Source: Candidatus Latescibacterota bacterium (GTDB lineage: Bacteria; Latescibacterota; UBA2968; UBA8231). From it: a stretch of 64,000 nt of DNA. Position numbers and translations under genes: made by a program. The stretch's first letter is position 1; each line of letters opens with the position of its first letter. Shown piece after piece: positions 1 to 64,000 of this stretch. The stretch spans positions 3,552,001 to 3,616,000 of the forward strand of contig OZ253462.1 in assembly GCA_965261395.1 (NCBI GenBank), written 5' to 3'. Below the pieces are notes generated by a model. The model saw only the letters and a program-made list of their open reading frames with translations. It was not told the DNA's origin and searched no databases.

Positions 1-2147
1 TAGTAGACGAGATGGACGACCCCAGCGGCCGTTGCATCCCCGTTATCCAGATTCGCTTTAACCGTAAAAAGATAAATTCCGGGGGGTACTAATTCGCCGG
101 ACGCATCCATGCCGTCCCAGAAGCCCGGAACAAAGCGCGCTTGTTCTTTATTCAAGAGAGGATGAACATAGCGGCCGCCAACCAGCCGCTCCGTGTTGAG
201 CCGGTTTACTCTGCGCCCGGACAGGTCGAAGATCTCCACATCCACGCGGCGCGGCGCGGCCACTTTGGTCAGTGTGAACTCGATCACGGTGAAGTCGTTC
301 ACGCCGTCTCCGTTGGGTGTGAAGACACGAGGGTGGGCTCTGACATTGAGCAGATCCTTTGCCACCACATCGGTCACCACGACATCCCAGGAAGCGCCGT
401 CCACCAAGTTCTCGCGGATGTTCTGTGGATTTTCAGAACCAGGACTGAATAGGGCGGCGCGAAATTCATGCGTGTCGGTGTAGAGGGCAGAGTGGACTAG
501 AATTTGGAAGGGGATTTCCGTCCCGTCCGTTGAACTCAGCGGTGGTTCGAAGAGGATGTCTAGGTCGTTGACGCTCCCAGGCATAATCCGCAACACGCGT
601 TCTCCCCCCGCGTCAAGACCCTCGCTACCCGTGGGAAACTGCGGCACAGGGATATCTTGGCCGAGCAGTTGAATCGAATCCACGCTAGTGGGAAAGCTGG
701 GCAGGTGGAGCCGAATTTTCTCCACCGCGTCACCCTCGGCCAGCTCTAAGATAGCCCGATAGACGAAGGGAATCTCCATTCCCATCGGGACCTCGTTGGG
801 GACCACTGAACCACGTGCATCCCTGGCGGCGATTGTCTCCGCGCTGAAGTCGATCGCAAGACTGTCCAAAGCCGGAGTAACTTCCAAGTCTTCGGTGCGG
901 AGATTGACTCGATAGCGCAGATAGTGTCGCGGTTCGGGAGAGGGAACAAAGATGTCTGAGTCTTCGAATTCTTCACTCCAGGCACTCCAGCTAGCATCGG
1001 TCGTATCCGGCGAATCTCCCGTGCTGAACTGCAAGCTCAACCCCGTCGCTGCAGGCACATCCGCCCACCAGCGTACGCGCCCGAAATTCTTCACCGTAGC
1101 ATCGCCAAAGTCCAGCGGCGGCGAGATATAGCCTCCTTCAGAGACAAAATCAACGCCGTATATTTGAATCTCCGTCACCTGAGCCGGATCTTGGCCTACT
1201 TCTGCCTGAGTCACTTGGATCCGGACGTAGCGTGCCAGCACTGGATCAAAGAGCACTTCTGTGAAGATAAAGTCCTCTATGTCGTTAATTCCCCCCATCT
1301 CGATCCAGCGAGACTGGTCCTCGCTGATCTGCACAGAATACCCCAACAGCGAGTTGCCAGCATACGTCTCGTTCTCATCGGGTGGCTTGGTTATAACCCG
1401 AATCCGGTTGATCCGCGTCAGATCCGGCAGCGTGATGTCGACTAGGCGATTCAGCGCACTCAGTCCCTGGGGCAGAGACCATACCGGAGTGCCGATCCGG
1501 CCATCCGTCACTCCCACTTCAGTAGCATTCAGCCCCAGGGCTATATTTTGGCCACGCTGGTCGGCGAGGACGATGCGACCAGTGCTCGAACTACCCAGAT
1601 TCACCGCATTCGGATAGCCGGCGATTACCTCGGCGAGCGGATGAAATATGCCTTCTTGCACCTGCCCTCTGCTGATCGTTCCGGCCTGCACCCTCTCCCA
1701 CGAATTTTGCACATTCTCGGTTGTCCAGTCGGTTCCAACTTGCGCGGCGTCCGACCAGAACCAGGGAGATGTTTCGTCCGTGAAGTTACTCACCGCGACC
1801 TGAGGGCCGGCCTGAAGGCTGAAAATCAGGCCGGTGCCAGCTACCGCCTCGAAATGGTTCACCGCCACCGCGATATCGTTGGCCCCTGTTTGCAGGTCTA
1901 CAGAGACTTCTTCGGCAGTCCTCCAGTCGCTGTCGGATTCCACTTCGCTACCATTGAAATAAAGGGTATAATCCCCGATAGCTGTAATCCTCACGATCCC
2001 CGAGTGAGCCTGTTGAGCCTGGAAGGTATGACGGTAGTACGTCGTCTGCTCCCAGTGGCCGATGCGGAGAGTTTGGCCACAGAGCTGGCTGCTCCCAAAG
2101 CCGAGCAAGAGGAGAGTCAGGGACAGCAGAATTCTTCGTCTTCCCAA
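1..2147 (-). CDS. Secreted ~715-aa protein with C-terminal 'FTPNGDG/FlgD-Ig' domain, distant relative of the array proteins at 18.7-34.5 kb (absent from the ORF track because the stop codon is cut by the window edge)
   Basis: Manual translation: TTG at 2147 after CAGGAAGAAGG; signal peptide MGRRRILLSLTLLLLGFGSSQLCG|Q; internal SPPLDFGDATVKNFGRVRWWAD; PRVFTPNGDGVND; ends WDGMDASGELVPPGIYLF...VVHLVY followed by TA at bases 2-1. Confidence 0.85.
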   Translation of the reverse strand, partial: MGRRRILLSLTLLLLGFGSSQLCGQTLRIGHWEQTTYYRHTFQAQQAHSGIVRITAIGDYTLYFNGSEVESDSDWRTAEEVSVDLQTGANDIAVAVNHFEAVAGTGLIFSLQAGPQVAVSNFTDETSPWFWSDAAQVGTDWTTENVQNSWERVQAGTISRGQVQEGIFHPLAEVIAGYPNAVNLGSSSTGRIVLADQRGQNIALGLNATEVGVTDGRIGTPVWSLPQGLSALNRLVDITLPDLTRINRIRVITKPPDENETYAGNSLLGYSVQISEDQSRWIEMGGINDIEDFIFTEVLFDPVLARYVRIQVTQAEVGQDPAQVTEIQIYGVDFVSEGGYISPPLDFGDATVKNFGRVRWWADVPAATGLSLQFSTGDSPDTTDASWSAWSEEFEDSDIFVPSPEPRHYLRYRVNLRTEDLEVTPALDSLAIDFSAETIAARDARGSVVPNEVPMGMEIPFVYRAILELAEGDAVEKIRLHLPSFPTSVDSIQLLGQDIPVPQFPTGSEGLDAGGERVLRIMPGSVNDLDILFEPPLSSTDGTEIPFQILVHSALYTDTHEFRAALFSPGSENPQNIRENLVDGASWDVVVTDVVAKDLLNVRAHPRVFTPNGDGVNDFTVIEFTLTKVAAPRRVDVEIFDLSGRRVNRLNTERLVGGRYVHPLLNKEQARFVPGFWDGMDASGELVPPGIYLFTVKANLDNGDATAAGVVHLVY

Positions 2148-2207
2148 GAGAAAGCCTTCTTCCTGTAGGGGGTGACTTAGCTGTGCCTAGACAGTTGAGA
2201 TGGGGTG

Positions 2208-2264
2208 TAAAAGAGGACAAGGTGGGTGAATCGTCCAAACAACAGGCAACCTCCCACCTTGTCC
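2208..2264 (-). terminator. Probable intrinsic terminator downstream of the 2290..4194 gene
   Basis: 12-bp inverted repeat GGACAAGGTGGG (2215-2226) / CCCACCTTGTCC (2253-2264), then TCTTTT on the minus strand; the loop is long (26 nt). Confidence 0.5.
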
Positions 2265-2289
2265 ATCTGTCGCAATATGACCCGGAATA

Positions 2290-4194
2290 TTACTTGAGCA
2301 AAGTCAGCTTCTTAGCCTCAAAGAAGCTACCGGCCTGCAGAGTGTAGAGATACACGCCACTGGCCACGCTCGCGCCAGAGTCATCGGTCCCATCCCACGC
2401 GCTCTGATACGTGCCGGCCTCGACCCAGCCCTGATGCAGAGTCTTCAGCAGCTGACCCGACAAATTGTATATCTGCAGCATCACGTTCTCATCCCGAGGG
2501 ATGCTGAAGCTGATAGTGGTCTGCGGGTTGGCCGGATTGGGAAAGGCGTTATCGAGCGCATATTTATCGGGCAGCCCCGCCCCCTCTACCGCCTCTACGA
2601 CCGTGGCACCATCGGGATTGATGAGCGCGGTCTTGGTGTCAAAGGGAAAGTGGATCGCCTGACGAGACGGAAATCCCGTGAAGTCGGGCACGTCCCAAGG
2701 GTCTGTCCCACCGCCGCGCCGCGAACCGATATCCCAGTAAAGCCCGTCGTACGGACCGTCTTCTTCAATCGACTCGACCCATTGCGGCCAGTGGGCCGGA
2801 GCGTGGGTGGCCACCATGTGGAGGATACCCGTGCCATCCGGTCCTAAGATATCCACAGTGCTGGTGGTACTGCCTAACAGCGGGATAAAGGCGAAGCCCC
2901 AGCCGTCCTTGCTGCCCGAACCAGATGTGTTCCACGGCGTGATGGAGAAGGCACCATAGTTGAATTCTCCGGTATCCGCGTTCCGCCGATCGGCAAAGCC
3001 ATCACCGTTGTCGTTGAGCCACTTCAACTCGCCGTCAAGGGAGATCTTGACATGCTGGGAGCCAGCATAGCCCACGCTGTAGATACCGGTATCGTCCACC
3101 CAGATATCGTGGGGGCTGAAGGCTTGGTTGCCCTCGCCTACATCCACGACCAGCCACTCGGACAGGTCGAGCACATCGATGACCTCGCCGGTAGCCGCAT
3201 CCTGAATCCCGACATTGGCTTGGGCGGGCGTGGTGCTACCCCGGTCGTAGATGGGGTAGTAGAGCCGTCCCTTCCATACATCTATGCCAGTCGATCCCAC
3301 AGCGAGATTCCCATCGCTGAAGGGCTCGAACTTCATGCGGCCGTCCCCCTCAGTGCCGAAGTTCCGGTCCAAGGTGACTTGACCATTCGCCGGATCTACG
3401 TTGAACTTGATGGCGCCGTAGACCGTTCCGTCCCAGCTATCGCCGTAGAAGTCGCCGGGCAGACTACCGTACTGTTTGCCGTTGCCGCCACCCTGCCACT
3501 CCGCCGGCATAACGTCATCCTCGTGGAAAACGGTCATGAGTTCGTTCTCGACGTCAATCGCCTGCCACGCGCCTGGCGTCTCCAGCCAGTTCGTGCCGAC
3601 GCGAGTGAGGAACAAGTGGCGCGGCCCATCCGCCGTCAGCCGTTGCGTGCTACCACCGGTCACAATGAAGAGATCGCCGTTCTGGTCGCGGGCCAAGGTC
3701 GACTCAGCCGTGTGCCGCTCATTGGTATAGCCCACCATGTTGATGGGTGCTTGGTCGTCAAGGCCGACGACAAAGAACCGATAGCTGGCATTGGGATCGG
3801 CCTGATTGCCGTCCATATCGTTGCCATCCCACCGGATTGAATGCGAACCCGGCTCAAAGCGAGAGCCCGGGGAAACCCACAGAGCCTTGTTCACTTCCTG
3901 GTAAGTATGCCAGTTGAAATCGCCCTCCACCGTCAGACCTGGAAGATCGGCATCCCCCCAGTTCGTGTAAACGGCTAGATGGACCGTGGCGGGAGATCCC
4001 GACATAGTGAAGGGAATATCCACAGGGAAGCTGCTGACGTTCATGTCCTCGACTTCGATCGTCAGCACCGTGGGCATCCGGCTCTCGGTTATTTCATTCT
4101 CCTCGCCGCCTATGGCACCCTGGGCAAATGCCGAGTGGGTAGGTAGCAAGGCGAAAGCTACTGCAAGGCAAATATTGGCTAAAAACGTCTTCAT
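2290..4194 (-). CDS. Secreted protein with internal FlgD-like Ig segment, probable beta-propeller and C-terminal FlgD-Ig/T9SS type-A-like domain
   Basis: Signal peptide ...SAFA|Q; SHSIRWDGNDMDG near the N-terminus; C-terminal NAFPNPANP...WDGTDDSG..VASGVYLY...KKLTLLK. Confidence 0.8.
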   Translation of the reverse strand: MKTFLANICLAVAFALLPTHSAFAQGAIGGEENEITESRMPTVLTIEVEDMNVSSFPVDIPFTMSGSPATVHLAVYTNWGDADLPGLTVEGDFNWHTYQEVNKALWVSPGSRFEPGSHSIRWDGNDMDGNQADPNASYRFFVVGLDDQAPINMVGYTNERHTAESTLARDQNGDLFIVTGGSTQRLTADGPRHLFLTRVGTNWLETPGAWQAIDVENELMTVFHEDDVMPAEWQGGGNGKQYGSLPGDFYGDSWDGTVYGAIKFNVDPANGQVTLDRNFGTEGDGRMKFEPFSDGNLAVGSTGIDVWKGRLYYPIYDRGSTTPAQANVGIQDAATGEVIDVLDLSEWLVVDVGEGNQAFSPHDIWVDDTGIYSVGYAGSQHVKISLDGELKWLNDNGDGFADRRNADTGEFNYGAFSITPWNTSGSGSKDGWGFAFIPLLGSTTSTVDILGPDGTGILHMVATHAPAHWPQWVESIEEDGPYDGLYWDIGSRRGGGTDPWDVPDFTGFPSRQAIHFPFDTKTALINPDGATVVEAVEGAGLPDKYALDNAFPNPANPQTTISFSIPRDENVMLQIYNLSGQLLKTLHQGWVEAGTYQSAWDGTDDSGASVASGVYLYTLQAGSFFEAKKLTLLK

Positions 4195-4350
4195 AGTGCA
4201 TTCTCCAAGCTGGTATAACTGATGAAAGCTGAGTACTGCTGCGAAACTTCGTTTTGACCAATTTTGCTATTGACTATCTCCTTTCTCTTGGGTGTAACTC
4301 ATTACTATGGTTCTATATAAGCCTTTGTACCGGCTATTTTAGATTTTGCC

Positions 4351-4380
4351 AGTATACAAAAAAATCCCGCGCAAAAGCAA
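4351..4380 (-). promoter_or_regulatory. Possible sigma70 promoter for the 2290..4194 gene
   Basis: TTGCTT-18 nt-TATACT on the minus strand in an AT-rich intergenic stretch. Confidence 0.35.
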
Positions 4381-4644
4381 ATTTTATCTTGACTTCGACA
4401 GATTTGGCTGAGGTGTAGATGGTAACTAGAGCTGGTATGCAAAATATTGGTTGGCGGAGTATTTTGCAACCAGCTCTAAGCTATCCCAACCCTGTCAAGA
4501 CCGCATTGCGTATTTATCTGATATGGACTGCTCACGCTCCGGGCTACTTGAGTAAGAGCCGCCGCCGTGTCTGCACGCCGCTGGGGTGGTGCGAAAATCT
4601 CCAACCGCACCGGGTCGATTACGGCATGAGTTCGCGCGTCGCCG

Positions 4645-5601
4645 TCAACGCCGCCAGCCGCCGGCCTCGTAGAATTCGCGCGATTGATCGACGGTTCTCT
4701 CCGTCTCCTGCAGAAAGGAGAGCAGGCCCTTGAGGAGGCCGACCAGATCGGGCCGTGCTCCAGCGCTGGTGGCGACACCTTCTGGCACGTAGGGATTGCC
4801 CGGCGCACTTTGCAAGATCGCCTGCGTGGTCTTGGGCATGTACGTGCACAGATACCCGTCGTAGCCGATCCCCTTCAGGATTCTGAAGATCTCTTGGTAG
4901 TCCGCGTGGCCAGTCCCGTGTTGACAGTGGTTGGTCTCGTTGAGGTGGAAGTGTTTGATCCGCGACCCGGCGTAGCGCAACGCATCCGGGATCGAGCCCT
5001 CCTCGACGTTCATGTGATACACGTCCGGCTGCACGCCGAGATTAGCGAGCCCGAGTTCATCGACGTAGTTGACCGCCTCGTAGATCGTCGTCAGCACGCC
5101 GGGGAGGCCCTCGTACGTGTTCAGCGGCTCCAGCAGGATGGTGATGTCGCGGCTTGCCGCATGTTCGCAGATTTCCCGGATCGACTGCCGGAAGTTGTTG
5201 CGCAGGGTCTCCACTGGCTCCAGCGGAAACGGCAACTGGGGAACCGCCGGCTGGGCCGCGCACAGCTCCGTAAAGCTGGCCCCGGCGTCGGCCGCCAAAT
5301 TGACGGTGTCTTTGGCGTACTGCACGGCGTGCGCCCTTTTCTCCGGGTCCGAGCTGGCGAGGTTGCGCTCCTCGCCGGCGTGGTAGTATCCCCACGCCGC
5401 GAGGACTTCCGGGACGACGAGGCCAGCGTCTTCTACCCGCCGCCGCCATTCGCAGCCATCCATCTTCTCCGGGTTGCCCGGCAGATCGATGCCGGTGTAT
5501 CCGGCCTCTGCGGCGGCTTGCAGCACTACATCAGGCTCTTCGAGGACGTTGTATCCGACCCACGGAAGCGTGTCGCACTGCAAGCTGTATTTGAAAGCCA
5601 T
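4645..5601 (-). CDS. Sugar phosphate isomerase/epimerase (AP-endonuclease-2 TIM barrel, D-tagatose/psicose 3-epimerase-like)
   Basis: Metal-binding motifs LLEPLN, DVYHMNVEE, HFHLNETN, GTGHADY. Confidence 0.85.
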   Translation of the reverse strand: MAFKYSLQCDTLPWVGYNVLEEPDVVLQAAAEAGYTGIDLPGNPEKMDGCEWRRRVEDAGLVVPEVLAAWGYYHAGEERNLASSDPEKRAHAVQYAKDTVNLAADAGASFTELCAAQPAVPQLPFPLEPVETLRNNFRQSIREICEHAASRDITILLEPLNTYEGLPGVLTTIYEAVNYVDELGLANLGVQPDVYHMNVEEGSIPDALRYAGSRIKHFHLNETNHCQHGTGHADYQEIFRILKGIGYDGYLCTYMPKTTQAILQSAPGNPYVPEGVATSAGARPDLVGLLKGLLSFLQETERTVDQSREFYEAGGWRR

Positions 5602-5831
5602 GATGTCCGTCTTTCTACGTTAGAATGGTGGTTGGTTAAGCTTTCGCTCGTCCAAAGAGGCCCGTGCGGATTGACCAAGTATCCTAGAAAGTCCTTTATA
5701 ATTCCTACACATTACAGGATGCCCGCTTCCGTTTGAAACGCACGCTCAGAGCGCATAATTCAGTCGTCATGCGCCTATTGCTAAAGTCGGATTGTGAACG
5801 ATTCGCTATACAATAAAAGTCTGGAAGGAAA

Positions 5832-6404
5832 ATGGTTCTCAGTGACCGCGTAATCAAGACGCTACTGGCAGAAGGCAAAATCGTCGTCGAGCCGCTGGGG
5901 GAGGGGTGCATTCAGCCCGCCAGCGTTGATGTTCATCTCGACAAGCACATTCTCGTGTTCCGCAACTCGCGCCGCCCATTTATCGACGTGCGCGAGGACT
6001 TGAGCGACCTGACTGAAATGGAGGAGATCGGCGAGCAACCGTTTATGCTGCATCCGGGCGAGTTCGTGCTGGGAAGCACTCTTGAGACTATAGAGCTGCC
6101 GGACGATCTGGTGGCGCGGCTTGAGGGCAAGAGTTCGCTGGGGCGCATCGGGCTGCTAATTCACTCGACCGCGGGGTATGTGGATCCCGGCTGGAAGGGC
6201 CATCTGACGTTGGAGCTGAGCAATGTGGCGAATCTACCCATCACGCTGTATCACGGCATGAAGATCGGGCAGCTCTCGTTCCTGCAGCTATCGACGCCGG
6301 CGGACAGCCCCTACGGTTCGCCGGGGCTGGGCAGCAAGTACCAAGGGCAGACCGTGCCCACGGCCAGCCGCGCGTACCGGGATTTTGAGGACGGCAAAGG
6401 TTAG
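5832..6404 (+). CDS. dcd: dCTP deaminase
   Basis: [39 protein letters not shown]. Confidence 0.95.
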
Positions 6405-6473
6405 CGGGTGGATGCAGTAGATGGAACGGGAGCTGTCGCTTTGGAAGCTAACAATCCATCCGAGGAACTAAAT

Positions 6474-7118
6474 ATGGTACAAATAGCACCGCTAGATCGC
6501 TCTCACCTTCCCCAGGTCTTGGCGCTTGTCAACAGTCATCTTAGCACCGCGATACCTGGGTGGAGCTTGACTGCCGATTACTTTTGGGAGCGCCTGAAGA
6601 GCGAGCCGCAGGAGTACATCACTGATCCTTGGGTTGTCGAAAGAAAGTCCATTGTTGGCATAGTCAGGGATCGCGTTTGCGCGGCGGCGCATCTCCTCCG
6701 ATACGGCGACGACACGCGCTATAAGGGAGTTGGAGACATTGACTGGATCTTGTTCTGGCCCGGAGAGCGCGAAGCTGGCGCGGCGGTCCTGACGGAGTGC
6801 CGGCACCAGATGAACGCTTGGCAGGTAGTGGACGAGCAGATTTCGGGTCCATTTCTCACGGAAGGCGGCCAATTGCCTGCATTGGCAGGATGGGCTGAGC
6901 TTTCAGAGGTCGAAACGAGTGAAACGATGCGAAATCAGGGAGTCGGTTCGTGGGTCGTCCGGCACGCCGTTGAATGGCTACGGCTAGCTAAGTGCGATCG
7001 GATCGTGCTGTCTGTTGCACGAGATGATGAAAAAGCAGGCGCAGGAAGGTTCTACAAGCGGTTTGGCTGGATGCCGCTGGTGCGACAAAAGCACTGGCGA
7101 AGACAGACAGAAAAATAA
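6474..7118 (+). CDS. GNAT-family N-acetyltransferase (possibly internally shortened)
   Basis: ATG at 6474 after GAGGAA; motif A RNQGVGSWV and AGRFYKRFGW. Confidence 0.75.
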   Translation: MVQIAPLDRSHLPQVLALVNSHLSTAIPGWSLTADYFWERLKSEPQEYITDPWVVERKSIVGIVRDRVCAAAHLLRYGDDTRYKGVGDIDWILFWPGEREAGAAVLTECRHQMNAWQVVDEQISGPFLTEGGQLPALAGWAELSEVETSETMRNQGVGSWVVRHAVEWLRLAKCDRIVLSVARDDEKAGAGRFYKRFGWMPLVRQKHWRRQTEK

Positions 7119-7249
7119 TGGTGAAACTCGACGAGTGGGTGGCGCCGCCAACATTTTGACGTTGATACAAGGCACGGTATTTTCCTTGCGCCGTGGTTGC
7201 TGGTCAAAACTACGCTATTTCCCAATCATCCCCTAACCGGAGCTTCGCC

Positions 7250-8614
7250 ATGACCGTGCCCATCGCCTTGGGATCCCGCCGCGAATTATTCGTCGATCAC
7301 TTTCTCATTGAACACCTCAATGGGGCCGCTCTGCACCTGCACTCGCCTATCCGTCGCGAAGTGGTCTATCAAGTCTCTCAGCCCTGGGACAATGCCTGCA
7401 CGGGCTGCTACAATCTCACTCAGGATGGGGGCCGCATTCTTCTGTACTACCGAGGTTTTTACCCCATCGGCGCGGACTACGCCGACGGTGCGGCCAGCCA
7501 GACCACTAACTTGGCCGTCAGCACCGATGGCATCCACTTTACACACCCTGAACTGGGCTTGGTCGAATTCAATGGCACTCGCAAAAACAACGTCCTTATC
7601 CAGGGCCACGAGAGCCACAATTTCTGCGTCTTTCTCGACGATAATCCCGCGGCCGATCCGGCGCAGCGCTTCAAAGCCGTGGGCGGCACGGGCCAGTCCA
7701 ACTTGCACGGCTTTGCCTCGCCCGACGGCCTCCATTGGACTCCGGTCAAAGACGGCCCCTTGGACGTCACTGGTGCCTTTGACTCGGTCAACGTCGCCCT
7801 GTGGGACCCTCACATTGGGCGCTATCGCCTCTTTAGCCGCTACTTCGACTCCACCGGCGGCCGGGTGCGGGCCATCCAGAGCTGTACCTCCGAGGACTTC
7901 ATCCACTGGACGCCGCCGCAGTCCCACCAGTACGCCGACGACGTGCCGCTGGAGCACTTCTACACCAACGCCACCACGCCTTGCCCTGGTGCCGAGCACA
8001 TCCTGCTGTCGTTTCCCATGCGCTTTTTGCCCGAGCGTCAGCTCGACATCGCGGCGATGGATTACCCCGGGGCAGGCCTGTCTGACGCGGTGTTTATGAG
8101 CAGCCGCGACGGCGTTCACTGGGACCGCCCCTTCATGGAAGCTTGGGTGCGCCCCGGCACGGATCAGCGCAACTGGTCCCACCGCAGTTGCACACCCGCC
8201 CCCGGCTTGGTGCAAACGGCTCCCGACGAATGGTCCATGTACATTTCGGAAAACTATGGCTGGTCAACAAACCGCTTGCGCCGCGTGGTGGTGCGCCCGC
8301 ATGGTTTTGCCTCGGTGCGGGCCGGGTATAGAGCCGGTGAATTGCTCACTCGTCCCTTGCTGTTGGAAGGGGTTGCCCTGCGCCTCAACTACGCGACCTC
8401 GGCGGCGGGGTCGCTGCGGGTGGAACTTCAGGACGAGTCGGGCCAGCCCCTGCCTGGGTATGCTTTGGAGGAGATGGACCCGGTCTACGGCGACCAACTC
8501 GACGCGCCAGTGGCTTGGAAAACTGGCGGCGACTTGTCCGGGCTCAAGGGCCGTCCGGTGCGCTTGCGGGTGGTGTTACAGGACGCTGATTTGTTTGCCG
8601 TGCGGGCCGCGTGA
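7250..8614 (+). CDS. Five-bladed beta-propeller glycoside-hydrolase-like hypothetical protein
   Basis: RRELFVDHFLI start, repeated S.DG.HW Asp-box-like motifs (STDGIHF, SPDGLHW, SEDFIHW, SRDGVHW), C-terminal beta-sandwich LNYATSAAGSLRVE. Confidence 0.65.
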   Translation: MTVPIALGSRRELFVDHFLIEHLNGAALHLHSPIRREVVYQVSQPWDNACTGCYNLTQDGGRILLYYRGFYPIGADYADGAASQTTNLAVSTDGIHFTHPELGLVEFNGTRKNNVLIQGHESHNFCVFLDDNPAADPAQRFKAVGGTGQSNLHGFASPDGLHWTPVKDGPLDVTGAFDSVNVALWDPHIGRYRLFSRYFDSTGGRVRAIQSCTSEDFIHWTPPQSHQYADDVPLEHFYTNATTPCPGAEHILLSFPMRFLPERQLDIAAMDYPGAGLSDAVFMSSRDGVHWDRPFMEAWVRPGTDQRNWSHRSCTPAPGLVQTAPDEWSMYISENYGWSTNRLRRVVVRPHGFASVRAGYRAGELLTRPLLLEGVALRLNYATSAAGSLRVELQDESGQPLPGYALEEMDPVYGDQLDAPVAWKTGGDLSGLKGRPVRLRVVLQDADLFAVRAA

Positions 8615-8619
8615 GACCG

Positions 8620-9441
8620 TTACGAGTTATTACCTCGCAGTCTTACGGCGTTGATATAACCTTTTCCGCTTTCTTCAATATCCCGGACAAGGGAGAGCGG
8701 ATTGACGGATTTTTTTAACCAAATATCAAATACAACGACGGCTGTTCCATCCTCATTATGGATCACGTCTGCTACCTGCCAGCGCTTGGTACTGGACGTT
8801 AGGATCAACTCCGTTGCTTTTTGCACCTCATCGACCTGCGCTGCATGCACTTCGATCTGAGCGTCACAGGGTTTATTAGCGGCAATGGCCGTGTCGCTCG
8901 TTTCAGAGACTTGGGCCGATTTTTCAGGATAAAGAATGGTCCAGTCGGATATTACTGCCGGCCGCGCGCCAAAATTGCTTTTCCACACACCCAGCGCTAT
9001 GGCGACAAAAACCAACGATGCGAGGTACGCCACGGTAGTAAGCTGGGTGCCAGCCGCCAGCCCTATCCCGATGGCCATAAACATGTACACGGCATCCATT
9101 GGCTCTTCGAGTGAGGTGCGAAAGCGCACGGCGGCCACGATGCCCGCCAAGCTGAACGCAAGGGCAAGGCTACCCTTAACCAAAAAAACGACCAGCGTTA
9201 TGGAGGTAGGTATCACGAGCAGGGTGTGTGCAAAGGATTGACTGTATTTCTTGCGCGGCCGCGTCCAGCGATATACCCAAGTAATAGGGAGCATAACCCC
9301 GAAGGCCAGCACCAAAGCGACCATGATCGGAATGGTGTGTGCCGGATCGACGAGCCGGGCCACCCCTTCTTCGATATTGCCGTCGTCGAAGAAAAGACAG
9401 CCATAATCCACCTCCCACGCCAGTGTGCCAACTGTCAGCAT
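8620..9441 (-). CDS. DUF4956 membrane protein; 5' end probably lost (genuine sequence begins near 9384)
   Basis: GSLALAFSLAGIVAAVRFRT...D..Y.F..IGIGLAAG signature; the upstream part overlaps the omp85 gene out of frame. Confidence 0.75.
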   Translation of the reverse strand: MLTVGTLAWEVDYGCLFFDDGNIEEGVARLVDPAHTIPIMVALVLAFGVMLPITWVYRWTRPRKKYSQSFAHTLLVIPTSITLVVFLVKGSLALAFSLAGIVAAVRFRTSLEEPMDAVYMFMAIGIGLAAGTQLTTVAYLASLVFVAIALGVWKSNFGARPAVISDWTILYPEKSAQVSETSDTAIAANKPCDAQIEVHAAQVDEVQKATELILTSSTKRWQVADVIHNEDGTAVVVFDIWLKKSVNPLSLVRDIEESGKGYINAVRLRGNNS

Positions 9442-12001
9442 CGTCTGGATCTTCGGCGAAAATCACCCGGCCGACATCAGCCGCACTGAACAGGCCCAAC
9501 TCTCCCGGCACTAAAAGCTTGATTTTGGCCAGCACCAGCCGCAGTTCAGAATTGCCATACAGTGCGGTATCTCCTGCGAACCGGTTCTTCCGAAAACCAC
9601 GTAAATTGCCATTGGATGTGCCACTACCGGCTAAGCCGGGTCCGCCTAGGAAGGCGCTCTCGTGGAAGGGGAAGGTCCCCCCCACTTTCTTGCCGCCCGC
9701 TCTTAAGGCAAGGGTCGGGCTAGTCGGAATGCGAGCCGTCAGGTATGCGCGCGTCTCCCCATCTAGGCTGCCAAAGGCCGACTCCACATCCCAAACTCCC
9801 GGATAGATGGCTCCGGCAACTCTGACAAAGAACCCCCGAGTAGCATATCCTGGATTGTTGCGCGTATCGTACGCGATTTCACCCTGTGCTCCTACTTGGC
9901 CGAAGGAATCTGTGCCGTACACCGGGTGATCCAGAGAACCGATAAATTTGTCCTTATTGGAACTTAGCGGCGTGTTTGCATACTTGATGATCGGCCCCAA
10001 GCTAATGATTAATTCCGAGCGCAGCGATTCCATCCCTTCCATATCTCCTTCACGCTCTCCCGCGCGAAACTCAAGGGATGGTGCGAAAGCGAAATAGTTT
10101 TGCTCCACTTCATAGAAAGAAGACGACTCTGGAATCTCCGTTTTATTACCGAGTCCGTTGAACCGGATTACTTGGATTCTGGAATATTTGAGATGGACTT
10201 TAGCGTCGAGATTGAGCAGCAGTTGGCGGAAGGTTCCGGTATAGGAAATAGATGACTTGAGACGATTGATCGCCAATCCGGCGTTGAAGGAATGGCTCGA
10301 AGAGAAAGGGGTTTTTCGATAGCCGAAATACTGCCGGCTGCCGAGACCTCCTACGAACACGCTCAGATCTGGATTGGCCATAAGGATCGGGAGCGTAATC
10401 GCCTGCATGCCCCAGTCCAGTGCATACCGCGCGCGGAGAATCCGTGCGGGAGGACGCTTGTAGGGGCGCTTGTCGATTTTCGCGCCCTTGCCTTTGGTGA
10501 ACCGATTTTTCCCACGATAATCGTAAAACCGGGTCTTTGCGGCACTAGCTTGGGATGAATTTGTGGACGCGTCGTCCCCGCCTCCGCCGTCGATGCGGAC
10601 GGCAATTCGTCCCTTGGCCCCTGCTATCTCCACGCGGTCGGCTCCCCCTCGAAGGTATATGCGGACTTCCCGGGTTTCTTGGGGGTGGAACGTCCGCTGG
10701 AAATAGGGCGTCTTCCTTGCTCCATCAGGACCTTCCATGAGGCCGATGCGGACTGAGAGATCGCCGCTCGGCAGGTGTTCACAGTGGGCGTACTCGTCCT
10801 GATCGGTCGCTTGGATTTCGGCCTCGCGGGTAATCAACGCATAGTATCGGCTGGCAAATTCAGGCAATGCGTCCCGCCGCGATTTGAGCGCCTTTGTAAG
10901 AGCTTCTCCTACGATCTTGTAATACGGCGGGGGGAGCTTTCGCACGGCATCCTCGATGATCGGGTCTGGAAGGTCCCGGCGAAACGCCGTTACGACCGAA
11001 TCCCATGCCGTCTTATTGAGTTCGACTAGGAACTGGCGATCCAGCTCCCAGCCCGTAGTCGATAGGCCCACCAGACTCGGATACGCGTCGTCGAACTCGA
11101 TTTGCATCGGAAGCCCTCTACGCGCCACAGCCATGCCAAACCCGTCGAGGTCGACAAAGGCTTGGTCGCGATCCTCTGGTATGGGCAGCCAAGTATAACA
11201 ATCGCCAGCGGGGAACCGCGCCCATCGCCACTGACCGTAGTGGCGATCCCTGTCGTTGATGAGAAAATCCATCAGCCTCGCCTTTAGATAGGCGCGGGCA
11301 TCGACGCGGTTGCAGGGACTTTTTCCCAAGCGCTGCCACAGCTTCTCCGTGCCGCTGATCTTGCGGGAACCGGCAAAGCCGGGCGTATCGTCCGGCCCTT
11401 CAGAAGGGTGTTCCTGTAGCATTCCTATAAGGCCGGCAAATTCCTCGCGGCACTCCTTCAGCCTAAGATCATCTGGAATAACTACGAGCGTATGCTTGGC
11501 GTGAAGGATACCGGTGGCTTCCATTAGCGGATCGACCACGAGCGCCCCGGTGGGCAGCAGCGCACTGATCATGTCCTGCAGGACGTCGTCCACGACCGTA
11601 TTCTTGAGTTCGTCCCATTTCCTTTTGATAGGATCTTTATCCAGAGAGCGAACCGTATATCGGCGGCCATCTTCCCCTGTAAAGTGCAGAGAGATGGACT
11701 GTCCGGCTCCGCCGGTGCGAAGCGGTGTCAAGCCACCTCCTACACGGTCGAGGTCGAGGACCGCAACCTCGATGGGGGTGGTCCAGAGATCTCGGTAATC
11801 GCTGCCGTAGAGCCAGCGTTTGAACCCGCCGGCGCGGAACCTTTCCCCTATAATCATTACGTGGGTTTTGGCACCCTGCGGAGGAATAGAGCGGTGAATT
11901 CTGTATCCTGGAGGGGGGGATTCTTCCGCGGCTGATTCTGCTGGAATGGAAACGGCGAGCACCAACGAGAGTACTATGGGAATCCGCTTGGAAAATACCA
12001 T
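9176..12001 (-). CDS. Omp85/BamA-TamA family outer-membrane protein with N-terminal atypical-kinase-like domain; C-terminus disrupted
   Basis: Signal peptide; DFLINDRDRHYGQWRW and PIPEDRDQAF; barrel motifs YDTRNN, LRGFRKNRFAGD, DVGRV, WHTGVGGGLWLSF followed by an out-of-character tail. Confidence 0.8.
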   Translation of the reverse strand: MVFSKRIPIVLSLVLAVSIPAESAAEESPPPGYRIHRSIPPQGAKTHVMIIGERFRAGGFKRWLYGSDYRDLWTTPIEVAVLDLDRVGGGLTPLRTGGAGQSISLHFTGEDGRRYTVRSLDKDPIKRKWDELKNTVVDDVLQDMISALLPTGALVVDPLMEATGILHAKHTLVVIPDDLRLKECREEFAGLIGMLQEHPSEGPDDTPGFAGSRKISGTEKLWQRLGKSPCNRVDARAYLKARLMDFLINDRDRHYGQWRWARFPAGDCYTWLPIPEDRDQAFVDLDGFGMAVARRGLPMQIEFDDAYPSLVGLSTTGWELDRQFLVELNKTAWDSVVTAFRRDLPDPIIEDAVRKLPPPYYKIVGEALTKALKSRRDALPEFASRYYALITREAEIQATDQDEYAHCEHLPSGDLSVRIGLMEGPDGARKTPYFQRTFHPQETREVRIYLRGGADRVEIAGAKGRIAVRIDGGGGDDASTNSSQASAAKTRFYDYRGKNRFTKGKGAKIDKRPYKRPPARILRARYALDWGMQAITLPILMANPDLSVFVGGLGSRQYFGYRKTPFSSSHSFNAGLAINRLKSSISYTGTFRQLLLNLDAKVHLKYSRIQVIRFNGLGNKTEIPESSSFYEVEQNYFAFAPSLEFRAGEREGDMEGMESLRSELIISLGPIIKYANTPLSSNKDKFIGSLDHPVYGTDSFGQVGAQGEIAYDTRNNPGYATRGFFVRVAGAIYPGVWDVESAFGSLDGETRAYLTARIPTSPTLALRAGGKKVGGTFPFHESAFLGGPGLAGSGTSNGNLRGFRKNRFAGDTALYGNSELRLVLAKIKLLVPGELGLFSAADVGRVIFAEDPDDADSWHTGVGGGLWLSFLRRRQYRRRGGPARRSGTHHSDHGRFGAGLRGYAPYYLGISLDAAAQEIQSILCTHPARDTYLHNAGRFFG

Positions 12002-12101
12002 TTTTAGAAATCTTGTAGAGTTCTGATTCGGTCGCCGAAGTTATGGACGGCGGTAGGCGGCTCGGCTCGCAACTTTTAAGTTAGCATTCAAGAAAGGACA
12101 C

Positions 12102-12284
12102 CACGCGGCCGAACAGTGTCCTGTTTTTCCGGGGCGCGCCCGGGTGGTGCACCGGGCCTTTGACGATCCGCCGAAGCTGGCGCGGGATGCGCGCAGTGAA
12201 GAAGAAGCGCTGGGGGCATATCGGCGAGTGCGCGACGAGATCGGTGCTTATATCGAAACCTTGCCCGAGGGATTGGCGGGTTAA
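12102..12284 (+). pseudogene. arsC: 5'-truncated arsenate reductase (LMW-PTP family) remnant
   Basis: Manual translation HAAEQCPVFPGRARVVHRAFDDPPKLARDARSEEEALGAYRRVRDEI...*; no start codon and no N-terminal CxxNxCRS loop. Confidence 0.8.
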
Positions 12285-12290
12285 ACGCGT

Positions 12291-13532
12291 TCAGCCGGGC
12301 ACCACGGGCTGTTCGCGGTTCTGTTTCACTAAGGGTCGGTTGCCGTCGGCCTCGACGACAAAGCTCTGCTCCATGTGCAAAGAAGCCCGCCCCGGCGCAA
12401 AGATCATCGCCTCTAGGTTGAGTACCATGCCGGCCTCCAGCGGCAAATCCGCAGCCTCGTCAACGCATCCATCGGCGATGCGACCGCCCTTGTCCGGCAC
12501 CAAGATGGGATAGTCCCGCACTTCGAGGCCGACGCCGTGGCCGTGGGGAAAGGAGGCCGCTACGCCGCGCCCGCCGAGAACGTCCCCCATAGCTTTCGGT
12601 GCGTCCGAGGCCTTGGCACCGACTTGTAGAGCAGTCTGCCCGGCCCGCATGCACTCGTATAACGCTTGGTATTTGCCGACCCATTCTCCTTCCAGCCCGC
12701 CCACCGCCAGCGTCACTCCGCTGTCCGAGCAATAGTTGCGGTATAGACAACCGTAGTCCACGTACAGGGCGTCGCCCGCTATCAGGGAGTAGTCCGGCTC
12801 TGTGGCCAGCCCCAAGCCCCGAATGCCATAGGCAAAGTGATCGACATCCGCGCCCAAGAGCCCGATTTCGGCCCGGAAGCGCTGCTGCATATCGCGCAGG
12901 TGCACGCCGGGCCGAGCCTCTGCGAAAGCAGCGGCGGCAGCCTGCTCGCCAATGCGCGCTGCCTCGGCCAACAGCGCCTGTTCGGCGGGGCTTTTGACCA
13001 TGCGGATTAGGCGGATCATGTTGGAGCAATCGACTAGTTCGGCCTTGGGTAAAGCTGCTCGCACCGCGGCCAACAGCGCCGCTGGTACGCCTTCCGTCTC
13101 TATGCCCAATCGCGCTTCGGCCAAGCCCGCTTGCCGCACCAGATGCACTAGGGCATCTACCGCCGTTGCTTCCGAGCGCACCTCCCGCAACTGCTGCCAC
13201 AACTGCCGCTGCGCCTCGTCCATCGGCCCCAAGGGTGTGCCCCACTCAAAAGGCGCATCGCCCCAAGGACACAGATCCACAGGCAAGTCCAAGGCATTGA
13301 CCGCCAATAGCGGGGACACGGTCAGGCCGGGGCGTCCTGTGGGCTGATGCAAGGCAAACGCGGGCAGCAAATCGCCGCTGCCGCCGGGCTTGACCATGAA
13401 TTCCTTGAACTGCCCGTCCAGCCAGCAATGGTAATCAGTGAAATAGGTGATGTTGACCGGCGAACTAGCAATGATTCCGTCTAGGCCGCAGTGTTGCATA
13501 TAGGCGGCGGCTCTAGGGGCATTACACGGCAT
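12291..13532 (-). CDS. M24 family Xaa-Pro peptidase/creatinase-like protein
   Basis: RMVKSPAE, VDYGCLYRNYCSD, HGHGVGLEV, EAGMVLNLE. Confidence 0.9.
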   Translation of the reverse strand: MPCNAPRAAAYMQHCGLDGIIASSPVNITYFTDYHCWLDGQFKEFMVKPGGSGDLLPAFALHQPTGRPGLTVSPLLAVNALDLPVDLCPWGDAPFEWGTPLGPMDEAQRQLWQQLREVRSEATAVDALVHLVRQAGLAEARLGIETEGVPAALLAAVRAALPKAELVDCSNMIRLIRMVKSPAEQALLAEAARIGEQAAAAAFAEARPGVHLRDMQQRFRAEIGLLGADVDHFAYGIRGLGLATEPDYSLIAGDALYVDYGCLYRNYCSDSGVTLAVGGLEGEWVGKYQALYECMRAGQTALQVGAKASDAPKAMGDVLGGRGVAASFPHGHGVGLEVRDYPILVPDKGGRIADGCVDEAADLPLEAGMVLNLEAMIFAPGRASLHMEQSFVVEADGNRPLVKQNREQPVVPG

Positions 13533-13554
13533 AAGGTTTTTCTTTCTCTACGAG

Positions 13555-14136
13555 TCAGAACAGAATGCGGGCCCTCAGAACCGGTATAGGGTTCCTTCGC
13601 TGATCAAGAGCCACGTCAAGCACGGGACTGATCCGCGATACTCCGCTCATAAACGGTGTTGGAATGGCCTCCCATTCTTCGCTTCGCACAATTGCGCCAA
13701 TGACCAACCCCGTGAGCCCTAGGTACGTGCCCAACACAGTGCTGCCTAAAATCGCTTCTGCAGTGGTTATTCTATCGCACCCGATGTGGGGGGTGCAGTA
13801 CGGGCCAACGGCCAAACTGAGGAATAGTCCCCCAAGGGCACCAGCACCAAACCCGATCGCGAATCCGCGTTTCTTATAGGTCTGGGTCCCAAGGCTCTGC
13901 TCCAGCAGTTCTATTTCGCTGTGCACGATGGAACGGGATTTGCCACCCCATAGTCTGAGGTCAAATCCGCTCTGGCTCGTCGCCGACACGGTCCCAGTCA
14001 TCGTTTCCCCGTCTAAGGTCACACGCAGACGCTCGCCTCCGCGCTGTCCGTAAAGGGGGGCAGGAAAGCTCATAGCGGTCAAGGCTATTATGCTGACAAG
14101 GACGGTGAATCGCTGCAATGGTCTCATGTCTATCAT
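13555..14136 (-). CDS. Hypothetical exported/membrane protein with glycine-rich hydrophobic helices
   Basis: Signal-like N-terminus MIDMRPLQRF...LYG|Q; GFAIGFGAGALGG helix. Confidence 0.6.
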   Translation of the reverse strand: MIDMRPLQRFTVLVSIIALTAMSFPAPLYGQRGGERLRVTLDGETMTGTVSATSQSGFDLRLWGGKSRSIVHSEIELLEQSLGTQTYKKRGFAIGFGAGALGGLFLSLAVGPYCTPHIGCDRITTAEAILGSTVLGTYLGLTGLVIGAIVRSEEWEAIPTPFMSGVSRISPVLDVALDQRRNPIPVLRARILF

Positions 14137-14173
14137 AAGAATGCCTGCTTGAGCTATATGAATGTGCGCCGTC

Positions 14174-14989
14174 TCATTTGACGACGACCATTTTGCGCAC
14201 GTGGGCGACCGGGCCGGCCTGCAAGCGGTACAGATACACGCCGCTGGCGACGCGCTGGCCGCGATAGTCGCGTCCATCCCAATGGGCGGCGCTAGTGCTC
14301 GTCAAATACTGACCCGCTGCGCGATAGCCCAAGTCGATTTCTCGAACTAAGGCCCCCCGGACATCGTAGATACTCAAGTGCACATGGGCGAGGGCGTGGA
14401 GTTGATAGGGGATATAGGTGTCTGGGTTGAAGGGGTTAGGGAAGTTGGCTAGCAGCGCCGTCTGCGTCGGTAGCGGCGGCGAAGATTGAATTGCCGTTGG
14501 TGTAGAGGGGGTGATGTAGGGCGACATATCCCACAGTAGAATCGTGCCGTCCCGACTCCCACTGGCCAAGGCTTTTCCATCTGGCGAGAACGCCACGGAA
14601 AAGACCTGATTTGTATGGCCCTTGAGGGTTGTATGGAGTTGGCTGGTGCCCACATCCCACAACCGAATCGTGTTGCCCCCTCCTCCGCTGGCCAGCGTGG
14701 TTCCATCCGGCGAGAACGCTACGGTAGTGACCGCACCTATATGTCCCGTGAGCAAGGCGACTTCGTCAAAGGTGTATGCATCGTAGATCCAGATGCCGAT
14801 ATTACTAGCTACCGCGAGTCGCGTCCCGGCGGGCGAATACGCGATAGTCCCATTTATCGATCCTTTACCAAGACTGGCAATGGCACCTTCGGGCAAACTC
14901 AAGCGAGTATGGTCTTGGGCGCGGCTGTCCGGAACACACAGGACACAGACCAGCAACAGGAAGACGTTGAACAGCCGGATATTTTGCAT
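14174..14989 (-). CDS. Secreted WD40-repeat protein (about 3 repeats) with FlgD-Ig/T9SS-like C-terminal domain
   Basis: GH..V..VAFSPDG..LASG..D.TI.LWD repeats; NFPNPFNP...WDGRD..G..VASGVYLY...RKMVVVK. Confidence 0.85.
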   Translation of the reverse strand: MQNIRLFNVFLLLVCVLCVPDSRAQDHTRLSLPEGAIASLGKGSINGTIAYSPAGTRLAVASNIGIWIYDAYTFDEVALLTGHIGAVTTVAFSPDGTTLASGGGGNTIRLWDVGTSQLHTTLKGHTNQVFSVAFSPDGKALASGSRDGTILLWDMSPYITPSTPTAIQSSPPLPTQTALLANFPNPFNPDTYIPYQLHALAHVHLSIYDVRGALVREIDLGYRAAGQYLTSTSAAHWDGRDYRGQRVASGVYLYRLQAGPVAHVRKMVVVK

Positions 14990-15151
14990 CTGGTTATGCT
15001 CCGTTTAAAGGAAGGGACTCGGCGAACGGAGAGGCTGGCCTGCAATCGCAAATATACGAACTAGCGACGCGCTGTTCCCTGATGTTAGCGCGGCACCGAC
15101 GAAAAATTGTAGATTATCACCGCACACTACCATCCATAAGGAGAACGCCTT

Positions 15152-16054
15152 ATGCAACTAAGTCCCGAACAGGTCGCCCAATTCGCGGAGAACGGCTATC
15201 TGCTGCTGCGCGGCGCGCTGACCGACGCCGACCTCGACCCGATCATCGCCGAGTACGAAGAGTACATCGGTCGCCGCGCCGAGGAGTTGTTGGCGGCCGG
15301 CGACATCTCGGCCCTGTATGCGGACGAACCCTTCGACCGCCGCCTCGTCTCGATCTGCCGCGAAGACGACGAGATCTACAGAGAGCTCGACATCATGCGC
15401 TTGCGCGGGCGAGCCTCGTTTGAATTTTTGCGCAATGACCGCCTGCTCGATATGGTCGAAAGCTTGGTCGGGCCGGAGATTACTTGTAGCCCCATCCAGC
15501 ACACCCGCGCCAAACTGCCTGCGGGTGTGACGCCAAGCGGCAGCGACCCGCACGTGGCCCCTTGGCACCAAGACGCCGGCGTTACTTGGGAGGAGGCCGA
15601 CCCGCACTTCATCCTCACGGTGTGGCTGCCGCTGTGCGCGGCGACGCCCGAAAACGGCTGTTTGCAGATCTTGCCGCGAGCACACCGGAACGGGCTGGTG
15701 CAGCACCACATCAAGCAGGGCCTTGGCACGGTGATCATCGACGACGAGATGCCGCAGACTGAGTCGCTTACCTTGCCGATGGACAAAGGCGACGTGCTGC
15801 TGATGGACAAGCAGACGCCGCATCGCTCGACGCCCAATAACGCAGACATGGTGCGCTGGAGCATGGACTTGCGCTATCAGCAGACGGGGACGCCGACCGG
15901 TCGCCCCTTCCATCCCGACTTCGTGGCCCGCAGCCGGTCCAACCCCGCGTCTGAGCTGAGGGACTACGACGAATGGTGTCGGCGGTGGGTTGAGTCGCTA
16001 GAGGCAGTGCAAGGACAGGGGGTTAAGGCGCATCGGTGGGCGGTCGTCCAGTAG
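15152..16054 (+). CDS. Phytanoyl-CoA dioxygenase (PhyH) family 2OG-Fe(II) oxygenase
   Basis: F.ENGYL, PWHQD, TVWLPL..ATPENGCL, TPHRS, RWSMDLRY. Confidence 0.9.
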   Translation: MQLSPEQVAQFAENGYLLLRGALTDADLDPIIAEYEEYIGRRAEELLAAGDISALYADEPFDRRLVSICREDDEIYRELDIMRLRGRASFEFLRNDRLLDMVESLVGPEITCSPIQHTRAKLPAGVTPSGSDPHVAPWHQDAGVTWEEADPHFILTVWLPLCAATPENGCLQILPRAHRNGLVQHHIKQGLGTVIIDDEMPQTESLTLPMDKGDVLLMDKQTPHRSTPNNADMVRWSMDLRYQQTGTPTGRPFHPDFVARSRSNPASELRDYDEWCRRWVESLEAVQGQGVKAHRWAVVQ

Positions 16055-16631
16055 CGACGATGCAGCGGAAGGTGAGGTTGAGGCGCAGAGCGCACGGGCG
16101 TCGGGTCTTGGGGACTTGGTGCTGCCAGTAGGTTTGGGTCGGGCCGCGCATGATGAGCAGGGCACCGTGTCCGAGGGGGATTTCAACCGGAGGGTGGTCG
16201 CGGCGCTTGTGTCGCAGGAGGAAGCGCCGCGTCTCGCCCAAACTTAGCGAGGCGATCGTCGGGTTGGCTCCCAACTCTGGCTCGTCGTCGCTGTGCCAGC
16301 CCATGCTGTCGCGGCCGTTGCGGTACTGATTGAGCAGGACGCTGTTGAGGGAACAGTCGGCGGCGGCTTCGATCCGCGTCTTGAGGTCTAGCAGCGGCGC
16401 GGTCCATGGGCGCGGCTCCAGCGCCAGCCCCGAATAGGCGTAGTGGGCCTCCGCGGACCCATGCCACGCCGAGAGACGCGGCGCGGGAAGCTGGCGGCCA
16501 AAGATGACGACGTGGTGCTGTTGCCACTCAATATCAGCCAACAGTTGCCGCATGAATTGGTCGGCCTCGGCAGGGGCCAAAAAGTCGGGGGCGTAGCGCA
16601 GGTCGCCGTCCGGGAGGGGAATGGCCCTCAT
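16023..16631 (-). CDS. AlkB-family (ALKBH2/3-like) alkylated-DNA repair dioxygenase
   Basis: LLNQYRNGRDSMGWHSDDE, WQHQVPK, RLNLTFR; ATG overlaps the upstream TGA. Confidence 0.9.
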   Translation of the reverse strand: MRAIPLPDGDLRYAPDFLAPAEADQFMRQLLADIEWQQHHVVIFGRQLPAPRLSAWHGSAEAHYAYSGLALEPRPWTAPLLDLKTRIEAAADCSLNSVLLNQYRNGRDSMGWHSDDEPELGANPTIASLSLGETRRFLLRHKRRDHPPVEIPLGHGALLIMRGPTQTYWQHQVPKTRRPCALRLNLTFRCIVATGRPPTDAP

Positions 16632-17527
16632 TCCACTGCAAAGCCGAGGTCGTCTAGCGCTTGGCACAGCGCGGCGCGGGTTGCATCGTCGAATGGGATG
16701 CGGGGTGGGCGGGCAGGGCCTACGGGCAGGCCGCGCATGGTCAACATCTCCTTGACGGCCGCTAGCAGGTCAAAGTGGAACAAGGTGGAGATGACCTCGT
16801 TAGCGCGTGCTTGCAGGGCCATAGCCGGCTGGATGTCGCTGGCTTCAAAGTGTTGCCGCATTTCCACAAACAGCTTGGGCATGATATTGTAGGTCGAGCC
16901 AATGGCTGCGTCGCTGCCGGCGACCATGCCGCCGAGGCAGATTTCGTCAGGGCCGGAGATTAGGTTGAGGCGGTCGCCGCCTAGCTGCACGAGGCGCTGG
17001 AAGAAGTAGAAATTGCTGTCGGTGAATTTGAGGCCGCTGAAGTTGGGCACGGCTTGCATGGCGTCGAGGAACTGTTCGGCCGTAACGTCCTTGGCGGCCG
17101 TTTGGGACAGCCAATACACGTAGAAAGGTAGATCGGTGGCCGCGCCAATAGCTGCGTAGTGGGCAACCGCGGCTTGGAGGTCGTTGGGCTGATCCACCGG
17201 CGCGACCGAAGCCACTGCGTCCGCGCCAGCGTCCGCGGCGTGCCGGGCCAATTCCACTGCATTAGCCGTGCTCGTCGCGCCGACTTGGAAAATCAGCGGT
17301 ACGGCACCAGCGACCGCGGCGATCGTCGCTTCGGCCATGGCCTTGCGCTCGGGTACGCTCATGGCGCTTCCCTCGCCTGTGCCGCCGCAGACGAAGAAGC
17401 CGTGAGAGCCAGCGTCGATCAGGTGCTTGACGAGTGGCTCGACGCGCGCGGGAGCCAAGGCGCTGCCGTCGTCGGTGAACGGGGTGACGAGCGCGGGCCA
17501 GATCCCGCGTGCTAGTTTATCGGCCAT
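16628..17527 (-). CDS. DapA/NanA-family class I aldolase/lyase
   Basis: PALVTPF, GGTGEG, YVY, GLKFTD (Schiff-base Lys), SGPDE, GSTYN. Confidence 0.9.
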   Translation of the reverse strand: MADKLARGIWPALVTPFTDDGSALAPARVEPLVKHLIDAGSHGFFVCGGTGEGSAMSVPERKAMAEATIAAVAGAVPLIFQVGATSTANAVELARHAADAGADAVASVAPVDQPNDLQAAVAHYAAIGAATDLPFYVYWLSQTAAKDVTAEQFLDAMQAVPNFSGLKFTDSNFYFFQRLVQLGGDRLNLISGPDEICLGGMVAGSDAAIGSTYNIMPKLFVEMRQHFEASDIQPAMALQARANEVISTLFHFDLLAAVKEMLTMRGLPVGPARPPRIPFDDATRAALCQALDDLGFAVE

Positions 17528-17560
17528 AGTGTTTAATCCTCTGAATGAAAATGGGTGGCG

Positions 17561-18691
17561 CTAAACCACTTGGCCGCCGCGAATGGTAGCCACCGGCTCC
17601 CAACAGCCGCCGGGCCGCTCCTCACCCTTGACATCGCGCAGGGGCAGAGCCGATTCGTTCCAGCGCAGCACCGCCAAGTCGGCGCAGGCACCTGGGGCCA
17701 AGGTGCCGACTTCGCCCTTGAGGCCTAACACCTCGGCGGGGCGGGCGGTGGCGCGGGCGAATACATCCGCTTCGGTCATGCCGGCGGCGATGAGTTTGGA
17801 CATCGTGCGGGGCAGATCGTGTTGGGGGCGGCTGTCAACATGGCGGTTGTATTGGTCGGTCGAAACCGTATCGACGAGAAACCCTTGGGCAATAGTGGCC
17901 TCGGCAATGGGAAAGCTGAAGGAGTTCATGCCGTGGCCCAAGTCGAAGAGGACGCCGCGCTGGCGGGCTTGCCATACGTCGTCGGCAATGCGGTCGTCGT
18001 CCATCAGGTTTTCGGGCAGGGCATTGAGTGAGTAAGTCACCACATCGCCGGGGCGCAACAGGGGGAATTGTTCGCGGCGGGGCCAGTCGGGTTTGAGGCG
18101 GGTGCCTACCAGCAGCGGTTTGCCGCTCAATTCCGCCGCCTCCAGCCCAGCGGCCATAATGGGGCGCGGGTCGAGGTCGTCGGCGCAGGCCCCACCGGTG
18201 ACGGTGACGGCAATGCCCCAAATGCTGCGGTCGTCCGCGGCAATGGCGTCGGCGCAGGCTTGGGCATCGGCGTCGGCTAGGTCGTTGAAGCAGCGCACGG
18301 GGTGCGTCTCACCGTGTTTGCACAGGTTGATGGCTAGGAGCACACGGGTGCGCGAGGCTTCGATCACGGTGCGGCGGTAGTCGTCTATGTTCAAAGCCCC
18401 GGCATCGCCTTGGGACATGACGGTGGTGACGCCGCGTGGCAAAAAGTGAAGGTCCGGGTCGATGCCAAAGCGCGATTGGCCGCGAGCCGGATGGGCGTGC
18501 AGATCGACTAGGCCGGGAAGGAGGAGGGCGTCGGGGAAGTCGAGCACGGTGTGGGCCGATCCCTCGACGCCGGCGCCGGAGGCGACAATGCGGTCGCCGC
18601 GGATGGCCACTGCGCCAGGGCCGTCTAGGCCGCTATCTGCGCAGAAGAGGCGCGGGGCGCGCACCAACAGGTCGTAGGTTTGTTTGGGCAC
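17561..18691 (-). CDS. Amidohydrolase/deacetylase family metallohydrolase (dihydroorotase-like)
   Basis: PGLVDLHAH, GVTT, FDLGHG, VSTD, GTLAPGACADL; GTG start 4 nt after the upstream stop. Confidence 0.85.
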   Translation of the reverse strand: MPKQTYDLLVRAPRLFCADSGLDGPGAVAIRGDRIVASGAGVEGSAHTVLDFPDALLLPGLVDLHAHPARGQSRFGIDPDLHFLPRGVTTVMSQGDAGALNIDDYRRTVIEASRTRVLLAINLCKHGETHPVRCFNDLADADAQACADAIAADDRSIWGIAVTVTGGACADDLDPRPIMAAGLEAAELSGKPLLVGTRLKPDWPRREQFPLLRPGDVVTYSLNALPENLMDDDRIADDVWQARQRGVLFDLGHGMNSFSFPIAEATIAQGFLVDTVSTDQYNRHVDSRPQHDLPRTMSKLIAAGMTEADVFARATARPAEVLGLKGEVGTLAPGACADLAVLRWNESALPLRDVKGEERPGGCWEPVATIRGGQVV

Positions 18692-18695
18692 AGTG

Positions 18696-21047
18696 TTAGT
18701 AGGCCACGGCGATGGTGCGAAACGCGGTGTCGTCGCCGGCATCGGCACCCAGATTGACGCGCAGGACGTACAGGCCGGGGGCGGCACCCGCTCCATCGGC
18801 GTCGCGGCCATCCCAGGTGAAGAGGCGTTGCGACCCCTCGCTGCCTGGGGTAAGAGCCGCTACTTGGCGTCCGGCCAGATCGAAGATTTTCACCTGCGGC
18901 TCGCGGCCCTCGACTTTGAAGGCGACGAATCGCACCTCTAGCCGGTCGTTGATACCGTCGCCGTTGGGAGTTACGGTCGCAGAGGCCAGTTGCAGATCGC
19001 TGATGAGCTGGCTGTTGCTGGTCAGCTCGGGGAGCATGACGATGTTGGAGCGGCGCTGGGCCGCCTCGACCGCCTGCCACAGGCCCGGTGATTCGCTCGA
19101 TCCTAGGTCGAGGGCGAAGACGGTGGCGTTTTGCAGCAGGCGGGTAGTGAAGCTCACTTGCAACGAGTCGCCCGCGATCACCTGCGGCAGAGCGATGAGC
19201 AGCGAGTCGGCCTGCACGTCCAAGGCGGCCGGAACGACCTGTTCCGCGCCTACCATCACCGAGACGCTCGATAGGTCAACAGGTTCGGGGACGGTGAAAC
19301 GCATTAGGTCGAAACCGCTGTCGAAGCCATCGGTCTCGGGCCAGAGGGTATAGGTGAAGTTCGTGTCTTGGTTGGGAGTGGCCTCGCGGGGGGTGACGCT
19401 GCCGCGCGCGCCTTGAACTAGGGCTTCTTCAAACTCGACGGACACCGAATTGACGGTCGGGGTGACGGTGGGGTCCTCGGTGGAGAGGATCATCTCCAGC
19501 AAGATGAAGCGGCGCGGGCTGGCCGATTTGAAGGTCTCGCCCGAAAACTGGTAGGTATTGCTAAATGCGTTCCAGTCCTCGCCTGTGACCAAGGTCGAGT
19601 CAACAGGCCCTCTGATCACCTTGGGCAAGCTGTTCCACTTCTCCTCGGTGACCAGATCGCCCTTCTTGTCGTAAAAGGTGTACTCCGGGCTGAGCGCATT
19701 GCCCGAGCGAGAGCGCAATTGCAATCGGGTGCCCGGCGGCAGGTCGGCGTCCCAGTGCAGGGCCTTGATGACTTTGGGCCGCCCATCGCCGGCTACCTCG
19801 CCGAGGTTGATAAAGGCCGACTGCAACTCGACTTGGGCCGGATAACCCGGCGAGAATAGTTGTATCTCACCCCACTTGACGACGCCCCATCCCCTGCAGC
19901 TAACTCCGTGCCACAACAGGTAGCGGGCCTTGTGTGGCTCAAACAGGTAGCGCATGTAAAACAGGTTGTCGGCGTTGGGGGCCAGATGGGTGAAGACCTC
20001 TTCGTAATCGACGTTTTCGGGCACTTCGACGAGTGGGGCGGTGCCCGTGGCCGGGGTGCCGTCGGAAAAGAGGAGGGTGTGGCCCGGCCCAGCGCCAGAG
20101 ATGGTGAAACCCAAGGTGCCTTCGTCGGGCTGCATGGAATAGAGGAACATCTCGTCGATAAAGAATGTCGCGCCTAGATCCGCGCGGAACCACGTGCCGC
20201 CTTCGGCCCATCCCGACAGATCACCACGGCAGCCGGTGACGGTATTGTTGGTGTTGAGGTTGGCATCGAAGAGGTTGGGGGTGGAGCCGGTGCCATCGCC
20301 TTCGACGAAATTGCCGCGTAGGCTGGTGCCTATGGCAATGTTGTCGCCGATGCCGATGACCTCGATCTCGGCGAGGGCAGCGTTGGCGTTCTGCTCTTCG
20401 GAGATGATTTGGATGTACTGGATTAACTGGTAGTGGTTGCGTTCTGCGGGCGTTAAATCCAAATCGGGGTCAAACACTAGCGCGCTGTCGCGACCAGCGT
20501 AGCGCAACGGGATGACAATTTCTGATTCGGCGTTGGGGCGCGTGGTGCGGAAGGCCTGGCGGTAGAGGAAGAGGTCTTCGGTGGCCGAGATGCGCACGCC
20601 AGAGGTGGTGAAGACGCGGAATTGGCGGAACGGGCGCGCTCCCTCTTGGTCGGGGAATGTCAGGCGAATCTCGCGGGCTAGGGCCGCACGGCCTAGGTCG
20701 ATGGTGATAAACCAGTCCTCGCGGGCGTCGTCGGGGCTAGGTTGCCAATAGGTCGTTGGATCGCCGTCGATGGCCAGCGGGGCGTCGGCCGGGTTGGAGC
20801 CAGCTTGCCAGAGGCCGCCGGCAACGGCATCGCCTCTAGTGCGGGTCTTGTGGGTGAAGCGATGCGCGTCCTCGATGAGGTTGATGTCCTTGCGGAATTT
20901 GACGAGCGAGAGCTGGCCTTGTTCGCCGACCTGGACCAAGCCGAAGGGCTGTTGCCATTGGGCCCATTTCTCGGCGCTGTCGAAGGAGAGCATTTCAGCC
21001 GCTAGTGGGGCGGCTAGCACGAGGCAGACGATGATTACGCGTTGCAT
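18696..21047 (-). CDS. Array protein, type B: secreted, discoidin/F5-8C-like N-terminal domain, C-terminal TPNGDG/FlgD-Ig domain
   Basis: AGGAGG RBS; MQRVIIV...LAA|E; AIDGDPTTYWQP...WFITIDLGR; VTPNGDGIND...WDGRD...TIAVAY. Confidence 0.85.
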   Translation of the reverse strand: MQRVIIVCLVLAAPLAAEMLSFDSAEKWAQWQQPFGLVQVGEQGQLSLVKFRKDINLIEDAHRFTHKTRTRGDAVAGGLWQAGSNPADAPLAIDGDPTTYWQPSPDDAREDWFITIDLGRAALAREIRLTFPDQEGARPFRQFRVFTTSGVRISATEDLFLYRQAFRTTRPNAESEIVIPLRYAGRDSALVFDPDLDLTPAERNHYQLIQYIQIISEEQNANAALAEIEVIGIGDNIAIGTSLRGNFVEGDGTGSTPNLFDANLNTNNTVTGCRGDLSGWAEGGTWFRADLGATFFIDEMFLYSMQPDEGTLGFTISGAGPGHTLLFSDGTPATGTAPLVEVPENVDYEEVFTHLAPNADNLFYMRYLFEPHKARYLLWHGVSCRGWGVVKWGEIQLFSPGYPAQVELQSAFINLGEVAGDGRPKVIKALHWDADLPPGTRLQLRSRSGNALSPEYTFYDKKGDLVTEEKWNSLPKVIRGPVDSTLVTGEDWNAFSNTYQFSGETFKSASPRRFILLEMILSTEDPTVTPTVNSVSVEFEEALVQGARGSVTPREATPNQDTNFTYTLWPETDGFDSGFDLMRFTVPEPVDLSSVSVMVGAEQVVPAALDVQADSLLIALPQVIAGDSLQVSFTTRLLQNATVFALDLGSSESPGLWQAVEAAQRRSNIVMLPELTSNSQLISDLQLASATVTPNGDGINDRLEVRFVAFKVEGREPQVKIFDLAGRQVAALTPGSEGSQRLFTWDGRDADGAGAAPGLYVLRVNLGADAGDDTAFRTIAVAY

Positions 21048-21057
21048 CGAATCCTCC

Positions 21058-23091
21058 TTAGTAGGCGATACCCAAAGGGCGGTATTGAGGATCGGCAGCA
21101 AATTCCGAGCGCAGATTTAAGGCCGTCAGGTAGAGGCCGGGCGGTAGCCTCTGACCTGTTTCATCGCGGCCGTCCCAGCGCAGGCTCTGCGGGCCCGCGC
21201 TCTGCAAGCCGGCCTCGACGAGGGCCACGCGCCGCCCGTCGAGGCTATAGACCTCGAGGACGACGGGAACGGCTTCGGGCAGGCGGAACAGCGAATAGGC
21301 GATGTGCAGTTCGTCGTTGATGCCGTCGCCGTTGGGCGTAAAGACCGCAGAGGAAAAGGTCAGGTTCTGGATGAAGGCGGTTGTTTGCCCCGTGGTGCCG
21401 AGGACGCGCAGGCTGTTGGTCGAGAGGGCTGCGCCGACATCAGCACCGACTACAGGTTGCGGTAGAACGTCGCGTTCGCTGTCTAGGACCTCGCTCTGGA
21501 AGGTGGTTGCGAATTCAAATATCTCCGTGCCAAAGACAATGCGGATCGGCGGATTGTTGGCGCGGGTGATGCGCTCGGGCAGGTGGATGAGTAGGCCCTC
21601 GGGCTCTTGGGTGATCTCGGCAGGCGCAGTTTCCGTGCGGCTCTCGCCTAGTTGCAGGCTTTTGAGTTCGGTTTGGTGCCCCGTGCGAATGCGCAACAGG
21701 TCGAAGCCGGGTGCGTCAACCGTCTCGAAATCGGCTCGGAGATCATAGACGAATTCTATCGCTTCGCCGAGGGGGACTTGGGTGATCCCGCTGGCGGGCT
21801 GTGGATCGTCTAGGGGAGCCACTTCGCCGCGCACGTTGGCGGCCAACAGCGGGGCGGTTTCGAGCCACAGCGAGTCGAGGCGCACGAAATCGTCGAAGGA
21901 ATCGCTTTCCATGGTGATGAGGAACTGCAAATGGGTGCCGTTGCGCAGGTTGATCGGTTGACCCGATTCGACGAAGGGTGCGGACCAGAAAGTCCAGTTA
22001 TCTGAATCGTAGCCGATGGACGCGCGGATGCCGGGTTTGGGCTGGCGTTCGCTCAGGTCGGATGAGGAGCCGATGCGCACGAAGCGGGTGCGCAGTGCGT
22101 TTTCGTAGTGGTCGCGCGAGACTACGCGCTCCAGCCCGGTATCCATGTACTCGTGATAGACGGCCGGGTCGTCGTCTAGGCCAGTGCGCACCTCGACCTT
22201 GATCTGGGCCGCTGCATCGGGGGTTTCCACTGGGGTCCCATTGACCATGCGGAACTTTGTCGCCTGCCAGAACAGCCGTCCGAAATTCACGGGTTCGCCG
22301 AGGTCGGTTATCTTGGTCTTGTAGATGCTCCGCTGCGGTACTCCTTGGGCAAAGAGTTGGAACTCGCTGATTGAGCCGATGAGGGAGAAGGTGATTTTGC
22401 TGATCTTGGCTTGGGCGTCCTCGTCTAGTATCGAGAGCGTCCGGCGGTAGCGAAAGAAGCGCAGATACTGGCGGTTGAAGTCGAAGCGGATCTGCGGGGT
22501 AAAATTGTTGTCAACATCGGCGATGACGGTGGAGAGTGGGTTGGCATTGCCTTTGAGGACTGGAGGTTCGGGCGCGACTGAGGCGGTCACCTGAAAGGCG
22601 GGGACGAAGTCCGTTTCCAGGGGGGTCCCATCGGAACGAAAGCCCTCACTGGGAGGAATAAAGCCAAAGGTCACCGCTGGCACCGCCACGGCTAAATCCA
22701 TGGTGAAGGTTTCTTTTTCGACGAGGTCGGCCATTGGGGGATTATAGGTGAGAGGGTCGCCGTCAATGAGCCAGGAGCCGTTTTCTGATGGATCGGGCAC
22801 GCCGTTGTTCCACTTCCACATGCGCGGCGTCTCGCCGTCTAGGTAGTCGAAGATGCGGTCGCTGGGATCGCGCCAGAAGGCCCAGTTGTCGATATGGGAA
22901 AAAACCGTCTCGTCCGGCGTGAAGTACGTGGGCTGGATGGCACCGGGGGTGGTTGCGAAATCGACGAAGAGGCGGGTGGTGTCGTTTTCGCTCCAGGCTA
23001 GGCCATTGCCGCCTAGCTGCCAGTGGGCGATCTGGGCGGTGGCGCTTTGCGCTAAAATTAGGATGAACAAGACGATAGTGGCACGGCGCAT
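21058..23091 (-). CDS. Array protein, type A (duplicate copy)
   Basis: MRRATIV...SATA|QIAHWQLGG; DLGEPVNFGRLFW; FTPNGDGIND...RPLGIAY. Confidence 0.88.
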   Translation of the reverse strand: MRRATIVLFILILAQSATAQIAHWQLGGNGLAWSENDTTRLFVDFATTPGAIQPTYFTPDETVFSHIDNWAFWRDPSDRIFDYLDGETPRMWKWNNGVPDPSENGSWLIDGDPLTYNPPMADLVEKETFTMDLAVAVPAVTFGFIPPSEGFRSDGTPLETDFVPAFQVTASVAPEPPVLKGNANPLSTVIADVDNNFTPQIRFDFNRQYLRFFRYRRTLSILDEDAQAKISKITFSLIGSISEFQLFAQGVPQRSIYKTKITDLGEPVNFGRLFWQATKFRMVNGTPVETPDAAAQIKVEVRTGLDDDPAVYHEYMDTGLERVVSRDHYENALRTRFVRIGSSSDLSERQPKPGIRASIGYDSDNWTFWSAPFVESGQPINLRNGTHLQFLITMESDSFDDFVRLDSLWLETAPLLAANVRGEVAPLDDPQPASGITQVPLGEAIEFVYDLRADFETVDAPGFDLLRIRTGHQTELKSLQLGESRTETAPAEITQEPEGLLIHLPERITRANNPPIRIVFGTEIFEFATTFQSEVLDSERDVLPQPVVGADVGAALSTNSLRVLGTTGQTTAFIQNLTFSSAVFTPNGDGINDELHIAYSLFRLPEAVPVVLEVYSLDGRRVALVEAGLQSAGPQSLRWDGRDETGQRLPPGLYLTALNLRSEFAADPQYRPLGIAY

Positions 23092-23176
23092 GAAGACCCT
23101 CCTTTGGCAAAGCGAAAATTAGAGACATGTGCCAACAATATAATGCGTGGTAAACAATTATCCTATCTGAGGAAGA

Positions 23177-23599
23177 TCAGTACGCCACGGCGATGGTGCG
23201 CAGTACTGTATCATCGCCAGCGTCAGCCCCTAGGTCGATGCGGCAGAGGTAGGTGCCGGGTGGCATGAGGTCGCCTTGGGCAGCGCTTCCGTTCCAGGTG
23301 AAAACGTGAGCCAAGCCGTCGATGGCCAGCGGGGCGTCGGCCTCGTTGGAGCCAGCTTGCCAGAGACCTCCGGCGACGGCATCGCCCTTGGTGCGGGTCT
23401 CGTGGACGAAGAAGTGTGCGTCTTCGACGAGGTTGATATCCTTGCGGAATTTGACGAGCGAGAGTTGGCCCTGTTCGCCGACCTAGACCAAGCCGAAGGG
23501 CTGTTGCCATTGGGCCCATTCCTCGCCGCTGTCAAAGGAGAGCATGTCAGCAGCGAGTGGGACGGCTAGCACGAGGCAGACGATGATTACGCGTTGCAT
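23177..23599 (-). pseudogene. Chimeric type-B junction gene: N-terminus of the 21047 gene fused in frame to the C-terminus of the 28065 gene, with a nonsense codon
   Basis: MQRVIIV...FGLV*VGEQ...APLAIDG|LAHVFTWNGSAAQGDL...TIAVAY; TAG at 23483-23485 (codon 39). Confidence 0.9.
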
Positions 23600-23609
23600 C
23601 GAATCCTCC

Positions 23610-25643
23610 TTAGTAGGCGATACCCAAAGGGCGGTATTGAGGATCGGCAGCAAATTCCGAGCGCAGATTTAAGGCCGTCAGGTAGAGGCCGGGCGGTAGC
23701 CACTGACCTGTTTCATCGCGGCCGTCCCAGCGCAGGCTCTGCGGGCCTGCGCTCTGCAAGCCGGCCTCGACGAGGGCCACGCGCCGACCATCGAGGCTAT
23801 AGACCTCGAGGACGACGGGAACGGCTTCGGGCAGGCGGAACAGCGAATAGGCGATGTGCAGTTCGTCGTTGATGCCGTCGCCGTTGGGCGTAAAGACCGC
23901 AGAGGAAAAGGTCAGGTTCTGGATGAAGGCGGTTGTTTGCCCCGTGGTGCCAAGGACGCGCAGGCTGTTGGTCGAGAGGGCTGCGCCGACATCAGCACCG
24001 ACTACAGGTTGCGGTAGAACGTCGCGTTCGCTGTCTAGGACCTCGCTCTGGAAGGTGGTTGCGAATTCAAATATCTCCGTGCCAAAGACAATGCGGATCG
24101 GCGGATTGTTGGCGCGGGTGATGCGCTCGGGCAGGTGGATGAGTAGGCCCTCGGGCTCTTGGGTGATCTCGGCAGGCGCAGTTTCCGTGCGGCTCTCGCC
24201 TAGTTGCAGGCTTTTGAGTTCGGTTTGGTGCCCCGTGCGAATGCGCAACAGGTCGAAGCCGGGTGCGTCAACCGTCTCGAAATCGGCTTGGAGATCATAG
24301 ACGAATTCTATCGCTTCGCCGAGGGGGACTTGGGTGATCCCGCTGGCGGGCTGCGGATCGTCTAGGGGAGCCACTTCGCCGCGCACGTTGGCGGCCAACA
24401 GCGGGGCGGTTTCGAGCCACAGCGAATCGAGGCGCACGAAGTCGTCGAAGGAGTCGCTTTCCATGGTGATGAGGAACTGCAAATAGGTGCCGTTGCGCAG
24501 GCTGATAGGTTGGCCTGATTCGACGAAGGGTGCGGACCAGAAGGTCCAGTTGTCTGAATCGTAGCCGATGGACGCGCGGACGCCCGGCTTGGGCTGGCGT
24601 TCGCTCAGGTCGGATGCGGCGGTGATACGCACGAAGCGAGTGCGCAGGGCGTTTTCATAGTGGTCGCGCGAAACTACGCGCTCTAGGCCGGTGTCCATGT
24701 ACTCGTGATAGACGGCCGGGTCGTCGTCTAGGCCGGTGCGCACCTCGATCTTAACTTGGGCCGCCGCGTCGGGAGTTTCCACTGGAGTCCCATTGACCAT
24801 GCGGAATTTTGTCGCCTGCCAGAACAGCCGTCCGAAATTTACGGGTTCGCCGAGGTCGGTTATCTTGGTCTTGTAAATGGCCTGCTGAGGCACACCTTGG
24901 GAGAAGAGCTGAAACTCGCTGATCGAGCCGATGAGAGCAAAGGCGACGTTGCCGCTCTTGGCTTGGGCGTCCTCATCCAGTAGCGAGAGCGTCCGGCGGT
25001 AGCGGAAGAAGCGCAGGTACTGGCGGTTGAAGTCGATGCGGACCTGCGGGGTAAAATTGTTGTCAACATCGGCGATGACGGTGGAGAGTGGATTGACATT
25101 GCCTTCAAGCACCGGGGGTTCGGGTGCGACCGAGGCGGTCACCTGAAAGGCGGGAACGAAGTCCGTTTCCAGTGGGGTGCCGTCGGAACGAAAGCCCTCG
25201 CTGGGCGGAATAAAGCCAAAGGCCACCGCTGGCACCGACACGGCCAAATCCATGGTGAAGGTTTCCTTTTCAATGCGGTCGGCTTTGGGTGGGTTGTAGG
25301 TGGTAGGGTCGCCATCGATGAGCCAGGAGCCGTTTTCCGAAGGGTCGGGTATGCCGTGGTTCCACTTCCACATGCGCGGGGTCTCGCCGTCGAGGTAGTC
25401 GAAAATCCGGTCGCTGGGGTCGCGCCAGAAGGCCCAGTTGTCGATATGGGAAAAAACCGTCTCGTCCGGCGTGAAGTACGTAGGCTGGATGGCACCGGGG
25501 GTGGTTGCGAAATCGACGAAGAGGCGGGTGGTGTCGTTTTCGCTCCAGGCTAGGCCACTGCCGCCTAGCTGCCAGTGGGCGATCTGGGCGGTGGCGCTTT
25601 GCGCTAAACTTAGGATGAACAAGACGATAGTGGCGCGGCGCAT
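23610..25643 (-). CDS. Array protein, type A (duplicate copy)
   Basis: 677 aa, colinear with 21058..23091. Confidence 0.88.
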   Translation of the reverse strand: MRRATIVLFILSLAQSATAQIAHWQLGGSGLAWSENDTTRLFVDFATTPGAIQPTYFTPDETVFSHIDNWAFWRDPSDRIFDYLDGETPRMWKWNHGIPDPSENGSWLIDGDPTTYNPPKADRIEKETFTMDLAVSVPAVAFGFIPPSEGFRSDGTPLETDFVPAFQVTASVAPEPPVLEGNVNPLSTVIADVDNNFTPQVRIDFNRQYLRFFRYRRTLSLLDEDAQAKSGNVAFALIGSISEFQLFSQGVPQQAIYKTKITDLGEPVNFGRLFWQATKFRMVNGTPVETPDAAAQVKIEVRTGLDDDPAVYHEYMDTGLERVVSRDHYENALRTRFVRITAASDLSERQPKPGVRASIGYDSDNWTFWSAPFVESGQPISLRNGTYLQFLITMESDSFDDFVRLDSLWLETAPLLAANVRGEVAPLDDPQPASGITQVPLGEAIEFVYDLQADFETVDAPGFDLLRIRTGHQTELKSLQLGESRTETAPAEITQEPEGLLIHLPERITRANNPPIRIVFGTEIFEFATTFQSEVLDSERDVLPQPVVGADVGAALSTNSLRVLGTTGQTTAFIQNLTFSSAVFTPNGDGINDELHIAYSLFRLPEAVPVVLEVYSLDGRRVALVEAGLQSAGPQSLRWDGRDETGQWLPPGLYLTALNLRSEFAADPQYRPLGIAY

Positions 25644-25728
25644 GAAGGCTTTCCTTTGGCAAAGCGAAAATTAGAGACATGTGCCAATAATATAATATTT
25701 GATAGACAATTATCCTATCTGCGGAAAA

Positions 25729-28065
25729 TCAGTACGCCACAGCGATGGCGTGCAGTGCTGTATCGTCGCCGGCGTCAGCTCCTAGGTCAATGCGGCAGAG
25801 GTAGGTGCCGGGTGGCATGAGGTCGCCTTGGGCAGCGCTTCCGTTCCAGGTGAAAACATAGGCTACGCCGTCGATGGCTGGGGCCGCTAGTTCGGCGACC
25901 GGCCTTCCGGCAAGGTCGAAAATGCGCACTTGGGGCGTGCGTTGCTCGACCTTGAAGGCGACGAAGCGGATAACTACTTCGTCGTTGATGCCGTCGCCGT
26001 TGGGAGTGAGTACTGGCGAGGAAATCGAGAGGTCGTCAATGAGCTGGGTAGTGCCGGTCAGAGCGGGGAGCATGACGATATTGGCGCGGCGCGTCAGCGG
26101 CTCGACCGATTGCCACAGGTCTGGATGGCCGCTCGAACCTAAGTCGAGGCCGAAGAGCGTGGCGTTGTGTAGTACGCGGGTGGTGAAGCTGACTTGGACG
26201 GAGTCGGTGGTGATGGCACGGGGCAGGTCGATTTGCAGGGCGTCGGCGCGGATGTCTATGGAAGATGGCTCGATGTGGGTGCCGCCCGCGCGGACTTCGA
26301 CATCGGACGCTTCAGCGGGGAGGGCAAAGCGCAGCAAGTCGAAGCCCGCGTGGGCGGCATCGGCCGCGGACAACAGGGTGTAGGTGAAGCGAGTGTCCTC
26401 GTTGGGCAGGGCGACTCTGGGGGCGATTTGGCCCTGGGCGCCCTGTAACAGCGCGTCCTTGTACTCAAGCGACAGCGCGTCAATTGCGGGTGCCGCCTGT
26501 GGATCGTCGGTCGAGAGGATCATCTCCAACTGCACGAAGCGACGCGGGCTTTGCGACTTGAATGCCTCGCCGGAAAAGGTGTACGCCTTGCTCCACGCAT
26601 CCCAATCCTCGCTGACCACGACGGTGGTGTCGATCCTTCCCCGCAGCACTTTGGGCAGGCTGAGCCATTTCTCTTCAGTGACCGGCTCGCCGATCTTGTC
26701 GTGGAAGGCATAGACCTCGCCCTGGGTGTTGCCCGAGCGCGAGTGCACTTGCAGGCGAGTGCCGGGCGGAATGTCGGCGTCCCAAGAGAGGTGGCTGATG
26801 ACTTTGGCACGCCCATCGCCAGCGGCCGTGCCGAGATCGATAAAGTCCGAATGCATGACGACCTCGGCGGGGTGGCCCGGCGAAAAGAGCATCAGCTCGG
26901 TCCAGCGCGAACCCCATTCCTGGGGGGTGTGGGCGTGCCAGAACAGGTAGCGGACCCTGCGCGGTTGGAACAGATAGCGCAGATAGCGCATGGAGCCGGG
27001 GTCGGGTTGGTCGATGAGGGTAGCAAAGTCAAAGGATTCGGGGATGGGGAGCTGGGAGCTGATGACGCGGGTGCCGTCCGAGTGGAGAAAGTTAAAGCCT
27101 CTCGGAGCGCTGGCCACGCTCCCGACCGTGCCCTCGCGCGGCCTGAGCGCGTAGAGGAAAAGCTCGTCGAGCCAGAATACGGCCCCTAAGTCGATGAAGA
27201 ACCAGGTGCCCTGATCTTCCCAACTGCGGACGCGGCCCTCAAAGCCTACGGGCAGGATGGAGCTGGCGGTGTTCATGTCGCCGTCGAGGATATTTTCGTT
27301 AGAGCGGGCGGTAAGCCCGTTGATGATGCCGCCGCGCTGGTCGTTGCCCAAGCTGACGTTGTCGCCGACGGCGATGACTTCGACCTCGGCTAAGGCACCT
27401 TCAGGCTCTAGGTCTTCGACTGTGAAGTTGATGTACTGGATGAGGCGGTACTGGTTGAACTCTTCCAGATCGACGTTGAGACTAGGGTCGAGGACCTGGG
27501 CGCTGTCCTGGAGGTCGAAGGCGAGGGGGATTGAGATGGTGGTATCCCTGTTAGGTTGAGTCGTCAGATAAACCGGCCGAAAAATAAAGAGGTCGCCGAG
27601 GGCGTCGGAAGTGATGCCGGTGGCGGTGAAGACGGTGAACTGGCGGAAGGGGCGGGCGCCTTCTTGGTCGGGAAAGTGCAGGCGGATCTCTTTGGCCAGC
27701 ACGGCGCGACCGAGGTCAATCTGCACGAACCAGTCGCCGAGCACGTCGTCGGCCGAGGCCTGCCAGAAGGTCGCGCGGTTGCCGTCCATGACCCGTCTGG
27801 CTGCGGCTGGGTTGCTGCCGGCTTCCCAGATCCCGCCCGGCACGTTGGCACCGCGCGAGCGGGTGTGGTGGGTAAAGTCGGGCGCGTCGGCTACGGCGTT
27901 GATATCCTTGCGGAATTTGACCAGCCGCAACTGACCGCGGTCGCCAAACTCGATCAGGCCATAGGGCTTCTTCCAGGTTGACCAGCTAGCGGCGCTGTCG
28001 AAGCGGAATTCTGCGGCGGCGAGCGCGGTTGCCGAACAGAGGACCCAAAGCAGTAGAGGACGCAT
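25729..28065 (-). CDS. Array protein, type B
   Basis: Signal peptide; FDSAASW, KFRKDIN, MDGNRATFW...IDLGRAV; LTPNGDGIND...AIAVAY. Confidence 0.88.
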   Translation of the reverse strand: MRPLLLWVLCSATALAAAEFRFDSAASWSTWKKPYGLIEFGDRGQLRLVKFRKDINAVADAPDFTHHTRSRGANVPGGIWEAGSNPAAARRVMDGNRATFWQASADDVLGDWFVQIDLGRAVLAKEIRLHFPDQEGARPFRQFTVFTATGITSDALGDLFIFRPVYLTTQPNRDTTISIPLAFDLQDSAQVLDPSLNVDLEEFNQYRLIQYINFTVEDLEPEGALAEVEVIAVGDNVSLGNDQRGGIINGLTARSNENILDGDMNTASSILPVGFEGRVRSWEDQGTWFFIDLGAVFWLDELFLYALRPREGTVGSVASAPRGFNFLHSDGTRVISSQLPIPESFDFATLIDQPDPGSMRYLRYLFQPRRVRYLFWHAHTPQEWGSRWTELMLFSPGHPAEVVMHSDFIDLGTAAGDGRAKVISHLSWDADIPPGTRLQVHSRSGNTQGEVYAFHDKIGEPVTEEKWLSLPKVLRGRIDTTVVVSEDWDAWSKAYTFSGEAFKSQSPRRFVQLEMILSTDDPQAAPAIDALSLEYKDALLQGAQGQIAPRVALPNEDTRFTYTLLSAADAAHAGFDLLRFALPAEASDVEVRAGGTHIEPSSIDIRADALQIDLPRAITTDSVQVSFTTRVLHNATLFGLDLGSSGHPDLWQSVEPLTRRANIVMLPALTGTTQLIDDLSISSPVLTPNGDGINDEVVIRFVAFKVEQRTPQVRIFDLAGRPVAELAAPAIDGVAYVFTWNGSAAQGDLMPPGTYLCRIDLGADAGDDTALHAIAVAY

Positions 28066-28071
28066 TGGCCG

Positions 28072-30081
28072 TTAATAGGCAAGGCCCAAGGCCAATAGCT
28101 GTTTGGCTTGGACGAACTGGGTTTGCAGGGCGATGGAGAGTAGGTAGAGGCCCGGCGGGAGGAGCTGGCCGGTCTCGTCGCGGCCGTCCCAGGTGATCGC
28201 GCGCGGGCCGGAGTCTTGCAGCCCTTGGTCGAGGCGGGCGATGCGGCGACCGTCCAAGGCGTACACTTCCAGTGCCACGGGCACGGGACCGGGGAGGTGG
28301 AAGAGCGAATAACGCATCTGGAGCTGGTCGTGGATGCCGTCGCCATTGGGGGTCAGCACCGGGGTGGACAAAGCGAGCGCTTGGATGAAATCGAGTGTCT
28401 CGTCGCCCGCGCCCAGCACCCGCAGGCTGTTGGTGGAGACCGCCTCGCTGGCGTCGCCGGCTAGGATTGGTTGGGGGAGCGATTCGCCGTCGGCGACAAA
28501 GATCTCGCCGGCAAAGGTGGAGGCGAATTCAAAGACTTCGGCGGCGAAGACCACGCGGATCGGCGCGTTGTTGGTGCCGGTGACGCGCTGGGGCAATTGG
28601 ATCACCAAACCGTCGTCTTCCTCTACTGCGACTGGATTGACCGAGACGAGTGGGGTGCCCATTTCGAGGCGGCGAAAGGCGGTGCGATTGCCGGTGTGGA
28701 TCCTAAGCGCGTCGAAGCCGGGAGCGGTGCTACCGTCGAATACGGCCCGCACCTGATAGACGAATTCGGTCTGTTGGCCCAAGGCGACTTCGGTAAAGCC
28801 GCGCTTGGGCTGCGGGTCGTCGCGTCGAGCCACTTCGGCGAATACCTCAGCGGCCAATAGCGGCGCGGTCTCGATCCACAGCGAGTCAATCCGCATCCAA
28901 GCGTCGAAGTCGCGGCTTTCTAAGGAGAGTTCCACTTGGAGATGCGATCCGCTCCTGAGCCGGATTGGCTGGCCCGATTCGGTAAAGGGCACCGACCAGA
29001 AGGACCAGTTGGCAGAATCGTAGCCGATGGAGGCGCGGATCCCGGGCCGTGGGTCGCGGTTGAGTTGGGCGGTGAGTGTCTCGTATTGCTCGCGCGAGAC
29101 CTCCTTCTCTCGGCCGATGTTGGTGTATTCGTGGTAGGTCGCCGGGCTGTCATCGCGGCCGACGCGGACTTTGGCCTTGAGCCAGACTGGGGCGTCGGGA
29201 TCTGCGACGACCACGCCATCGACCAAGCGCAGCGGCGTGCCTGCCCAGTGCAGGCGGCCAAAATTCACCACTCGGCCCAGATCGACGACTTGGCTGAGGT
29301 ACACTACGCGCTGCGGGATGCCTTGGCCGAAGATCTCGAATCCCCCGATTGAGCCTTTGAGCGCGATGGCTTGGTTGCCTTGGCCTCCGCAGTCGCGGCA
29401 GATGTTGAGCGCTTCCTCGTCGGCCAGCGACAATTGGCGGCGCCAGCGGAAGAAGCGGACGTACTGGCGGGGGATTTCTATCTGAACGGAGGGTTCGAAG
29501 TTGGCACCGACATTGGCGATGGTTTTTTCAAAGAGATCGTTGCCACCCCACTGAACGGCCGGTTCGGTGTCCGTGCCGATCGAGACATCGAAAGCCGGGA
29601 CCGCGTCGAAGGGCAGCGGTGTGCCGTCAGAGCGGAAGCCCTGCGAGGGAGTGAAGAAGCCGAAGCGCACGGCGGGGATCGGCACGGCGGTGTCGAAGGA
29701 GAAGAAAGTGGCTCCGACCGATTCGGACCGGGGGGCGTTGTAAGTCGTGGAATCGCGATCAACTAGGAAAACGCCGCTTTGGGTCGGATCGCCGCCGGCA
29801 CCGCCCCAGCGGTTCCAGAAGCGGGGTTTCTGGCCATCGACATAGCCGAGGTTGTACAAGGGGGGTTCGCGCCAGAACTCCCAGTTTTCCAGCAAGTGAA
29901 TGACGTTTTGATCTGGCTGCAAGTAGAGCGGCTGGATCGCACCGTCGACAAAATCGACAAGGACGTGGAGGGAGTCGCGCTGATCCCACGCCATGCCACT
30001 GCCGCCCAGTTGCCACTTTGCTACTTGAGCGTGGCTGGGTGCGACGGCGAGGATTAGCATCAAAGGCCAAGCACTGCGCAT
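28072..30081 (-). CDS. Array protein, type A
   Basis: MRSAW...PSHA|QVAKWQLGG; GFRSDGTPL; DLGRVVNFGRLHW; LTPNGDGIHD...LGLAY. Confidence 0.85.
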   Translation of the reverse strand: MRSAWPLMLILAVAPSHAQVAKWQLGGSGMAWDQRDSLHVLVDFVDGAIQPLYLQPDQNVIHLLENWEFWREPPLYNLGYVDGQKPRFWNRWGGAGGDPTQSGVFLVDRDSTTYNAPRSESVGATFFSFDTAVPIPAVRFGFFTPSQGFRSDGTPLPFDAVPAFDVSIGTDTEPAVQWGGNDLFEKTIANVGANFEPSVQIEIPRQYVRFFRWRRQLSLADEEALNICRDCGGQGNQAIALKGSIGGFEIFGQGIPQRVVYLSQVVDLGRVVNFGRLHWAGTPLRLVDGVVVADPDAPVWLKAKVRVGRDDSPATYHEYTNIGREKEVSREQYETLTAQLNRDPRPGIRASIGYDSANWSFWSVPFTESGQPIRLRSGSHLQVELSLESRDFDAWMRIDSLWIETAPLLAAEVFAEVARRDDPQPKRGFTEVALGQQTEFVYQVRAVFDGSTAPGFDALRIHTGNRTAFRRLEMGTPLVSVNPVAVEEDDGLVIQLPQRVTGTNNAPIRVVFAAEVFEFASTFAGEIFVADGESLPQPILAGDASEAVSTNSLRVLGAGDETLDFIQALALSTPVLTPNGDGIHDQLQMRYSLFHLPGPVPVALEVYALDGRRIARLDQGLQDSGPRAITWDGRDETGQLLPPGLYLLSIALQTQFVQAKQLLALGLAY

Positions 30082-30179
30082 CGGGCACCGCATCTCCGCT
30101 GAGGTAACATGCTGCTGGGAAGATAATGCAAAAAGAGCCATGCGCGGAATTAAATAATCACCGCTATGGCTAGGAACTC

Positions 30180-32528
30180 CTAATAGGCGACGGCGATGGT
30201 GCGCAGCATCGTATCGTCACCGGCGTCGGCACCGAGATCGACGCGCAGGACGTAGATGCCGGGGGCCGCGTTCGCTCCGTTGGCGTCGCGGCCATCCCAA
30301 GTGAAGAGGCGGTGCAATCCCTCGGTACTTGGGGCGAGGACGGCTACTTGGTGCCCGGCGAGGTCGAAGACTTCCACTTGCGGCTCGCGGCCTTCGGCTT
30401 TAAGGACGACGAACCGCACCTCTAGCCGGTCGTTGATGCCGTCGCCGTTGGGCGTGAGTGTCGGCGAGGAGACGAAGAAGTCGCTGATGAGCTGGCTGCT
30501 ACTGGTTAGTTCGGGCAGCATGACGATATTGGCACGGCGTGCGGCCGGTTCGACCGACTGCCAACGGCCCGGATGCGTGCTGGAGCCTAAGTCCAACGCG
30601 AAGAGGGTGGCGTTGCGCACCAAGTGGGTGGTAAAGTGGACGCGGACCGAATCGTCTCGGATCGGATCGGGTAAGGCGATGAGCAGGGAGTCTCCGCGCA
30701 GGGAGGTCGATGCCGGCGAGACGGTTTCTGTGCCCTTCTCCACGCTCACGCTGTGCAGATTGAGCGGACCCGGCAGGTCGAAGCGCATCAGGTCGAAGCC
30801 GACGTCATCAGGGCTGGCGCTGGGCAGTAGGGTATAAGTGAAGGAAGTCTCCTCATTGGGGAGGGCACTGCGCGGCTCGACGCGGCCACGGGCACTCTGG
30901 AGCAGCGCGTCGTCGAATTCGATCGACAGCGCGTTGACTGCGGGCGCGACTTCGGGGCGGTCGGTAGCGAGAATCAGCTCCAGTTGCGCGAAGCGACGCG
31001 GACTTTGCGACTTAAAGGTTTCGCCGGAAAATTGGTACACATTGCTCCAAGCGTCCCAGTCCTCGCCGACGACCAGCAAGGTATCGATAGGACCGCGCAG
31101 CACCTTGGGCGAGCTATTCCATTTTTCTTCGGTGATTGCTTCGCCGATCTTATTGTGAAACGTATAGACCGGTGCCAGCGCGTTACCCGAACGAGAGCGC
31201 AGTTGCATCCTAGCCCCTATGGGCAGATCGGCGTCCCAGTGCAGGGCCTTGATGACTTTGGGCCGCCCGTCGCCGGTTTCCTCACCGAGGTCAATAAAGC
31301 CGGAGCGCAGCGAGACTTGGGCGGGATAGCCCGGCGAGAACAGCATAAATTCGCCCCATTTGGATTCGAGCCAATCGCGGTCGGTCAGGCCGTGCCAGAA
31401 CATATAGCGCATCCTGCGCGGCCTGAATTTGTAGCGTATGCGGTAGAGGCCATCCGCCTTGGGGTTGACGTGCGTGAGCAGTTCGCCGTAGTCGAGCGGC
31501 GCAGGTACGGGTAGGGAAGTGCCCACGCTGAGCGAGCCGTCCGAGACTAGGATGCTGTGACCTGGGCCAGCCGAGCCGCGGTGATAGCCCGCAGTGCCCT
31601 CAAAAGGTTGGAGCACGTAGAGGAACAGTTCATCGACGAAGAACACAGCGCCTAGATCGACGTAAAACCAAGTGCCTGCTTTCTCCCAGCCTTGGTCGCC
31701 GCGGCCGGAGGTGATGAGATTGGTGGTGTTGATATCGGCGTCGAAGAGGTTGCCCGGGACGGCGGCTACCGTGCCGTTGAGGAAGGTGCCGCGCCCGGCG
31801 GTGCCGATGCTGATATTGTCGCCCACAGTGAGCACTTCGACTTCGCCCAGCGCCGCATCTAGGCTTTGTTCTTCGACGATGATACTGATGTACTGAATCA
31901 CTTGGTAGTGGTTTTCAAAGGTGCGATCAATGGCCATAGCTGGATCGACCGTCAGGAGGGTGTCGGCGGCCGGATACTCGAGGGGAATGGTCAGGGAAGT
32001 GGCATGGTTGGGCAGGGTGGTGCGATAGACCGGCTCGTATTTGAAGACGTCGGCAGTGGCTTGGATGCGCGCCCCGGTGGTGCCATAGACGGTGAACTGT
32101 CGCAGCGGGCGGGCACCCTCTTGGTCGGGGAAGGTCAGGCGAATGTGGCGGGCGAGGACGGCGCGCCCCAAGTCGATATCGAGGAACCAGTTTTTGAGCT
32201 GGTCGGCCGAGTCGGGCTGCCAGAAGGTCGCGGGATCGCCGTCGATGGCGTTGGCAGCGGTGGTGCGCCCGCTGCCGGCCTGCCAGATGCCGCCTGCTAC
32301 TTCGCCTCGTTGCTGGGTGGAATGGGTGAAAAGGTGGGCATCGCGGATGGCGTCCACTTCCTTGCGGTATTTGGTCAGGCGCAGCACGCCCTCCGCATCC
32401 ACCTGTACTACCCCCGCCGGCATGGTCCAGCTTTGCCATTTTTCTGCGCTGTCGAAGCTCAGTAGTTCGGCCCAGCCGGGAGTGGCTAGCAAAGCGAGCC
32501 AAGCTGTAAAGGCAACGAGGAAGCGCAT
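30180..32528 (-). CDS. Array protein, type B
   Basis: MRFLV...GWA|ELLSFDS; AIDGDPATFWQP; GDGRPKVIKALHWDAD; LTPNGDGIND...TIAVAY. Confidence 0.87.
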   Translation of the reverse strand: MRFLVAFTAWLALLATPGWAELLSFDSAEKWQSWTMPAGVVQVDAEGVLRLTKYRKEVDAIRDAHLFTHSTQQRGEVAGGIWQAGSGRTTAANAIDGDPATFWQPDSADQLKNWFLDIDLGRAVLARHIRLTFPDQEGARPLRQFTVYGTTGARIQATADVFKYEPVYRTTLPNHATSLTIPLEYPAADTLLTVDPAMAIDRTFENHYQVIQYISIIVEEQSLDAALGEVEVLTVGDNISIGTAGRGTFLNGTVAAVPGNLFDADINTTNLITSGRGDQGWEKAGTWFYVDLGAVFFVDELFLYVLQPFEGTAGYHRGSAGPGHSILVSDGSLSVGTSLPVPAPLDYGELLTHVNPKADGLYRIRYKFRPRRMRYMFWHGLTDRDWLESKWGEFMLFSPGYPAQVSLRSGFIDLGEETGDGRPKVIKALHWDADLPIGARMQLRSRSGNALAPVYTFHNKIGEAITEEKWNSSPKVLRGPIDTLLVVGEDWDAWSNVYQFSGETFKSQSPRRFAQLELILATDRPEVAPAVNALSIEFDDALLQSARGRVEPRSALPNEETSFTYTLLPSASPDDVGFDLMRFDLPGPLNLHSVSVEKGTETVSPASTSLRGDSLLIALPDPIRDDSVRVHFTTHLVRNATLFALDLGSSTHPGRWQSVEPAARRANIVMLPELTSSSQLISDFFVSSPTLTPNGDGINDRLEVRFVVLKAEGREPQVEVFDLAGHQVAVLAPSTEGLHRLFTWDGRDANGANAAPGIYVLRVDLGADAGDDTMLRTIAVAY

Positions 32529-32529
32529 T

Positions 32530-34542
32530 TTAGTAGGCAATGCCTAGCGGGCGCAGCAGGCGTTCGCTGATCCCGTCGGATTGCAGTGCCACTTCGAGTA
32601 GGTAGAGGCCGGGCGGCAGGAGTTGTCCTTGGGCGTTGCGTCCGTCCCAGCTAAGGCGCTGCGGTCCGGCAGTCTGTGGCGCAAACGACAGGCGGGCGAC
32701 CTGCCGACCATCGAGAGCATACGCCCGCAGTTCGACGGGTACGCCGGCGGGTAGGCGGAAGAGGGAATAAGAGACCTGCAGCAGGTCATTTACACGGTCG
32801 CCGTTGGGGGTCAAAATCGGCGTTGAAAAGCGCAGGTTCTGGATTGCGTTGACGCGACCGCCCTGCGCACTCAGCACGCGCAAGCTATTGGTCGATACGG
32901 CGGCTGTGGCATCGCCGCCCTGGATGGGTTGGGGTAGGCTTTCGGCCGCGGTGTCGATGGCCTCGCCTTCAAAGGTCGTGGCGAAGACGAAGACGTCGGC
33001 GGTGAACTCGATGCGGATGGGCGCGTTGTTGGCGGCGTGGACCCGCTCGGGCAGCTCGATGAAGAACTGGTCGTCGTTGATCTCGACTCGGCGCGGCTCG
33101 ACGGGCACCAGAGGATCGCCCATCGCCAGCGTCTGCAAGTGGACTCGGCTGCCGGTGCGGATGCGCAGCGCGTCGAAGCCTCGCTCTGAGGCGGCGAAGT
33201 CGGCGCGAATATCGTAGCTGAAGTTGGTCGCCTGCCCTAGGGCCACTTCGGTCAAGCCGCGTGCCTGCGGGTCGTCGAGGCGGGCAACTTCGCCGACGAT
33301 CTGGCGAGCTAGGAGCGGTGCCTGTTCGACCCACAGCGAATCCAAGCGCGTAAAGGCGTCGAAATCCGCGCTGTCGAGGGTGATTTTGAACTGGATATGG
33401 GAGCCGCTGTGCAGATTGAGCGACTGGCCAGGCACGGTGAAGGCGGGCGACCAGAAGGTCCAGTTGTCCTCGTCATAGGCCACGGACGCGCGGACCCCAG
33501 GCCGATCGCTGGCGACGTAGCCGTAGCCTTGCGACTCCTTGAGTTCGTACTCGTAGCGCTGGCGCGAGACTTCCACCTCGCGGCCCTTGTCGTCGAATTC
33601 GCGGTAGATATTGGGGTCTTGGTCGTTACCGGTGCGCACCTCGACGCGCAGCCCGACAGCAGCTTCGGGCGCTGGGACCAAGGCACCGTCCTCCATCCGC
33701 ATGGAGGTCGCCGACCAGAACAGCCGGCCGAAGTTCACTTCCGCGCCCAGATCGATAATTTTGGATAGATATAGCACGCGCTGTGGGACCCCCCGGGCAT
33801 AGAGTTCAAAGTCGCCGATGGTCCCCGGCCGCGCTTGGCCGGATAGCGAGTTTTCTTGGAGGACAAAGGTCGGATCGAGTACAGACTCGTTGCGACGCCA
33901 GCGGATGAAGCGGACATATTGGCGGGGTAGGTCGATTTGTACGGTGGGGGACAGGTTTTCGGCGACGTCGGCGATGAGCGGGCCGATGCGCGCGTAGCCG
34001 TTGTGCCCGTGCCATGCGGGATCGGGTTCGGTGGCGACGCTCACTTCAAAGGCGGGCACAGCATCGTCGGCTAGTGGGGTACCGTTTGAGCGGAAGCCGC
34101 GCGGGGGTGTGAAAAAGCCGAAGCGGATGGCCGGGACGGGCACGGCTACATCGAAGGTAAACCAGTCGAAGCTCCCGAGGTCCGAGGACGGGGGGTTGTA
34201 GGTGGTGCTGTCGCCATCGACTAGGTACGTGGCGTTGTGTACGGTTCGCGAGTCGCCCAAGCCCAGCTTCCAGGCACGGGGTCGCTGGCCATCGACATAG
34301 CCGATTTCGCGGGGAAATTTCCAGGGGGACCAGTTGTCGAGGTGCGAAAAGACGGTCTGGGCCGAGGTCAGGTAGATGGGCTGGATGACCCCGGGGACGG
34401 AATCTAAGTCGATGAAGATGCGGATCGAATCGCTCGCCGACCATGCAAGGCCGCCGCTGCCGCCAAGCTGCCAAGTGCTTATTTGCGCCGACAGAACTCC
34501 GGGCAGCAGAAGTAAGGAGAGGATGGCAACGATGCGGCGCAT
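32530..34542 (-). CDS. Array protein, type A
   Basis: MRRIV...VLSA|QISTWQLGG; GFRSNGTPL; DLGAEVNFGRLFW; LTPNGDRVND...RPLGIAY. Confidence 0.87.
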   Translation of the reverse strand: MRRIVAILSLLLLPGVLSAQISTWQLGGSGGLAWSASDSIRIFIDLDSVPGVIQPIYLTSAQTVFSHLDNWSPWKFPREIGYVDGQRPRAWKLGLGDSRTVHNATYLVDGDSTTYNPPSSDLGSFDWFTFDVAVPVPAIRFGFFTPPRGFRSNGTPLADDAVPAFEVSVATEPDPAWHGHNGYARIGPLIADVAENLSPTVQIDLPRQYVRFIRWRRNESVLDPTFVLQENSLSGQARPGTIGDFELYARGVPQRVLYLSKIIDLGAEVNFGRLFWSATSMRMEDGALVPAPEAAVGLRVEVRTGNDQDPNIYREFDDKGREVEVSRQRYEYELKESQGYGYVASDRPGVRASVAYDEDNWTFWSPAFTVPGQSLNLHSGSHIQFKITLDSADFDAFTRLDSLWVEQAPLLARQIVGEVARLDDPQARGLTEVALGQATNFSYDIRADFAASERGFDALRIRTGSRVHLQTLAMGDPLVPVEPRRVEINDDQFFIELPERVHAANNAPIRIEFTADVFVFATTFEGEAIDTAAESLPQPIQGGDATAAVSTNSLRVLSAQGGRVNAIQNLRFSTPILTPNGDRVNDLLQVSYSLFRLPAGVPVELRAYALDGRQVARLSFAPQTAGPQRLSWDGRNAQGQLLPPGLYLLEVALQSDGISERLLRPLGIAY

Positions 34543-34612
34543 GGGCAGGGCTTTCGGGAGACAAGCATATATAAAAGCTAAATACGCAAAATCGGTCGTC
34601 TGGACAAGTGGC

Positions 34613-35833
34613 CTATGCCCCGAATGGCACCAGCCAATCCTCCTCAATCCCCAAGTCGAAACCCGGTCCTCGTGGCACAAATTCCAGATAGCTGTCTTTG
34701 GGCACCAGCGCCCCCGGCTCGGCTACTTCCTCCAGTGGGATCCCCGGGTCCGAGCCGATGTAGTATTCGCCCCAAGGCGTATTGGGCATCGCCCAAGTCA
34801 AGTGTTGGCCATAGGGATCGCGCCCCCCGCCGTGGAGGCAGACTTCAAGGCCGGCGGCCTCGGCCATGTGGCAGATTTTGATACAGGCGGTCAGCCCGCC
34901 GACCCAGTGGATATCGGGTTGCAGCACGTCGAGGGCGCGGTGCTCGATCATCTGCTGGTAGGGGTAGTGCGTGTAGAAGTGTTCGCCGCTAGCTAGCGTT
35001 TGCCAGGGCAGGCACTCTTTGAGTTTGATATGGCTTTTGACGTCTTCGGGGATCAGGCACTCCTCCAGCCAGCGCAACTTGTAGGGTCTGAGGCGCTCGG
35101 CTAGGCGGACGCTGTATTCGACGTCAAAGGCCATGTAGCAGTCGAGCATGAGTTCGCAGTCGTCGCCGACCAATGCGCGGACTTCGGCGACCCGCCGCTC
35201 GTTTTGGTCTAGGCCCCACAGGCCGTCGGCGGGGCCGTATTGGCAGGGGAGTTTGAAGGCGCGGAAGCCCAACTCGCGGTACCAATCGACGTCGTCGCCG
35301 GTGGCGTAGGTGAAGATTCGCTCCCGGGCCGGGCCGCCGATGAGTTGGTACACGGGTTTTTGTTGCAGCTTGCCGGCCAGATCCCACAGCGCTAGGTCCA
35401 CGGCGCTAATGGCGACGGTGGCAATGCCGACGGTGCCGAAAGGTTTGGAGACGCGGAACATCATATCCCACAGCTTGTCGATGGCCAGGCAGTCCTCGCC
35501 TATGAGGATATGGGCGAAGGCGTCTTCGACGACCGCAGCGGTGGGCCGACCCGCGGCCGTGCCCAGTCCCCAAGTGCCGTCTTCGGCTGTGACTTTGACT
35601 GCGAAGCCGGGCCATTGCTGGGCGGCGTAGAGTTGGCGACGAGGCTTGAAGCGCGGGAAACGCGACATTGGGTTGGCTACTTCAATCTCGGTGGGCCAAG
35701 CCTTGCGGCGGGGTTGGCTCTGCTGCGCGGGGGCCGTCGAAGCGGAGAGCGTCGAGCCAGCTTGGGAACGGGCGCTGAGCGAAGGGCCGTCGGGGCGTTC
35801 GATGCGGACTAGGTCGATGGATTTGATTTTCAT
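34613..35833 (-). CDS. Mandelate racemase/enolase superfamily sugar-acid dehydratase (L-rhamnonate dehydratase-like)
   Basis: VANPMS, AISAVDLALWDL, LMLDCYMA, WLEE, SGEH, QPDIHWVGGLT. Confidence 0.85.
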   Translation of the reverse strand: MKIKSIDLVRIERPDGPSLSARSQAGSTLSASTAPAQQSQPRRKAWPTEIEVANPMSRFPRFKPRRQLYAAQQWPGFAVKVTAEDGTWGLGTAAGRPTAAVVEDAFAHILIGEDCLAIDKLWDMMFRVSKPFGTVGIATVAISAVDLALWDLAGKLQQKPVYQLIGGPARERIFTYATGDDVDWYRELGFRAFKLPCQYGPADGLWGLDQNERRVAEVRALVGDDCELMLDCYMAFDVEYSVRLAERLRPYKLRWLEECLIPEDVKSHIKLKECLPWQTLASGEHFYTHYPYQQMIEHRALDVLQPDIHWVGGLTACIKICHMAEAAGLEVCLHGGGRDPYGQHLTWAMPNTPWGEYYIGSDPGIPLEEVAEPGALVPKDSYLEFVPRGPGFDLGIEEDWLVPFGA

Positions 35834-35988
35834 TGGAGTGCTCGCGGTTTGTATTGTTATGTTGCGGCCGCCGAATGGACTGAGTAAAGGCGAGGTGTTC
35901 GAGGCTTCGAAGGTAGTTCCCACATCACGTAGGTCAAGCCGGGATGGCGTTAGAGCACATAATGTCTTTGGGATGAGTCTTGTTGCCG

Positions 35989-36016
35989 GTATTCCTTTGA
36001 TGGAATACATTAGACT
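35989..36016 (+). promoter_or_regulatory. Probable antitoxin operator plus -10 box (possibly leaderless toxin mRNA)
   Basis: Palindrome GTATTCC-6-GGAATAC (35989-36008); TAGACT at 36011-36016, 6 nt before the ATG. Confidence 0.5.
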
Positions 36017-36022
36017 GTCGGA

Positions 36023-36385
36023 ATGACTTGGAATGCTGAATATACGAACGAGTTTGGCGAATGGTGGGATGGGCTTGCAGAGAGCGTGCAGGACGATATT
36101 ACCGCCACGGTTGAGTTGCTCTTGGAGCACGGCCCTCACCTGCTGCATCCCTATTCATCGGGTATCCAGGGTTCACGCCACGGACATATGCGCGAGCTTA
36201 GGGTACAAAGCAGCGGTAGGCCAATTCGCGTCTTCTATGCTTTTGATCCGAGACGGGTAGCGATCCTATTGATCGGAGGCGACAAGACGGGTAATGATCG
36301 GTTTTACGAGCAGTACGTACCGGTAGCTGACAAACTTTACGATGAGCATCTTGAAACCTTGCAAAAGGAAGGATTGATCCCATGA
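36023..36385 (+). CDS. RelE/ParE-family (HigB/Gp49-like) toxin
   Basis: GP.L..PYS..I.GSRH..MRELRVQ..GRPIRVFYAFDPRR.AILLIGGDK. Confidence 0.9.
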   Translation: MTWNAEYTNEFGEWWDGLAESVQDDITATVELLLEHGPHLLHPYSSGIQGSRHGHMRELRVQSSGRPIRVFYAFDPRRVAILLIGGDKTGNDRFYEQYVPVADKLYDEHLETLQKEGLIP

Positions 36386-36726
36386 GCGGGCACCGTCCCT
36401 TTAGTGAGTTGACCAAGGACTTCACGCCGGAGCGCCGTCAGCGCATTGAGGCGAAAAAGGCTGAATTGCGAGCCGCTATGCCGCTGCACGAGCTACGGCA
36501 GGCACAGGTTATGACCCAGAAGGCACTTGGCGAGACTTTGGCGGTGAACCAACCCGCCATCGCCAAGATGGAACGGCGGACAGATATGTACGTCTCGACT
36601 CTTCGCTCCTACATCGAAGCACTGGGCGGACGGCTGAAGATCGTCGCCGAGTTCCCGGAAGGCGAAGTCGCAATAACCAACTTCTCGGACGCGGGCGATG
36701 GTGTAGAGCTTCAGGATAGGGAATAA
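36382..36726 (+). CDS. XRE-family HTH antitoxin (HigA-like)
   Basis: LHELRQA..MTQ..L...L.VNQPAIAKMERRTDMYVSTLRSYIEALGG; ATGA overlap with the toxin. Confidence 0.9.
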   Translation: MSGHRPFSELTKDFTPERRQRIEAKKAELRAAMPLHELRQAQVMTQKALGETLAVNQPAIAKMERRTDMYVSTLRSYIEALGGRLKIVAEFPEGEVAITNFSDAGDGVELQDRE

Positions 36727-36735
36727 ACCGACCTA

Positions 36736-37773
36736 TTACCCGTTACCTCCCCAGGCGAGGGATTCGGCTTCGGTTGCCGACAGGGTGAGATCGGCTTCTG
36801 AGGCGGCTGGTTCTTTCCACGTGGCTAGCAGATCGGCTAACTCGGCGAGGGAAGCGGTGGTCAGCAGGCGGCGGCGCAGTTCAGAGGCTCGGGGCAAGCT
36901 CTTGAAGTAGAGCGCGAGGTGCTTGCGCGTCTCGCGGATGCCGGCGTGCTCGCCTTTGTACGCGGCCATCAGGCGGAGCTGCTCCAGTGCCAAGTTGATG
37001 CGCTCGGCGAGGGTTGCGCCGCTGCGGCCGGAAAAGAGCCAGGGATTGGCCAGTGCCGCCCGCCCGACCATGACTGCGGCACAGCCTGTTTCTCGCTGCA
37101 TGAGGCGGGCGTCGTCGAGAGTGAGTACGTCGCCGTTGCCGATGATGGGCAGCGAGGAGGCTTCGACGGCGCGGCCGATCCAATGCCAGTTGGCTCGGCC
37201 CTTGTATTTTTGCACGACGGTGCGGGCGTGAATGGCCACTGCTTGGGCACCGGCGTCCTCACAGCGGCGCACCACTTCGAGGATATTGATCTGCTCCTCG
37301 TCCCAGCCTAGGCGCGTCTTGACGATGACTGGAACCGAGACGGCTTTGACGGTGCGCTCAACGGCCTGATAGAGCCGATCCAGATCGCGCAAATAGGCCG
37401 CGCCGCAGCCTTTGGCGACGATCTTGGGTACGGAACATCCGAAATTGATGTCCACCACCTGCGCGCCGCGTCGCTCGAATTCCCGCGCCCCATTGGCGAT
37501 CAGGTCAATGTCGTTGCCGTAGATTTGCGCGGCCAGCAGCGAGATGCCGGTGTCGGCGTAGATGGGCGCGTCGGAAAAGTCGAGCATCTGCAAGCTCTTG
37601 CGCGAGCGGATGCCGATGGCGCGGCAGTTGATAAATTCAACTCCGACCAGCCGCGCCCCGAGGCGAGCGCAGATAAGGCGAAAGACCCAGTTGCTCACCC
37701 CAGCCATCGGCGCTAGGGTGAGGATGGGCATATTCTCCTTGAAGGGATTGAGCTGGTGGGGGCCGAGTTGCAC
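36736..37773 (-). CDS. dusB: tRNA-dihydrouridine synthase (DusB-like)
   Basis: LAPMAG, DINFGC, VKTRLGW, IHART, GNGDV, VMVGR. Confidence 0.85.
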   Translation of the reverse strand: MQLGPHQLNPFKENMPILTLAPMAGVSNWVFRLICARLGARLVGVEFINCRAIGIRSRKSLQMLDFSDAPIYADTGISLLAAQIYGNDIDLIANGAREFERRGAQVVDINFGCSVPKIVAKGCGAAYLRDLDRLYQAVERTVKAVSVPVIVKTRLGWDEEQINILEVVRRCEDAGAQAVAIHARTVVQKYKGRANWHWIGRAVEASSLPIIGNGDVLTLDDARLMQRETGCAAVMVGRAALANPWLFSGRSGATLAERINLALEQLRLMAAYKGEHAGIRETRKHLALYFKSLPRASELRRRLLTTASLAELADLLATWKEPAASEADLTLSATEAESLAWGGNG

Positions 37774-37777
37774 GAGC

Positions 37778-38101
37778 TTACAGTGGGTTTTCCATCTGCA
37801 ACTTGGCGGCGATGGCCTTTTCTCTTTCGGCCTCGGCGATCATGCCTTTGCGCTGGTAGAACATGGAGAGGCTGGTGTGGACGAGGAAGTCGTCGGGGTG
37901 GTGCTCGGCGGCCTTTTGCGCCGCGCTGAGCGCTTGGTCGAGGTCGCCCAACTTCTCGTGGCAATGCGCCATCGCTTGGTAGGCATCGGCAAATTGCGGG
38001 TCGAGGGCGATGGCTTGGTCGAGGTCGTCCAAGGCGCCGGCGAAGTCTTGGTGGGCGAATTTGTTCATGCCGCTCTTGTAGAGGGTCATTTTGTCGGTCA
38101 T
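37778..38101 (-). CDS. Small TPR-repeat protein
   Basis: AIALDPQFADAYQAMA...AAEHHPDDFLVHTSLSMFY; only the last 107 aa of the long ORF are credible. Confidence 0.8.
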   Translation of the reverse strand: MTDKMTLYKSGMNKFAHQDFAGALDDLDQAIALDPQFADAYQAMAHCHEKLGDLDQALSAAQKAAEHHPDDFLVHTSLSMFYQRKGMIAEAEREKAIAAKLQMENPL

Positions 38102-38203
38102 AGCGCGATTCCTTGTTGGTGATGCGTAGTCAGAAGGTAGCGCAAAGTTATATATTGATGCAACGGCGTCAGACTTGGGAAACGAGCGAACAAAGGAGGA
38201 GCC

Positions 38204-39298
38204 ATGTTGCACTGGGCTGTGTTGGGCGCGGCCTTGCTGGCCTCTGCCGCCGAGGGACAACCGCGCTTTGACATCGACTACGTAGAGAGCATTGAGCCGC
38301 GGACCTATGTGGCGCATCGCACGGCCGGGGCCATCGACATCGACGGCAATCTCGACGAGCCGTCTTGGCAGCGGGCCGATTGGACCGAGCTTTTCGTCGA
38401 TATTGAGGGCGAGCGCAAACCCGTGCCGCGCCTGCAGACGCGGGCCAAGATGCTGTGGGACGACGAGTATCTGTATATAGCCGCTGATTTGGAGGAGCCG
38501 CACGTGTGGGCCACAATTGCTCTGCGCGACGCGACGATCTACCAAGAAAACGACTTTGAGGTCTTTATCGACCCGGACGGCGATACCCATCAGTACTACG
38601 AGTTCGAGATCAATGCCCTCGGCACGGAGTGGGATTTGTTGCTGGTCAAGCCCTACCGAGACGGTGGCCCCTTCATCGGTGCTTGGGACATCGCCGGTCT
38701 GCAAACGGCGGTGCGCGTATGGGGCAGCATCAACGATCCCAGCGATGAGGATCAGGGTTGGTCTGTGGAGATGGCCTTTCCGTGGGCCGTGCTGGCCGAG
38801 GCCACGCACAAGAAGGTGCCGCCCATGGATGGCGATCAATGGCGGATCAACTTTTCGCGGGTGCAATGGGCCTTGGCTGACGATCTGGGCAAGTACGTCA
38901 AAATAGAGGGCCACAGCCCGGACAACTGGGTCTGGTCGCCGCAAGGGTTGGTTAATATGCACTACCCAGAAAAGTGGGGGTTCGTGCAATTTGCCGCCGA
39001 GGTCGTCGGGCGGCAAAAGGTGTCCTTTCGCCCGGCAGTCGCCGAGGAGGCCAAGCACGTTTTGCGCGGGATCTATTACCGCCAAAAGAATTTTCGCCGC
39101 GAGCGCGGCCGCTATGCGTCTAGCTTGGACTCGCTCGGCATGGAGGTTCGGGTCTTGCAGCACTTCCGCTGGCCGCCGGTCATCCAAGTGACCGATCAGC
39201 AATTTGAGGCGCAGCTAGAGGAAGCCGTCGATTTGGACGCAGACGGCGCAATCAACCGCTGGCTCATCCGTGCGGACTCGCGCACTTGGCGCGATTAG
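38204..39298 (+). CDS. Secreted carbohydrate-binding family 9 (CBM9)-like protein
   Basis: AGGAGG RBS, signal peptide; IDGNLDE..W, MLWDDEYLY, DFEVFIDPDGD, YYEFEINA, WRINFSR. Confidence 0.85.
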   Translation: MLHWAVLGAALLASAAEGQPRFDIDYVESIEPRTYVAHRTAGAIDIDGNLDEPSWQRADWTELFVDIEGERKPVPRLQTRAKMLWDDEYLYIAADLEEPHVWATIALRDATIYQENDFEVFIDPDGDTHQYYEFEINALGTEWDLLLVKPYRDGGPFIGAWDIAGLQTAVRVWGSINDPSDEDQGWSVEMAFPWAVLAEATHKKVPPMDGDQWRINFSRVQWALADDLGKYVKIEGHSPDNWVWSPQGLVNMHYPEKWGFVQFAAEVVGRQKVSFRPAVAEEAKHVLRGIYYRQKNFRRERGRYASSLDSLGMEVRVLQHFRWPPVIQVTDQQFEAQLEEAVDLDADGAINRWLIRADSRTWRD

Positions 39299-39382
39299 GG
39301 CCGGTCGCAAAATTGCTCCGCCGCCGAAATCACCCTATACTGCCTTGCCCATATCCACGAACCATTTGCTAAGGAGGCCCTT

Positions 39383-39841
39383 GTGAAGAATGGAAAATTG
39401 ATGCTTCTGCTCGCCTGTTGTCTTTTGGCCCCAGCCGCGCCGCTGTTGGCGCACTGCGAGATTCCCTGCGGCGTTTATGGAGACGATGCGCGTTTTGCCG
39501 CGATTGAGGAAGATCTGACGACCATTGAGAAGTCCATGACGCAGATCGCGGCGTTGGCGGGCCAGAGCGACGCCCAAAGCGCGAACCAGCTAGCGAGGTG
39601 GGTGGCGAACAAGGAAGAGCACGCCAACAAAATCCAGCACGTCGTCACCCAGTATTTTATGACGCAGCGGCTCAAGGAGGTGGAAGAAGGAGATGAAGCG
39701 ATGGCCGCATATACCGATAAGCTGGTGCTTTTGCACAAGATGCTCCGGGGGGCCATGAAGTGCAAGCAGACGGTGGATGTCGGGCAAGTGGAGAAGATGC
39801 GGGCCTTGTTGCACGAGTTTAAGCACGCCTATCAAAACTGA
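39383..39841 (+). CDS. sodN: Nickel superoxide dismutase with signal peptide
   Basis: Ni-hook HCEIPCGVY directly after ...APLLA; KEEHA, YFMTQR, MKCKQ. Confidence 0.92.
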   Translation: MKNGKLMLLLACCLLAPAAPLLAHCEIPCGVYGDDARFAAIEEDLTTIEKSMTQIAALAGQSDAQSANQLARWVANKEEHANKIQHVVTQYFMTQRLKEVEEGDEAMAAYTDKLVLLHKMLRGAMKCKQTVDVGQVEKMRALLHEFKHAYQN

Positions 39842-39865
39842 CGCATTCTTAAACCTCGCTGGTGG

Positions 39866-39907
39866 AAGCCCCGTCTCCCCTTTGTGGAGATGGGGCTTTT
39901 TTGTTTT
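39866..39907 (+). terminator. Intrinsic terminator between convergent sodN and LTD gene
   Basis: AAGCCCCGTCTCC-loop-GGAGATGGGGCTT followed by a T-tract; degenerate copies at about 41900-41932 and 44872-44907. Confidence 0.75.
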
Positions 39908-41792
39908 AGCGGAGGAGGAGCAGCTTGGCGTAGCGCGGGGGGCTATGCTCCATATGGAAGCGGACGAAGTACGGACCGGTAGCTGCCGAATGGCCGCGTT
40001 CGTCGCGGCCATCCCATGTCGTCTGGTGTGCGCCGGCGTGGAGCGGCGCGTCCACGAGCGTGCGCACGAGTTGGCCTTGGACGTTGTAGATGGCCACATG
40101 GACGAATGCGGCATGGGGGAGGTGGAAGCGGAGGTGGGTCGTTGTGTTGAAGGGGTTGGGCCAAACTTGGAGTGAGGTTGTAGATACCATTTCAAGTGTT
40201 TTGGACGCTGGTTCGGGTGGGGTTTCTGCGGCGCATCCGGGAGAAAAGGGAGCTTGGGTTGGCGAGGCGGTTTTGTGCGGGACAAACGCGCCGCCGTCGG
40301 GTGGCGTGCGGACGATAGACTGGTCGTCGGGCCAAGTGGAGTGGGAGACCCGGGCGACGAGATAGCCGGTTTTGTCGATTAGGTAGATGGCTTCGCCGTT
40401 GTTGGTTAGTCCGTTGCAGATAGACCCATCGGCGGTATAGACGGGGACGGTGAACCCCGAGGGGTTGCCGCCGCCGAAGAGGACCACGTACGAGTGAGGG
40501 GCAATGACGGCACCGGGTGGGAAGCAGAAGTAACCGTTTAAGGAGGCCGTATCGCCCAACTGCCAACTGGCCAAGGAAATGGTATCTGCACCAGCGTTGT
40601 AGATTTCGATGAATTCGTCTTCATAGGGATCTTGCCGACCATCGCGATTGGCGTCGCCGGCTAGTCCTTCGGGTGGGTCGGCGAGCACCTCGCTGATGAA
40701 GAGGGGGTAGGTGGGTCTGGGTCTGGGCGGCGCTGGTCCGGTCGGCGGTTCTGGGGCGTATCCGGGTGAAAAGGGTGCCCTAGTCTGCGAGGCGGTTTTG
40801 TGCGGGACGAACGCTTCCTCATTCGGTGACGTGCAGACGAGGGATTGGGCGTTGGGCCAAGTGGACTGGGAAAGAAACGAGATCTCATGGCCGTGATCGT
40901 CGATCAGGTGGATAGACTCACCGCTGTCGGTCAGACCATCGCCGATGGTTCCGTCGTCGGTATAGACAGGGATGGTGAACCCCGCCGGGTTGCCGCCGCC
41001 GAAGAGGACCACGTACGAGTCGGGGGCAATGACGGCATCGGACGGGAAGCGGAAGTAACCGCGCAAGGATCCAGCGTCGCCCAAGCGCCAGCCGGCTAGG
41101 GAGATGGGAATAGGGCCGGCGTTGTAGATTTCGATGAACTCGTCTTCATACGGGTCGCGCTGACCATCTCGATTGGCGTCGCCGGCTAGTCCCGGAGGTG
41201 GGTCGGCGAGCACTTCGCTGATGATGAGGGAATAGGTCAAGGAATGCTGCGTTCCCGGGGCGTGTCCGGGTGAGAAGGGGGCCTTGTTATGCGAGACGGT
41301 TTTGTGCGGGACGAACGCGCTGCTGTCCGGTGAAGTGCAGACGAGGGATTGGTCGTCGGGCCACGTCGATTGGAAGAGGGACGCGACCTCATCGCCGTGC
41401 TTGTTGATCAGATGGATGGACTCGCCGGTGTCGGTTAGTCCATCGCCGATGGTTCCGTCGTCGGTATAGACGGGGATGGTGAACCCCGAGGGATTGCCGC
41501 CGCCGAAGAGGACAACGTACGAGCCGGGTTCAATGACAGCGCCGGGCGGGAAGCGGAAGTAATTGCTCAGGGCCCCCGCGTCGCCCAATCGCCAACCGGC
41601 TAGGGAGATGCGACGTGAGCCGGTGTTGTAGAGTTCGATGAATTCGTCTTCATGCGGGTCGCACAGACCGTCGCGATTGGCGTCGCCCGGCGGGTCGGCG
41701 AGCACTTCGGTGATGATGACGTTGGCTGCGGCGAGGGATGGGAGCAAGAGCAGCGTCAGCAGGGCGAGGTGTATGTATCGGAGGTAGAACAT
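39906..41792 (-). CDS. Secreted lamin-tail-domain (LTD) repeat protein, 3 repeats plus FlgD-Ig/T9SS-like CTD
   Basis: I(T/S)EVLADPP...GDANRDG...EDEFIELYN...ISLAGWRLGD x3; WPNPFN...WDGRD...KLLLLR. Confidence 0.85.
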   Translation of the reverse strand: MFYLRYIHLALLTLLLLPSLAAANVIITEVLADPPGDANRDGLCDPHEDEFIELYNTGSRRISLAGWRLGDAGALSNYFRFPPGAVIEPGSYVVLFGGGNPSGFTIPVYTDDGTIGDGLTDTGESIHLINKHGDEVASLFQSTWPDDQSLVCTSPDSSAFVPHKTVSHNKAPFSPGHAPGTQHSLTYSLIISEVLADPPPGLAGDANRDGQRDPYEDEFIEIYNAGPIPISLAGWRLGDAGSLRGYFRFPSDAVIAPDSYVVLFGGGNPAGFTIPVYTDDGTIGDGLTDSGESIHLIDDHGHEISFLSQSTWPNAQSLVCTSPNEEAFVPHKTASQTRAPFSPGYAPEPPTGPAPPRPRPTYPLFISEVLADPPEGLAGDANRDGRQDPYEDEFIEIYNAGADTISLASWQLGDTASLNGYFCFPPGAVIAPHSYVVLFGGGNPSGFTVPVYTADGSICNGLTNNGEAIYLIDKTGYLVARVSHSTWPDDQSIVRTPPDGGAFVPHKTASPTQAPFSPGCAAETPPEPASKTLEMVSTTSLQVWPNPFNTTTHLRFHLPHAAFVHVAIYNVQGQLVRTLVDAPLHAGAHQTTWDGRDERGHSAATGPYFVRFHMEHSPPRYAKLLLLR

Positions 41793-41933
41793 GACAGTTA
41801 TTCCCCTTTCCAAAGAACCACTACCGCTATTTAAGACTGTCCACGTTGTCCTACAGATCCCGCCTGTCGGATCAACAGACCCGGCGAAGTGAGCCTACTT
41901 CGTCTCCCTTTGTGGAGATGGGGCTTTTTTGTT

Positions 41934-44807
41934 TCAGCGGAGGAGGACGAGCTTGGCGTAGCGCGGGGGACTATGTGCGCTGTGGGAGCGGGCAAAGTAC
42001 ATACCGGTGGCCGCCGAATGGCCGCGTTCGTCGCGGCCATCCCATATCGTTTGGTGTCCACCAGCGTCCAGCGGTGCGTCCACCAGCGTGCGCACGAGTT
42101 GGCCTTGGACGTTGTAGATAGCCACGTGGACGGATGTGGCATGGGGGAGGTGGAAGCGGAGGTGGGTGCTTGCGTTGAAGGGGTTGGGCCAAACTTGGAG
42201 TGAGGTCGTAGATACCATTACAGGGATTTTGGACGCTGGTTCGGGTGGGGTTTCTGTGGCGCGTCCGGGTGAAAAGGGGGCTTGGGTTGGCGAGGCGGTT
42301 TTGTGTGGGACAAATGCGTTGTCTTCCAGTGAAGTGCGGACAATAGACTGGTCGTTGGGCCAAGTGGACAGGGAGATACTGGCGACGAGATGGCCGGTTT
42401 TGTCGATTAGGTAGATGGCTTCGCCGCTGTCGGTTAGTCCATCGCTGATAGTTCCGTCGTCGGTATAGACAGGGATGATGAACCCCGAGGGGTTGCCACC
42501 GCCGAAGAGGACCACGTACGAGCCGGGTTCAATGACGGCACTGGGTGGGAAGCGAAAGTAATCGTCTAGGGATCCCGCGTCGCCTAGCTGCCAGCTAGCC
42601 AAGGAAATGGTATCTGCGCCGGCGTTGTAAAGTTCGATGAACTCGTCTTCATACAGATCGCGCTGGCCGTCTTGGTTGGCGTCGCCGGCTAGTCCTGCGG
42701 GCGGGTCGGCGAGCACTTCGCTGATGAAAAGGGGATAGGTGGGTTCAACGGGCAGCCCTGGTTCGAGCGGCGGTTTTGGGGCGTATCCGGGTGAGAAGGG
42801 GGCTTGAGTCCGCGAGGCGGTTTTGTGTGGGACAAGCGCTTCCTCGTCTGGTGAGGTGCGGACGAGGGATTGGTCGTCGGGCCAAGTGGCCTGGGAGAAG
42901 AACGCGACCTCATGGCCATGGTTGTCGATCAGGTGGATAGACTCGCCGCTGTCGGTCAGTCCATCACCGATGCTCCCATCGTCGGTATAGACGGGGACGG
43001 TGAACTCCGAGGGGTTGCCGCCGCCGAAGAGGACGATATAGGAGTCGGGTTCAATGACAGCGTCGGACGGGAAGTGGAAATACCCACTTGGGGATCCCAA
43101 CCTCCAGCCGGCTAGGGAGATGGGCACGGGGCCGGCGTTGTAGAGTTCGATGAACTCGTCCTCATACGGGTTGCTCCGACCGTCTCGATTGGCGTCGCCA
43201 GCCGGGCCTTCAGGCGGATCGGCGAGTACTTCACTGATGATGAGGAAGTAGGTCAAGATGGGCTGTGTTTCTGGAGCGTGTCCGGGTGAGAAGGGGGCCG
43301 CGGTCGGCGAGGCGGTTTTGTGCGGGACAAACGCGCTGCTATCCGGTGAGGTGCGGACGAGGGATTGGTCGTCGGGCCAGGTGGCCTGGGAGAGGAACGA
43401 GACCTCATCGCCATGATCGTTGATCAGGTGGATGGCTTCGCCGCTGTCGGTCAGACCATTGCCGATTGTTCCGTCGTCGGTATAGACGGGGATGATGAAC
43501 TCCGAGGGGTTGCCGCCGCCGAAGAGGACGACGTACGAGCCGGGTTCAATGACAGCATCGGACGGGAAGCGGAAGTACTCGCTTCGGGATCCCGAGTCGC
43601 CCAAGCGCCAACCGGCTAGGGAGATGCGACGTGAACCAGCGTTGTATAGTTCGATGAATTCGTCTTGATGGGGACTGCTCCGACCGTCTCGATTGGCGTC
43701 GCCAGCCGGGCCCTCAGGTGGATCGGCGAGCACTTCGCTGATGATGAGGGAGTAGGTCAAGTGTCCGGGTGAGAAGGGTGCCTTGGTCGGCGAGAGGGTT
43801 TTGTGCGGGACGAACGCGTTGCTATCCGGTGAGGTGCGGACGAGGGATTGGTCATCGGGCCAAGTGGCCTGGGAGAGGAACGCGACCTCATGGCCATGGT
43901 TGTCGATTAGGTGGATGGACTCGCCGCTGTCGGTCAGACCATCGCCGATGGTTCCATCGTCGGTATAGACGGGGATGGTGAACTCCGAGGGGTCGCCGCC
44001 GCCGAAGAGGACGAGGTACGAGTTGGGGTCAATGACAGCGTCGGACGGGAAGCGGAAATAACCGCTCAGGGATCCTGCGTCGCCCAAGCGCCAGTCGGCT
44101 AGGGAGACAGAAACGGGGCCGGTGTTGTAGAGTTCGATGAATTCGTCTTCGTGTGGGTTGCTCCGACCGTCGCGATTGGCGTCGCCGGCTAGCCCCGCAG
44201 GCGGGTCGGCGAGTACTTCGTTGATGATGAGGGAGTAGGCCAAAGGGGGCCGCGTTCCCGGGGCGTGTCCGGGTGAGAAGAAAGCCCCGGTCGGTGAGAC
44301 GGTTTTGTGCGGGACAAATGCGCTGCTGTCCGGTGAGGTGCGGACGAGGGATTGGTCGTCGGGCCAAGTGGCCTGGGAGAAGAACGCGACCTCATCGCCA
44401 CGCTTGTTGATCAGGTGGATGGCTTCGCCGCTGTCGGTCAGGCCATCGCCGATGGTTCCGTCGTCGGTATAGACGGGGATGGTGAACTCTGAGGGGTTGC
44501 CGCCGCCAAAAAGGACGACGTACGAATCGGGTTCAATGACGGCACCGGATGGGAAGCGGAAGTACTCGCTTACGGATCCTGTGTCGCCTAATCGCCAACC
44601 GGCCAAGGAGATGGGAACGGAACCGGTGTTGTAGAGTTCGATGAATTCGTCTTCGTGCGGGTCGTGCCGACCGTCGCGGTTGGCGTCGCCAGCCGGTCCT
44701 TCAGGCGGGTCGGCGAGCACTTCGGTGATGATGACGTTGGCTGCGGCGAGGGATGGGAGCAACAGCAGCGTCAGCAGGGCGAGGTGCCCGTATCGGAGAC
44801 AGAACAT
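41934..44807 (-). CDS. Secreted LTD repeat protein, 5 repeats plus CTD
   Basis: Five EVLADPP units; same CTD ending KLVLLR. Confidence 0.87.
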   Translation of the reverse strand: MFCLRYGHLALLTLLLLPSLAAANVIITEVLADPPEGPAGDANRDGRHDPHEDEFIELYNTGSVPISLAGWRLGDTGSVSEYFRFPSGAVIEPDSYVVLFGGGNPSEFTIPVYTDDGTIGDGLTDSGEAIHLINKRGDEVAFFSQATWPDDQSLVRTSPDSSAFVPHKTVSPTGAFFSPGHAPGTRPPLAYSLIINEVLADPPAGLAGDANRDGRSNPHEDEFIELYNTGPVSVSLADWRLGDAGSLSGYFRFPSDAVIDPNSYLVLFGGGDPSEFTIPVYTDDGTIGDGLTDSGESIHLIDNHGHEVAFLSQATWPDDQSLVRTSPDSNAFVPHKTLSPTKAPFSPGHLTYSLIISEVLADPPEGPAGDANRDGRSSPHQDEFIELYNAGSRRISLAGWRLGDSGSRSEYFRFPSDAVIEPGSYVVLFGGGNPSEFIIPVYTDDGTIGNGLTDSGEAIHLINDHGDEVSFLSQATWPDDQSLVRTSPDSSAFVPHKTASPTAAPFSPGHAPETQPILTYFLIISEVLADPPEGPAGDANRDGRSNPYEDEFIELYNAGPVPISLAGWRLGSPSGYFHFPSDAVIEPDSYIVLFGGGNPSEFTVPVYTDDGSIGDGLTDSGESIHLIDNHGHEVAFFSQATWPDDQSLVRTSPDEEALVPHKTASRTQAPFSPGYAPKPPLEPGLPVEPTYPLFISEVLADPPAGLAGDANQDGQRDLYEDEFIELYNAGADTISLASWQLGDAGSLDDYFRFPPSAVIEPGSYVVLFGGGNPSGFIIPVYTDDGTISDGLTDSGEAIYLIDKTGHLVASISLSTWPNDQSIVRTSLEDNAFVPHKTASPTQAPFSPGRATETPPEPASKIPVMVSTTSLQVWPNPFNASTHLRFHLPHATSVHVAIYNVQGQLVRTLVDAPLDAGGHQTIWDGRDERGHSAATGMYFARSHSAHSPPRYAKLVLLR

Positions 44808-44912
44808 GATCTATCAAGCCAAAGCGACGGGGCAGGTTCTTAGAAGCCGTTATCAACTGATAATATATAGAAACCCCGTCTCTCGGCATGGAGATGGAGT
44901 TTTTTTCTTGCT

Positions 44913-47900
44913 TCAGCGGAGGAGGACGAGCTTGGCGTAGTGCGGAGGGCCATGTGCGATGTGGAAGCGGGCGAAGTACGGGCCGGTGGCCGCCGAGTGG
45001 CCGCGTTCGTCGCGGCCATCCCATCGCGTTCGGTGTATGCCGGCGTGGAGCGGCGCGTCCACGAGCGTGCGCACGTGTTGGCCTTGAACGTTGTAGATAG
45101 CCACGTGGACGGATGCGGCTTGGTGTAGGTGGAAGCGAAGGTGGGTAGTTGCATTGAAGGGGTTGGGCCAAACTTGGAGCGAGGTTATAGATGCGATTAC
45201 AGGAATTTTGGACGCTGATTCAGGTGGGGTTTTGGGGGCGTGTCCGGGTGAGAAGGGGGCCTCGATCGGCGAAGCGGTTTTGTGTGGAACAAACGCACCG
45301 CTGTCGGGGGGCGTGCGGACGATAGACTGGTCGTCGGGCCAATCGTCGTGGGAGACGCGGGCGACGATGCGGCTGGTTTTGTCGATAAGGTAGATGGCTT
45401 CGCCGGTGTTGGTCAGGCCGTTGCCGATGGTTCCATCGTCGGTATAGACGGGTACGGTGAATCCCACTGGATTGCCGCCACCGAAGAGGATGGCGTACGA
45501 GCCGGGGGCGATGAAGGCACCGGGGGGGAAGCGGAAGTAATCGAGCAGGGATCCCGTGTCGCCCAACTGCCAACTGGCTAGGGAGATGGTATCTACACCG
45601 GCGTTGTAGAGTTCGACAAATTCGTCTTCATGCGGGTCGTAGTGGCCGTCTTGGTTGGCGTCGCCGGCTGGTCCTTCAGGCGGGTCAGCGAGCACTTCGC
45701 TGATGAAGAGAGAGTAGGTGGGGCGGGGTGGCGTTTTGGGTTTTTCTAGTTCAGTCGGCGGTTCTGGGGCGTATCCGGGTGAAAAGGGGGCCTTGGCCTG
45801 CGAGGCCATTTTGTGCGGGACAAACGCGCCGTCGTCCGGTGGCGTGCGGACGAGGGATTGGTCGTCGGGCCAAGTGGAGTGGGAGAGGAACGAAACCTCA
45901 TCGCCGCGATCGTTGATCAGGTGGATGGACTCGCCGGTGTCGGTCAGGCCATCGCCGATGGTTCCGTCGTCGGCATAGACGGGGACGGTGAACCCCGACG
46001 GGTTGCCGCCGCCAAAGAGGACGAGGTAGGAGTCGGGTTCAATGACAGCGTCAGGCGGGAAGCGGAAGTAATCGCTTAGAGAGCCCGCGTCGCCCAACCG
46101 CCAACCGGCTAGGGAGACAGGAATAGGGCCGGCGTTGTAGAGTTCGATGAACTCGTCTTGATACCCGTCGCGCTGGCCGTCGCGATTGGCGTCGCCGGCT
46201 GTACCGGAAGGCGGGTCGGCGAGCACCTCGCATATGAAGAGGGGATAGGTCAAGGCGGGTCGCGTTGCTGGGGCGTGTCCGGGTGAGAAGGGGGCCTCGG
46301 TCGGCGAGGCAGTTTTGTGCGGGGTAAACGCTTCGCCGTCCGATGGGATGCGGACGAGGGATTGGGCGTTGGGCCAAGTGGCGTGGAAGATAGACGTGGC
46401 CTCATAGCCATGGTCGTTGATCAGATGGATGGACTCGCCGCTGTTGGTCAGTCCATCGCCGATGGTGCCGTCGTCGGTATAGACGGGGATGGTGAACCCT
46501 AAAGGGTTGCCACCGCCGAAGAGGACGACGTACGAGCGAGGGGCAATGACAGCCTTGGCTGGGAAGCGGAAGTAGCCGCTTAGGGAGCCCGCGTCGCCCA
46601 ACCGCCAGCCGGCTAGGGAAATGGGAACGGGACCGGCGTTGTAGAGTTCGATGAACTCGTCTTCATGCGGGTCGTGCTGACCGTCGCGATTGGCATCGCC
46701 CGCCGGTCCTTCGGGCGGGTCGGCCAGCACTTCGCTGATGAAGAGGGGATAAGTCAATATGGGCCGTGTTTCTGAGGCGTGTCCAGGTGAAAAGGGGGCC
46801 GCGATCGGCGAGGCGGTTTTGTGCGGAACAAAGGCTCCGCCGTCCGCTGGGGTTCGGACGAGGGACTGTTTGCTGGGCCAATCGTCGTGCGAGACGATAT
46901 CGATCTCGTGGCCATTGTTGTCGATCAGGCGAATCTCCTCGCCCTTGCCGGTCAGTCCGTTGCCGATTTTTCCGTCGTCGGTATAGACGGGGGTCGTGAA
47001 CCCCGTTGGGTTGCCGCCGCCGAAGAGGACGATGTACGAGTGCGGGGCGATGACTGCATCGGCTGGGAAGCGGAAGTGGTTCTTCAGAGATGTGCTATCG
47101 CCTAGCCGCCAGCCGGCCAAGGAAATGGGAACCGAGCCGGCGTTGTACAGTTCGATGAATTCGTCTTCGTACGTGTCGCGCCGACCGTCGCGATTGGCGT
47201 CGCCAGCGAGGCCGGAAGGCGGGTCGGCGAGGATTTCGCTGATGAAGAGGGGATAGTCCGGTTTGGGGATGATGTGGGTGTGGCCGGGCGAAAAAAGGGC
47301 CTTGGTCGTCGAGGCGGTTTTGTGCGGGACAAAGAGGCCACCGTCGGATGGGTTGCGGACGAGAGACTGTTTGCTGGGCCAAGGGCTGTGCGAGACGACG
47401 TCGATCTCGTGGCCATTGTCGTCGATCAGGCGAACCTCTTCGCCCTTGCCGGTCAGTCCGTTGCCGATTTTTCCGTCGTCGGTATAGACGGGGACAGTGA
47501 ATCCCGACGGAGTGCCGCCGCCGAAGAGGACGATATAGGAGTTGGGTTCAATGACGGCGTCGGGGGGGAATTGGAAGTGATTTTTGAGCACCGTGCTATC
47601 GCCCAACCGCCAGCCGGCTAAGGAGATGGGCACGGGCCCGGCGTTGTAGAGTTCGACGAATTCGTCTTGATATGTGTCGCGCACTCCGTCTCGATTGGCG
47701 TCGCCAGCGAGGCCGGAAGGCGGGTCGGCGAGGATTTCGCTGATGAAGAGGGGGTAGGAGGGCTTGGGGATGATGTGGGTGTGGCCGGGCGAAAAAAGGG
47801 CCTTGGTCGTCGAGGCGGTTTTGTGCGGGACAAAGAGGCCACCGTCGGATGGGTTGCGGACGAGAGACTGTTTGCTGGGCCAAGGGCTGTGCGAGACGAC

Positions 47901-49472
47901 GTCGATCTCATGGCCATTGTCGTCGATTAGGCGAATCTTCTCGCCCTTGTTGGTCAAGCCGTTGCCGATTTTTCCATCGTCGATATAGACGGGGACGGAA
48001 AATCCCGACGGATTGCCGCCGCCGAAGAGGACGACGTACGAACCGGGTTCAATGACGGTGTTGGCTGGGAACTGGAATGAGTTTTCCGGCGATGTGCTGT
48101 CGCCTAAGCGCCAGCCGCTTATATCGACGGGTACTGAACCGGCGTTGTAGAGTTCGATGAACTCGTCTTCATACCCGTTGCGCTGGCCGTCTTGGTTGGC
48201 GTCGCCGGCTGCACCCGTAGGCGGGTCGGCGAGGACTTCGCTGATGAAGAGAGCATAGGTAGGTATAGGTTCGGGCGGTGTTTCGGATTCGGGTGCTTCT
48301 GGCGTTTCGGGTTCGGGTGTTTCAGGTACTTCCGGCGTTTCGAGTTCGGCATCTGTGGCGCGTCCGGGAGAAAAAGGCTCCCCGGTCGGCGAGGCGGTTT
48401 TGTGTGGTTCAAACGCGTCGCCGTCGGGTGGATTGCGGACGATAGACTGGTCATTGGGCCAAGTGCTGTGCGAGACGACCGAGACTTCCGTGCCGGTGTC
48501 GTCGATCAGGCGAATATCCTCGCCCGTGTTGGTCAGTCCGTTGCCGATGCGCCCGTCGTCAGTATAGACGGGGACGGTGAATCCCGACGGGTTGCCGCCG
48601 CCGAAGAGGACGACGTATGAGCTGGGTTCAATGACGGCGTCGGGCGGGAATTGGAATGAGTTTTCCGGCGACGTGCTGTCGCCTAAGCGCCAGCCGCTTA
48701 TATCGACGGGTACTGAACCGGCGTTGTAGAGTTCGATGAACTCGTCTTCATACCCGTTGCGCTGGCCGTCTTGGTTGGCGTCGCCGGCTGCACCCGTAGG
48801 CGGGTCGGCGAGGACTTCGCTGATGAAGAGAGCATAGGTAGGTATAGGTTCGGGCGGTGTTTCGGATTCGGGTGCTTCTGGCGTTTCGGGTTCGGGTGTT
48901 TCAGGTACTTCCGGCGTTTCGAGTTCGGCATCTGTGGCGCGTCCGGGAGAAAAAGGCTCCCCGGTCGGCGAGGCGGTTTTGTGTGGTTCAAACGCGTCGC
49001 CGTCGGGTGGATTGCGGACGATAGACTGGTCATTGGGCCAAGTGCTGTGCGAGACGACCGAGACTTCCGTGCCGGTGTCGTCGATCAGGCGAATATCCTC
49101 GCCCGTGTTGGTCAGTCCGTTGCTGCCAATTTTTCCGTCATCGGCATAGGCGGGGACGGTGAATCCCGACGGATTGCCGCCGCCGAAGAGGACGACGTAT
49201 GAGCCGGGTTCCATGACGGCGTTGGCTGGGAACTGGAAGAGCTTGTCCGACGGCGAGCGGTCGCCCAACCGCCAGCCGCTTATATCGACGGATGCGGAAC
49301 CGGCGTTGTAGAGTTCGATGAACTCGTCTTCATAGGTATCGCGCTGGCCATCTTGATTGGCGTCGCCGGCGTCACCCGTAGGCGGGTCGGCGAGGACTTC
49401 GCTGATGACGACTGTAGCTTCGGCGAGGGACGCGAACGCAAGCAGGATAACGAGGGGTAGGAGACGGGCCAT
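44913..49472 (-). CDS. Secreted LTD repeat protein, 8 repeats plus CTD
   Basis: Eight E(V/I)LADPP units, PE-rich linkers, same CTD. Confidence 0.88.
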   Translation of the reverse strand: MARLLPLVILLAFASLAEATVVISEVLADPPTGDAGDANQDGQRDTYEDEFIELYNAGSASVDISGWRLGDRSPSDKLFQFPANAVMEPGSYVVLFGGGNPSGFTVPAYADDGKIGSNGLTNTGEDIRLIDDTGTEVSVVSHSTWPNDQSIVRNPPDGDAFEPHKTASPTGEPFSPGRATDAELETPEVPETPEPETPEAPESETPPEPIPTYALFISEVLADPPTGAAGDANQDGQRNGYEDEFIELYNAGSVPVDISGWRLGDSTSPENSFQFPPDAVIEPSSYVVLFGGGNPSGFTVPVYTDDGRIGNGLTNTGEDIRLIDDTGTEVSVVSHSTWPNDQSIVRNPPDGDAFEPHKTASPTGEPFSPGRATDAELETPEVPETPEPETPEAPESETPPEPIPTYALFISEVLADPPTGAAGDANQDGQRNGYEDEFIELYNAGSVPVDISGWRLGDSTSPENSFQFPANTVIEPGSYVVLFGGGNPSGFSVPVYIDDGKIGNGLTNKGEKIRLIDDNGHEIDVVSHSPWPSKQSLVRNPSDGGLFVPHKTASTTKALFSPGHTHIIPKPSYPLFISEILADPPSGLAGDANRDGVRDTYQDEFVELYNAGPVPISLAGWRLGDSTVLKNHFQFPPDAVIEPNSYIVLFGGGTPSGFTVPVYTDDGKIGNGLTGKGEEVRLIDDNGHEIDVVSHSPWPSKQSLVRNPSDGGLFVPHKTASTTKALFSPGHTHIIPKPDYPLFISEILADPPSGLAGDANRDGRRDTYEDEFIELYNAGSVPISLAGWRLGDSTSLKNHFRFPADAVIAPHSYIVLFGGGNPTGFTTPVYTDDGKIGNGLTGKGEEIRLIDNNGHEIDIVSHDDWPSKQSLVRTPADGGAFVPHKTASPIAAPFSPGHASETRPILTYPLFISEVLADPPEGPAGDANRDGQHDPHEDEFIELYNAGPVPISLAGWRLGDAGSLSGYFRFPAKAVIAPRSYVVLFGGGNPLGFTIPVYTDDGTIGDGLTNSGESIHLINDHGYEATSIFHATWPNAQSLVRIPSDGEAFTPHKTASPTEAPFSPGHAPATRPALTYPLFICEVLADPPSGTAGDANRDGQRDGYQDEFIELYNAGPIPVSLAGWRLGDAGSLSDYFRFPPDAVIEPDSYLVLFGGGNPSGFTVPVYADDGTIGDGLTDTGESIHLINDRGDEVSFLSHSTWPDDQSLVRTPPDDGAFVPHKMASQAKAPFSPGYAPEPPTELEKPKTPPRPTYSLFISEVLADPPEGPAGDANQDGHYDPHEDEFVELYNAGVDTISLASWQLGDTGSLLDYFRFPPGAFIAPGSYAILFGGGNPVGFTVPVYTDDGTIGNGLTNTGEAIYLIDKTSRIVARVSHDDWPDDQSIVRTPPDSGAFVPHKTASPIEAPFSPGHAPKTPPESASKIPVIASITSLQVWPNPFNATTHLRFHLHQAASVHVAIYNVQGQHVRTLVDAPLHAGIHRTRWDGRDERGHSAATGPYFARFHIAHGPPHYAKLVLLR
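47095..47883. repeat. Near-identical internal tandem repeat, period 501 bp (boundaries approximate)
   Basis: Off-frame ORFs 47095..47382 and 47596..47883 nearly identical. Confidence 0.8.
48119..49033. repeat. Near-identical internal tandem repeat, period 579 bp (boundaries approximate)
   Basis: Off-frame ORFs 48119..48454 and 48698..49033 translate identically. Confidence 0.85.
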
Positions 49473-49714
49473 GCCCCTGCTTATGCAAAGAGCGGGCCAA
49501 TCTGTCGGCTATGCCGTTATTTATTTAGGAACAGATAGTTATGGGAAGACCGCTGCTCTTTGAAGCCGGCGACGATGGTCCATTGGGGACACAGCGGCGC
49601 AGACTCTGGGTAACGCTTCTCCCGTCATTTCGCTACGATCAGCGGCGAGGCTTGGCCCCACTGGCCGGCGAAGACAAAATTGGTTAGGGCTTTGTGGGTG
49701 CGGGACTGTGTTTC

Positions 49715-50629
49715 TCAGATCCAGCGGTAGGTGCGGGCACCGCGGCTGGAGACGCGGGCAAGCTTCCAGGCTGTCAGCCACTCTTGGCGGTCGTGGACCA
49801 CCAGTTCGGGATGCTCTTGGCTGCGGACGAGGAGGCCGGGGAGGTGGGGCCGGCCATTGGGCTTGCGGGCGTCGTTCCAGCGCAGGTCCATGCTCCAGCG
49901 GATCGCGTCCGAGCCATTGGGCTGGCTGCCGTGGGGGGTGCGGCAGTGGATGGCGATCAGGCCGCCGCGTTGGACGGGGATGGTGACCGGGTCCCAAGGC
50001 GGCAGTTCCTCGGGCGCGACGGTGAAGCTGCCGCCTTGGTCGGCGGGCGGGCGCACGTGCCGGCGCAGCGGCTCTTGGTGGCAGCGGGGATAGATCATTA
50101 GGGTGCCGTTTTCTTCGTCCGCATCGACGAGGGGGATCCAAGTGGTGACGATGAGCGTATCGTCGGCTTCGGGCAGGAGCACGCCGAGGTCTTGGTGCCA
50201 AGCCGTCGAGCGCGCCCATTCGTTTTGTGAGAAGTTGCCGGCGTACTCGTCGCTGGCCGGGACTTTGGCGCGGATGTGCTGGCAGGAGTTGGCGTAGATT
50301 TCCGGGCCGATCAGGGATTCGAGCAGAGCGAGCAGCCGTGGGTTGTGCAAAAAGGCGAAGATATTAGGCCCTAGATTGGCGGGGAAGTTGATGCCGGCCG
50401 TGGCGCTAGCGTCGGCTTTGGCGAGGGGAATCAGGCGTTCTGTAAAAGGCAACTCCGCATAGTCGCGTTCTATTTTGCCGGCGGCCAGCAGGCGTTGGGC
50501 CGCTTGATCGACGATTTCCTCCAGTTCCGCTTGGACCGGGTCCAGGTCTTCGGAGGACAAGGCGTTGGGCACGTGGACGTAGCCTTCGGCGTGGAAGAAT
50601 GCGAGCTGCTCCGGGCTAAGGCCGGTCAT
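49715..50629 (-). CDS. PhyH-family 2OG-Fe(II) dioxygenase (paralog of 15152..16054)
   Basis: QHIRAK, AWHQD, WIPLVDADEENG, TPHGS, RWSMDLR. Confidence 0.9.
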   Translation of the reverse strand: MTGLSPEQLAFFHAEGYVHVPNALSSEDLDPVQAELEEIVDQAAQRLLAAGKIERDYAELPFTERLIPLAKADASATAGINFPANLGPNIFAFLHNPRLLALLESLIGPEIYANSCQHIRAKVPASDEYAGNFSQNEWARSTAWHQDLGVLLPEADDTLIVTTWIPLVDADEENGTLMIYPRCHQEPLRRHVRPPADQGGSFTVAPEELPPWDPVTIPVQRGGLIAIHCRTPHGSQPNGSDAIRWSMDLRWNDARKPNGRPHLPGLLVRSQEHPELVVHDRQEWLTAWKLARVSSRGARTYRWI

Positions 50630-50637
50630 GGCGCGTT

Positions 50638-51564
50638 TTAGAAAGTGCCGATGATCGAGACCCGATGGACTTGGCCTAAATCGGGAGAGGAGGAGTAGGC
50701 ATAATCGACTGCGTAGCGGTCCATGATCAGGCCAGCCCCGGCGCTCAGGCCCAGCGGCTCCTCGTCTTGGCCACCGGTCTGTTGGGTGGTGTAACCGGGT
50801 CGGATATAGAGGCCCGCGGCGAGTTGGATCTCAAGGCCGAAGGCTAGGTAGGAGTCGTTGTCGTTGGGCAAGTTGAAATCGGCCACCAAGAGCACGGGCA
50901 CCGGCATGTGCGCGAGGCGATGGGCCATGCCCAGCCGGATGTGTACCGGTAGCGAGTCCTTGAAGCCCTCGGTGTAGCCCGAGCGCACAAAACCGAGATT
51001 GGCGATGGCTGCGCCGAGGGTCGTGCCCTCGATCGGGACGCGAACGAGAAGGCCGAGATCGGCGAGATAAGCGTCTGAAGAAAACTCGGCGATATTTGAA
51101 TAAACGGCTTTTAGATTGGCGCCGACGGCTAGCCAGTCCGGCCCGAGCTGTTGGGCCACAGACAGATAAGCGGCGAGGTCGGTCGCCGAGAAGGTCCCCA
51201 AATCGCGTCCTTCCGCATCGGTATGCCACAAGTCGCCGTAGGATACGTAGTGGACGCTCAGGGCGTGTACGCGCGACCCCTTGGGGGCGGCGATGGAGGC
51301 GAAGCCGGCTTGGGAATCGACGAAATAGCTGTTGTAGGCGAGCGCGGCCGTACGCTCGCTTAGGCCGAAAAGCCCGGCCGGATTCCAGGCCGATGCCTCG
51401 ATGTTGCCAGACACGGCCGCATAGGCTCCACCGAGCGCAGCAGCTCGGGTGCCGACGCCGATCTTGAGAAAGTTGAAACCCGTGGTGCCGGCGTTGGGGT
51501 TGATCGCCGCAGCGGGCGTCAAGGTCGAAAGGAGGATGCAGGCCGCGAGGGCGCAGTATTTCAT
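50638..51564 (-). CDS. PorV/PorQ-family (UPF0164) outer-membrane beta-barrel
   Basis: FLKIGVGTRAAALGGA, WNPAGL, DLGLL, VDYAY, HRVSIIGTF (terminal Phe). Confidence 0.85.
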   Translation of the reverse strand: MKYCALAACILLSTLTPAAAINPNAGTTGFNFLKIGVGTRAAALGGAYAAVSGNIEASAWNPAGLFGLSERTAALAYNSYFVDSQAGFASIAAPKGSRVHALSVHYVSYGDLWHTDAEGRDLGTFSATDLAAYLSVAQQLGPDWLAVGANLKAVYSNIAEFSSDAYLADLGLLVRVPIEGTTLGAAIANLGFVRSGYTEGFKDSLPVHIRLGMAHRLAHMPVPVLLVADFNLPNDNDSYLAFGLEIQLAAGLYIRPGYTTQQTGGQDEEPLGLSAGAGLIMDRYAVDYAYSSSPDLGQVHRVSIIGTF

Positions 51565-51588
51565 AGTTGATCTCCGGTATGTACTATC

Positions 51589-53034
51589 TCAGGCGGCAGC
51601 TTGTTCGAGGGCGTAGGCTGCGCGCAGCAGGCGGGCTTCTTCGAGGGGCGGGGCCAATAGTTGCACGCCAATGGGCAAGTCGCCGCGGCTTTGAGCAAAG
51701 GGCACGGATATGGCTGGAATCCCGGCGAGATTGACCGAGGCTGTGTAGATGTCGTTGAGGTACATCTGCAAGGGGTCGTCGAGCTGTTCGCCGAGGCGGA
51801 AGGCGGTGGTTGGGGCCACGGGCGAGAGTAGCACGTCGCAGGCGGCAAAAGCGCGGGCAAAGTCTTCGCGGATCAGGGTGCGAACCTGCTGGGCCTTGCG
51901 GTAATACGCGTCGTAGTAGCCGGCGCTCAAGGCGTAGGCCCCGAGCATGATGCGGCGCTTTACCTCGGTGCCAAAGCCCTCACTGCGCGTCTGCAAATAC
52001 AGCTCTTGTAGGTCGGCGTGGCCCTCGGCGCGATAGCCGTATTTGACGCCGTCGTAGCGCGCGAGATTGGCCGATGCCTCGGCCATGGCGATGATGTAAT
52101 AGGTACTGATGCAGTATTCGGGGTGGCCGGCTATAGGAAGCTCGATATCTACGAGCTCGGCCCCCGCATCCGCAAGGGCGTTGGCTGCATCTTGGGCCGC
52201 ACCGGCTACTTCTGCGTCGAGTGCGGCGGGGAAATGCTCGCGCGCCAAACCCACTCGCAGGCCGCGGGCGTCCCCTTTGAGCGCGGCCCGATAGTCCGGC
52301 ACGGGTGCGGCGCTGGAAGTCGAGTCGCAGGGATCGTGCCCGGCGATGGCTTGGAGCAGGGCGGCGGCGTCTTCGACATCTTTGGTCACGGGTCCGATTT
52401 GGTCGAGCGAAGAGGCGTAGGCTATGAGTCCGTAGCGCGATACGCGGCCGTAGGTGGGCTTGAGGCCCACGACGCCGCAGTAGCTGGCGGGTTGGCGCAC
52501 TGAGCCACCGGTGTCTGAGCCAAGGGCGAGGATGGTCTCGTCGGCGGCTACCGCCGCGGCCGAGCCGCCGCTGGAGCCACCCGGCACTCGCTCGGGGTCG
52601 CAGGGGTTTAAGGTGGGGCCGAAATAAGAGTTTTCGCAGGACGAGCCCATGGCGAACTCGTCCATGTTGGTCTTGCCGATGAAGACGGCGTCGGCGGCGC
52701 GCAGCCGCTCGACGGCTGTGGCGTCGTAGGGGGCGATGAAATGTTCGAGGATTTTCGAGCCACAGGTGGTGCGCCCACCGCGCACGCAGAGGACGTCCTT
52801 GAGGGCCAAGGGAATCCCCGCCAAAGGCCCCAACGCCGCGCCTGTCGCGCGCCGCTGGTCGATGTCGTCGGCGTGGGCTAGGGCACCCTCTGGATCTACG
52901 CTGATGAAGGCGTTGATCTGGCCGTCGATTTCGCCGATGCGGTTGAGTGCGGCCTCGACTAGCTGGCGGGCAGTGATTTCCCCTTGTTGCAGTCGATCGC
53001 TGAGTCCGTGGGCCGTGGCTTGGTTGAGCGCCAT
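51589..53034 (-). CDS. gatA: Asp/Glu-tRNA amidotransferase subunit A
   Basis: [40 protein letters not shown]. Confidence 0.97.
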
Positions 53035-53037
53035 GAG

Positions 53038-53274
53038 TTAGGAGGCGGCTTGGTCCTTATCGTTGGACTGAGGCTCGGTCTGGGCAGGGGGGACCGTAGG
53101 CCGAGTAGGTTGCTTCGGGGCCTCGATTTCGTCCTGCACGTCGCGCATGGCGGTGCGGAACTCGCGGATGCCCTTGCCCAAGCCCTGAGCCATCTCGGGG
53201 ATGCGCTTGGCGCCGAAGATAAGCAGAATGACTACGAAGATGATGAGTATTTCCCAGTGGCCCATACCGAACAT
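53038..53274 (-). CDS. tatA: Twin-arginine translocase TatA/E
   Basis: LLIFGAKRIPEMAQGLGKGIREF. Confidence 0.95.
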   Translation of the reverse strand: MFGMGHWEILIIFVVILLIFGAKRIPEMAQGLGKGIREFRTAMRDVQDEIEAPKQPTRPTVPPAQTEPQSNDKDQAAS

Positions 53275-53298
53275 GGCTCTATCTCCCGAAAGATGTTT

Positions 53299-53580
53299 TC
53301 AATAGCTGTGGCGGAAGTAGTACCAGCCTACGAAGAGTCCCAACATAGTGATTAGGTTGAACTTTAGCGACAGCTCAAACGAAAAGGACAGGATGATAAG
53401 GTTGAACATATGCGGCCCTATGGAATACTCCACGTAGCGCAAGAGGGCGAGTTCGACGATAGTATCGGGGCCGACCACGGCCGTAAGGATAAACCGCAGC
53501 ATTTCGCCGACGAGGTTGGCACCGATCATCGTAGTGAAGAGGATGAGGATGAGGTGACTGACAGGTTTATCGCGCAGCAT
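53299..53580 (-). CDS. Small membrane protein (DUF4321-like)
   Basis: Two hydrophobic segments; NL..L.F.F.L.LKFNL. Confidence 0.6.
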   Translation of the reverse strand: MLRDKPVSHLILILFTTMIGANLVGEMLRFILTAVVGPDTIVELALLRYVEYSIGPHMFNLIILSFSFELSLKFNLITMLGLFVGWYYFRHSY

Positions 53581-53593
53581 TATAACTTATAAC

Positions 53594-54289
53594 TCAGGCG
53601 TGTTGCGTGACGTCGCCGTGCAAAAGACGAAAGACCCAGCGAGAAGGCCCGGAGAAGACGTACACGAGGATCATGGGAAAGAAAAAGCTGCTGTCGTAGA
53701 TGGTCAGCCCGACTGTAGTGACAAAGTAAAGCTGTTTGAAGCGGTCGCTGAGGGAGGTGCCGCGAAAATTGGGAACGCTGTCGTAGTCGAGCCGACTGAC
53801 CATCAGGAAGGACAGCACTAAAATCAGCAGCACGGCCAGCGGCGTGGCATGGGGGATGGGCCAGGCTTTGGCAAAGACCACGTATTGGGTGAGGCAGACC
53901 GCAGCCGTGGGAATGGCCAATCCCATGTAAAATTCGCCGCGCTCACCCTCTAAGTTGAGTGCGTTGAAGCGGGCAAGGCGCAGGGCACCGCACAGCAGGT
54001 ACGCGAAGGCCAACGCCAGCCCCCAGCCCGTTGGCAGATGGGCCTGATAGATGATGGCAGCGGGCACGATGCCAAAAGTGCAGGCATCGACGATGGAGTC
54101 GAACTGGAGCCCAAACAGGGAGTCGCGCCCCATGACCCGGGCGAGTTGGCCGTCCATTTTGTCGAGTACCGCGCCCAAGAAGATGAGCCAAGCGGCTGGC
54201 ACGTAGTTGCCGCTAAAGGCGTAGTGCAGGGCGAGGAATCCACAGAACAGATTACCGATGGTGAACGCAGTGGGTATGAACCGCCTCAT
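53594..54289 (-). CDS. pssA: CDP-diacylglycerol--serine O-phosphatidyltransferase
   Basis: P.AFTIGNLFCGF, D..DG..AR...S.FG..FDS..D, RLARFN. Confidence 0.88.
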   Translation of the reverse strand: MRRFIPTAFTIGNLFCGFLALHYAFSGNYVPAAWLIFLGAVLDKMDGQLARVMGRDSLFGLQFDSIVDACTFGIVPAAIIYQAHLPTGWGLALAFAYLLCGALRLARFNALNLEGERGEFYMGLAIPTAAVCLTQYVVFAKAWPIPHATPLAVLLILVLSFLMVSRLDYDSVPNFRGTSLSDRFKQLYFVTTVGLTIYDSSFFFPMILVYVFSGPSRWVFRLLHGDVTQHA

Positions 54290-54308
54290 TTTTGCATCCT
54301 TCCTGCCG

Positions 54309-55448
54309 CTAACGCCGCGTCCGGTAGGGACGTTCTTCGAGGGTCAGGTCTAGGTTGTGGTATTCGTTGTGGCGCACCACGCCGAGCGCGGCGACTTCGC
54401 CGATGCGCAAGCCGCGCAGCACGCCAATGGCCTCGTTGGCGCTGCGGATATTCTCGTCGTTGATCGCGACGATCACATCGCCGACTTCGAGGCCCGCCAG
54501 TTCGGCCGGACTGGAGCTAGCCACTCTGACGACTAGGGCACCGTCGGTGGAATCGAGCCTTAGGTATTCCGCTAGATTTGGGGTGATGTCTTGGACGGAC
54601 AGGATGCCGGTCCAAGGACGGCGAACTTGGCCGTGCTGGCGAATTTCCTCCAAGAAGCTCGCGGCCGTGTCGATGGGAATGGCGAAGCCAATGCCAATAG
54701 AGCCGCGAGAGTACTCACCACCAGTATAAATAAAGCTGTTGATGCCGATGACCTCGCCATCGGCATTGACCAAGGGGCCGCCGCTGTTGCCGAGATTGAT
54801 GGCCGCATCGGTCTGAATCATGTCTCGATAGTAGTAATCGCCTTGGGGTTCGGAAAAGTCGCGATCTAGGGCGCTGACGACGCCGATGCTGACGGTAGGC
54901 CCCAAATCGAAAGGGTTGCCAATGGCAATGGCCCATTCGCCGACCAGAATATCGCCCGAAGTCCCGAGGGGCGCAACCGGCATGTTACCGTCATCTACCT
55001 TGAGGACGGCGAGGTCGGAATTGAAGTCTGAGGCCACGTAGTGGGCCTCAAAGGTGCGGCCGTCGGGCTCGGGCAGAGAGACCGTGATCTTTTGTAGCCG
55101 GCGCGGGTCGCCGACGACGTGACTATTGGTGAGAATGTAGCCCTCGTCATCGACGACAAATCCCGAGCCGGTTTGGTCTTGGGGCACGTAGTAAAAAGGC
55201 GAGAAAAAGTTCCAAAAAGGGTCGCCGCGATATCTGTCGCGATTCCTGTATAGATGCTGGACGCGCTCGCGGTAGCGCACGTGGAGGCTGACGACCGAGG
55301 GCTGCACCCGCTCCACGGCTCGCACTACAGCCGTGCGGCGCGACTCCCCAATGGACGCGCTGGCATGGTCCAGAGCCAATGCCAGCAGGGCGAGTGAGCA
55401 GATAAAGCGCAAGGTTGTACCTCGGGAAATAGGACTCGTCAATGACAA
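54309..55448 (-). CDS. HtrA/DegS-like serine protease with one PDZ domain
   Basis: GSGF, TNSHV, DLAVL, IQTDAAINLGNSGGPL. Confidence 0.92.
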   Translation of the reverse strand: MSLTSPISRGTTLRFICSLALLALALDHASASIGESRRTAVVRAVERVQPSVVSLHVRYRERVQHLYRNRDRYRGDPFWNFFSPFYYVPQDQTGSGFVVDDEGYILTNSHVVGDPRRLQKITVSLPEPDGRTFEAHYVASDFNSDLAVLKVDDGNMPVAPLGTSGDILVGEWAIAIGNPFDLGPTVSIGVVSALDRDFSEPQGDYYYRDMIQTDAAINLGNSGGPLVNADGEVIGINSFIYTGGEYSRGSIGIGFAIPIDTAASFLEEIRQHGQVRRPWTGILSVQDITPNLAEYLRLDSTDGALVVRVASSSPAELAGLEVGDVIVAINDENIRSANEAIGVLRGLRIGEVAALGVVRHNEYHNLDLTLEERPYRTRR

Positions 55449-55496
55449 GGAATCATATAATAATCATACACATAAGTTGCACGTATTGCACAGCCG

Positions 55497-55802
55497 CTAG
55501 TCCGGCAATTTGCCACCTAGGCTCAGGATCGCATCAAAGCGGTCGTTTTTGGCAGCTTTATTCCTCTTGGTAATGCCGCATTTGATACAGCGGTGGACGA
55601 GGATGTAATCGCCGCGTTTGATGGTAAACCCCACCGGCTCCATCAAGCCGCGACAGCGCTCGGCGCGATCGCCTGGGTTTACATCGACGTGTTGGCTCCA
55701 GAGGCATTCGGGGCAGTGGTTGGTGTAGCCATTGCCCTGCACGGGGAAGCCACAATTCCCGCAGGTAAAATTTTCAATGTGCCGCTGGAATTTTTTGGGC
55801 AT
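55497..55802 (-). CDS. RNHCP domain zinc-ribbon protein
   Basis: F.C..CG, TNHCPECLWSQHVD..PGDR...C.GLM, HRC.KCG. Confidence 0.85.
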   Translation of the reverse strand: MPKKFQRHIENFTCGNCGFPVQGNGYTNHCPECLWSQHVDVNPGDRAERCRGLMEPVGFTIKRGDYILVHRCIKCGITKRNKAAKNDRFDAILSLGGKLPD

Positions 55803-55835
55803 TTAGGCTAGGCCATTTCCGCGCTGAAACCGTAC

Positions 55836-56582
55836 TCACCGCGCAGGGCTATCTGGGTACGCCACCCACAGCAGGCAGAGGCCGCGCGCAGGGGCCGTGG
55901 CTCCGGCCGCGGTGCGGTCGCCGTTGGCGAGCAGGTCGGCGATAGCTGATGGTGGCCGCGTGCCGCGTCCGATTTCGACCATCGTGCCGACGAGGATCCG
56001 CACCATGTGGCGGAGGAAGCGGTTGGCCTCGATTTCAAAGACTAGCTCGGGGCCGCGTTGGGACCAAGCCGCATCGAAGATGTGGCAGGTTAGGTGCTCG
56101 GGGATGGGAGCTTGTTTGCAAAAGGCTCCAAAAGAGCGTTCGCCGCAGAGCGAGCGGGCGGCTGTGGCCATGGGGGCCAAAGATAGCGCCGAATAATAGG
56201 TCCACACCTGAGTGCGGTTGACGGCGGCCTTGCCCTGGTGAATGCGGTAGCGATAGCGCTTGCGGGTCGCGCTGTAGCGGGCGTGGAAGTCTGCGGCGAC
56301 CTCGTCGGCGGCGCGCACGGCAATGTCTGGGGGCAATAGGCCGTTGAGGCTGCGAAGTAACCTATCCGTGGGCAGCGCGCCCTCGGTCTGGAAATGGGCT
56401 ACCTGCCCGAGGGCATGAGTTCCGGCGTCCGTGCGGCCCGCGCCGATGAGGTGGACCGGCTCTTTGAGCAGGATGTGCAGGGCTTGTTCGAGCGCGTCTT
56501 GCACGGTGCGGCCGCTCTTTTGGCTCTGCCAGCCGACGAAGTGGGTGCCGTCGTATTCGACTACCAAGCGCAGCGTCCGCAT
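55836..56582 (-). CDS. truA: tRNA pseudouridine(38-40) synthase
   Basis: EYDGTHFVGWQ, GAGRTDAG, FHARY, FLRHMVR. Confidence 0.95.
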   Translation of the reverse strand: MRTLRLVVEYDGTHFVGWQSQKSGRTVQDALEQALHILLKEPVHLIGAGRTDAGTHALGQVAHFQTEGALPTDRLLRSLNGLLPPDIAVRAADEVAADFHARYSATRKRYRYRIHQGKAAVNRTQVWTYYSALSLAPMATAARSLCGERSFGAFCKQAPIPEHLTCHIFDAAWSQRGPELVFEIEANRFLRHMVRILVGTMVEIGRGTRPPSAIADLLANGDRTAAGATAPARGLCLLWVAYPDSPAR

Positions 56583-56586
56583 CGCC

Positions 56587-57387
56587 CTAACGCAGATAGT
56601 ACACAAGTGCGACCAAACCTAGAGCGGCCAAGGCGGATAGACCGTCGGCGCGGCCAAAGCGAAGTGGGCGATAGTGGGTGCGTTCGGCCCCGCTGGCGTA
56701 GCAGCGGCTCTCCATGGCCAAGGCGAGGCGGTCGGCGCGACCGCAGGCCGCGACGAGGAGGGGCACGAGCAAGGGGACGAGGTTTTTGATGCGGCGCAGC
56801 AAAGGGCCGCTAAAGTCGGCCCCGCGCGCTAGTTGGGCTTTGCGCAGGCGCTCAGCTTCGTCGAGGAGCACGGGAATAAACCGCAGGGCAATGGAGATCA
56901 TTAGCGCCATGTCGCCGGCCGGAAAGCCGAAGCGGCGCAAGGGATTGAAGAGGCGCTCTAAGCCGCTGGTTATCTCCATCGGCGCGGTCGTGAGCGTCAA
57001 GAGCGTGGCGGCGACGATGGCCGCGGCCAGCCGCGCGGTGAAAAAGGCCCCCAAGTGCAGGCCCTCGGCGGTCAGGACGTGATCGGAAAAGGGCAAGGGC
57101 AAAACGGGCCGACCAGGCGTGAGCAGCGCGTGGAGGGCAAAGGTGAACAGAAAGAGCCAAGCAAAGGTTTTGAGTTGGCGCAGGATGAGGCGCGAAGGCA
57201 CCCGTGCCAAGGCGATGGCCACAAGCAGGAAGGCCGCGAGTATCAGCAGGGCGTACGCGTTGGGTGCTGCAAAGGCCGCCAGCGTCAGCGCGAAAACGGC
57301 CCCTAACTTGGTGCGCGGATCGAGGCGGTGGATCGGCGAATCGAGCGCGATGTAGCGGCCGAGCGCGATGTCCTGCAAAAAGGCCAA
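56587..57387 (-). CDS. ecfT: ECF transporter transmembrane component T
   Basis: GRY...DSPIHRLDPRTK, IALRFIP, AQLARG, AMESR. Confidence 0.9.
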   Translation of the reverse strand: MAFLQDIALGRYIALDSPIHRLDPRTKLGAVFALTLAAFAAPNAYALLILAAFLLVAIALARVPSRLILRQLKTFAWLFLFTFALHALLTPGRPVLPLPFSDHVLTAEGLHLGAFFTARLAAAIVAATLLTLTTAPMEITSGLERLFNPLRRFGFPAGDMALMISIALRFIPVLLDEAERLRKAQLARGADFSGPLLRRIKNLVPLLVPLLVAACGRADRLALAMESRCYASGAERTHYRPLRFGRADGLSALAALGLVALVYYLR

Positions 57388-57391
57388 GGGG

Positions 57392-58357
57392 CTAGGGCAA
57401 GAAGCGGTTGGTGAAGACCGCTTCGGCGTCCACGACGCCGTCTTTGATCAGGCCAACGGCCACCATTTGTTCCAGTAGCTTCTGCCAGCGCTCTAGGCTC
57501 ATGCTGCCGAGGCCGTTTTGTTGGGCGACCGGGTCGAGGATCATGGCGATGGATTCGGCGGCACCATAGGCGAGAATGTCCATGCCCATCTCGGGGTTGA
57601 GGCTGTTGATATGGCGGTTGGTCGCCTCTGGCTCGGCGAGGTATTGTTCCCAGCCTTTGACGCTGGCGCGGACTACGGCCTCGACGATCTCAGGCTCGGC
57701 GGCGATGCGCTCTGCGGTGGTGATGAGCACGCTGGCATAGGGGTTGAAGCCAGTGTCGGCTACGAGCAGGGCCTTGGGATCGCCGCCTTTGGCCTTGGCG
57801 ACGAAAGGCTCGCTGAAGACGTAGCCCTGCTGGGCGAAATTCTCGTCCACGAGGAATTGGGCCACATTGCCGGGGTAGGGGACGATAGTGACGCCTTCAA
57901 ACGGGTATTTCCAGCGCAGATAGTGCGAGAAGGCCGGGCGTTGGGACAAGGCCAAAGTAATGTTTTTGATTTGCGAAATGGAGTCGATGCCTGCGCTCTC
58001 GTGGACCATGATGCAGCGCGGGCTGATCTGGTAGGAAGCCATGAGCGCGACCACGGGTATCTGCTGGGCGCGGGCGTACAGAATGTCGTCGGCATTCGTT
58101 ATGCCAAAGGCTACCGCACCAGTGGCCACGCGCTGGATGACTGGCGCGTCCGGGCCGCCGCCGAGGATTTCGACCTCAACGCCGTTTTCCTCGTAATAGC
58201 CGTGGACTGCGGCCGCGTACAAGCCGCCGTGTTCGGCTTCCGGGAACCAGTTGAGCGCGAGTTGGACCTTGGGCAGGGCATCGGCTGTGGGTGCTTCTTT
58301 TTCAGCAGCGCAGGCGACGAGCGCGAGGAGGGCTGCCAAAAGCGGGTATTTGAACAT
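57392..58357 (-). CDS. ABC substrate-binding lipoprotein, NMT1/THI5 family
   Basis: Lipobox LVAC; LNWFPEAEHGG. Confidence 0.88.
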   Translation of the reverse strand: MFKYPLLAALLALVACAAEKEAPTADALPKVQLALNWFPEAEHGGLYAAAVHGYYEENGVEVEILGGGPDAPVIQRVATGAVAFGITNADDILYARAQQIPVVALMASYQISPRCIMVHESAGIDSISQIKNITLALSQRPAFSHYLRWKYPFEGVTIVPYPGNVAQFLVDENFAQQGYVFSEPFVAKAKGGDPKALLVADTGFNPYASVLITTAERIAAEPEIVEAVVRASVKGWEQYLAEPEATNRHINSLNPEMGMDILAYGAAESIAMILDPVAQQNGLGSMSLERWQKLLEQMVAVGLIKDGVVDAEAVFTNRFLP

Positions 58358-58406
58358 AACGGGAATCCTCGTGGTGATTGTGAGTGATAGCTGGCGCGCC
58401 GCTATT

Positions 58407-59189
58407 TCAATCGGGCGCGCCCGTCCAGCGTCTGAGCAAGAAAGTACTCAAGCTGCTCACGGTGGTAAATAGTCCCAAACCGAGCAACGTGCAAAACAGA
58501 ATGCAGGCGAAGAGGTAGTCGGTCTTGGCTTGGCCGTTGGTGAGGATGATCAAGTAGCCGAGGCCAAAGTCATCGGTGCCGTAGCCGGCGAAGAACTCGC
58601 CGACGATTGCGCCGATGACCGACAGGCCGCTGGAGATACGGGCACCGACCAGCATCTGGGGTACGGCCCCGGGGACGCGGAGCTTGAATAGCACCTGCCA
58701 GCGGCTGGCCTTGTTGAGCGCGAAGAAGTCGAGGATATAGGGATCGACGCGAGTCAGGCCGTCGGTGGTATTGGCGATGACCGGGAAGAGGGCGATGATG
58801 AAGGCTACGGCCACCACGCCTTGGAGGCCGTAGCCGATCCACAGGATGATCAGCGGCGCGATGGCGACGATGGGCATGGTCTGCAAGAAGATCGCGTATG
58901 GATAGAGGCTGCGCTCGATGAGGCGCGACTGGGAAAACAGCAGGGCGACCAAGAAGCCAAAGACAAAACTGAGAGCAAAGCCCAAGAGGGCACCCAAGGC
59001 CGTCAGCAGGGTAGCCGACAGCAGGCGCGGCAAGTTGTCGGCTATGGCGCGGGCCACGAGCAAGGGCCCGGGCAGCAGAAAAGGCTTGATCGCGAGGAGC
59101 GAGACTGCGCCTTGCCAAACGCACAGGACCAAGGCGAAAAACAGCAGCGGAGGCAGGGTGTTGGTCGTTAGGGAGCGCAGTCGTCTCAT
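58407..59189 (-). CDS. ABC permease (SsuC/TauC/ThiX type)
   Basis: QTMPIVAIAPL, FPV..NT..GL, IGAIVGEF. Confidence 0.9.
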   Translation of the reverse strand: MRRLRSLTTNTLPPLLFFALVLCVWQGAVSLLAIKPFLLPGPLLVARAIADNLPRLLSATLLTALGALLGFALSFVFGFLVALLFSQSRLIERSLYPYAIFLQTMPIVAIAPLIILWIGYGLQGVVAVAFIIALFPVIANTTDGLTRVDPYILDFFALNKASRWQVLFKLRVPGAVPQMLVGARISSGLSVIGAIVGEFFAGYGTDDFGLGYLIILTNGQAKTDYLFACILFCTLLGLGLFTTVSSLSTFLLRRWTGAPD

Positions 59190-59926
59190 GGGTCGTCGGC
59201 GTGGGCGAGCTGGCGCGAAATCCCGTTGGCTATGCGAATGAATTCAGGGGCGCTGCGCAGGTACGGCGAGCGCGGATAGGGAAACGGGATGGGGATGTCG
59301 GCGAGGATGCGGCCGGGACGCGCGCTCATCACGAGGACCCGCTGGCTGAGGAAGACGGCTTCGGAGACGTTGTGCGTGACGAAGAGGCCGGTCCAGCGAT
59401 CTTCTTGCCACAGGCGCAACAGTTCCTCGTTGAGCCGCTGGCGGGTGATTTCGTCGAGTGCGCCAAAAGGCTCGTCGAGGAGCAGGATCTGGGGACGGGT
59501 CACCAGTGCGCGGGCAATGGAGACCCGCATGCGCATGCCGCCGGAGAGCTGGGCTGGGTACGCAGCGGCAAAGTCGGTTAGGCCGACCAGCGCAAGCGTC
59601 TGGGCGACGCGCTCGTCGGCGTCCTCGCGGCGCAGCTCTAAGGGGAGGGTGATGTTGTGCGCGACCGATCGCCAAGGCAGCAGCGTGGCGTCTTGGAAGA
59701 CGAAGGCGAGACCGAGCGGATCGTGGCCCTCCACGCGCAGCTCGCCGCTCGTGGGCGCGTCGAGGCCGGCTACGAGGCGGAGGAAGGTGGATTTGCCGCA
59801 GCCGGAAGGGCCGACGATGGAGACGAATTGACCGCGGCCAATTGCCAAATCGAGGCCGTGCAGGGCTTCAACTCCGGAGGGGAATTGCTTGGCGAGGCCC
59901 TCGGCGACGACTAGCTGAGGCTCCAT
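59186..59926 (-). CDS. ABC ATPase (SsuB/TauB/ThiZ type)
   Basis: GPSGCGKST, LSGGM, LLLDEPF. Confidence 0.93.
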   Translation of the reverse strand: MEPQLVVAEGLAKQFPSGVEALHGLDLAIGRGQFVSIVGPSGCGKSTFLRLVAGLDAPTSGELRVEGHDPLGLAFVFQDATLLPWRSVAHNITLPLELRREDADERVAQTLALVGLTDFAAAYPAQLSGGMRMRVSIARALVTRPQILLLDEPFGALDEITRQRLNEELLRLWQEDRWTGLFVTHNVSEAVFLSQRVLVMSARPGRILADIPIPFPYPRSPYLRSAPEFIRIANGISRQLAHADDP

Positions 59927-60853
59927 TTAACCTCGGGGGTGGTAGGTCTTGTGGACTTCTTTGAGATAGCTGAGGTCGAGGTGCGTGTAGATCTGGGTGG
60001 TGGAGATGTCGGCGTGGCCCAACAGCTCCTGCACGGCGCGGAGGTTGGCACCGCCTTCTAACAGATGCGTGGCAAAGGAGTGGCGCAGGGTGTGAGGGCT
60101 GATCTCCCTGCCGATGCGGGCCTTGTCGCCGGCGGTTTTGATGATTTTCCACACGCTCATCCGCGAGAGCGGGCCACCTTGGGCATTGAGAAAGACGTGG
60201 TCGCTCGAGTCGGGCCGAGCGAGGTGGGGGCGGCCTTGGCGCAGGTAGCGTTTGAGCGTGCGAGCGTCTTTGGCCGCGATGGGTACGATGCGCTCGCGTC
60301 GGCCGCGGATGCGGACGAGACCCCGCGCTAGCAGCAAGGCTGCCTGTTGCAGCGCGGTCAGCTCGGAGACGCGGATGCCAGTGGCGTAGAGCACGGCGAG
60401 GATGGCCCGGTCGCGCTGGCCCAGCGGCTCGTCGGGGTCGGATGCGTCGAGGAGGGCGGCGATTTCCTCGACCGAGAGCACGTCGGGCAGACGGCGTTCC
60501 AGTTTGGGCGAGTCGAGGAGTTCGGCCGGGTTGTGTGTGGTCGTGCCTTGGAGCAGTAGATACTGGTGGAAGCGCTTTATCGAGGTGAGGTTGCGGGCCA
60601 TGGTGGAAGCAGTTAGGCCGGCGTCGCTCAGCGAATGAAGCAATTGGGCGATATGCTGGTGTTGGACGGCTTCTACGCGCTTGACGCCTTGGGCGGACAG
60701 GTGGTGCAGATAGCGGTTGAGGTCGCGGCGATAGGCGTCGAGGGTATTGGCTGCTAGCCCATTGTCGCGCTCCATGGCCTTGAGGAAGCGCTCGCAGGGG
60801 ATGGACAGGGCCGCTGGCAGCGGGCGTTCAGGAACGGATTTTGGGCGGGCCAT
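59927..60853 (-). CDS. xerD: Site-specific tyrosine recombinase, XerD-like
   Basis: AYRRDL, RDRA...LYATGIRVSEL, SPHTLRHSFATHLL, LGHADISTTQIY, HPRG. Confidence 0.85.
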   Translation of the reverse strand: MARPKSVPERPLPAALSIPCERFLKAMERDNGLAANTLDAYRRDLNRYLHHLSAQGVKRVEAVQHQHIAQLLHSLSDAGLTASTMARNLTSIKRFHQYLLLQGTTTHNPAELLDSPKLERRLPDVLSVEEIAALLDASDPDEPLGQRDRAILAVLYATGIRVSELTALQQAALLLARGLVRIRGRRERIVPIAAKDARTLKRYLRQGRPHLARPDSSDHVFLNAQGGPLSRMSVWKIIKTAGDKARIGREISPHTLRHSFATHLLEGGANLRAVQELLGHADISTTQIYTHLDLSYLKEVHKTYHPRG

Positions 60854-62678
60854 GGTCCGGGCCGTTGAGATGGGCGAGCAAGGCGTCGGCCTGCTTGCGG
60901 CTAAAGCCGGGGAGGGCGGCGATATGCTCGGCTGGCGTGGCGGCGATGCGCTTGACCGAGCCAAAGGCAACGAGCAGTGCCCTGCGCTTTTGCGGGCCAA
61001 TGCCGGGGACGTGGTCCAAGGTTGAACTCAGCGCGCTCTTGGCGCGTTGCTGGCGGTGGTTTTTGAGCGCGAAGCGGTGGGCTTCGTCGCGCAGCATCTG
61101 CAACAGGCGCAGGCTGGCCGAGGTCTTGGGTAGCAGTAGAGGATCGCGCTGGTCCGGTAGGAAGACTTCCTCAAAGCGCTTGGCGAGGCCGACGACGGGT
61201 TGGTCTGCTAGGTCTAGCTCGTGCAGGGCGGCGACCGCGCTGGTAAGTTGGCCCGGCCCACCGTCGATGAGCAGCAAGTCGGGTCGCGGCTCGTTGCGCT
61301 CGGCCAGGCCGCGGAAGCGGCGATGGACCACTTGGTGGATAGAGGCGTAGTCGTCGGGTTGGGCGAGGTCGCGGATTTTGAAGTAGCGGTACTGGCTGCG
61401 CTTGGCCCGGCCGTCGATAAAGCAGACCACCGAGCCGACCGGATGCTCGCCTTGGAAGGTGGAGATGTCGATGCCTTCGATATGGCGGGGCGGGGCCGCT
61501 AGCTGCAAGTCGCGCTGGAGGGCATAGACCGATTGGGGGATGCGGTCGCGCTTCATCTCACGCTTGTGCTGGCGTTCGGCGAGCATCTGGGCGGCGTTTT
61601 TGGCGGCCATGTCCAGCATATGCGCCTTGGCACCGCGCTGGGGGGTTGCCAACTCGACCTTGCCGTCGGCTTTTTGCGACAGCCAAGCGGCCATCGCGTC
61701 GGCATCTGCTAGCTGGTCTGGCAGGTGGATTTCGGGCGGGACAAAGTCGTTTTGCAGGTAGAATTGCCGCGCAAAGGCCGAGAGGATTTCCCCGTCTGAG
61801 GACTCCATGACCCCGCCGAGGAAGTGGTGCTTCTTGCCGAGCAAGCGGCCCTCGCGGATTTCGAGGACGCTGCAACAGGCTTCGTCGTCGCTGCGAGCCA
61901 TGCCGAGGACGTCGCGGTCAACCGGGTCGTCGAGGACGACCTTTTGGCGCGCGCGCATGGACTCTAGCGCTTGGATCTGGTCGCGGAAGCGGGCTGCTTT
62001 TTCGTAGCGCATGTCTTCGGCGGCCTCGGCCATGCGCTTTTGCAACTCGCGGATCACTTCGGCATTCTGGCCGCGCAAAAAGCGCACGGCCCGCTCGACG
62101 GTTTTGCGGTAGTCATCGACCGAGACGAGGTTTTCGCAGGGGCCTTCGCAGCGCTTGATGTGGTATTCGAGGCACAGCGGCACCTTGTCTGAGGGTAGCT
62201 GGGCGTTGCAGGCGCGGATGGGGAAGACCTTGCGCAGCATGTCGAGGGTAGTGTGCATGGCGCGGACGTTGCTGTACGGGCCGAGGTAGCGCGAGCCGTC
62301 GCGGACTACGTCGCGGGTGGCGAAGATGCGGGGGAAAGGCTCGGCGGTGATGCGGATGTAAGGATATTTCTTGTCGTCTTTGAGCAGGATGTTGTAGCGC
62401 GGTTTGTGCGTGCGGATTTGGGTGGCTTCGAGGATGAGGGCCTCCTGCTCGCTACCCGTTACGATGTAGTCGATATCGGCGATGTTGCGGACTAAGGCTT
62501 TGAACTGACGCCGGCCATCGCTGCCCGACGCACGAAAGTACGAGCGCACCCGGTCGCGCAGGCTTTTGGCTTTGCCGATGTAGATGATCTGCCCGTCGCG
62601 CCTTTTCATAATATAGACGCCGGATTCGTTGGGCAGAGCGTCGAGTTTGAGGCGCAGATCTTCGGAGAGGTTGTTCAT
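60828..62678 (-). CDS. uvrC: Excinuclease ABC subunit C
   Basis: GVY...IYIGKAKSLRDRVRSYF, DDKKYPY, EGIDIS, LLLIDGG, RDEAHRFA, HhH. Confidence 0.97.
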   Translation of the reverse strand: MNNLSEDLRLKLDALPNESGVYIMKRRDGQIIYIGKAKSLRDRVRSYFRASGSDGRRQFKALVRNIADIDYIVTGSEQEALILEATQIRTHKPRYNILLKDDKKYPYIRITAEPFPRIFATRDVVRDGSRYLGPYSNVRAMHTTLDMLRKVFPIRACNAQLPSDKVPLCLEYHIKRCEGPCENLVSVDDYRKTVERAVRFLRGQNAEVIRELQKRMAEAAEDMRYEKAARFRDQIQALESMRARQKVVLDDPVDRDVLGMARSDDEACCSVLEIREGRLLGKKHHFLGGVMESSDGEILSAFARQFYLQNDFVPPEIHLPDQLADADAMAAWLSQKADGKVELATPQRGAKAHMLDMAAKNAAQMLAERQHKREMKRDRIPQSVYALQRDLQLAAPPRHIEGIDISTFQGEHPVGSVVCFIDGRAKRSQYRYFKIRDLAQPDDYASIHQVVHRRFRGLAERNEPRPDLLLIDGGPGQLTSAVAALHELDLADQPVVGLAKRFEEVFLPDQRDPLLLPKTSASLRLLQMLRDEAHRFALKNHRQQRAKSALSSTLDHVPGIGPQKRRALLVAFGSVKRIAATPAEHIAALPGFSRKQADALLAHLNGPDHGPPKIRS

Positions 62679-62762
62679 CAGAAAGGGATACAGATTGACA
62701 TATTGTAACGAGGGTATGCGTTTTGCCGGACCGCGTCAAGACGGGTGCTTTAGAAAAGAGCG

Positions 62763-62810
62763 TTGACCGCTTTGTTGCAAACGGCTATAATTATGACAAG
62801 TATGCCATAA
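62763..62810 (+). promoter_or_regulatory. sigma70 promoter and probable antitoxin operator
   Basis: TTGACC (62763)-17 nt-TATAAT (62786); imperfect palindrome TTATG-10-CATAA at 62791-62810. Confidence 0.7.
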
Positions 62811-62861
62811 ATTAGAAAAGCAGCAAGGACTTACTTCTTACACAAAGGAGAAATCACAGTC

Positions 62862-63227
62862 ATATCGACGATTCACAAGGCAGAAAGAGTCGTAACATGG
62901 GTTGGGGACTCGCTTGATCAAGTCCGCAGTTTTCCCCAACCCGCGAGAAGAACCATTGGTGAAGCTTTGCGTTTTGCTCAGTGGGGTACTAAACACCCGA
63001 AGGCAAAACCGTTGCAGGGGATTGGTCTAGGTATATTGGAGATTGTCGCCCGTTACGACACGGATACATACCGCGCCATTTATACTGTCAGAATCGGCAA
63101 GACCATCTATGTGCTTCATGCGTTTCAGAAGAAGTCCACTCGTGGTAGCAAAACTCCGAAGCAGGAAATTGACTTGATTAAACAGCGACTGAAGATAGCG
63201 CGATCGATGGAGACAAAAAATGAGTGA
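62862..63227 (+). CDS. RelE/Gp49-like toxin; start codon non-canonical or mutated
   Basis: Frame open upstream of the called TTG: ERVVTWVGDSLDQVRSFPQPARRTIGEALRFAQ.G...YVLHAFQKKS..TP..EIDLI. Confidence 0.75.
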   Translation: MSTIHKAERVVTWVGDSLDQVRSFPQPARRTIGEALRFAQWGTKHPKAKPLQGIGLGILEIVARYDTDTYRAIYTVRIGKTIYVLHAFQKKSTRGSKTPKQEIDLIKQRLKIARSMETKNE

Positions 63228-63549
63228 AGAAGTCAAATTCGAGCCAAGCTCTGGAAATGTGTTTAAGGACCTGGGATTCTCTAATGCGGAAGCTGAACGC
63301 GAACTGGTGAAGGCCGACCTCGCCTTGGCAATCTACAGCATCCTCAAAGAGCGCAAAATGACCCAGACAAAAGCCGGAGAAATCCTCGGCGTCAATCAGT
63401 CGGATGTATCGCGCTTGAAAAATGGTGATTTTGACCGCTTCAGTGTGGAGCGTCTGTTTGCGTTTCTCAATCGGCTCAATCGCAACGTCGAGATTCGCAT
63501 TACGTCGGCAGAAGATTTGCAGGGACACCAGCGAGTCGTTGCGGTATAG
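63220..63549 (+). CDS. XRE/HTH_37 antitoxin
   Basis: SSGNVFKDLG, MTQ..A..ILGVNQSDVSRL..G...FSVERL. Confidence 0.9.
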   Translation: MSEEVKFEPSSGNVFKDLGFSNAEAERELVKADLALAIYSILKERKMTQTKAGEILGVNQSDVSRLKNGDFDRFSVERLFAFLNRLNRNVEIRITSAEDLQGHQRVVAV

Positions 63550-63741
63550 CGGCGCGGCCTTCGCCCAATCGGCCACTACTTGAGCAAGAGCAGTCGCCGG
63601 GTCTGCTCGCCGCCGGGATAGTGAAGACGGGTGAAATAGACACCGATTGAGCAAAGAGGGCGATAATGGTATTGGTATCCAGTAGGTATCTACCATTCGG
63701 TAGTGTCGCAGTTTGAAATCTGGCCTAAAACACCTGAATTA

Positions 63742-63757
63742 TGGCACGCAGATTGCC
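63742..63757 (+). promoter_or_regulatory. sigma54 (-24/-12) promoter
   Basis: TGGCACG-CAGA-TTGC matches TGGCACG-N4-TTGC. Confidence 0.6.
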
Positions 63758-63767
63758 TAGTTTCGGC

Positions 63768-63841
63768 GGATTGACTGGAATCACTGCCCAGTCCCTCCCA
63801 AGGACGAGCGGCGCGGATGTCTTGGGCATCCGCGCCGTTTT
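63768..63841 (+). ncRNA. Candidate ~75-nt small RNA
   Basis: Lies between a sigma54 promoter and an intrinsic terminator; two hairpins; too short for a credible ORF. Confidence 0.45.
63809..63841 (+). terminator. Intrinsic terminator
   Basis: CGGCGCGGATG-TCTTGGG-CATCCGCGCCG-TTTT. Confidence 0.75.
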
Positions 63842-63843
63842 GC

Positions 63844-63872
63844 TTGACATCGGTCAATTCACTGTGTACTGT
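63844..63872 (+). promoter_or_regulatory. Possible sigma70 promoter for the ORF at 63905
   Basis: TTGACA-17 nt-TACTGT. Confidence 0.5.
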
Positions 63873-63904
63873 CCATGTAACCTTTGCTCTGGAGGAAACT
63901 CACC

Positions 63905-64000
63905 ATGCCTAAAGGCCCTCAAGGACAGCGTCGTCCAGCCGATGCTGTCGGCTGTGCCGTTCAGGTGGCCCGCATCGCCACCGGCGAGGAACAGGAAGAT
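63905..64000 (+). CDS. 5' end of a small conserved hypothetical protein (runs off the window)
   Basis: GGAGGA RBS; MPKGPQGQRRPADAVGCAVQVARIATGEEQED resembles a small basic protein family I recall near mobile DNA. Confidence 0.7.
   Translation, partial: MPKGPQGQRRPADAVGCAVQVARIATGEEQED

Follow-up and report, generated by a model that had tools for sequence, protein, structure and literature searches.

Conserved two-gene units that have been duplicated repeatedly to yield a repertoire of specificities are known from the SusC/SusD polysaccharide utilisation pairs. Among exported proteins, T9SS cargo with a type B CTD use PorP/SprF shuttles, as in SprB-SprF and PG1035-PorP (PMC9143113, PMC12618676), and in Flavobacterium, orphan type B cargo are established users of a common shuttle whose gene lies elsewhere (PMC12618676). 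Here we describe an array of paired genes, A and B, in a 64,000-nucleotide window of a Latescibacterota genome (G000), which resembles the SusC/SusD pairs in being a duplicated two-gene unit but differs in that both products are soluble paralogues with export tails and in having no transporter or lipoprotein. No description of this unit was found in the literature searched. Sequence searches of PDB gave matches to the tail and weak ones to the discoidin region but to nothing else, and Atlas searches returned solely unnamed, F5/8, or FlgD clusters; the body of A/B is without a match to any characterised family, as the original prediction had supposed. Our overall reading, which we hold tentatively as plausible though short of probable, is that A and B constitute a conserved two-gene unit with predicted T9SS-like export, whose products would act together as a two-subunit surface receptor with glycan-binding heads.

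The array consists of three A-B pairs and a tandem duplication of 2,565 bp and contains seven intact minus-strand ORFs, the starts of which were set at the ATG preceding each signal peptide (Table 1). The spacing is as first described, with A-to-B gaps of 1, 6, 10, and 10 nt and gaps of 98, 85, and 85 nt between pairs, and the motifs originally quoted for the two types are found with small deviations (VMDGNRATFWQ in B2, TPNGDRVND in A1, and TPNGDGIHD in A2). A1 begins with a signal peptide and its domain plan was assigned by homology to the A2 model; B1 scores above the cut-off for the F5/8 type C profile (29.4 bits). Judged by eye, a hydrophobic leader ending in A-x-A or similar is found in all seven window genes and in 23 of the 24 clade ORFs examined. 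An enolase-superfamily gene flanks the array on one side and amidohydrolase and DHDPS-family genes on the other. Promoter and terminator scans were at chance level, and two RNA runs contributed scattered pieces, mostly 90 to 97% alike, that are no proof of array transcription.

Table 1 Features of the A/B array and a PorV/PorQ-family gene in the window (domain plans are predicted)
Feature	Coordinates	Strand	Description
A1	32530..34542	-	670 aa; one discoidin head in split platform, Ig, Tyr-ended T9SS-type tail
B1	30180..32528	-	782 aa; A1-like plan but two discoidin heads
A2	28072..30081	-	669 aa; modelled, pLDDT 88
B2	25729..28065	-	778 aa; modelled, pLDDT 91.5
A3	23610..25643	-	677 aa, intact; 95% identical to A4
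Duplication scar ("pseudo B")	23177..23599	-	B4 5′ part joined to B2 3′ end at 23315-23326
A4	21058..23091	-	677 aa; second copy of duplicated A
B4	18696..21047	-	783 aa
Tandem repeat	20763..25878	.	2,565 bp, 93.5% identical: 20763-23326 + 23315-25878
PorV/PorQ-family protein	50638..51564	-	NF033709 144.5 bits, cut-off 90

Directly behind A3 there is no intact B. The fragment found there had been taken for a decayed fourth B, but is instead the junction of the tandem duplication, where the 5′ end of B4 runs into the 3′ end of B2 through a 12-bp word common to both and the reading frame carries an in-frame stop at 23483-23485. An assembly artefact was rejected because a contig from an independent study (run X5, 23276-23515) bridges the junction with zero differences and the same junction is common to five related loci. 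A3 has been kept intact without a B of its own (dN/dS of 0.14 versus A4), and an extra A of this kind is retained in 5 of 19 related loci.

A and B, originally treated as separate types, are paralogues that share 24 to 29% identity over the C-terminal 320 to 480 aa and align by profile comparison (hhalign) with a probability of 100 over 508 columns. Both fall into a secreted family of roughly 145 genes, ~5% of this Latescibacterota genome, in which 141 of 145 members have a Tyr-ended tail; the window's A and B belong to this Tyr-tailed superfamily, and most of one Latescibacterota family encodes tens to >100 candidate superfamily genes per genome. These unannotated proteins are therefore likely to have a large share in how this uncultured lineage touches its surroundings. 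Orthologue dN/dS values of 0.11 to 0.25 in every domain indicate purifying selection, which argues against "variable" in the sense of fast-changing; on these values, a hypervariable or antigenic-variation system was rejected.

In the sister clades c5, A_deep, and B2deep, the genes lie in cassettes with a gene for a putative barrel of ~930 aa, a family with an alternating hydrophobic sequence pattern and no Pfam or NCBIfam match. Such a gene lies within 10 kb of 1 of 10 A/B-clade loci versus 49 of 67 other loci (Fisher p = 0.0002); counted by gene, 2 of 24 A/B-clade genes and 92 of 121 others lie within 10 kb of one, the baseline being the 12% of the genome that is within 10 kb of some ~930-aa gene. 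For the window's A/B genes, the nearest is 18.7 to 32.5 kb away. The A/B clade descends from cassettes beside a ~930-aa gene and has lost that gene; it belongs to one superfamily with the Latescibacterota lectin-and-barrel cassette but is a two-gene unit with no ~930-aa gene nearby. The system takes its simplest form in the A/B unit, with two soluble chains and no large partner gene, and experiments would find their easiest entry there.

The A-then-B order extends well beyond the array. Of the 54 pairs of adjacent family genes that share a strand in the genome, 10 are an A-clade gene followed by a B-clade gene, versus 0.37 on average and at most 4 in 20,000 label shuffles. In G000, 10 of the 13 A-clade genes are followed directly by a full-length B frame, and an A precedes 10 of the 11 B genes. 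The proposed adjacency was also kept in related genomes: in five near-complete relatives, 25 of 33 A genes and 25 of 34 B genes are paired, with 32 of 34 B genes behind an A or a B, and A-then-B recurs in two other genera at 16 of 17 loci, the exception being a 2-kb contig. Metagenome loci show this order in five of seven cases and no B behind A in two; locus L021 likewise has no B behind its A. Sister clades repeat a short-then-long order (c2-B0 nine times, c10/c7-c6 three times), and family adjacencies are short-long in 28 cases versus long-short in 9.

Partners are also kept, in that 49 of 51 pairs from other genomes have their best hits to a cognate pair of G000. For inter-chain covariation, the 61 A-B pairs gathered give an effective depth of only 25 to 35. 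Co-divergence of A and B, which had been put forward as a check, is found in part, with a Mantel r of 0.70 (p = 0.0005, 10 pairs) and two shared splits at 89 to 100% support, but fails at one node, where A groups p4 with q404 (100) and B groups p1 with p4 (76). Linkage and co-divergence are expected from an operon duplicated as a unit, whether or not its products touch.

The strict alternation described for these genes does not extend genome-wide, where A-A, A-B-B, and lone A arrangements occur. Nor is pairing obligate, as had been claimed, given a lone A conserved in G000 and all five near-complete relatives, A-B-B runs, and an extra A beside one B; in G000, an in-frame stop also interrupts one B early, next to an intact A. 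We infer that the A-B partnership is preferred rather than obligate. The lone A, extra A, and A-B-B arrangements, together with the conflicting tree node, favour a somewhat unlikely alternative, namely that the two proteins are surface lectins in their own right, transcribed together, that stay linked through a common promoter, a common carrier (one barrel or shuttle on which both tails dock), and duplication as a unit, with no need for contact. Every chain carries a signal peptide and a complete tail of its own, as such independence would lead one to expect, and the ancestral cassettes combine each ~930-aa gene with three paralogues (145 to 46 genome-wide). What speaks against separate lectins is that order and partner are conserved at about 65 to 74% identity across genera and after loss of the ~930-aa neighbour, and that the array gains or loses whole pairs between relatives. 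On the two-subunit reading, duplication and deletion of the A-B pair as a unit would yield a stable set of some ten specificities.

Export of A and B by a T9SS-like system of the organism is predicted. Like T9SS type B cargo, they have a Sec signal and a C-terminal β-sandwich tail that carries TPNGDG.ND, are paralogous, and in some cases lie far from any shuttle gene. The T9SS-type tail first proposed from sequence is borne out by the alignment of the A tail with the C-terminal domain of PorU (Z 11.8, rmsd 2.5, 99 aligned), and SprA is encoded in the genome (TIGR04189 above cut-off in a 2164-aa frame). Unlike a type B CTD, the tail is a CHU_C/FlgD hybrid with a Tyr end, and none of the four scanned reaches the cut-off for the type B signal TIGR04131 (best 18.6 and 17.5 bits versus 35); among the seven window genes, CHU_C is above cut-off in three and FlgD_ig in five. 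The A/B cargo further differ in forming a fixed two-gene pair and in belonging to a phylum outside Bacteroidota. A C25 peptidase and about nine PorV/PorQ-family genes are also encoded in the genome, with no PorV/PorQ-like gene within 15 kb of an A/B-clade gene; the product of the one in the window is a possible T9SS shuttle that may or may not serve A or B. The PorP/SprF (PF11751) and GldM (TIGR03517) profiles have no match in the genome, but they were also blank in the controls. A and B would leave via Sec and then pass through SprA. What keeps them at the surface may be a carrier whose gene lies elsewhere, either one of the 46 ~930-aa putative barrels or one of the approximately nine PorV-family proteins, because the clade descends from ~930-aa-gene cassettes but lost this neighbour. 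The A/B system also suggests that a T9SS-like route, with a signal class ending in Tyr, exists outside Bacteroidota.

AlphaFold models of A2 and B2 predict a common chain plan, in which one (A) or two (B) discoidin heads are inserted into a split platform β-sandwich that is followed by an Ig domain and the T9SS-type tail. In mature numbering, A2 has its discoidin at about 36-236, the platform at 1-35 and 237-392, Ig at 393-541, and the tail at 545-651; B2 has discoidins at about 35-216 and 227-378, the platform at 1-34 and 380-520, Ig at 521-652, and the tail at 655-760. The structure search originally suggested gave matches for separate domains (the discoidin heads, the platform, and the tail), but for A as a whole chain, Foldseek found no real match in PDB or BFVD (TM at most 0.19). 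Complex prediction with the platforms and heads (A2 1-392 and B2 1-521) scored 0.00 twice but, with controls not folded, speaks neither for nor against A-B contact. For a heterodimer or a lattice, the grounds are the linkage of the genes and the likeness of their folds.

The platform resembles podophage tail hubs and nozzles (Pa223 gp59, 9nwi; SU10, 7z47) in being a β-sandwich built from N- and C-terminal pieces around an insert, with Z scores of 10 to 12 over 117 to 126 aligned residues but 12 to 14% identity. The closest A platform match is the Pa223 hub 9nwi_Y (Z 12.2, rmsd 2.1, 122 aligned; model 1-390 versus chain 2-509), beside GP4 8jov_A (Z 11.2), HFTV1 9h4p_BD (Z 10.7), and SU10 7z47_G (Z 10.2), and the B platform matches a virus tail chain with a Z of 11.8. 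A prophage remnant was rejected in view of the metabolic neighbours and the absence of any PHROG match in 12 of 12 family proteins. The hub of Pa223 and the nozzle of SU10 are both hexameric, the SU10 contacts being made via platform and propeller. The platforms of A and B might assemble in the same manner, with A and B alternating in a ring (e.g., A3B3) or lattice that presents many heads at once; we regard this as highly unlikely. The common split topology and the platform being the most conserved domain (0.73 and 0.77) are consistent with such an assembly, but the β-propeller insert that lines the phage channel is replaced by one or two discoidins, A and B are secreted bacterial proteins with an export tail and no phage context, and the lack of PHROG matches argues in the same direction. 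The platform is also found in an ordinary secreted protein of the genome (G000 1126935-1128980, E = 4e-16) and may therefore be a generic carrier. A fuller version, in which the podophage-nozzle fold serves as a surface hub, is doubtful as well. Here A and B would alternate in a T9SS-exported hetero-oligomer (ring or lattice) with three discoidin heads per pair, and A alleles swapped or, as in the duplication in this array, added beside one B would retune a combinatorial repertoire of about ten pairs in the 145-gene family. The platform connects surface proteins of cells with a domain of phage nozzles.

The discoidin/CBM32 fold originally assigned to B is supported by the match of its modelled head (37-215) to the CBM32 4a42 (Z 15.9, rmsd 1.8, 125 aligned) and extends to the A model, where it had been missed (40-235; Z 13.1, rmsd 2.3, 122 aligned). 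Like CBM32/F5/8 type C modules (GH89 CBM32-6, 4a42; NanJ, 2v72; Z 13 to 16), the heads have a conserved DG(D/N)..T motif and variable apical loops, and the tandem heads of B resemble the tandem F-lectin 3cqo (Z 13.6 for the head pair) and neuropilin b1b2. Galactose-binding CBM32 modules use His, Arg, Asn, and an aromatic residue; CBM32 ligands are not predictable from sequence, and some modules are non-functional (PMC5291390). The A/B heads differ in that these canonical galactose residues are not evident, in being inserted inside another domain, and, compared with CBM32 enzymes such as C. perfringens GH89, in that no catalytic domain was found. In B head 1, Gln, Arg, or Lys follows the invariant Trp83 in 96 of 100 rows, without His, which we take to be the residue at this position in galactose-binding CBM32. 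The heads predicted here likely bind glycans. That they instead bind protein, peptide, or lipid (of host, phage, or other cells), or that A and B are released as soluble binders or decoys, appears quite unlikely. The Trp83 neighbour would fit non-sugar binding, as would the presence of the fold in non-lectins (IFT25, Z 15.6; DOC domains; neuropilin), with protein-binding discoidin and DOC domains within about 1 to 4 Z of CBM32, and release would fit the lack of an anchor gene adjoining the A/B clade. On the other side, the best fold matches of both chains are bacterial CBM32s, the ligand of a CBM32 cannot be read from its sequence, and the flanking metabolic genes lend weak support to a sugar link. 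With glycan binding as the preferred reading, specificity would be set mainly by the A head and the second head of B; in most paralogue comparisons, the heads are the most divergent parts (A head 35 to 68%, B head 2 33 to 72%, versus 60 to 78% for the B platform).

The order, gaps and motifs described for the seven genes of the array (A1, B1, A2, B2, A3, A4 and B4) were all borne out on inspection of the window, with identities of ~50% among the A copies (95% for A3/A4) and 52 to 61% among the B copies. The expected adjacency of A and B likewise holds well beyond the window, as the A-then-B order recurs in its own genome (G000, a single 6.55-Mb contig), in relatives, in two other genera and in metagenomes. 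Of the 54 pairs of neighboring family genes on one strand in G000, 10 have this order (0.37 expected; maximum of 4 in 20,000 shuffles). The window's clades, drawn from the tree, comprise 13 A and 11 B genes; a full-length B frame stands behind 10 of these A (one with an early stop), a scar (the “pseudo B” behind A3) behind one and none behind two. In five near-complete relatives (rows above ~450 bits, after merging one split match and dropping one fragment), a B lies directly behind 25 of 33 A, 25 of 34 B lie behind an A and 32 of 34 behind an A or another B. The same lone A turns up in all five. A is followed by B at 16 of 17 loci in two other genera (taken from the best rows among the matches listed) and in 5/7 metagenome loci (41 of 75 loci examined), and 49 of 51 pairs from other genomes, a set biased to A2 relatives, match a cognate G000 pair. 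Co-divergence of the A and B trees over 10 pairs finds support in a Mantel r of 0.70 (p 0.0005) and two shared splits but meets one conflict; these pairing and co-divergence figures include kin and are hence non-independent. We conclude that A/B is a real, conserved two-gene module, previously undescribed. No description was found in the literature searched, mostly outside subscription papers (supplementary annotation tables, beyond this scope, could list the genes), nor any link of Latescibacter with T9SS or with discoidin; the main text of a study of sponge Latescibacterota (PMC12993501) lacks the words secretion, FlgD, discoidin and lectin. Operon duplication yields such linkage and co-divergence patterns even without A–B contact; that A and B are separate lectins with a common operon and carrier is possible, if somewhat doubtful.

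Confident models (pLDDT 88.3 for A and 91.5 for B) support the discoidin/CBM32-like fold predicted for B and show it in A as well, with a single discoidin head in A (Z 13.1 to CBM32 4a42) and two in B (Z 15.9 to CBM32; Z 13.6 to tandem 3cqo). It is unlikely that these heads bind non-glycan ligands, or that the proteins are released as binders. The modeled heads sit inside a platform, a split β-sandwich built of residues 1 to 35 plus a later stretch of 140 to 155 residues, which in A resembles virus tail chains that are split alike: 9nwi_Y (Z 12.2, rmsd 2.1, 122 aligned), 8jov_A (Z 11.2), 9h4p_BD (Z 10.7) and 7z47_G (Z 10.2). By length and range, 9nwi_Y is presumably the Pa223 hub gp59, and 7z47_G the SU10 nozzle. 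In the accessible portions of these reports, the gp59 insertion domain comprises residues 2 to 46 and 403 to 512 around a propeller (bioRxiv 10.1101/2025.06.11.659172), and the SU10 nozzle platform domain is split in like manner (PMC9509320); the A/B platform shares this split, whereas its insert is discoidin heads rather than the propeller of Pa223. A nozzle-like ring built of A and B is improbable, the least so favored of the readings considered here. The platform profile also matches a secreted 681-aa G000 protein (E 4e-16). An Ig domain follows the platform (Z 11.2 and 9.7 to YcnI), and the tail after it resembles the PorU C-terminal domain (Z 11.8). Among the domains, conservation is highest in the platform, and the A head and its homolog, the second head of B, are mostly the most divergent between paralogues; all domains are under purifying selection (dN/dS 0.11–0.25; 13 A2 and 12 B2 orthologues).

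A and B are themselves paralogues (A 79–651 aligned to B 232–760, probability 100). Tail-less A and B profiles match 146 ORFs in G000 and 151 after iteration, the latter 5.3% of the genome; 145 are long and strong enough for classification, with Tyr as the last residue in 141. The A body is present in 75 of 153 phylum genomes, including 64 of 68 of its own family, with none found by this query in several other families of the phylum, and A head plus platform is matched by 272 cluster representatives. A ~930-aa gene, a putative barrel (46 members recovered), lies within 10 kb of 92 of 121 other family members vs 2 of 24 A/B-clade genes (by locus, 49/67 vs 1/10, p 0.0002); no such gene turned up in any of 20 stretches fetched from relatives, many ended by contig ends, or at any of the 7 metagenome A/B loci. 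The nearest sister clades occur in cassettes that combine the ~930-aa gene with one long and two short chains; near the A/B clade this gene is mostly missing, so the A–B dyad is a derived stand-alone form of the cassette.

The proposed T9SS-like export stands in part: G000 encodes SprA, a C25 peptidase and PorV/PorQ-family genes, and the tail is PorU-like, but the A/B tails, a CHU_C/FlgD hybrid, fall under the type B cut-off. Searches for PorP/SprF and GldM came up blank in G000 and in the control genomes alike. On present evidence, the module is a putative form of T9SS-type surface cargo and not a separate kind. Since nearly all family tails end in Tyr and most other FlgD-tailed proteins of G000 in Arg or Lys, the genome seems to use two classes of signal. 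In Bacteroidota, according to the accessible parts of two papers, type B cargo is anchored on PorP-like barrels (PMC9143113), and orphan type B cargo share a shuttle encoded elsewhere (PMC12618676). Our most likely reading, held tentatively, is one in which we infer contact, export, location and ligand: A and B would leave the cell through SprA, be retained by a carrier whose gene lies elsewhere and work together as the two subunits of a three-headed receptor.

The third, A-(pseudo B) “pair” of the original prediction is a duplication product and not a true pair. The array contains a head-to-tail repeat of a 2,565-bp segment (93.5% identity), whose junction joins the B4 5′ end to the B2 3′ end at a common 12-bp word and is crossed without differences by a contig from an independent study. 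Among 19 related loci, A3 is directly followed by B4 in nine, an extra A with a shorter remnant occurs in five, B is absent from the next 1.5 kb in one and four end too early; the same enolase-superfamily gene precedes the array in 14, and the first pair is A1-B1 or A2-B2. The six “second” A copies form a single clade (100% support) and first copies are scattered among single-copy genomes in the tree, which fits one origin followed by exchange between lineages. Of the 34 residues that differ between A3 and A4, 22 fall within residues 96 to 255 (head); dN/dS for the two copies is 0.14.

Locations of the array and of additional features (window positions unless a genome, locus or contig is named)
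Feature	Location	Observation
A/B array	18696–34542, minus strand	
Scar	23177–23599	
TPNGDG-encoding stretch	23865–23895	31 bases, near-identical across many paralogous contigs
Array flanks	18694/34614	Connected in a contig of sequencing run X7, whole array missing; source may be another organism; as if recombination deleted pairs in a relative
B1/B2	26773/31228	Connected in contigs of runs X19 and X20; same source caveat and same reading
Array of a relative	L012:1539–5909	Opens B1, then A 60% like A1, then A2-B2; one B without its A, two consecutive A
B-clade gene	L035:6257–8600 (G000:C1:3879256–3881600)	In-frame TGA at conserved Trp near start; A ahead intact; one A in another genome (G014) likewise carries one TGA
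Divergent superfamily member	1–2186	At the window's start
Three ~930-aa partner genes	G000:C1:3543176–3551999	Just outside the window, beside the divergent member
Subfamilies c3 and c4	L044:6662–11029; L045:4391–11030	Paired head to head and also tandem
681-aa protein	G000 1126935–1128980 (L143:2935–4980)	Split platform around an insert looking like a β-propeller by eye, the phage tail hub layout
PorV/PorQ-family gene	50638–51564	Upstream of three FlgD-tailed proteins
Three FlgD-tailed proteins	39906–49472	635, 957 and 1519 aa; lamin-tail domain repeats matched in each: 3, 5 and 8, respectively; two seen ending in Arg
941-aa ORF	9176–12001	Weak Omp85 match (22.2 bits vs cut-off 24); C terminus appears out of frame
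Two short genes side by side	36023–36726	By eye, presumably a RelE/HigB-type toxin–antitoxin pair
ORF with leader	39383–39841	HCEIPCG, which we take to be the nickel superoxide dismutase motif
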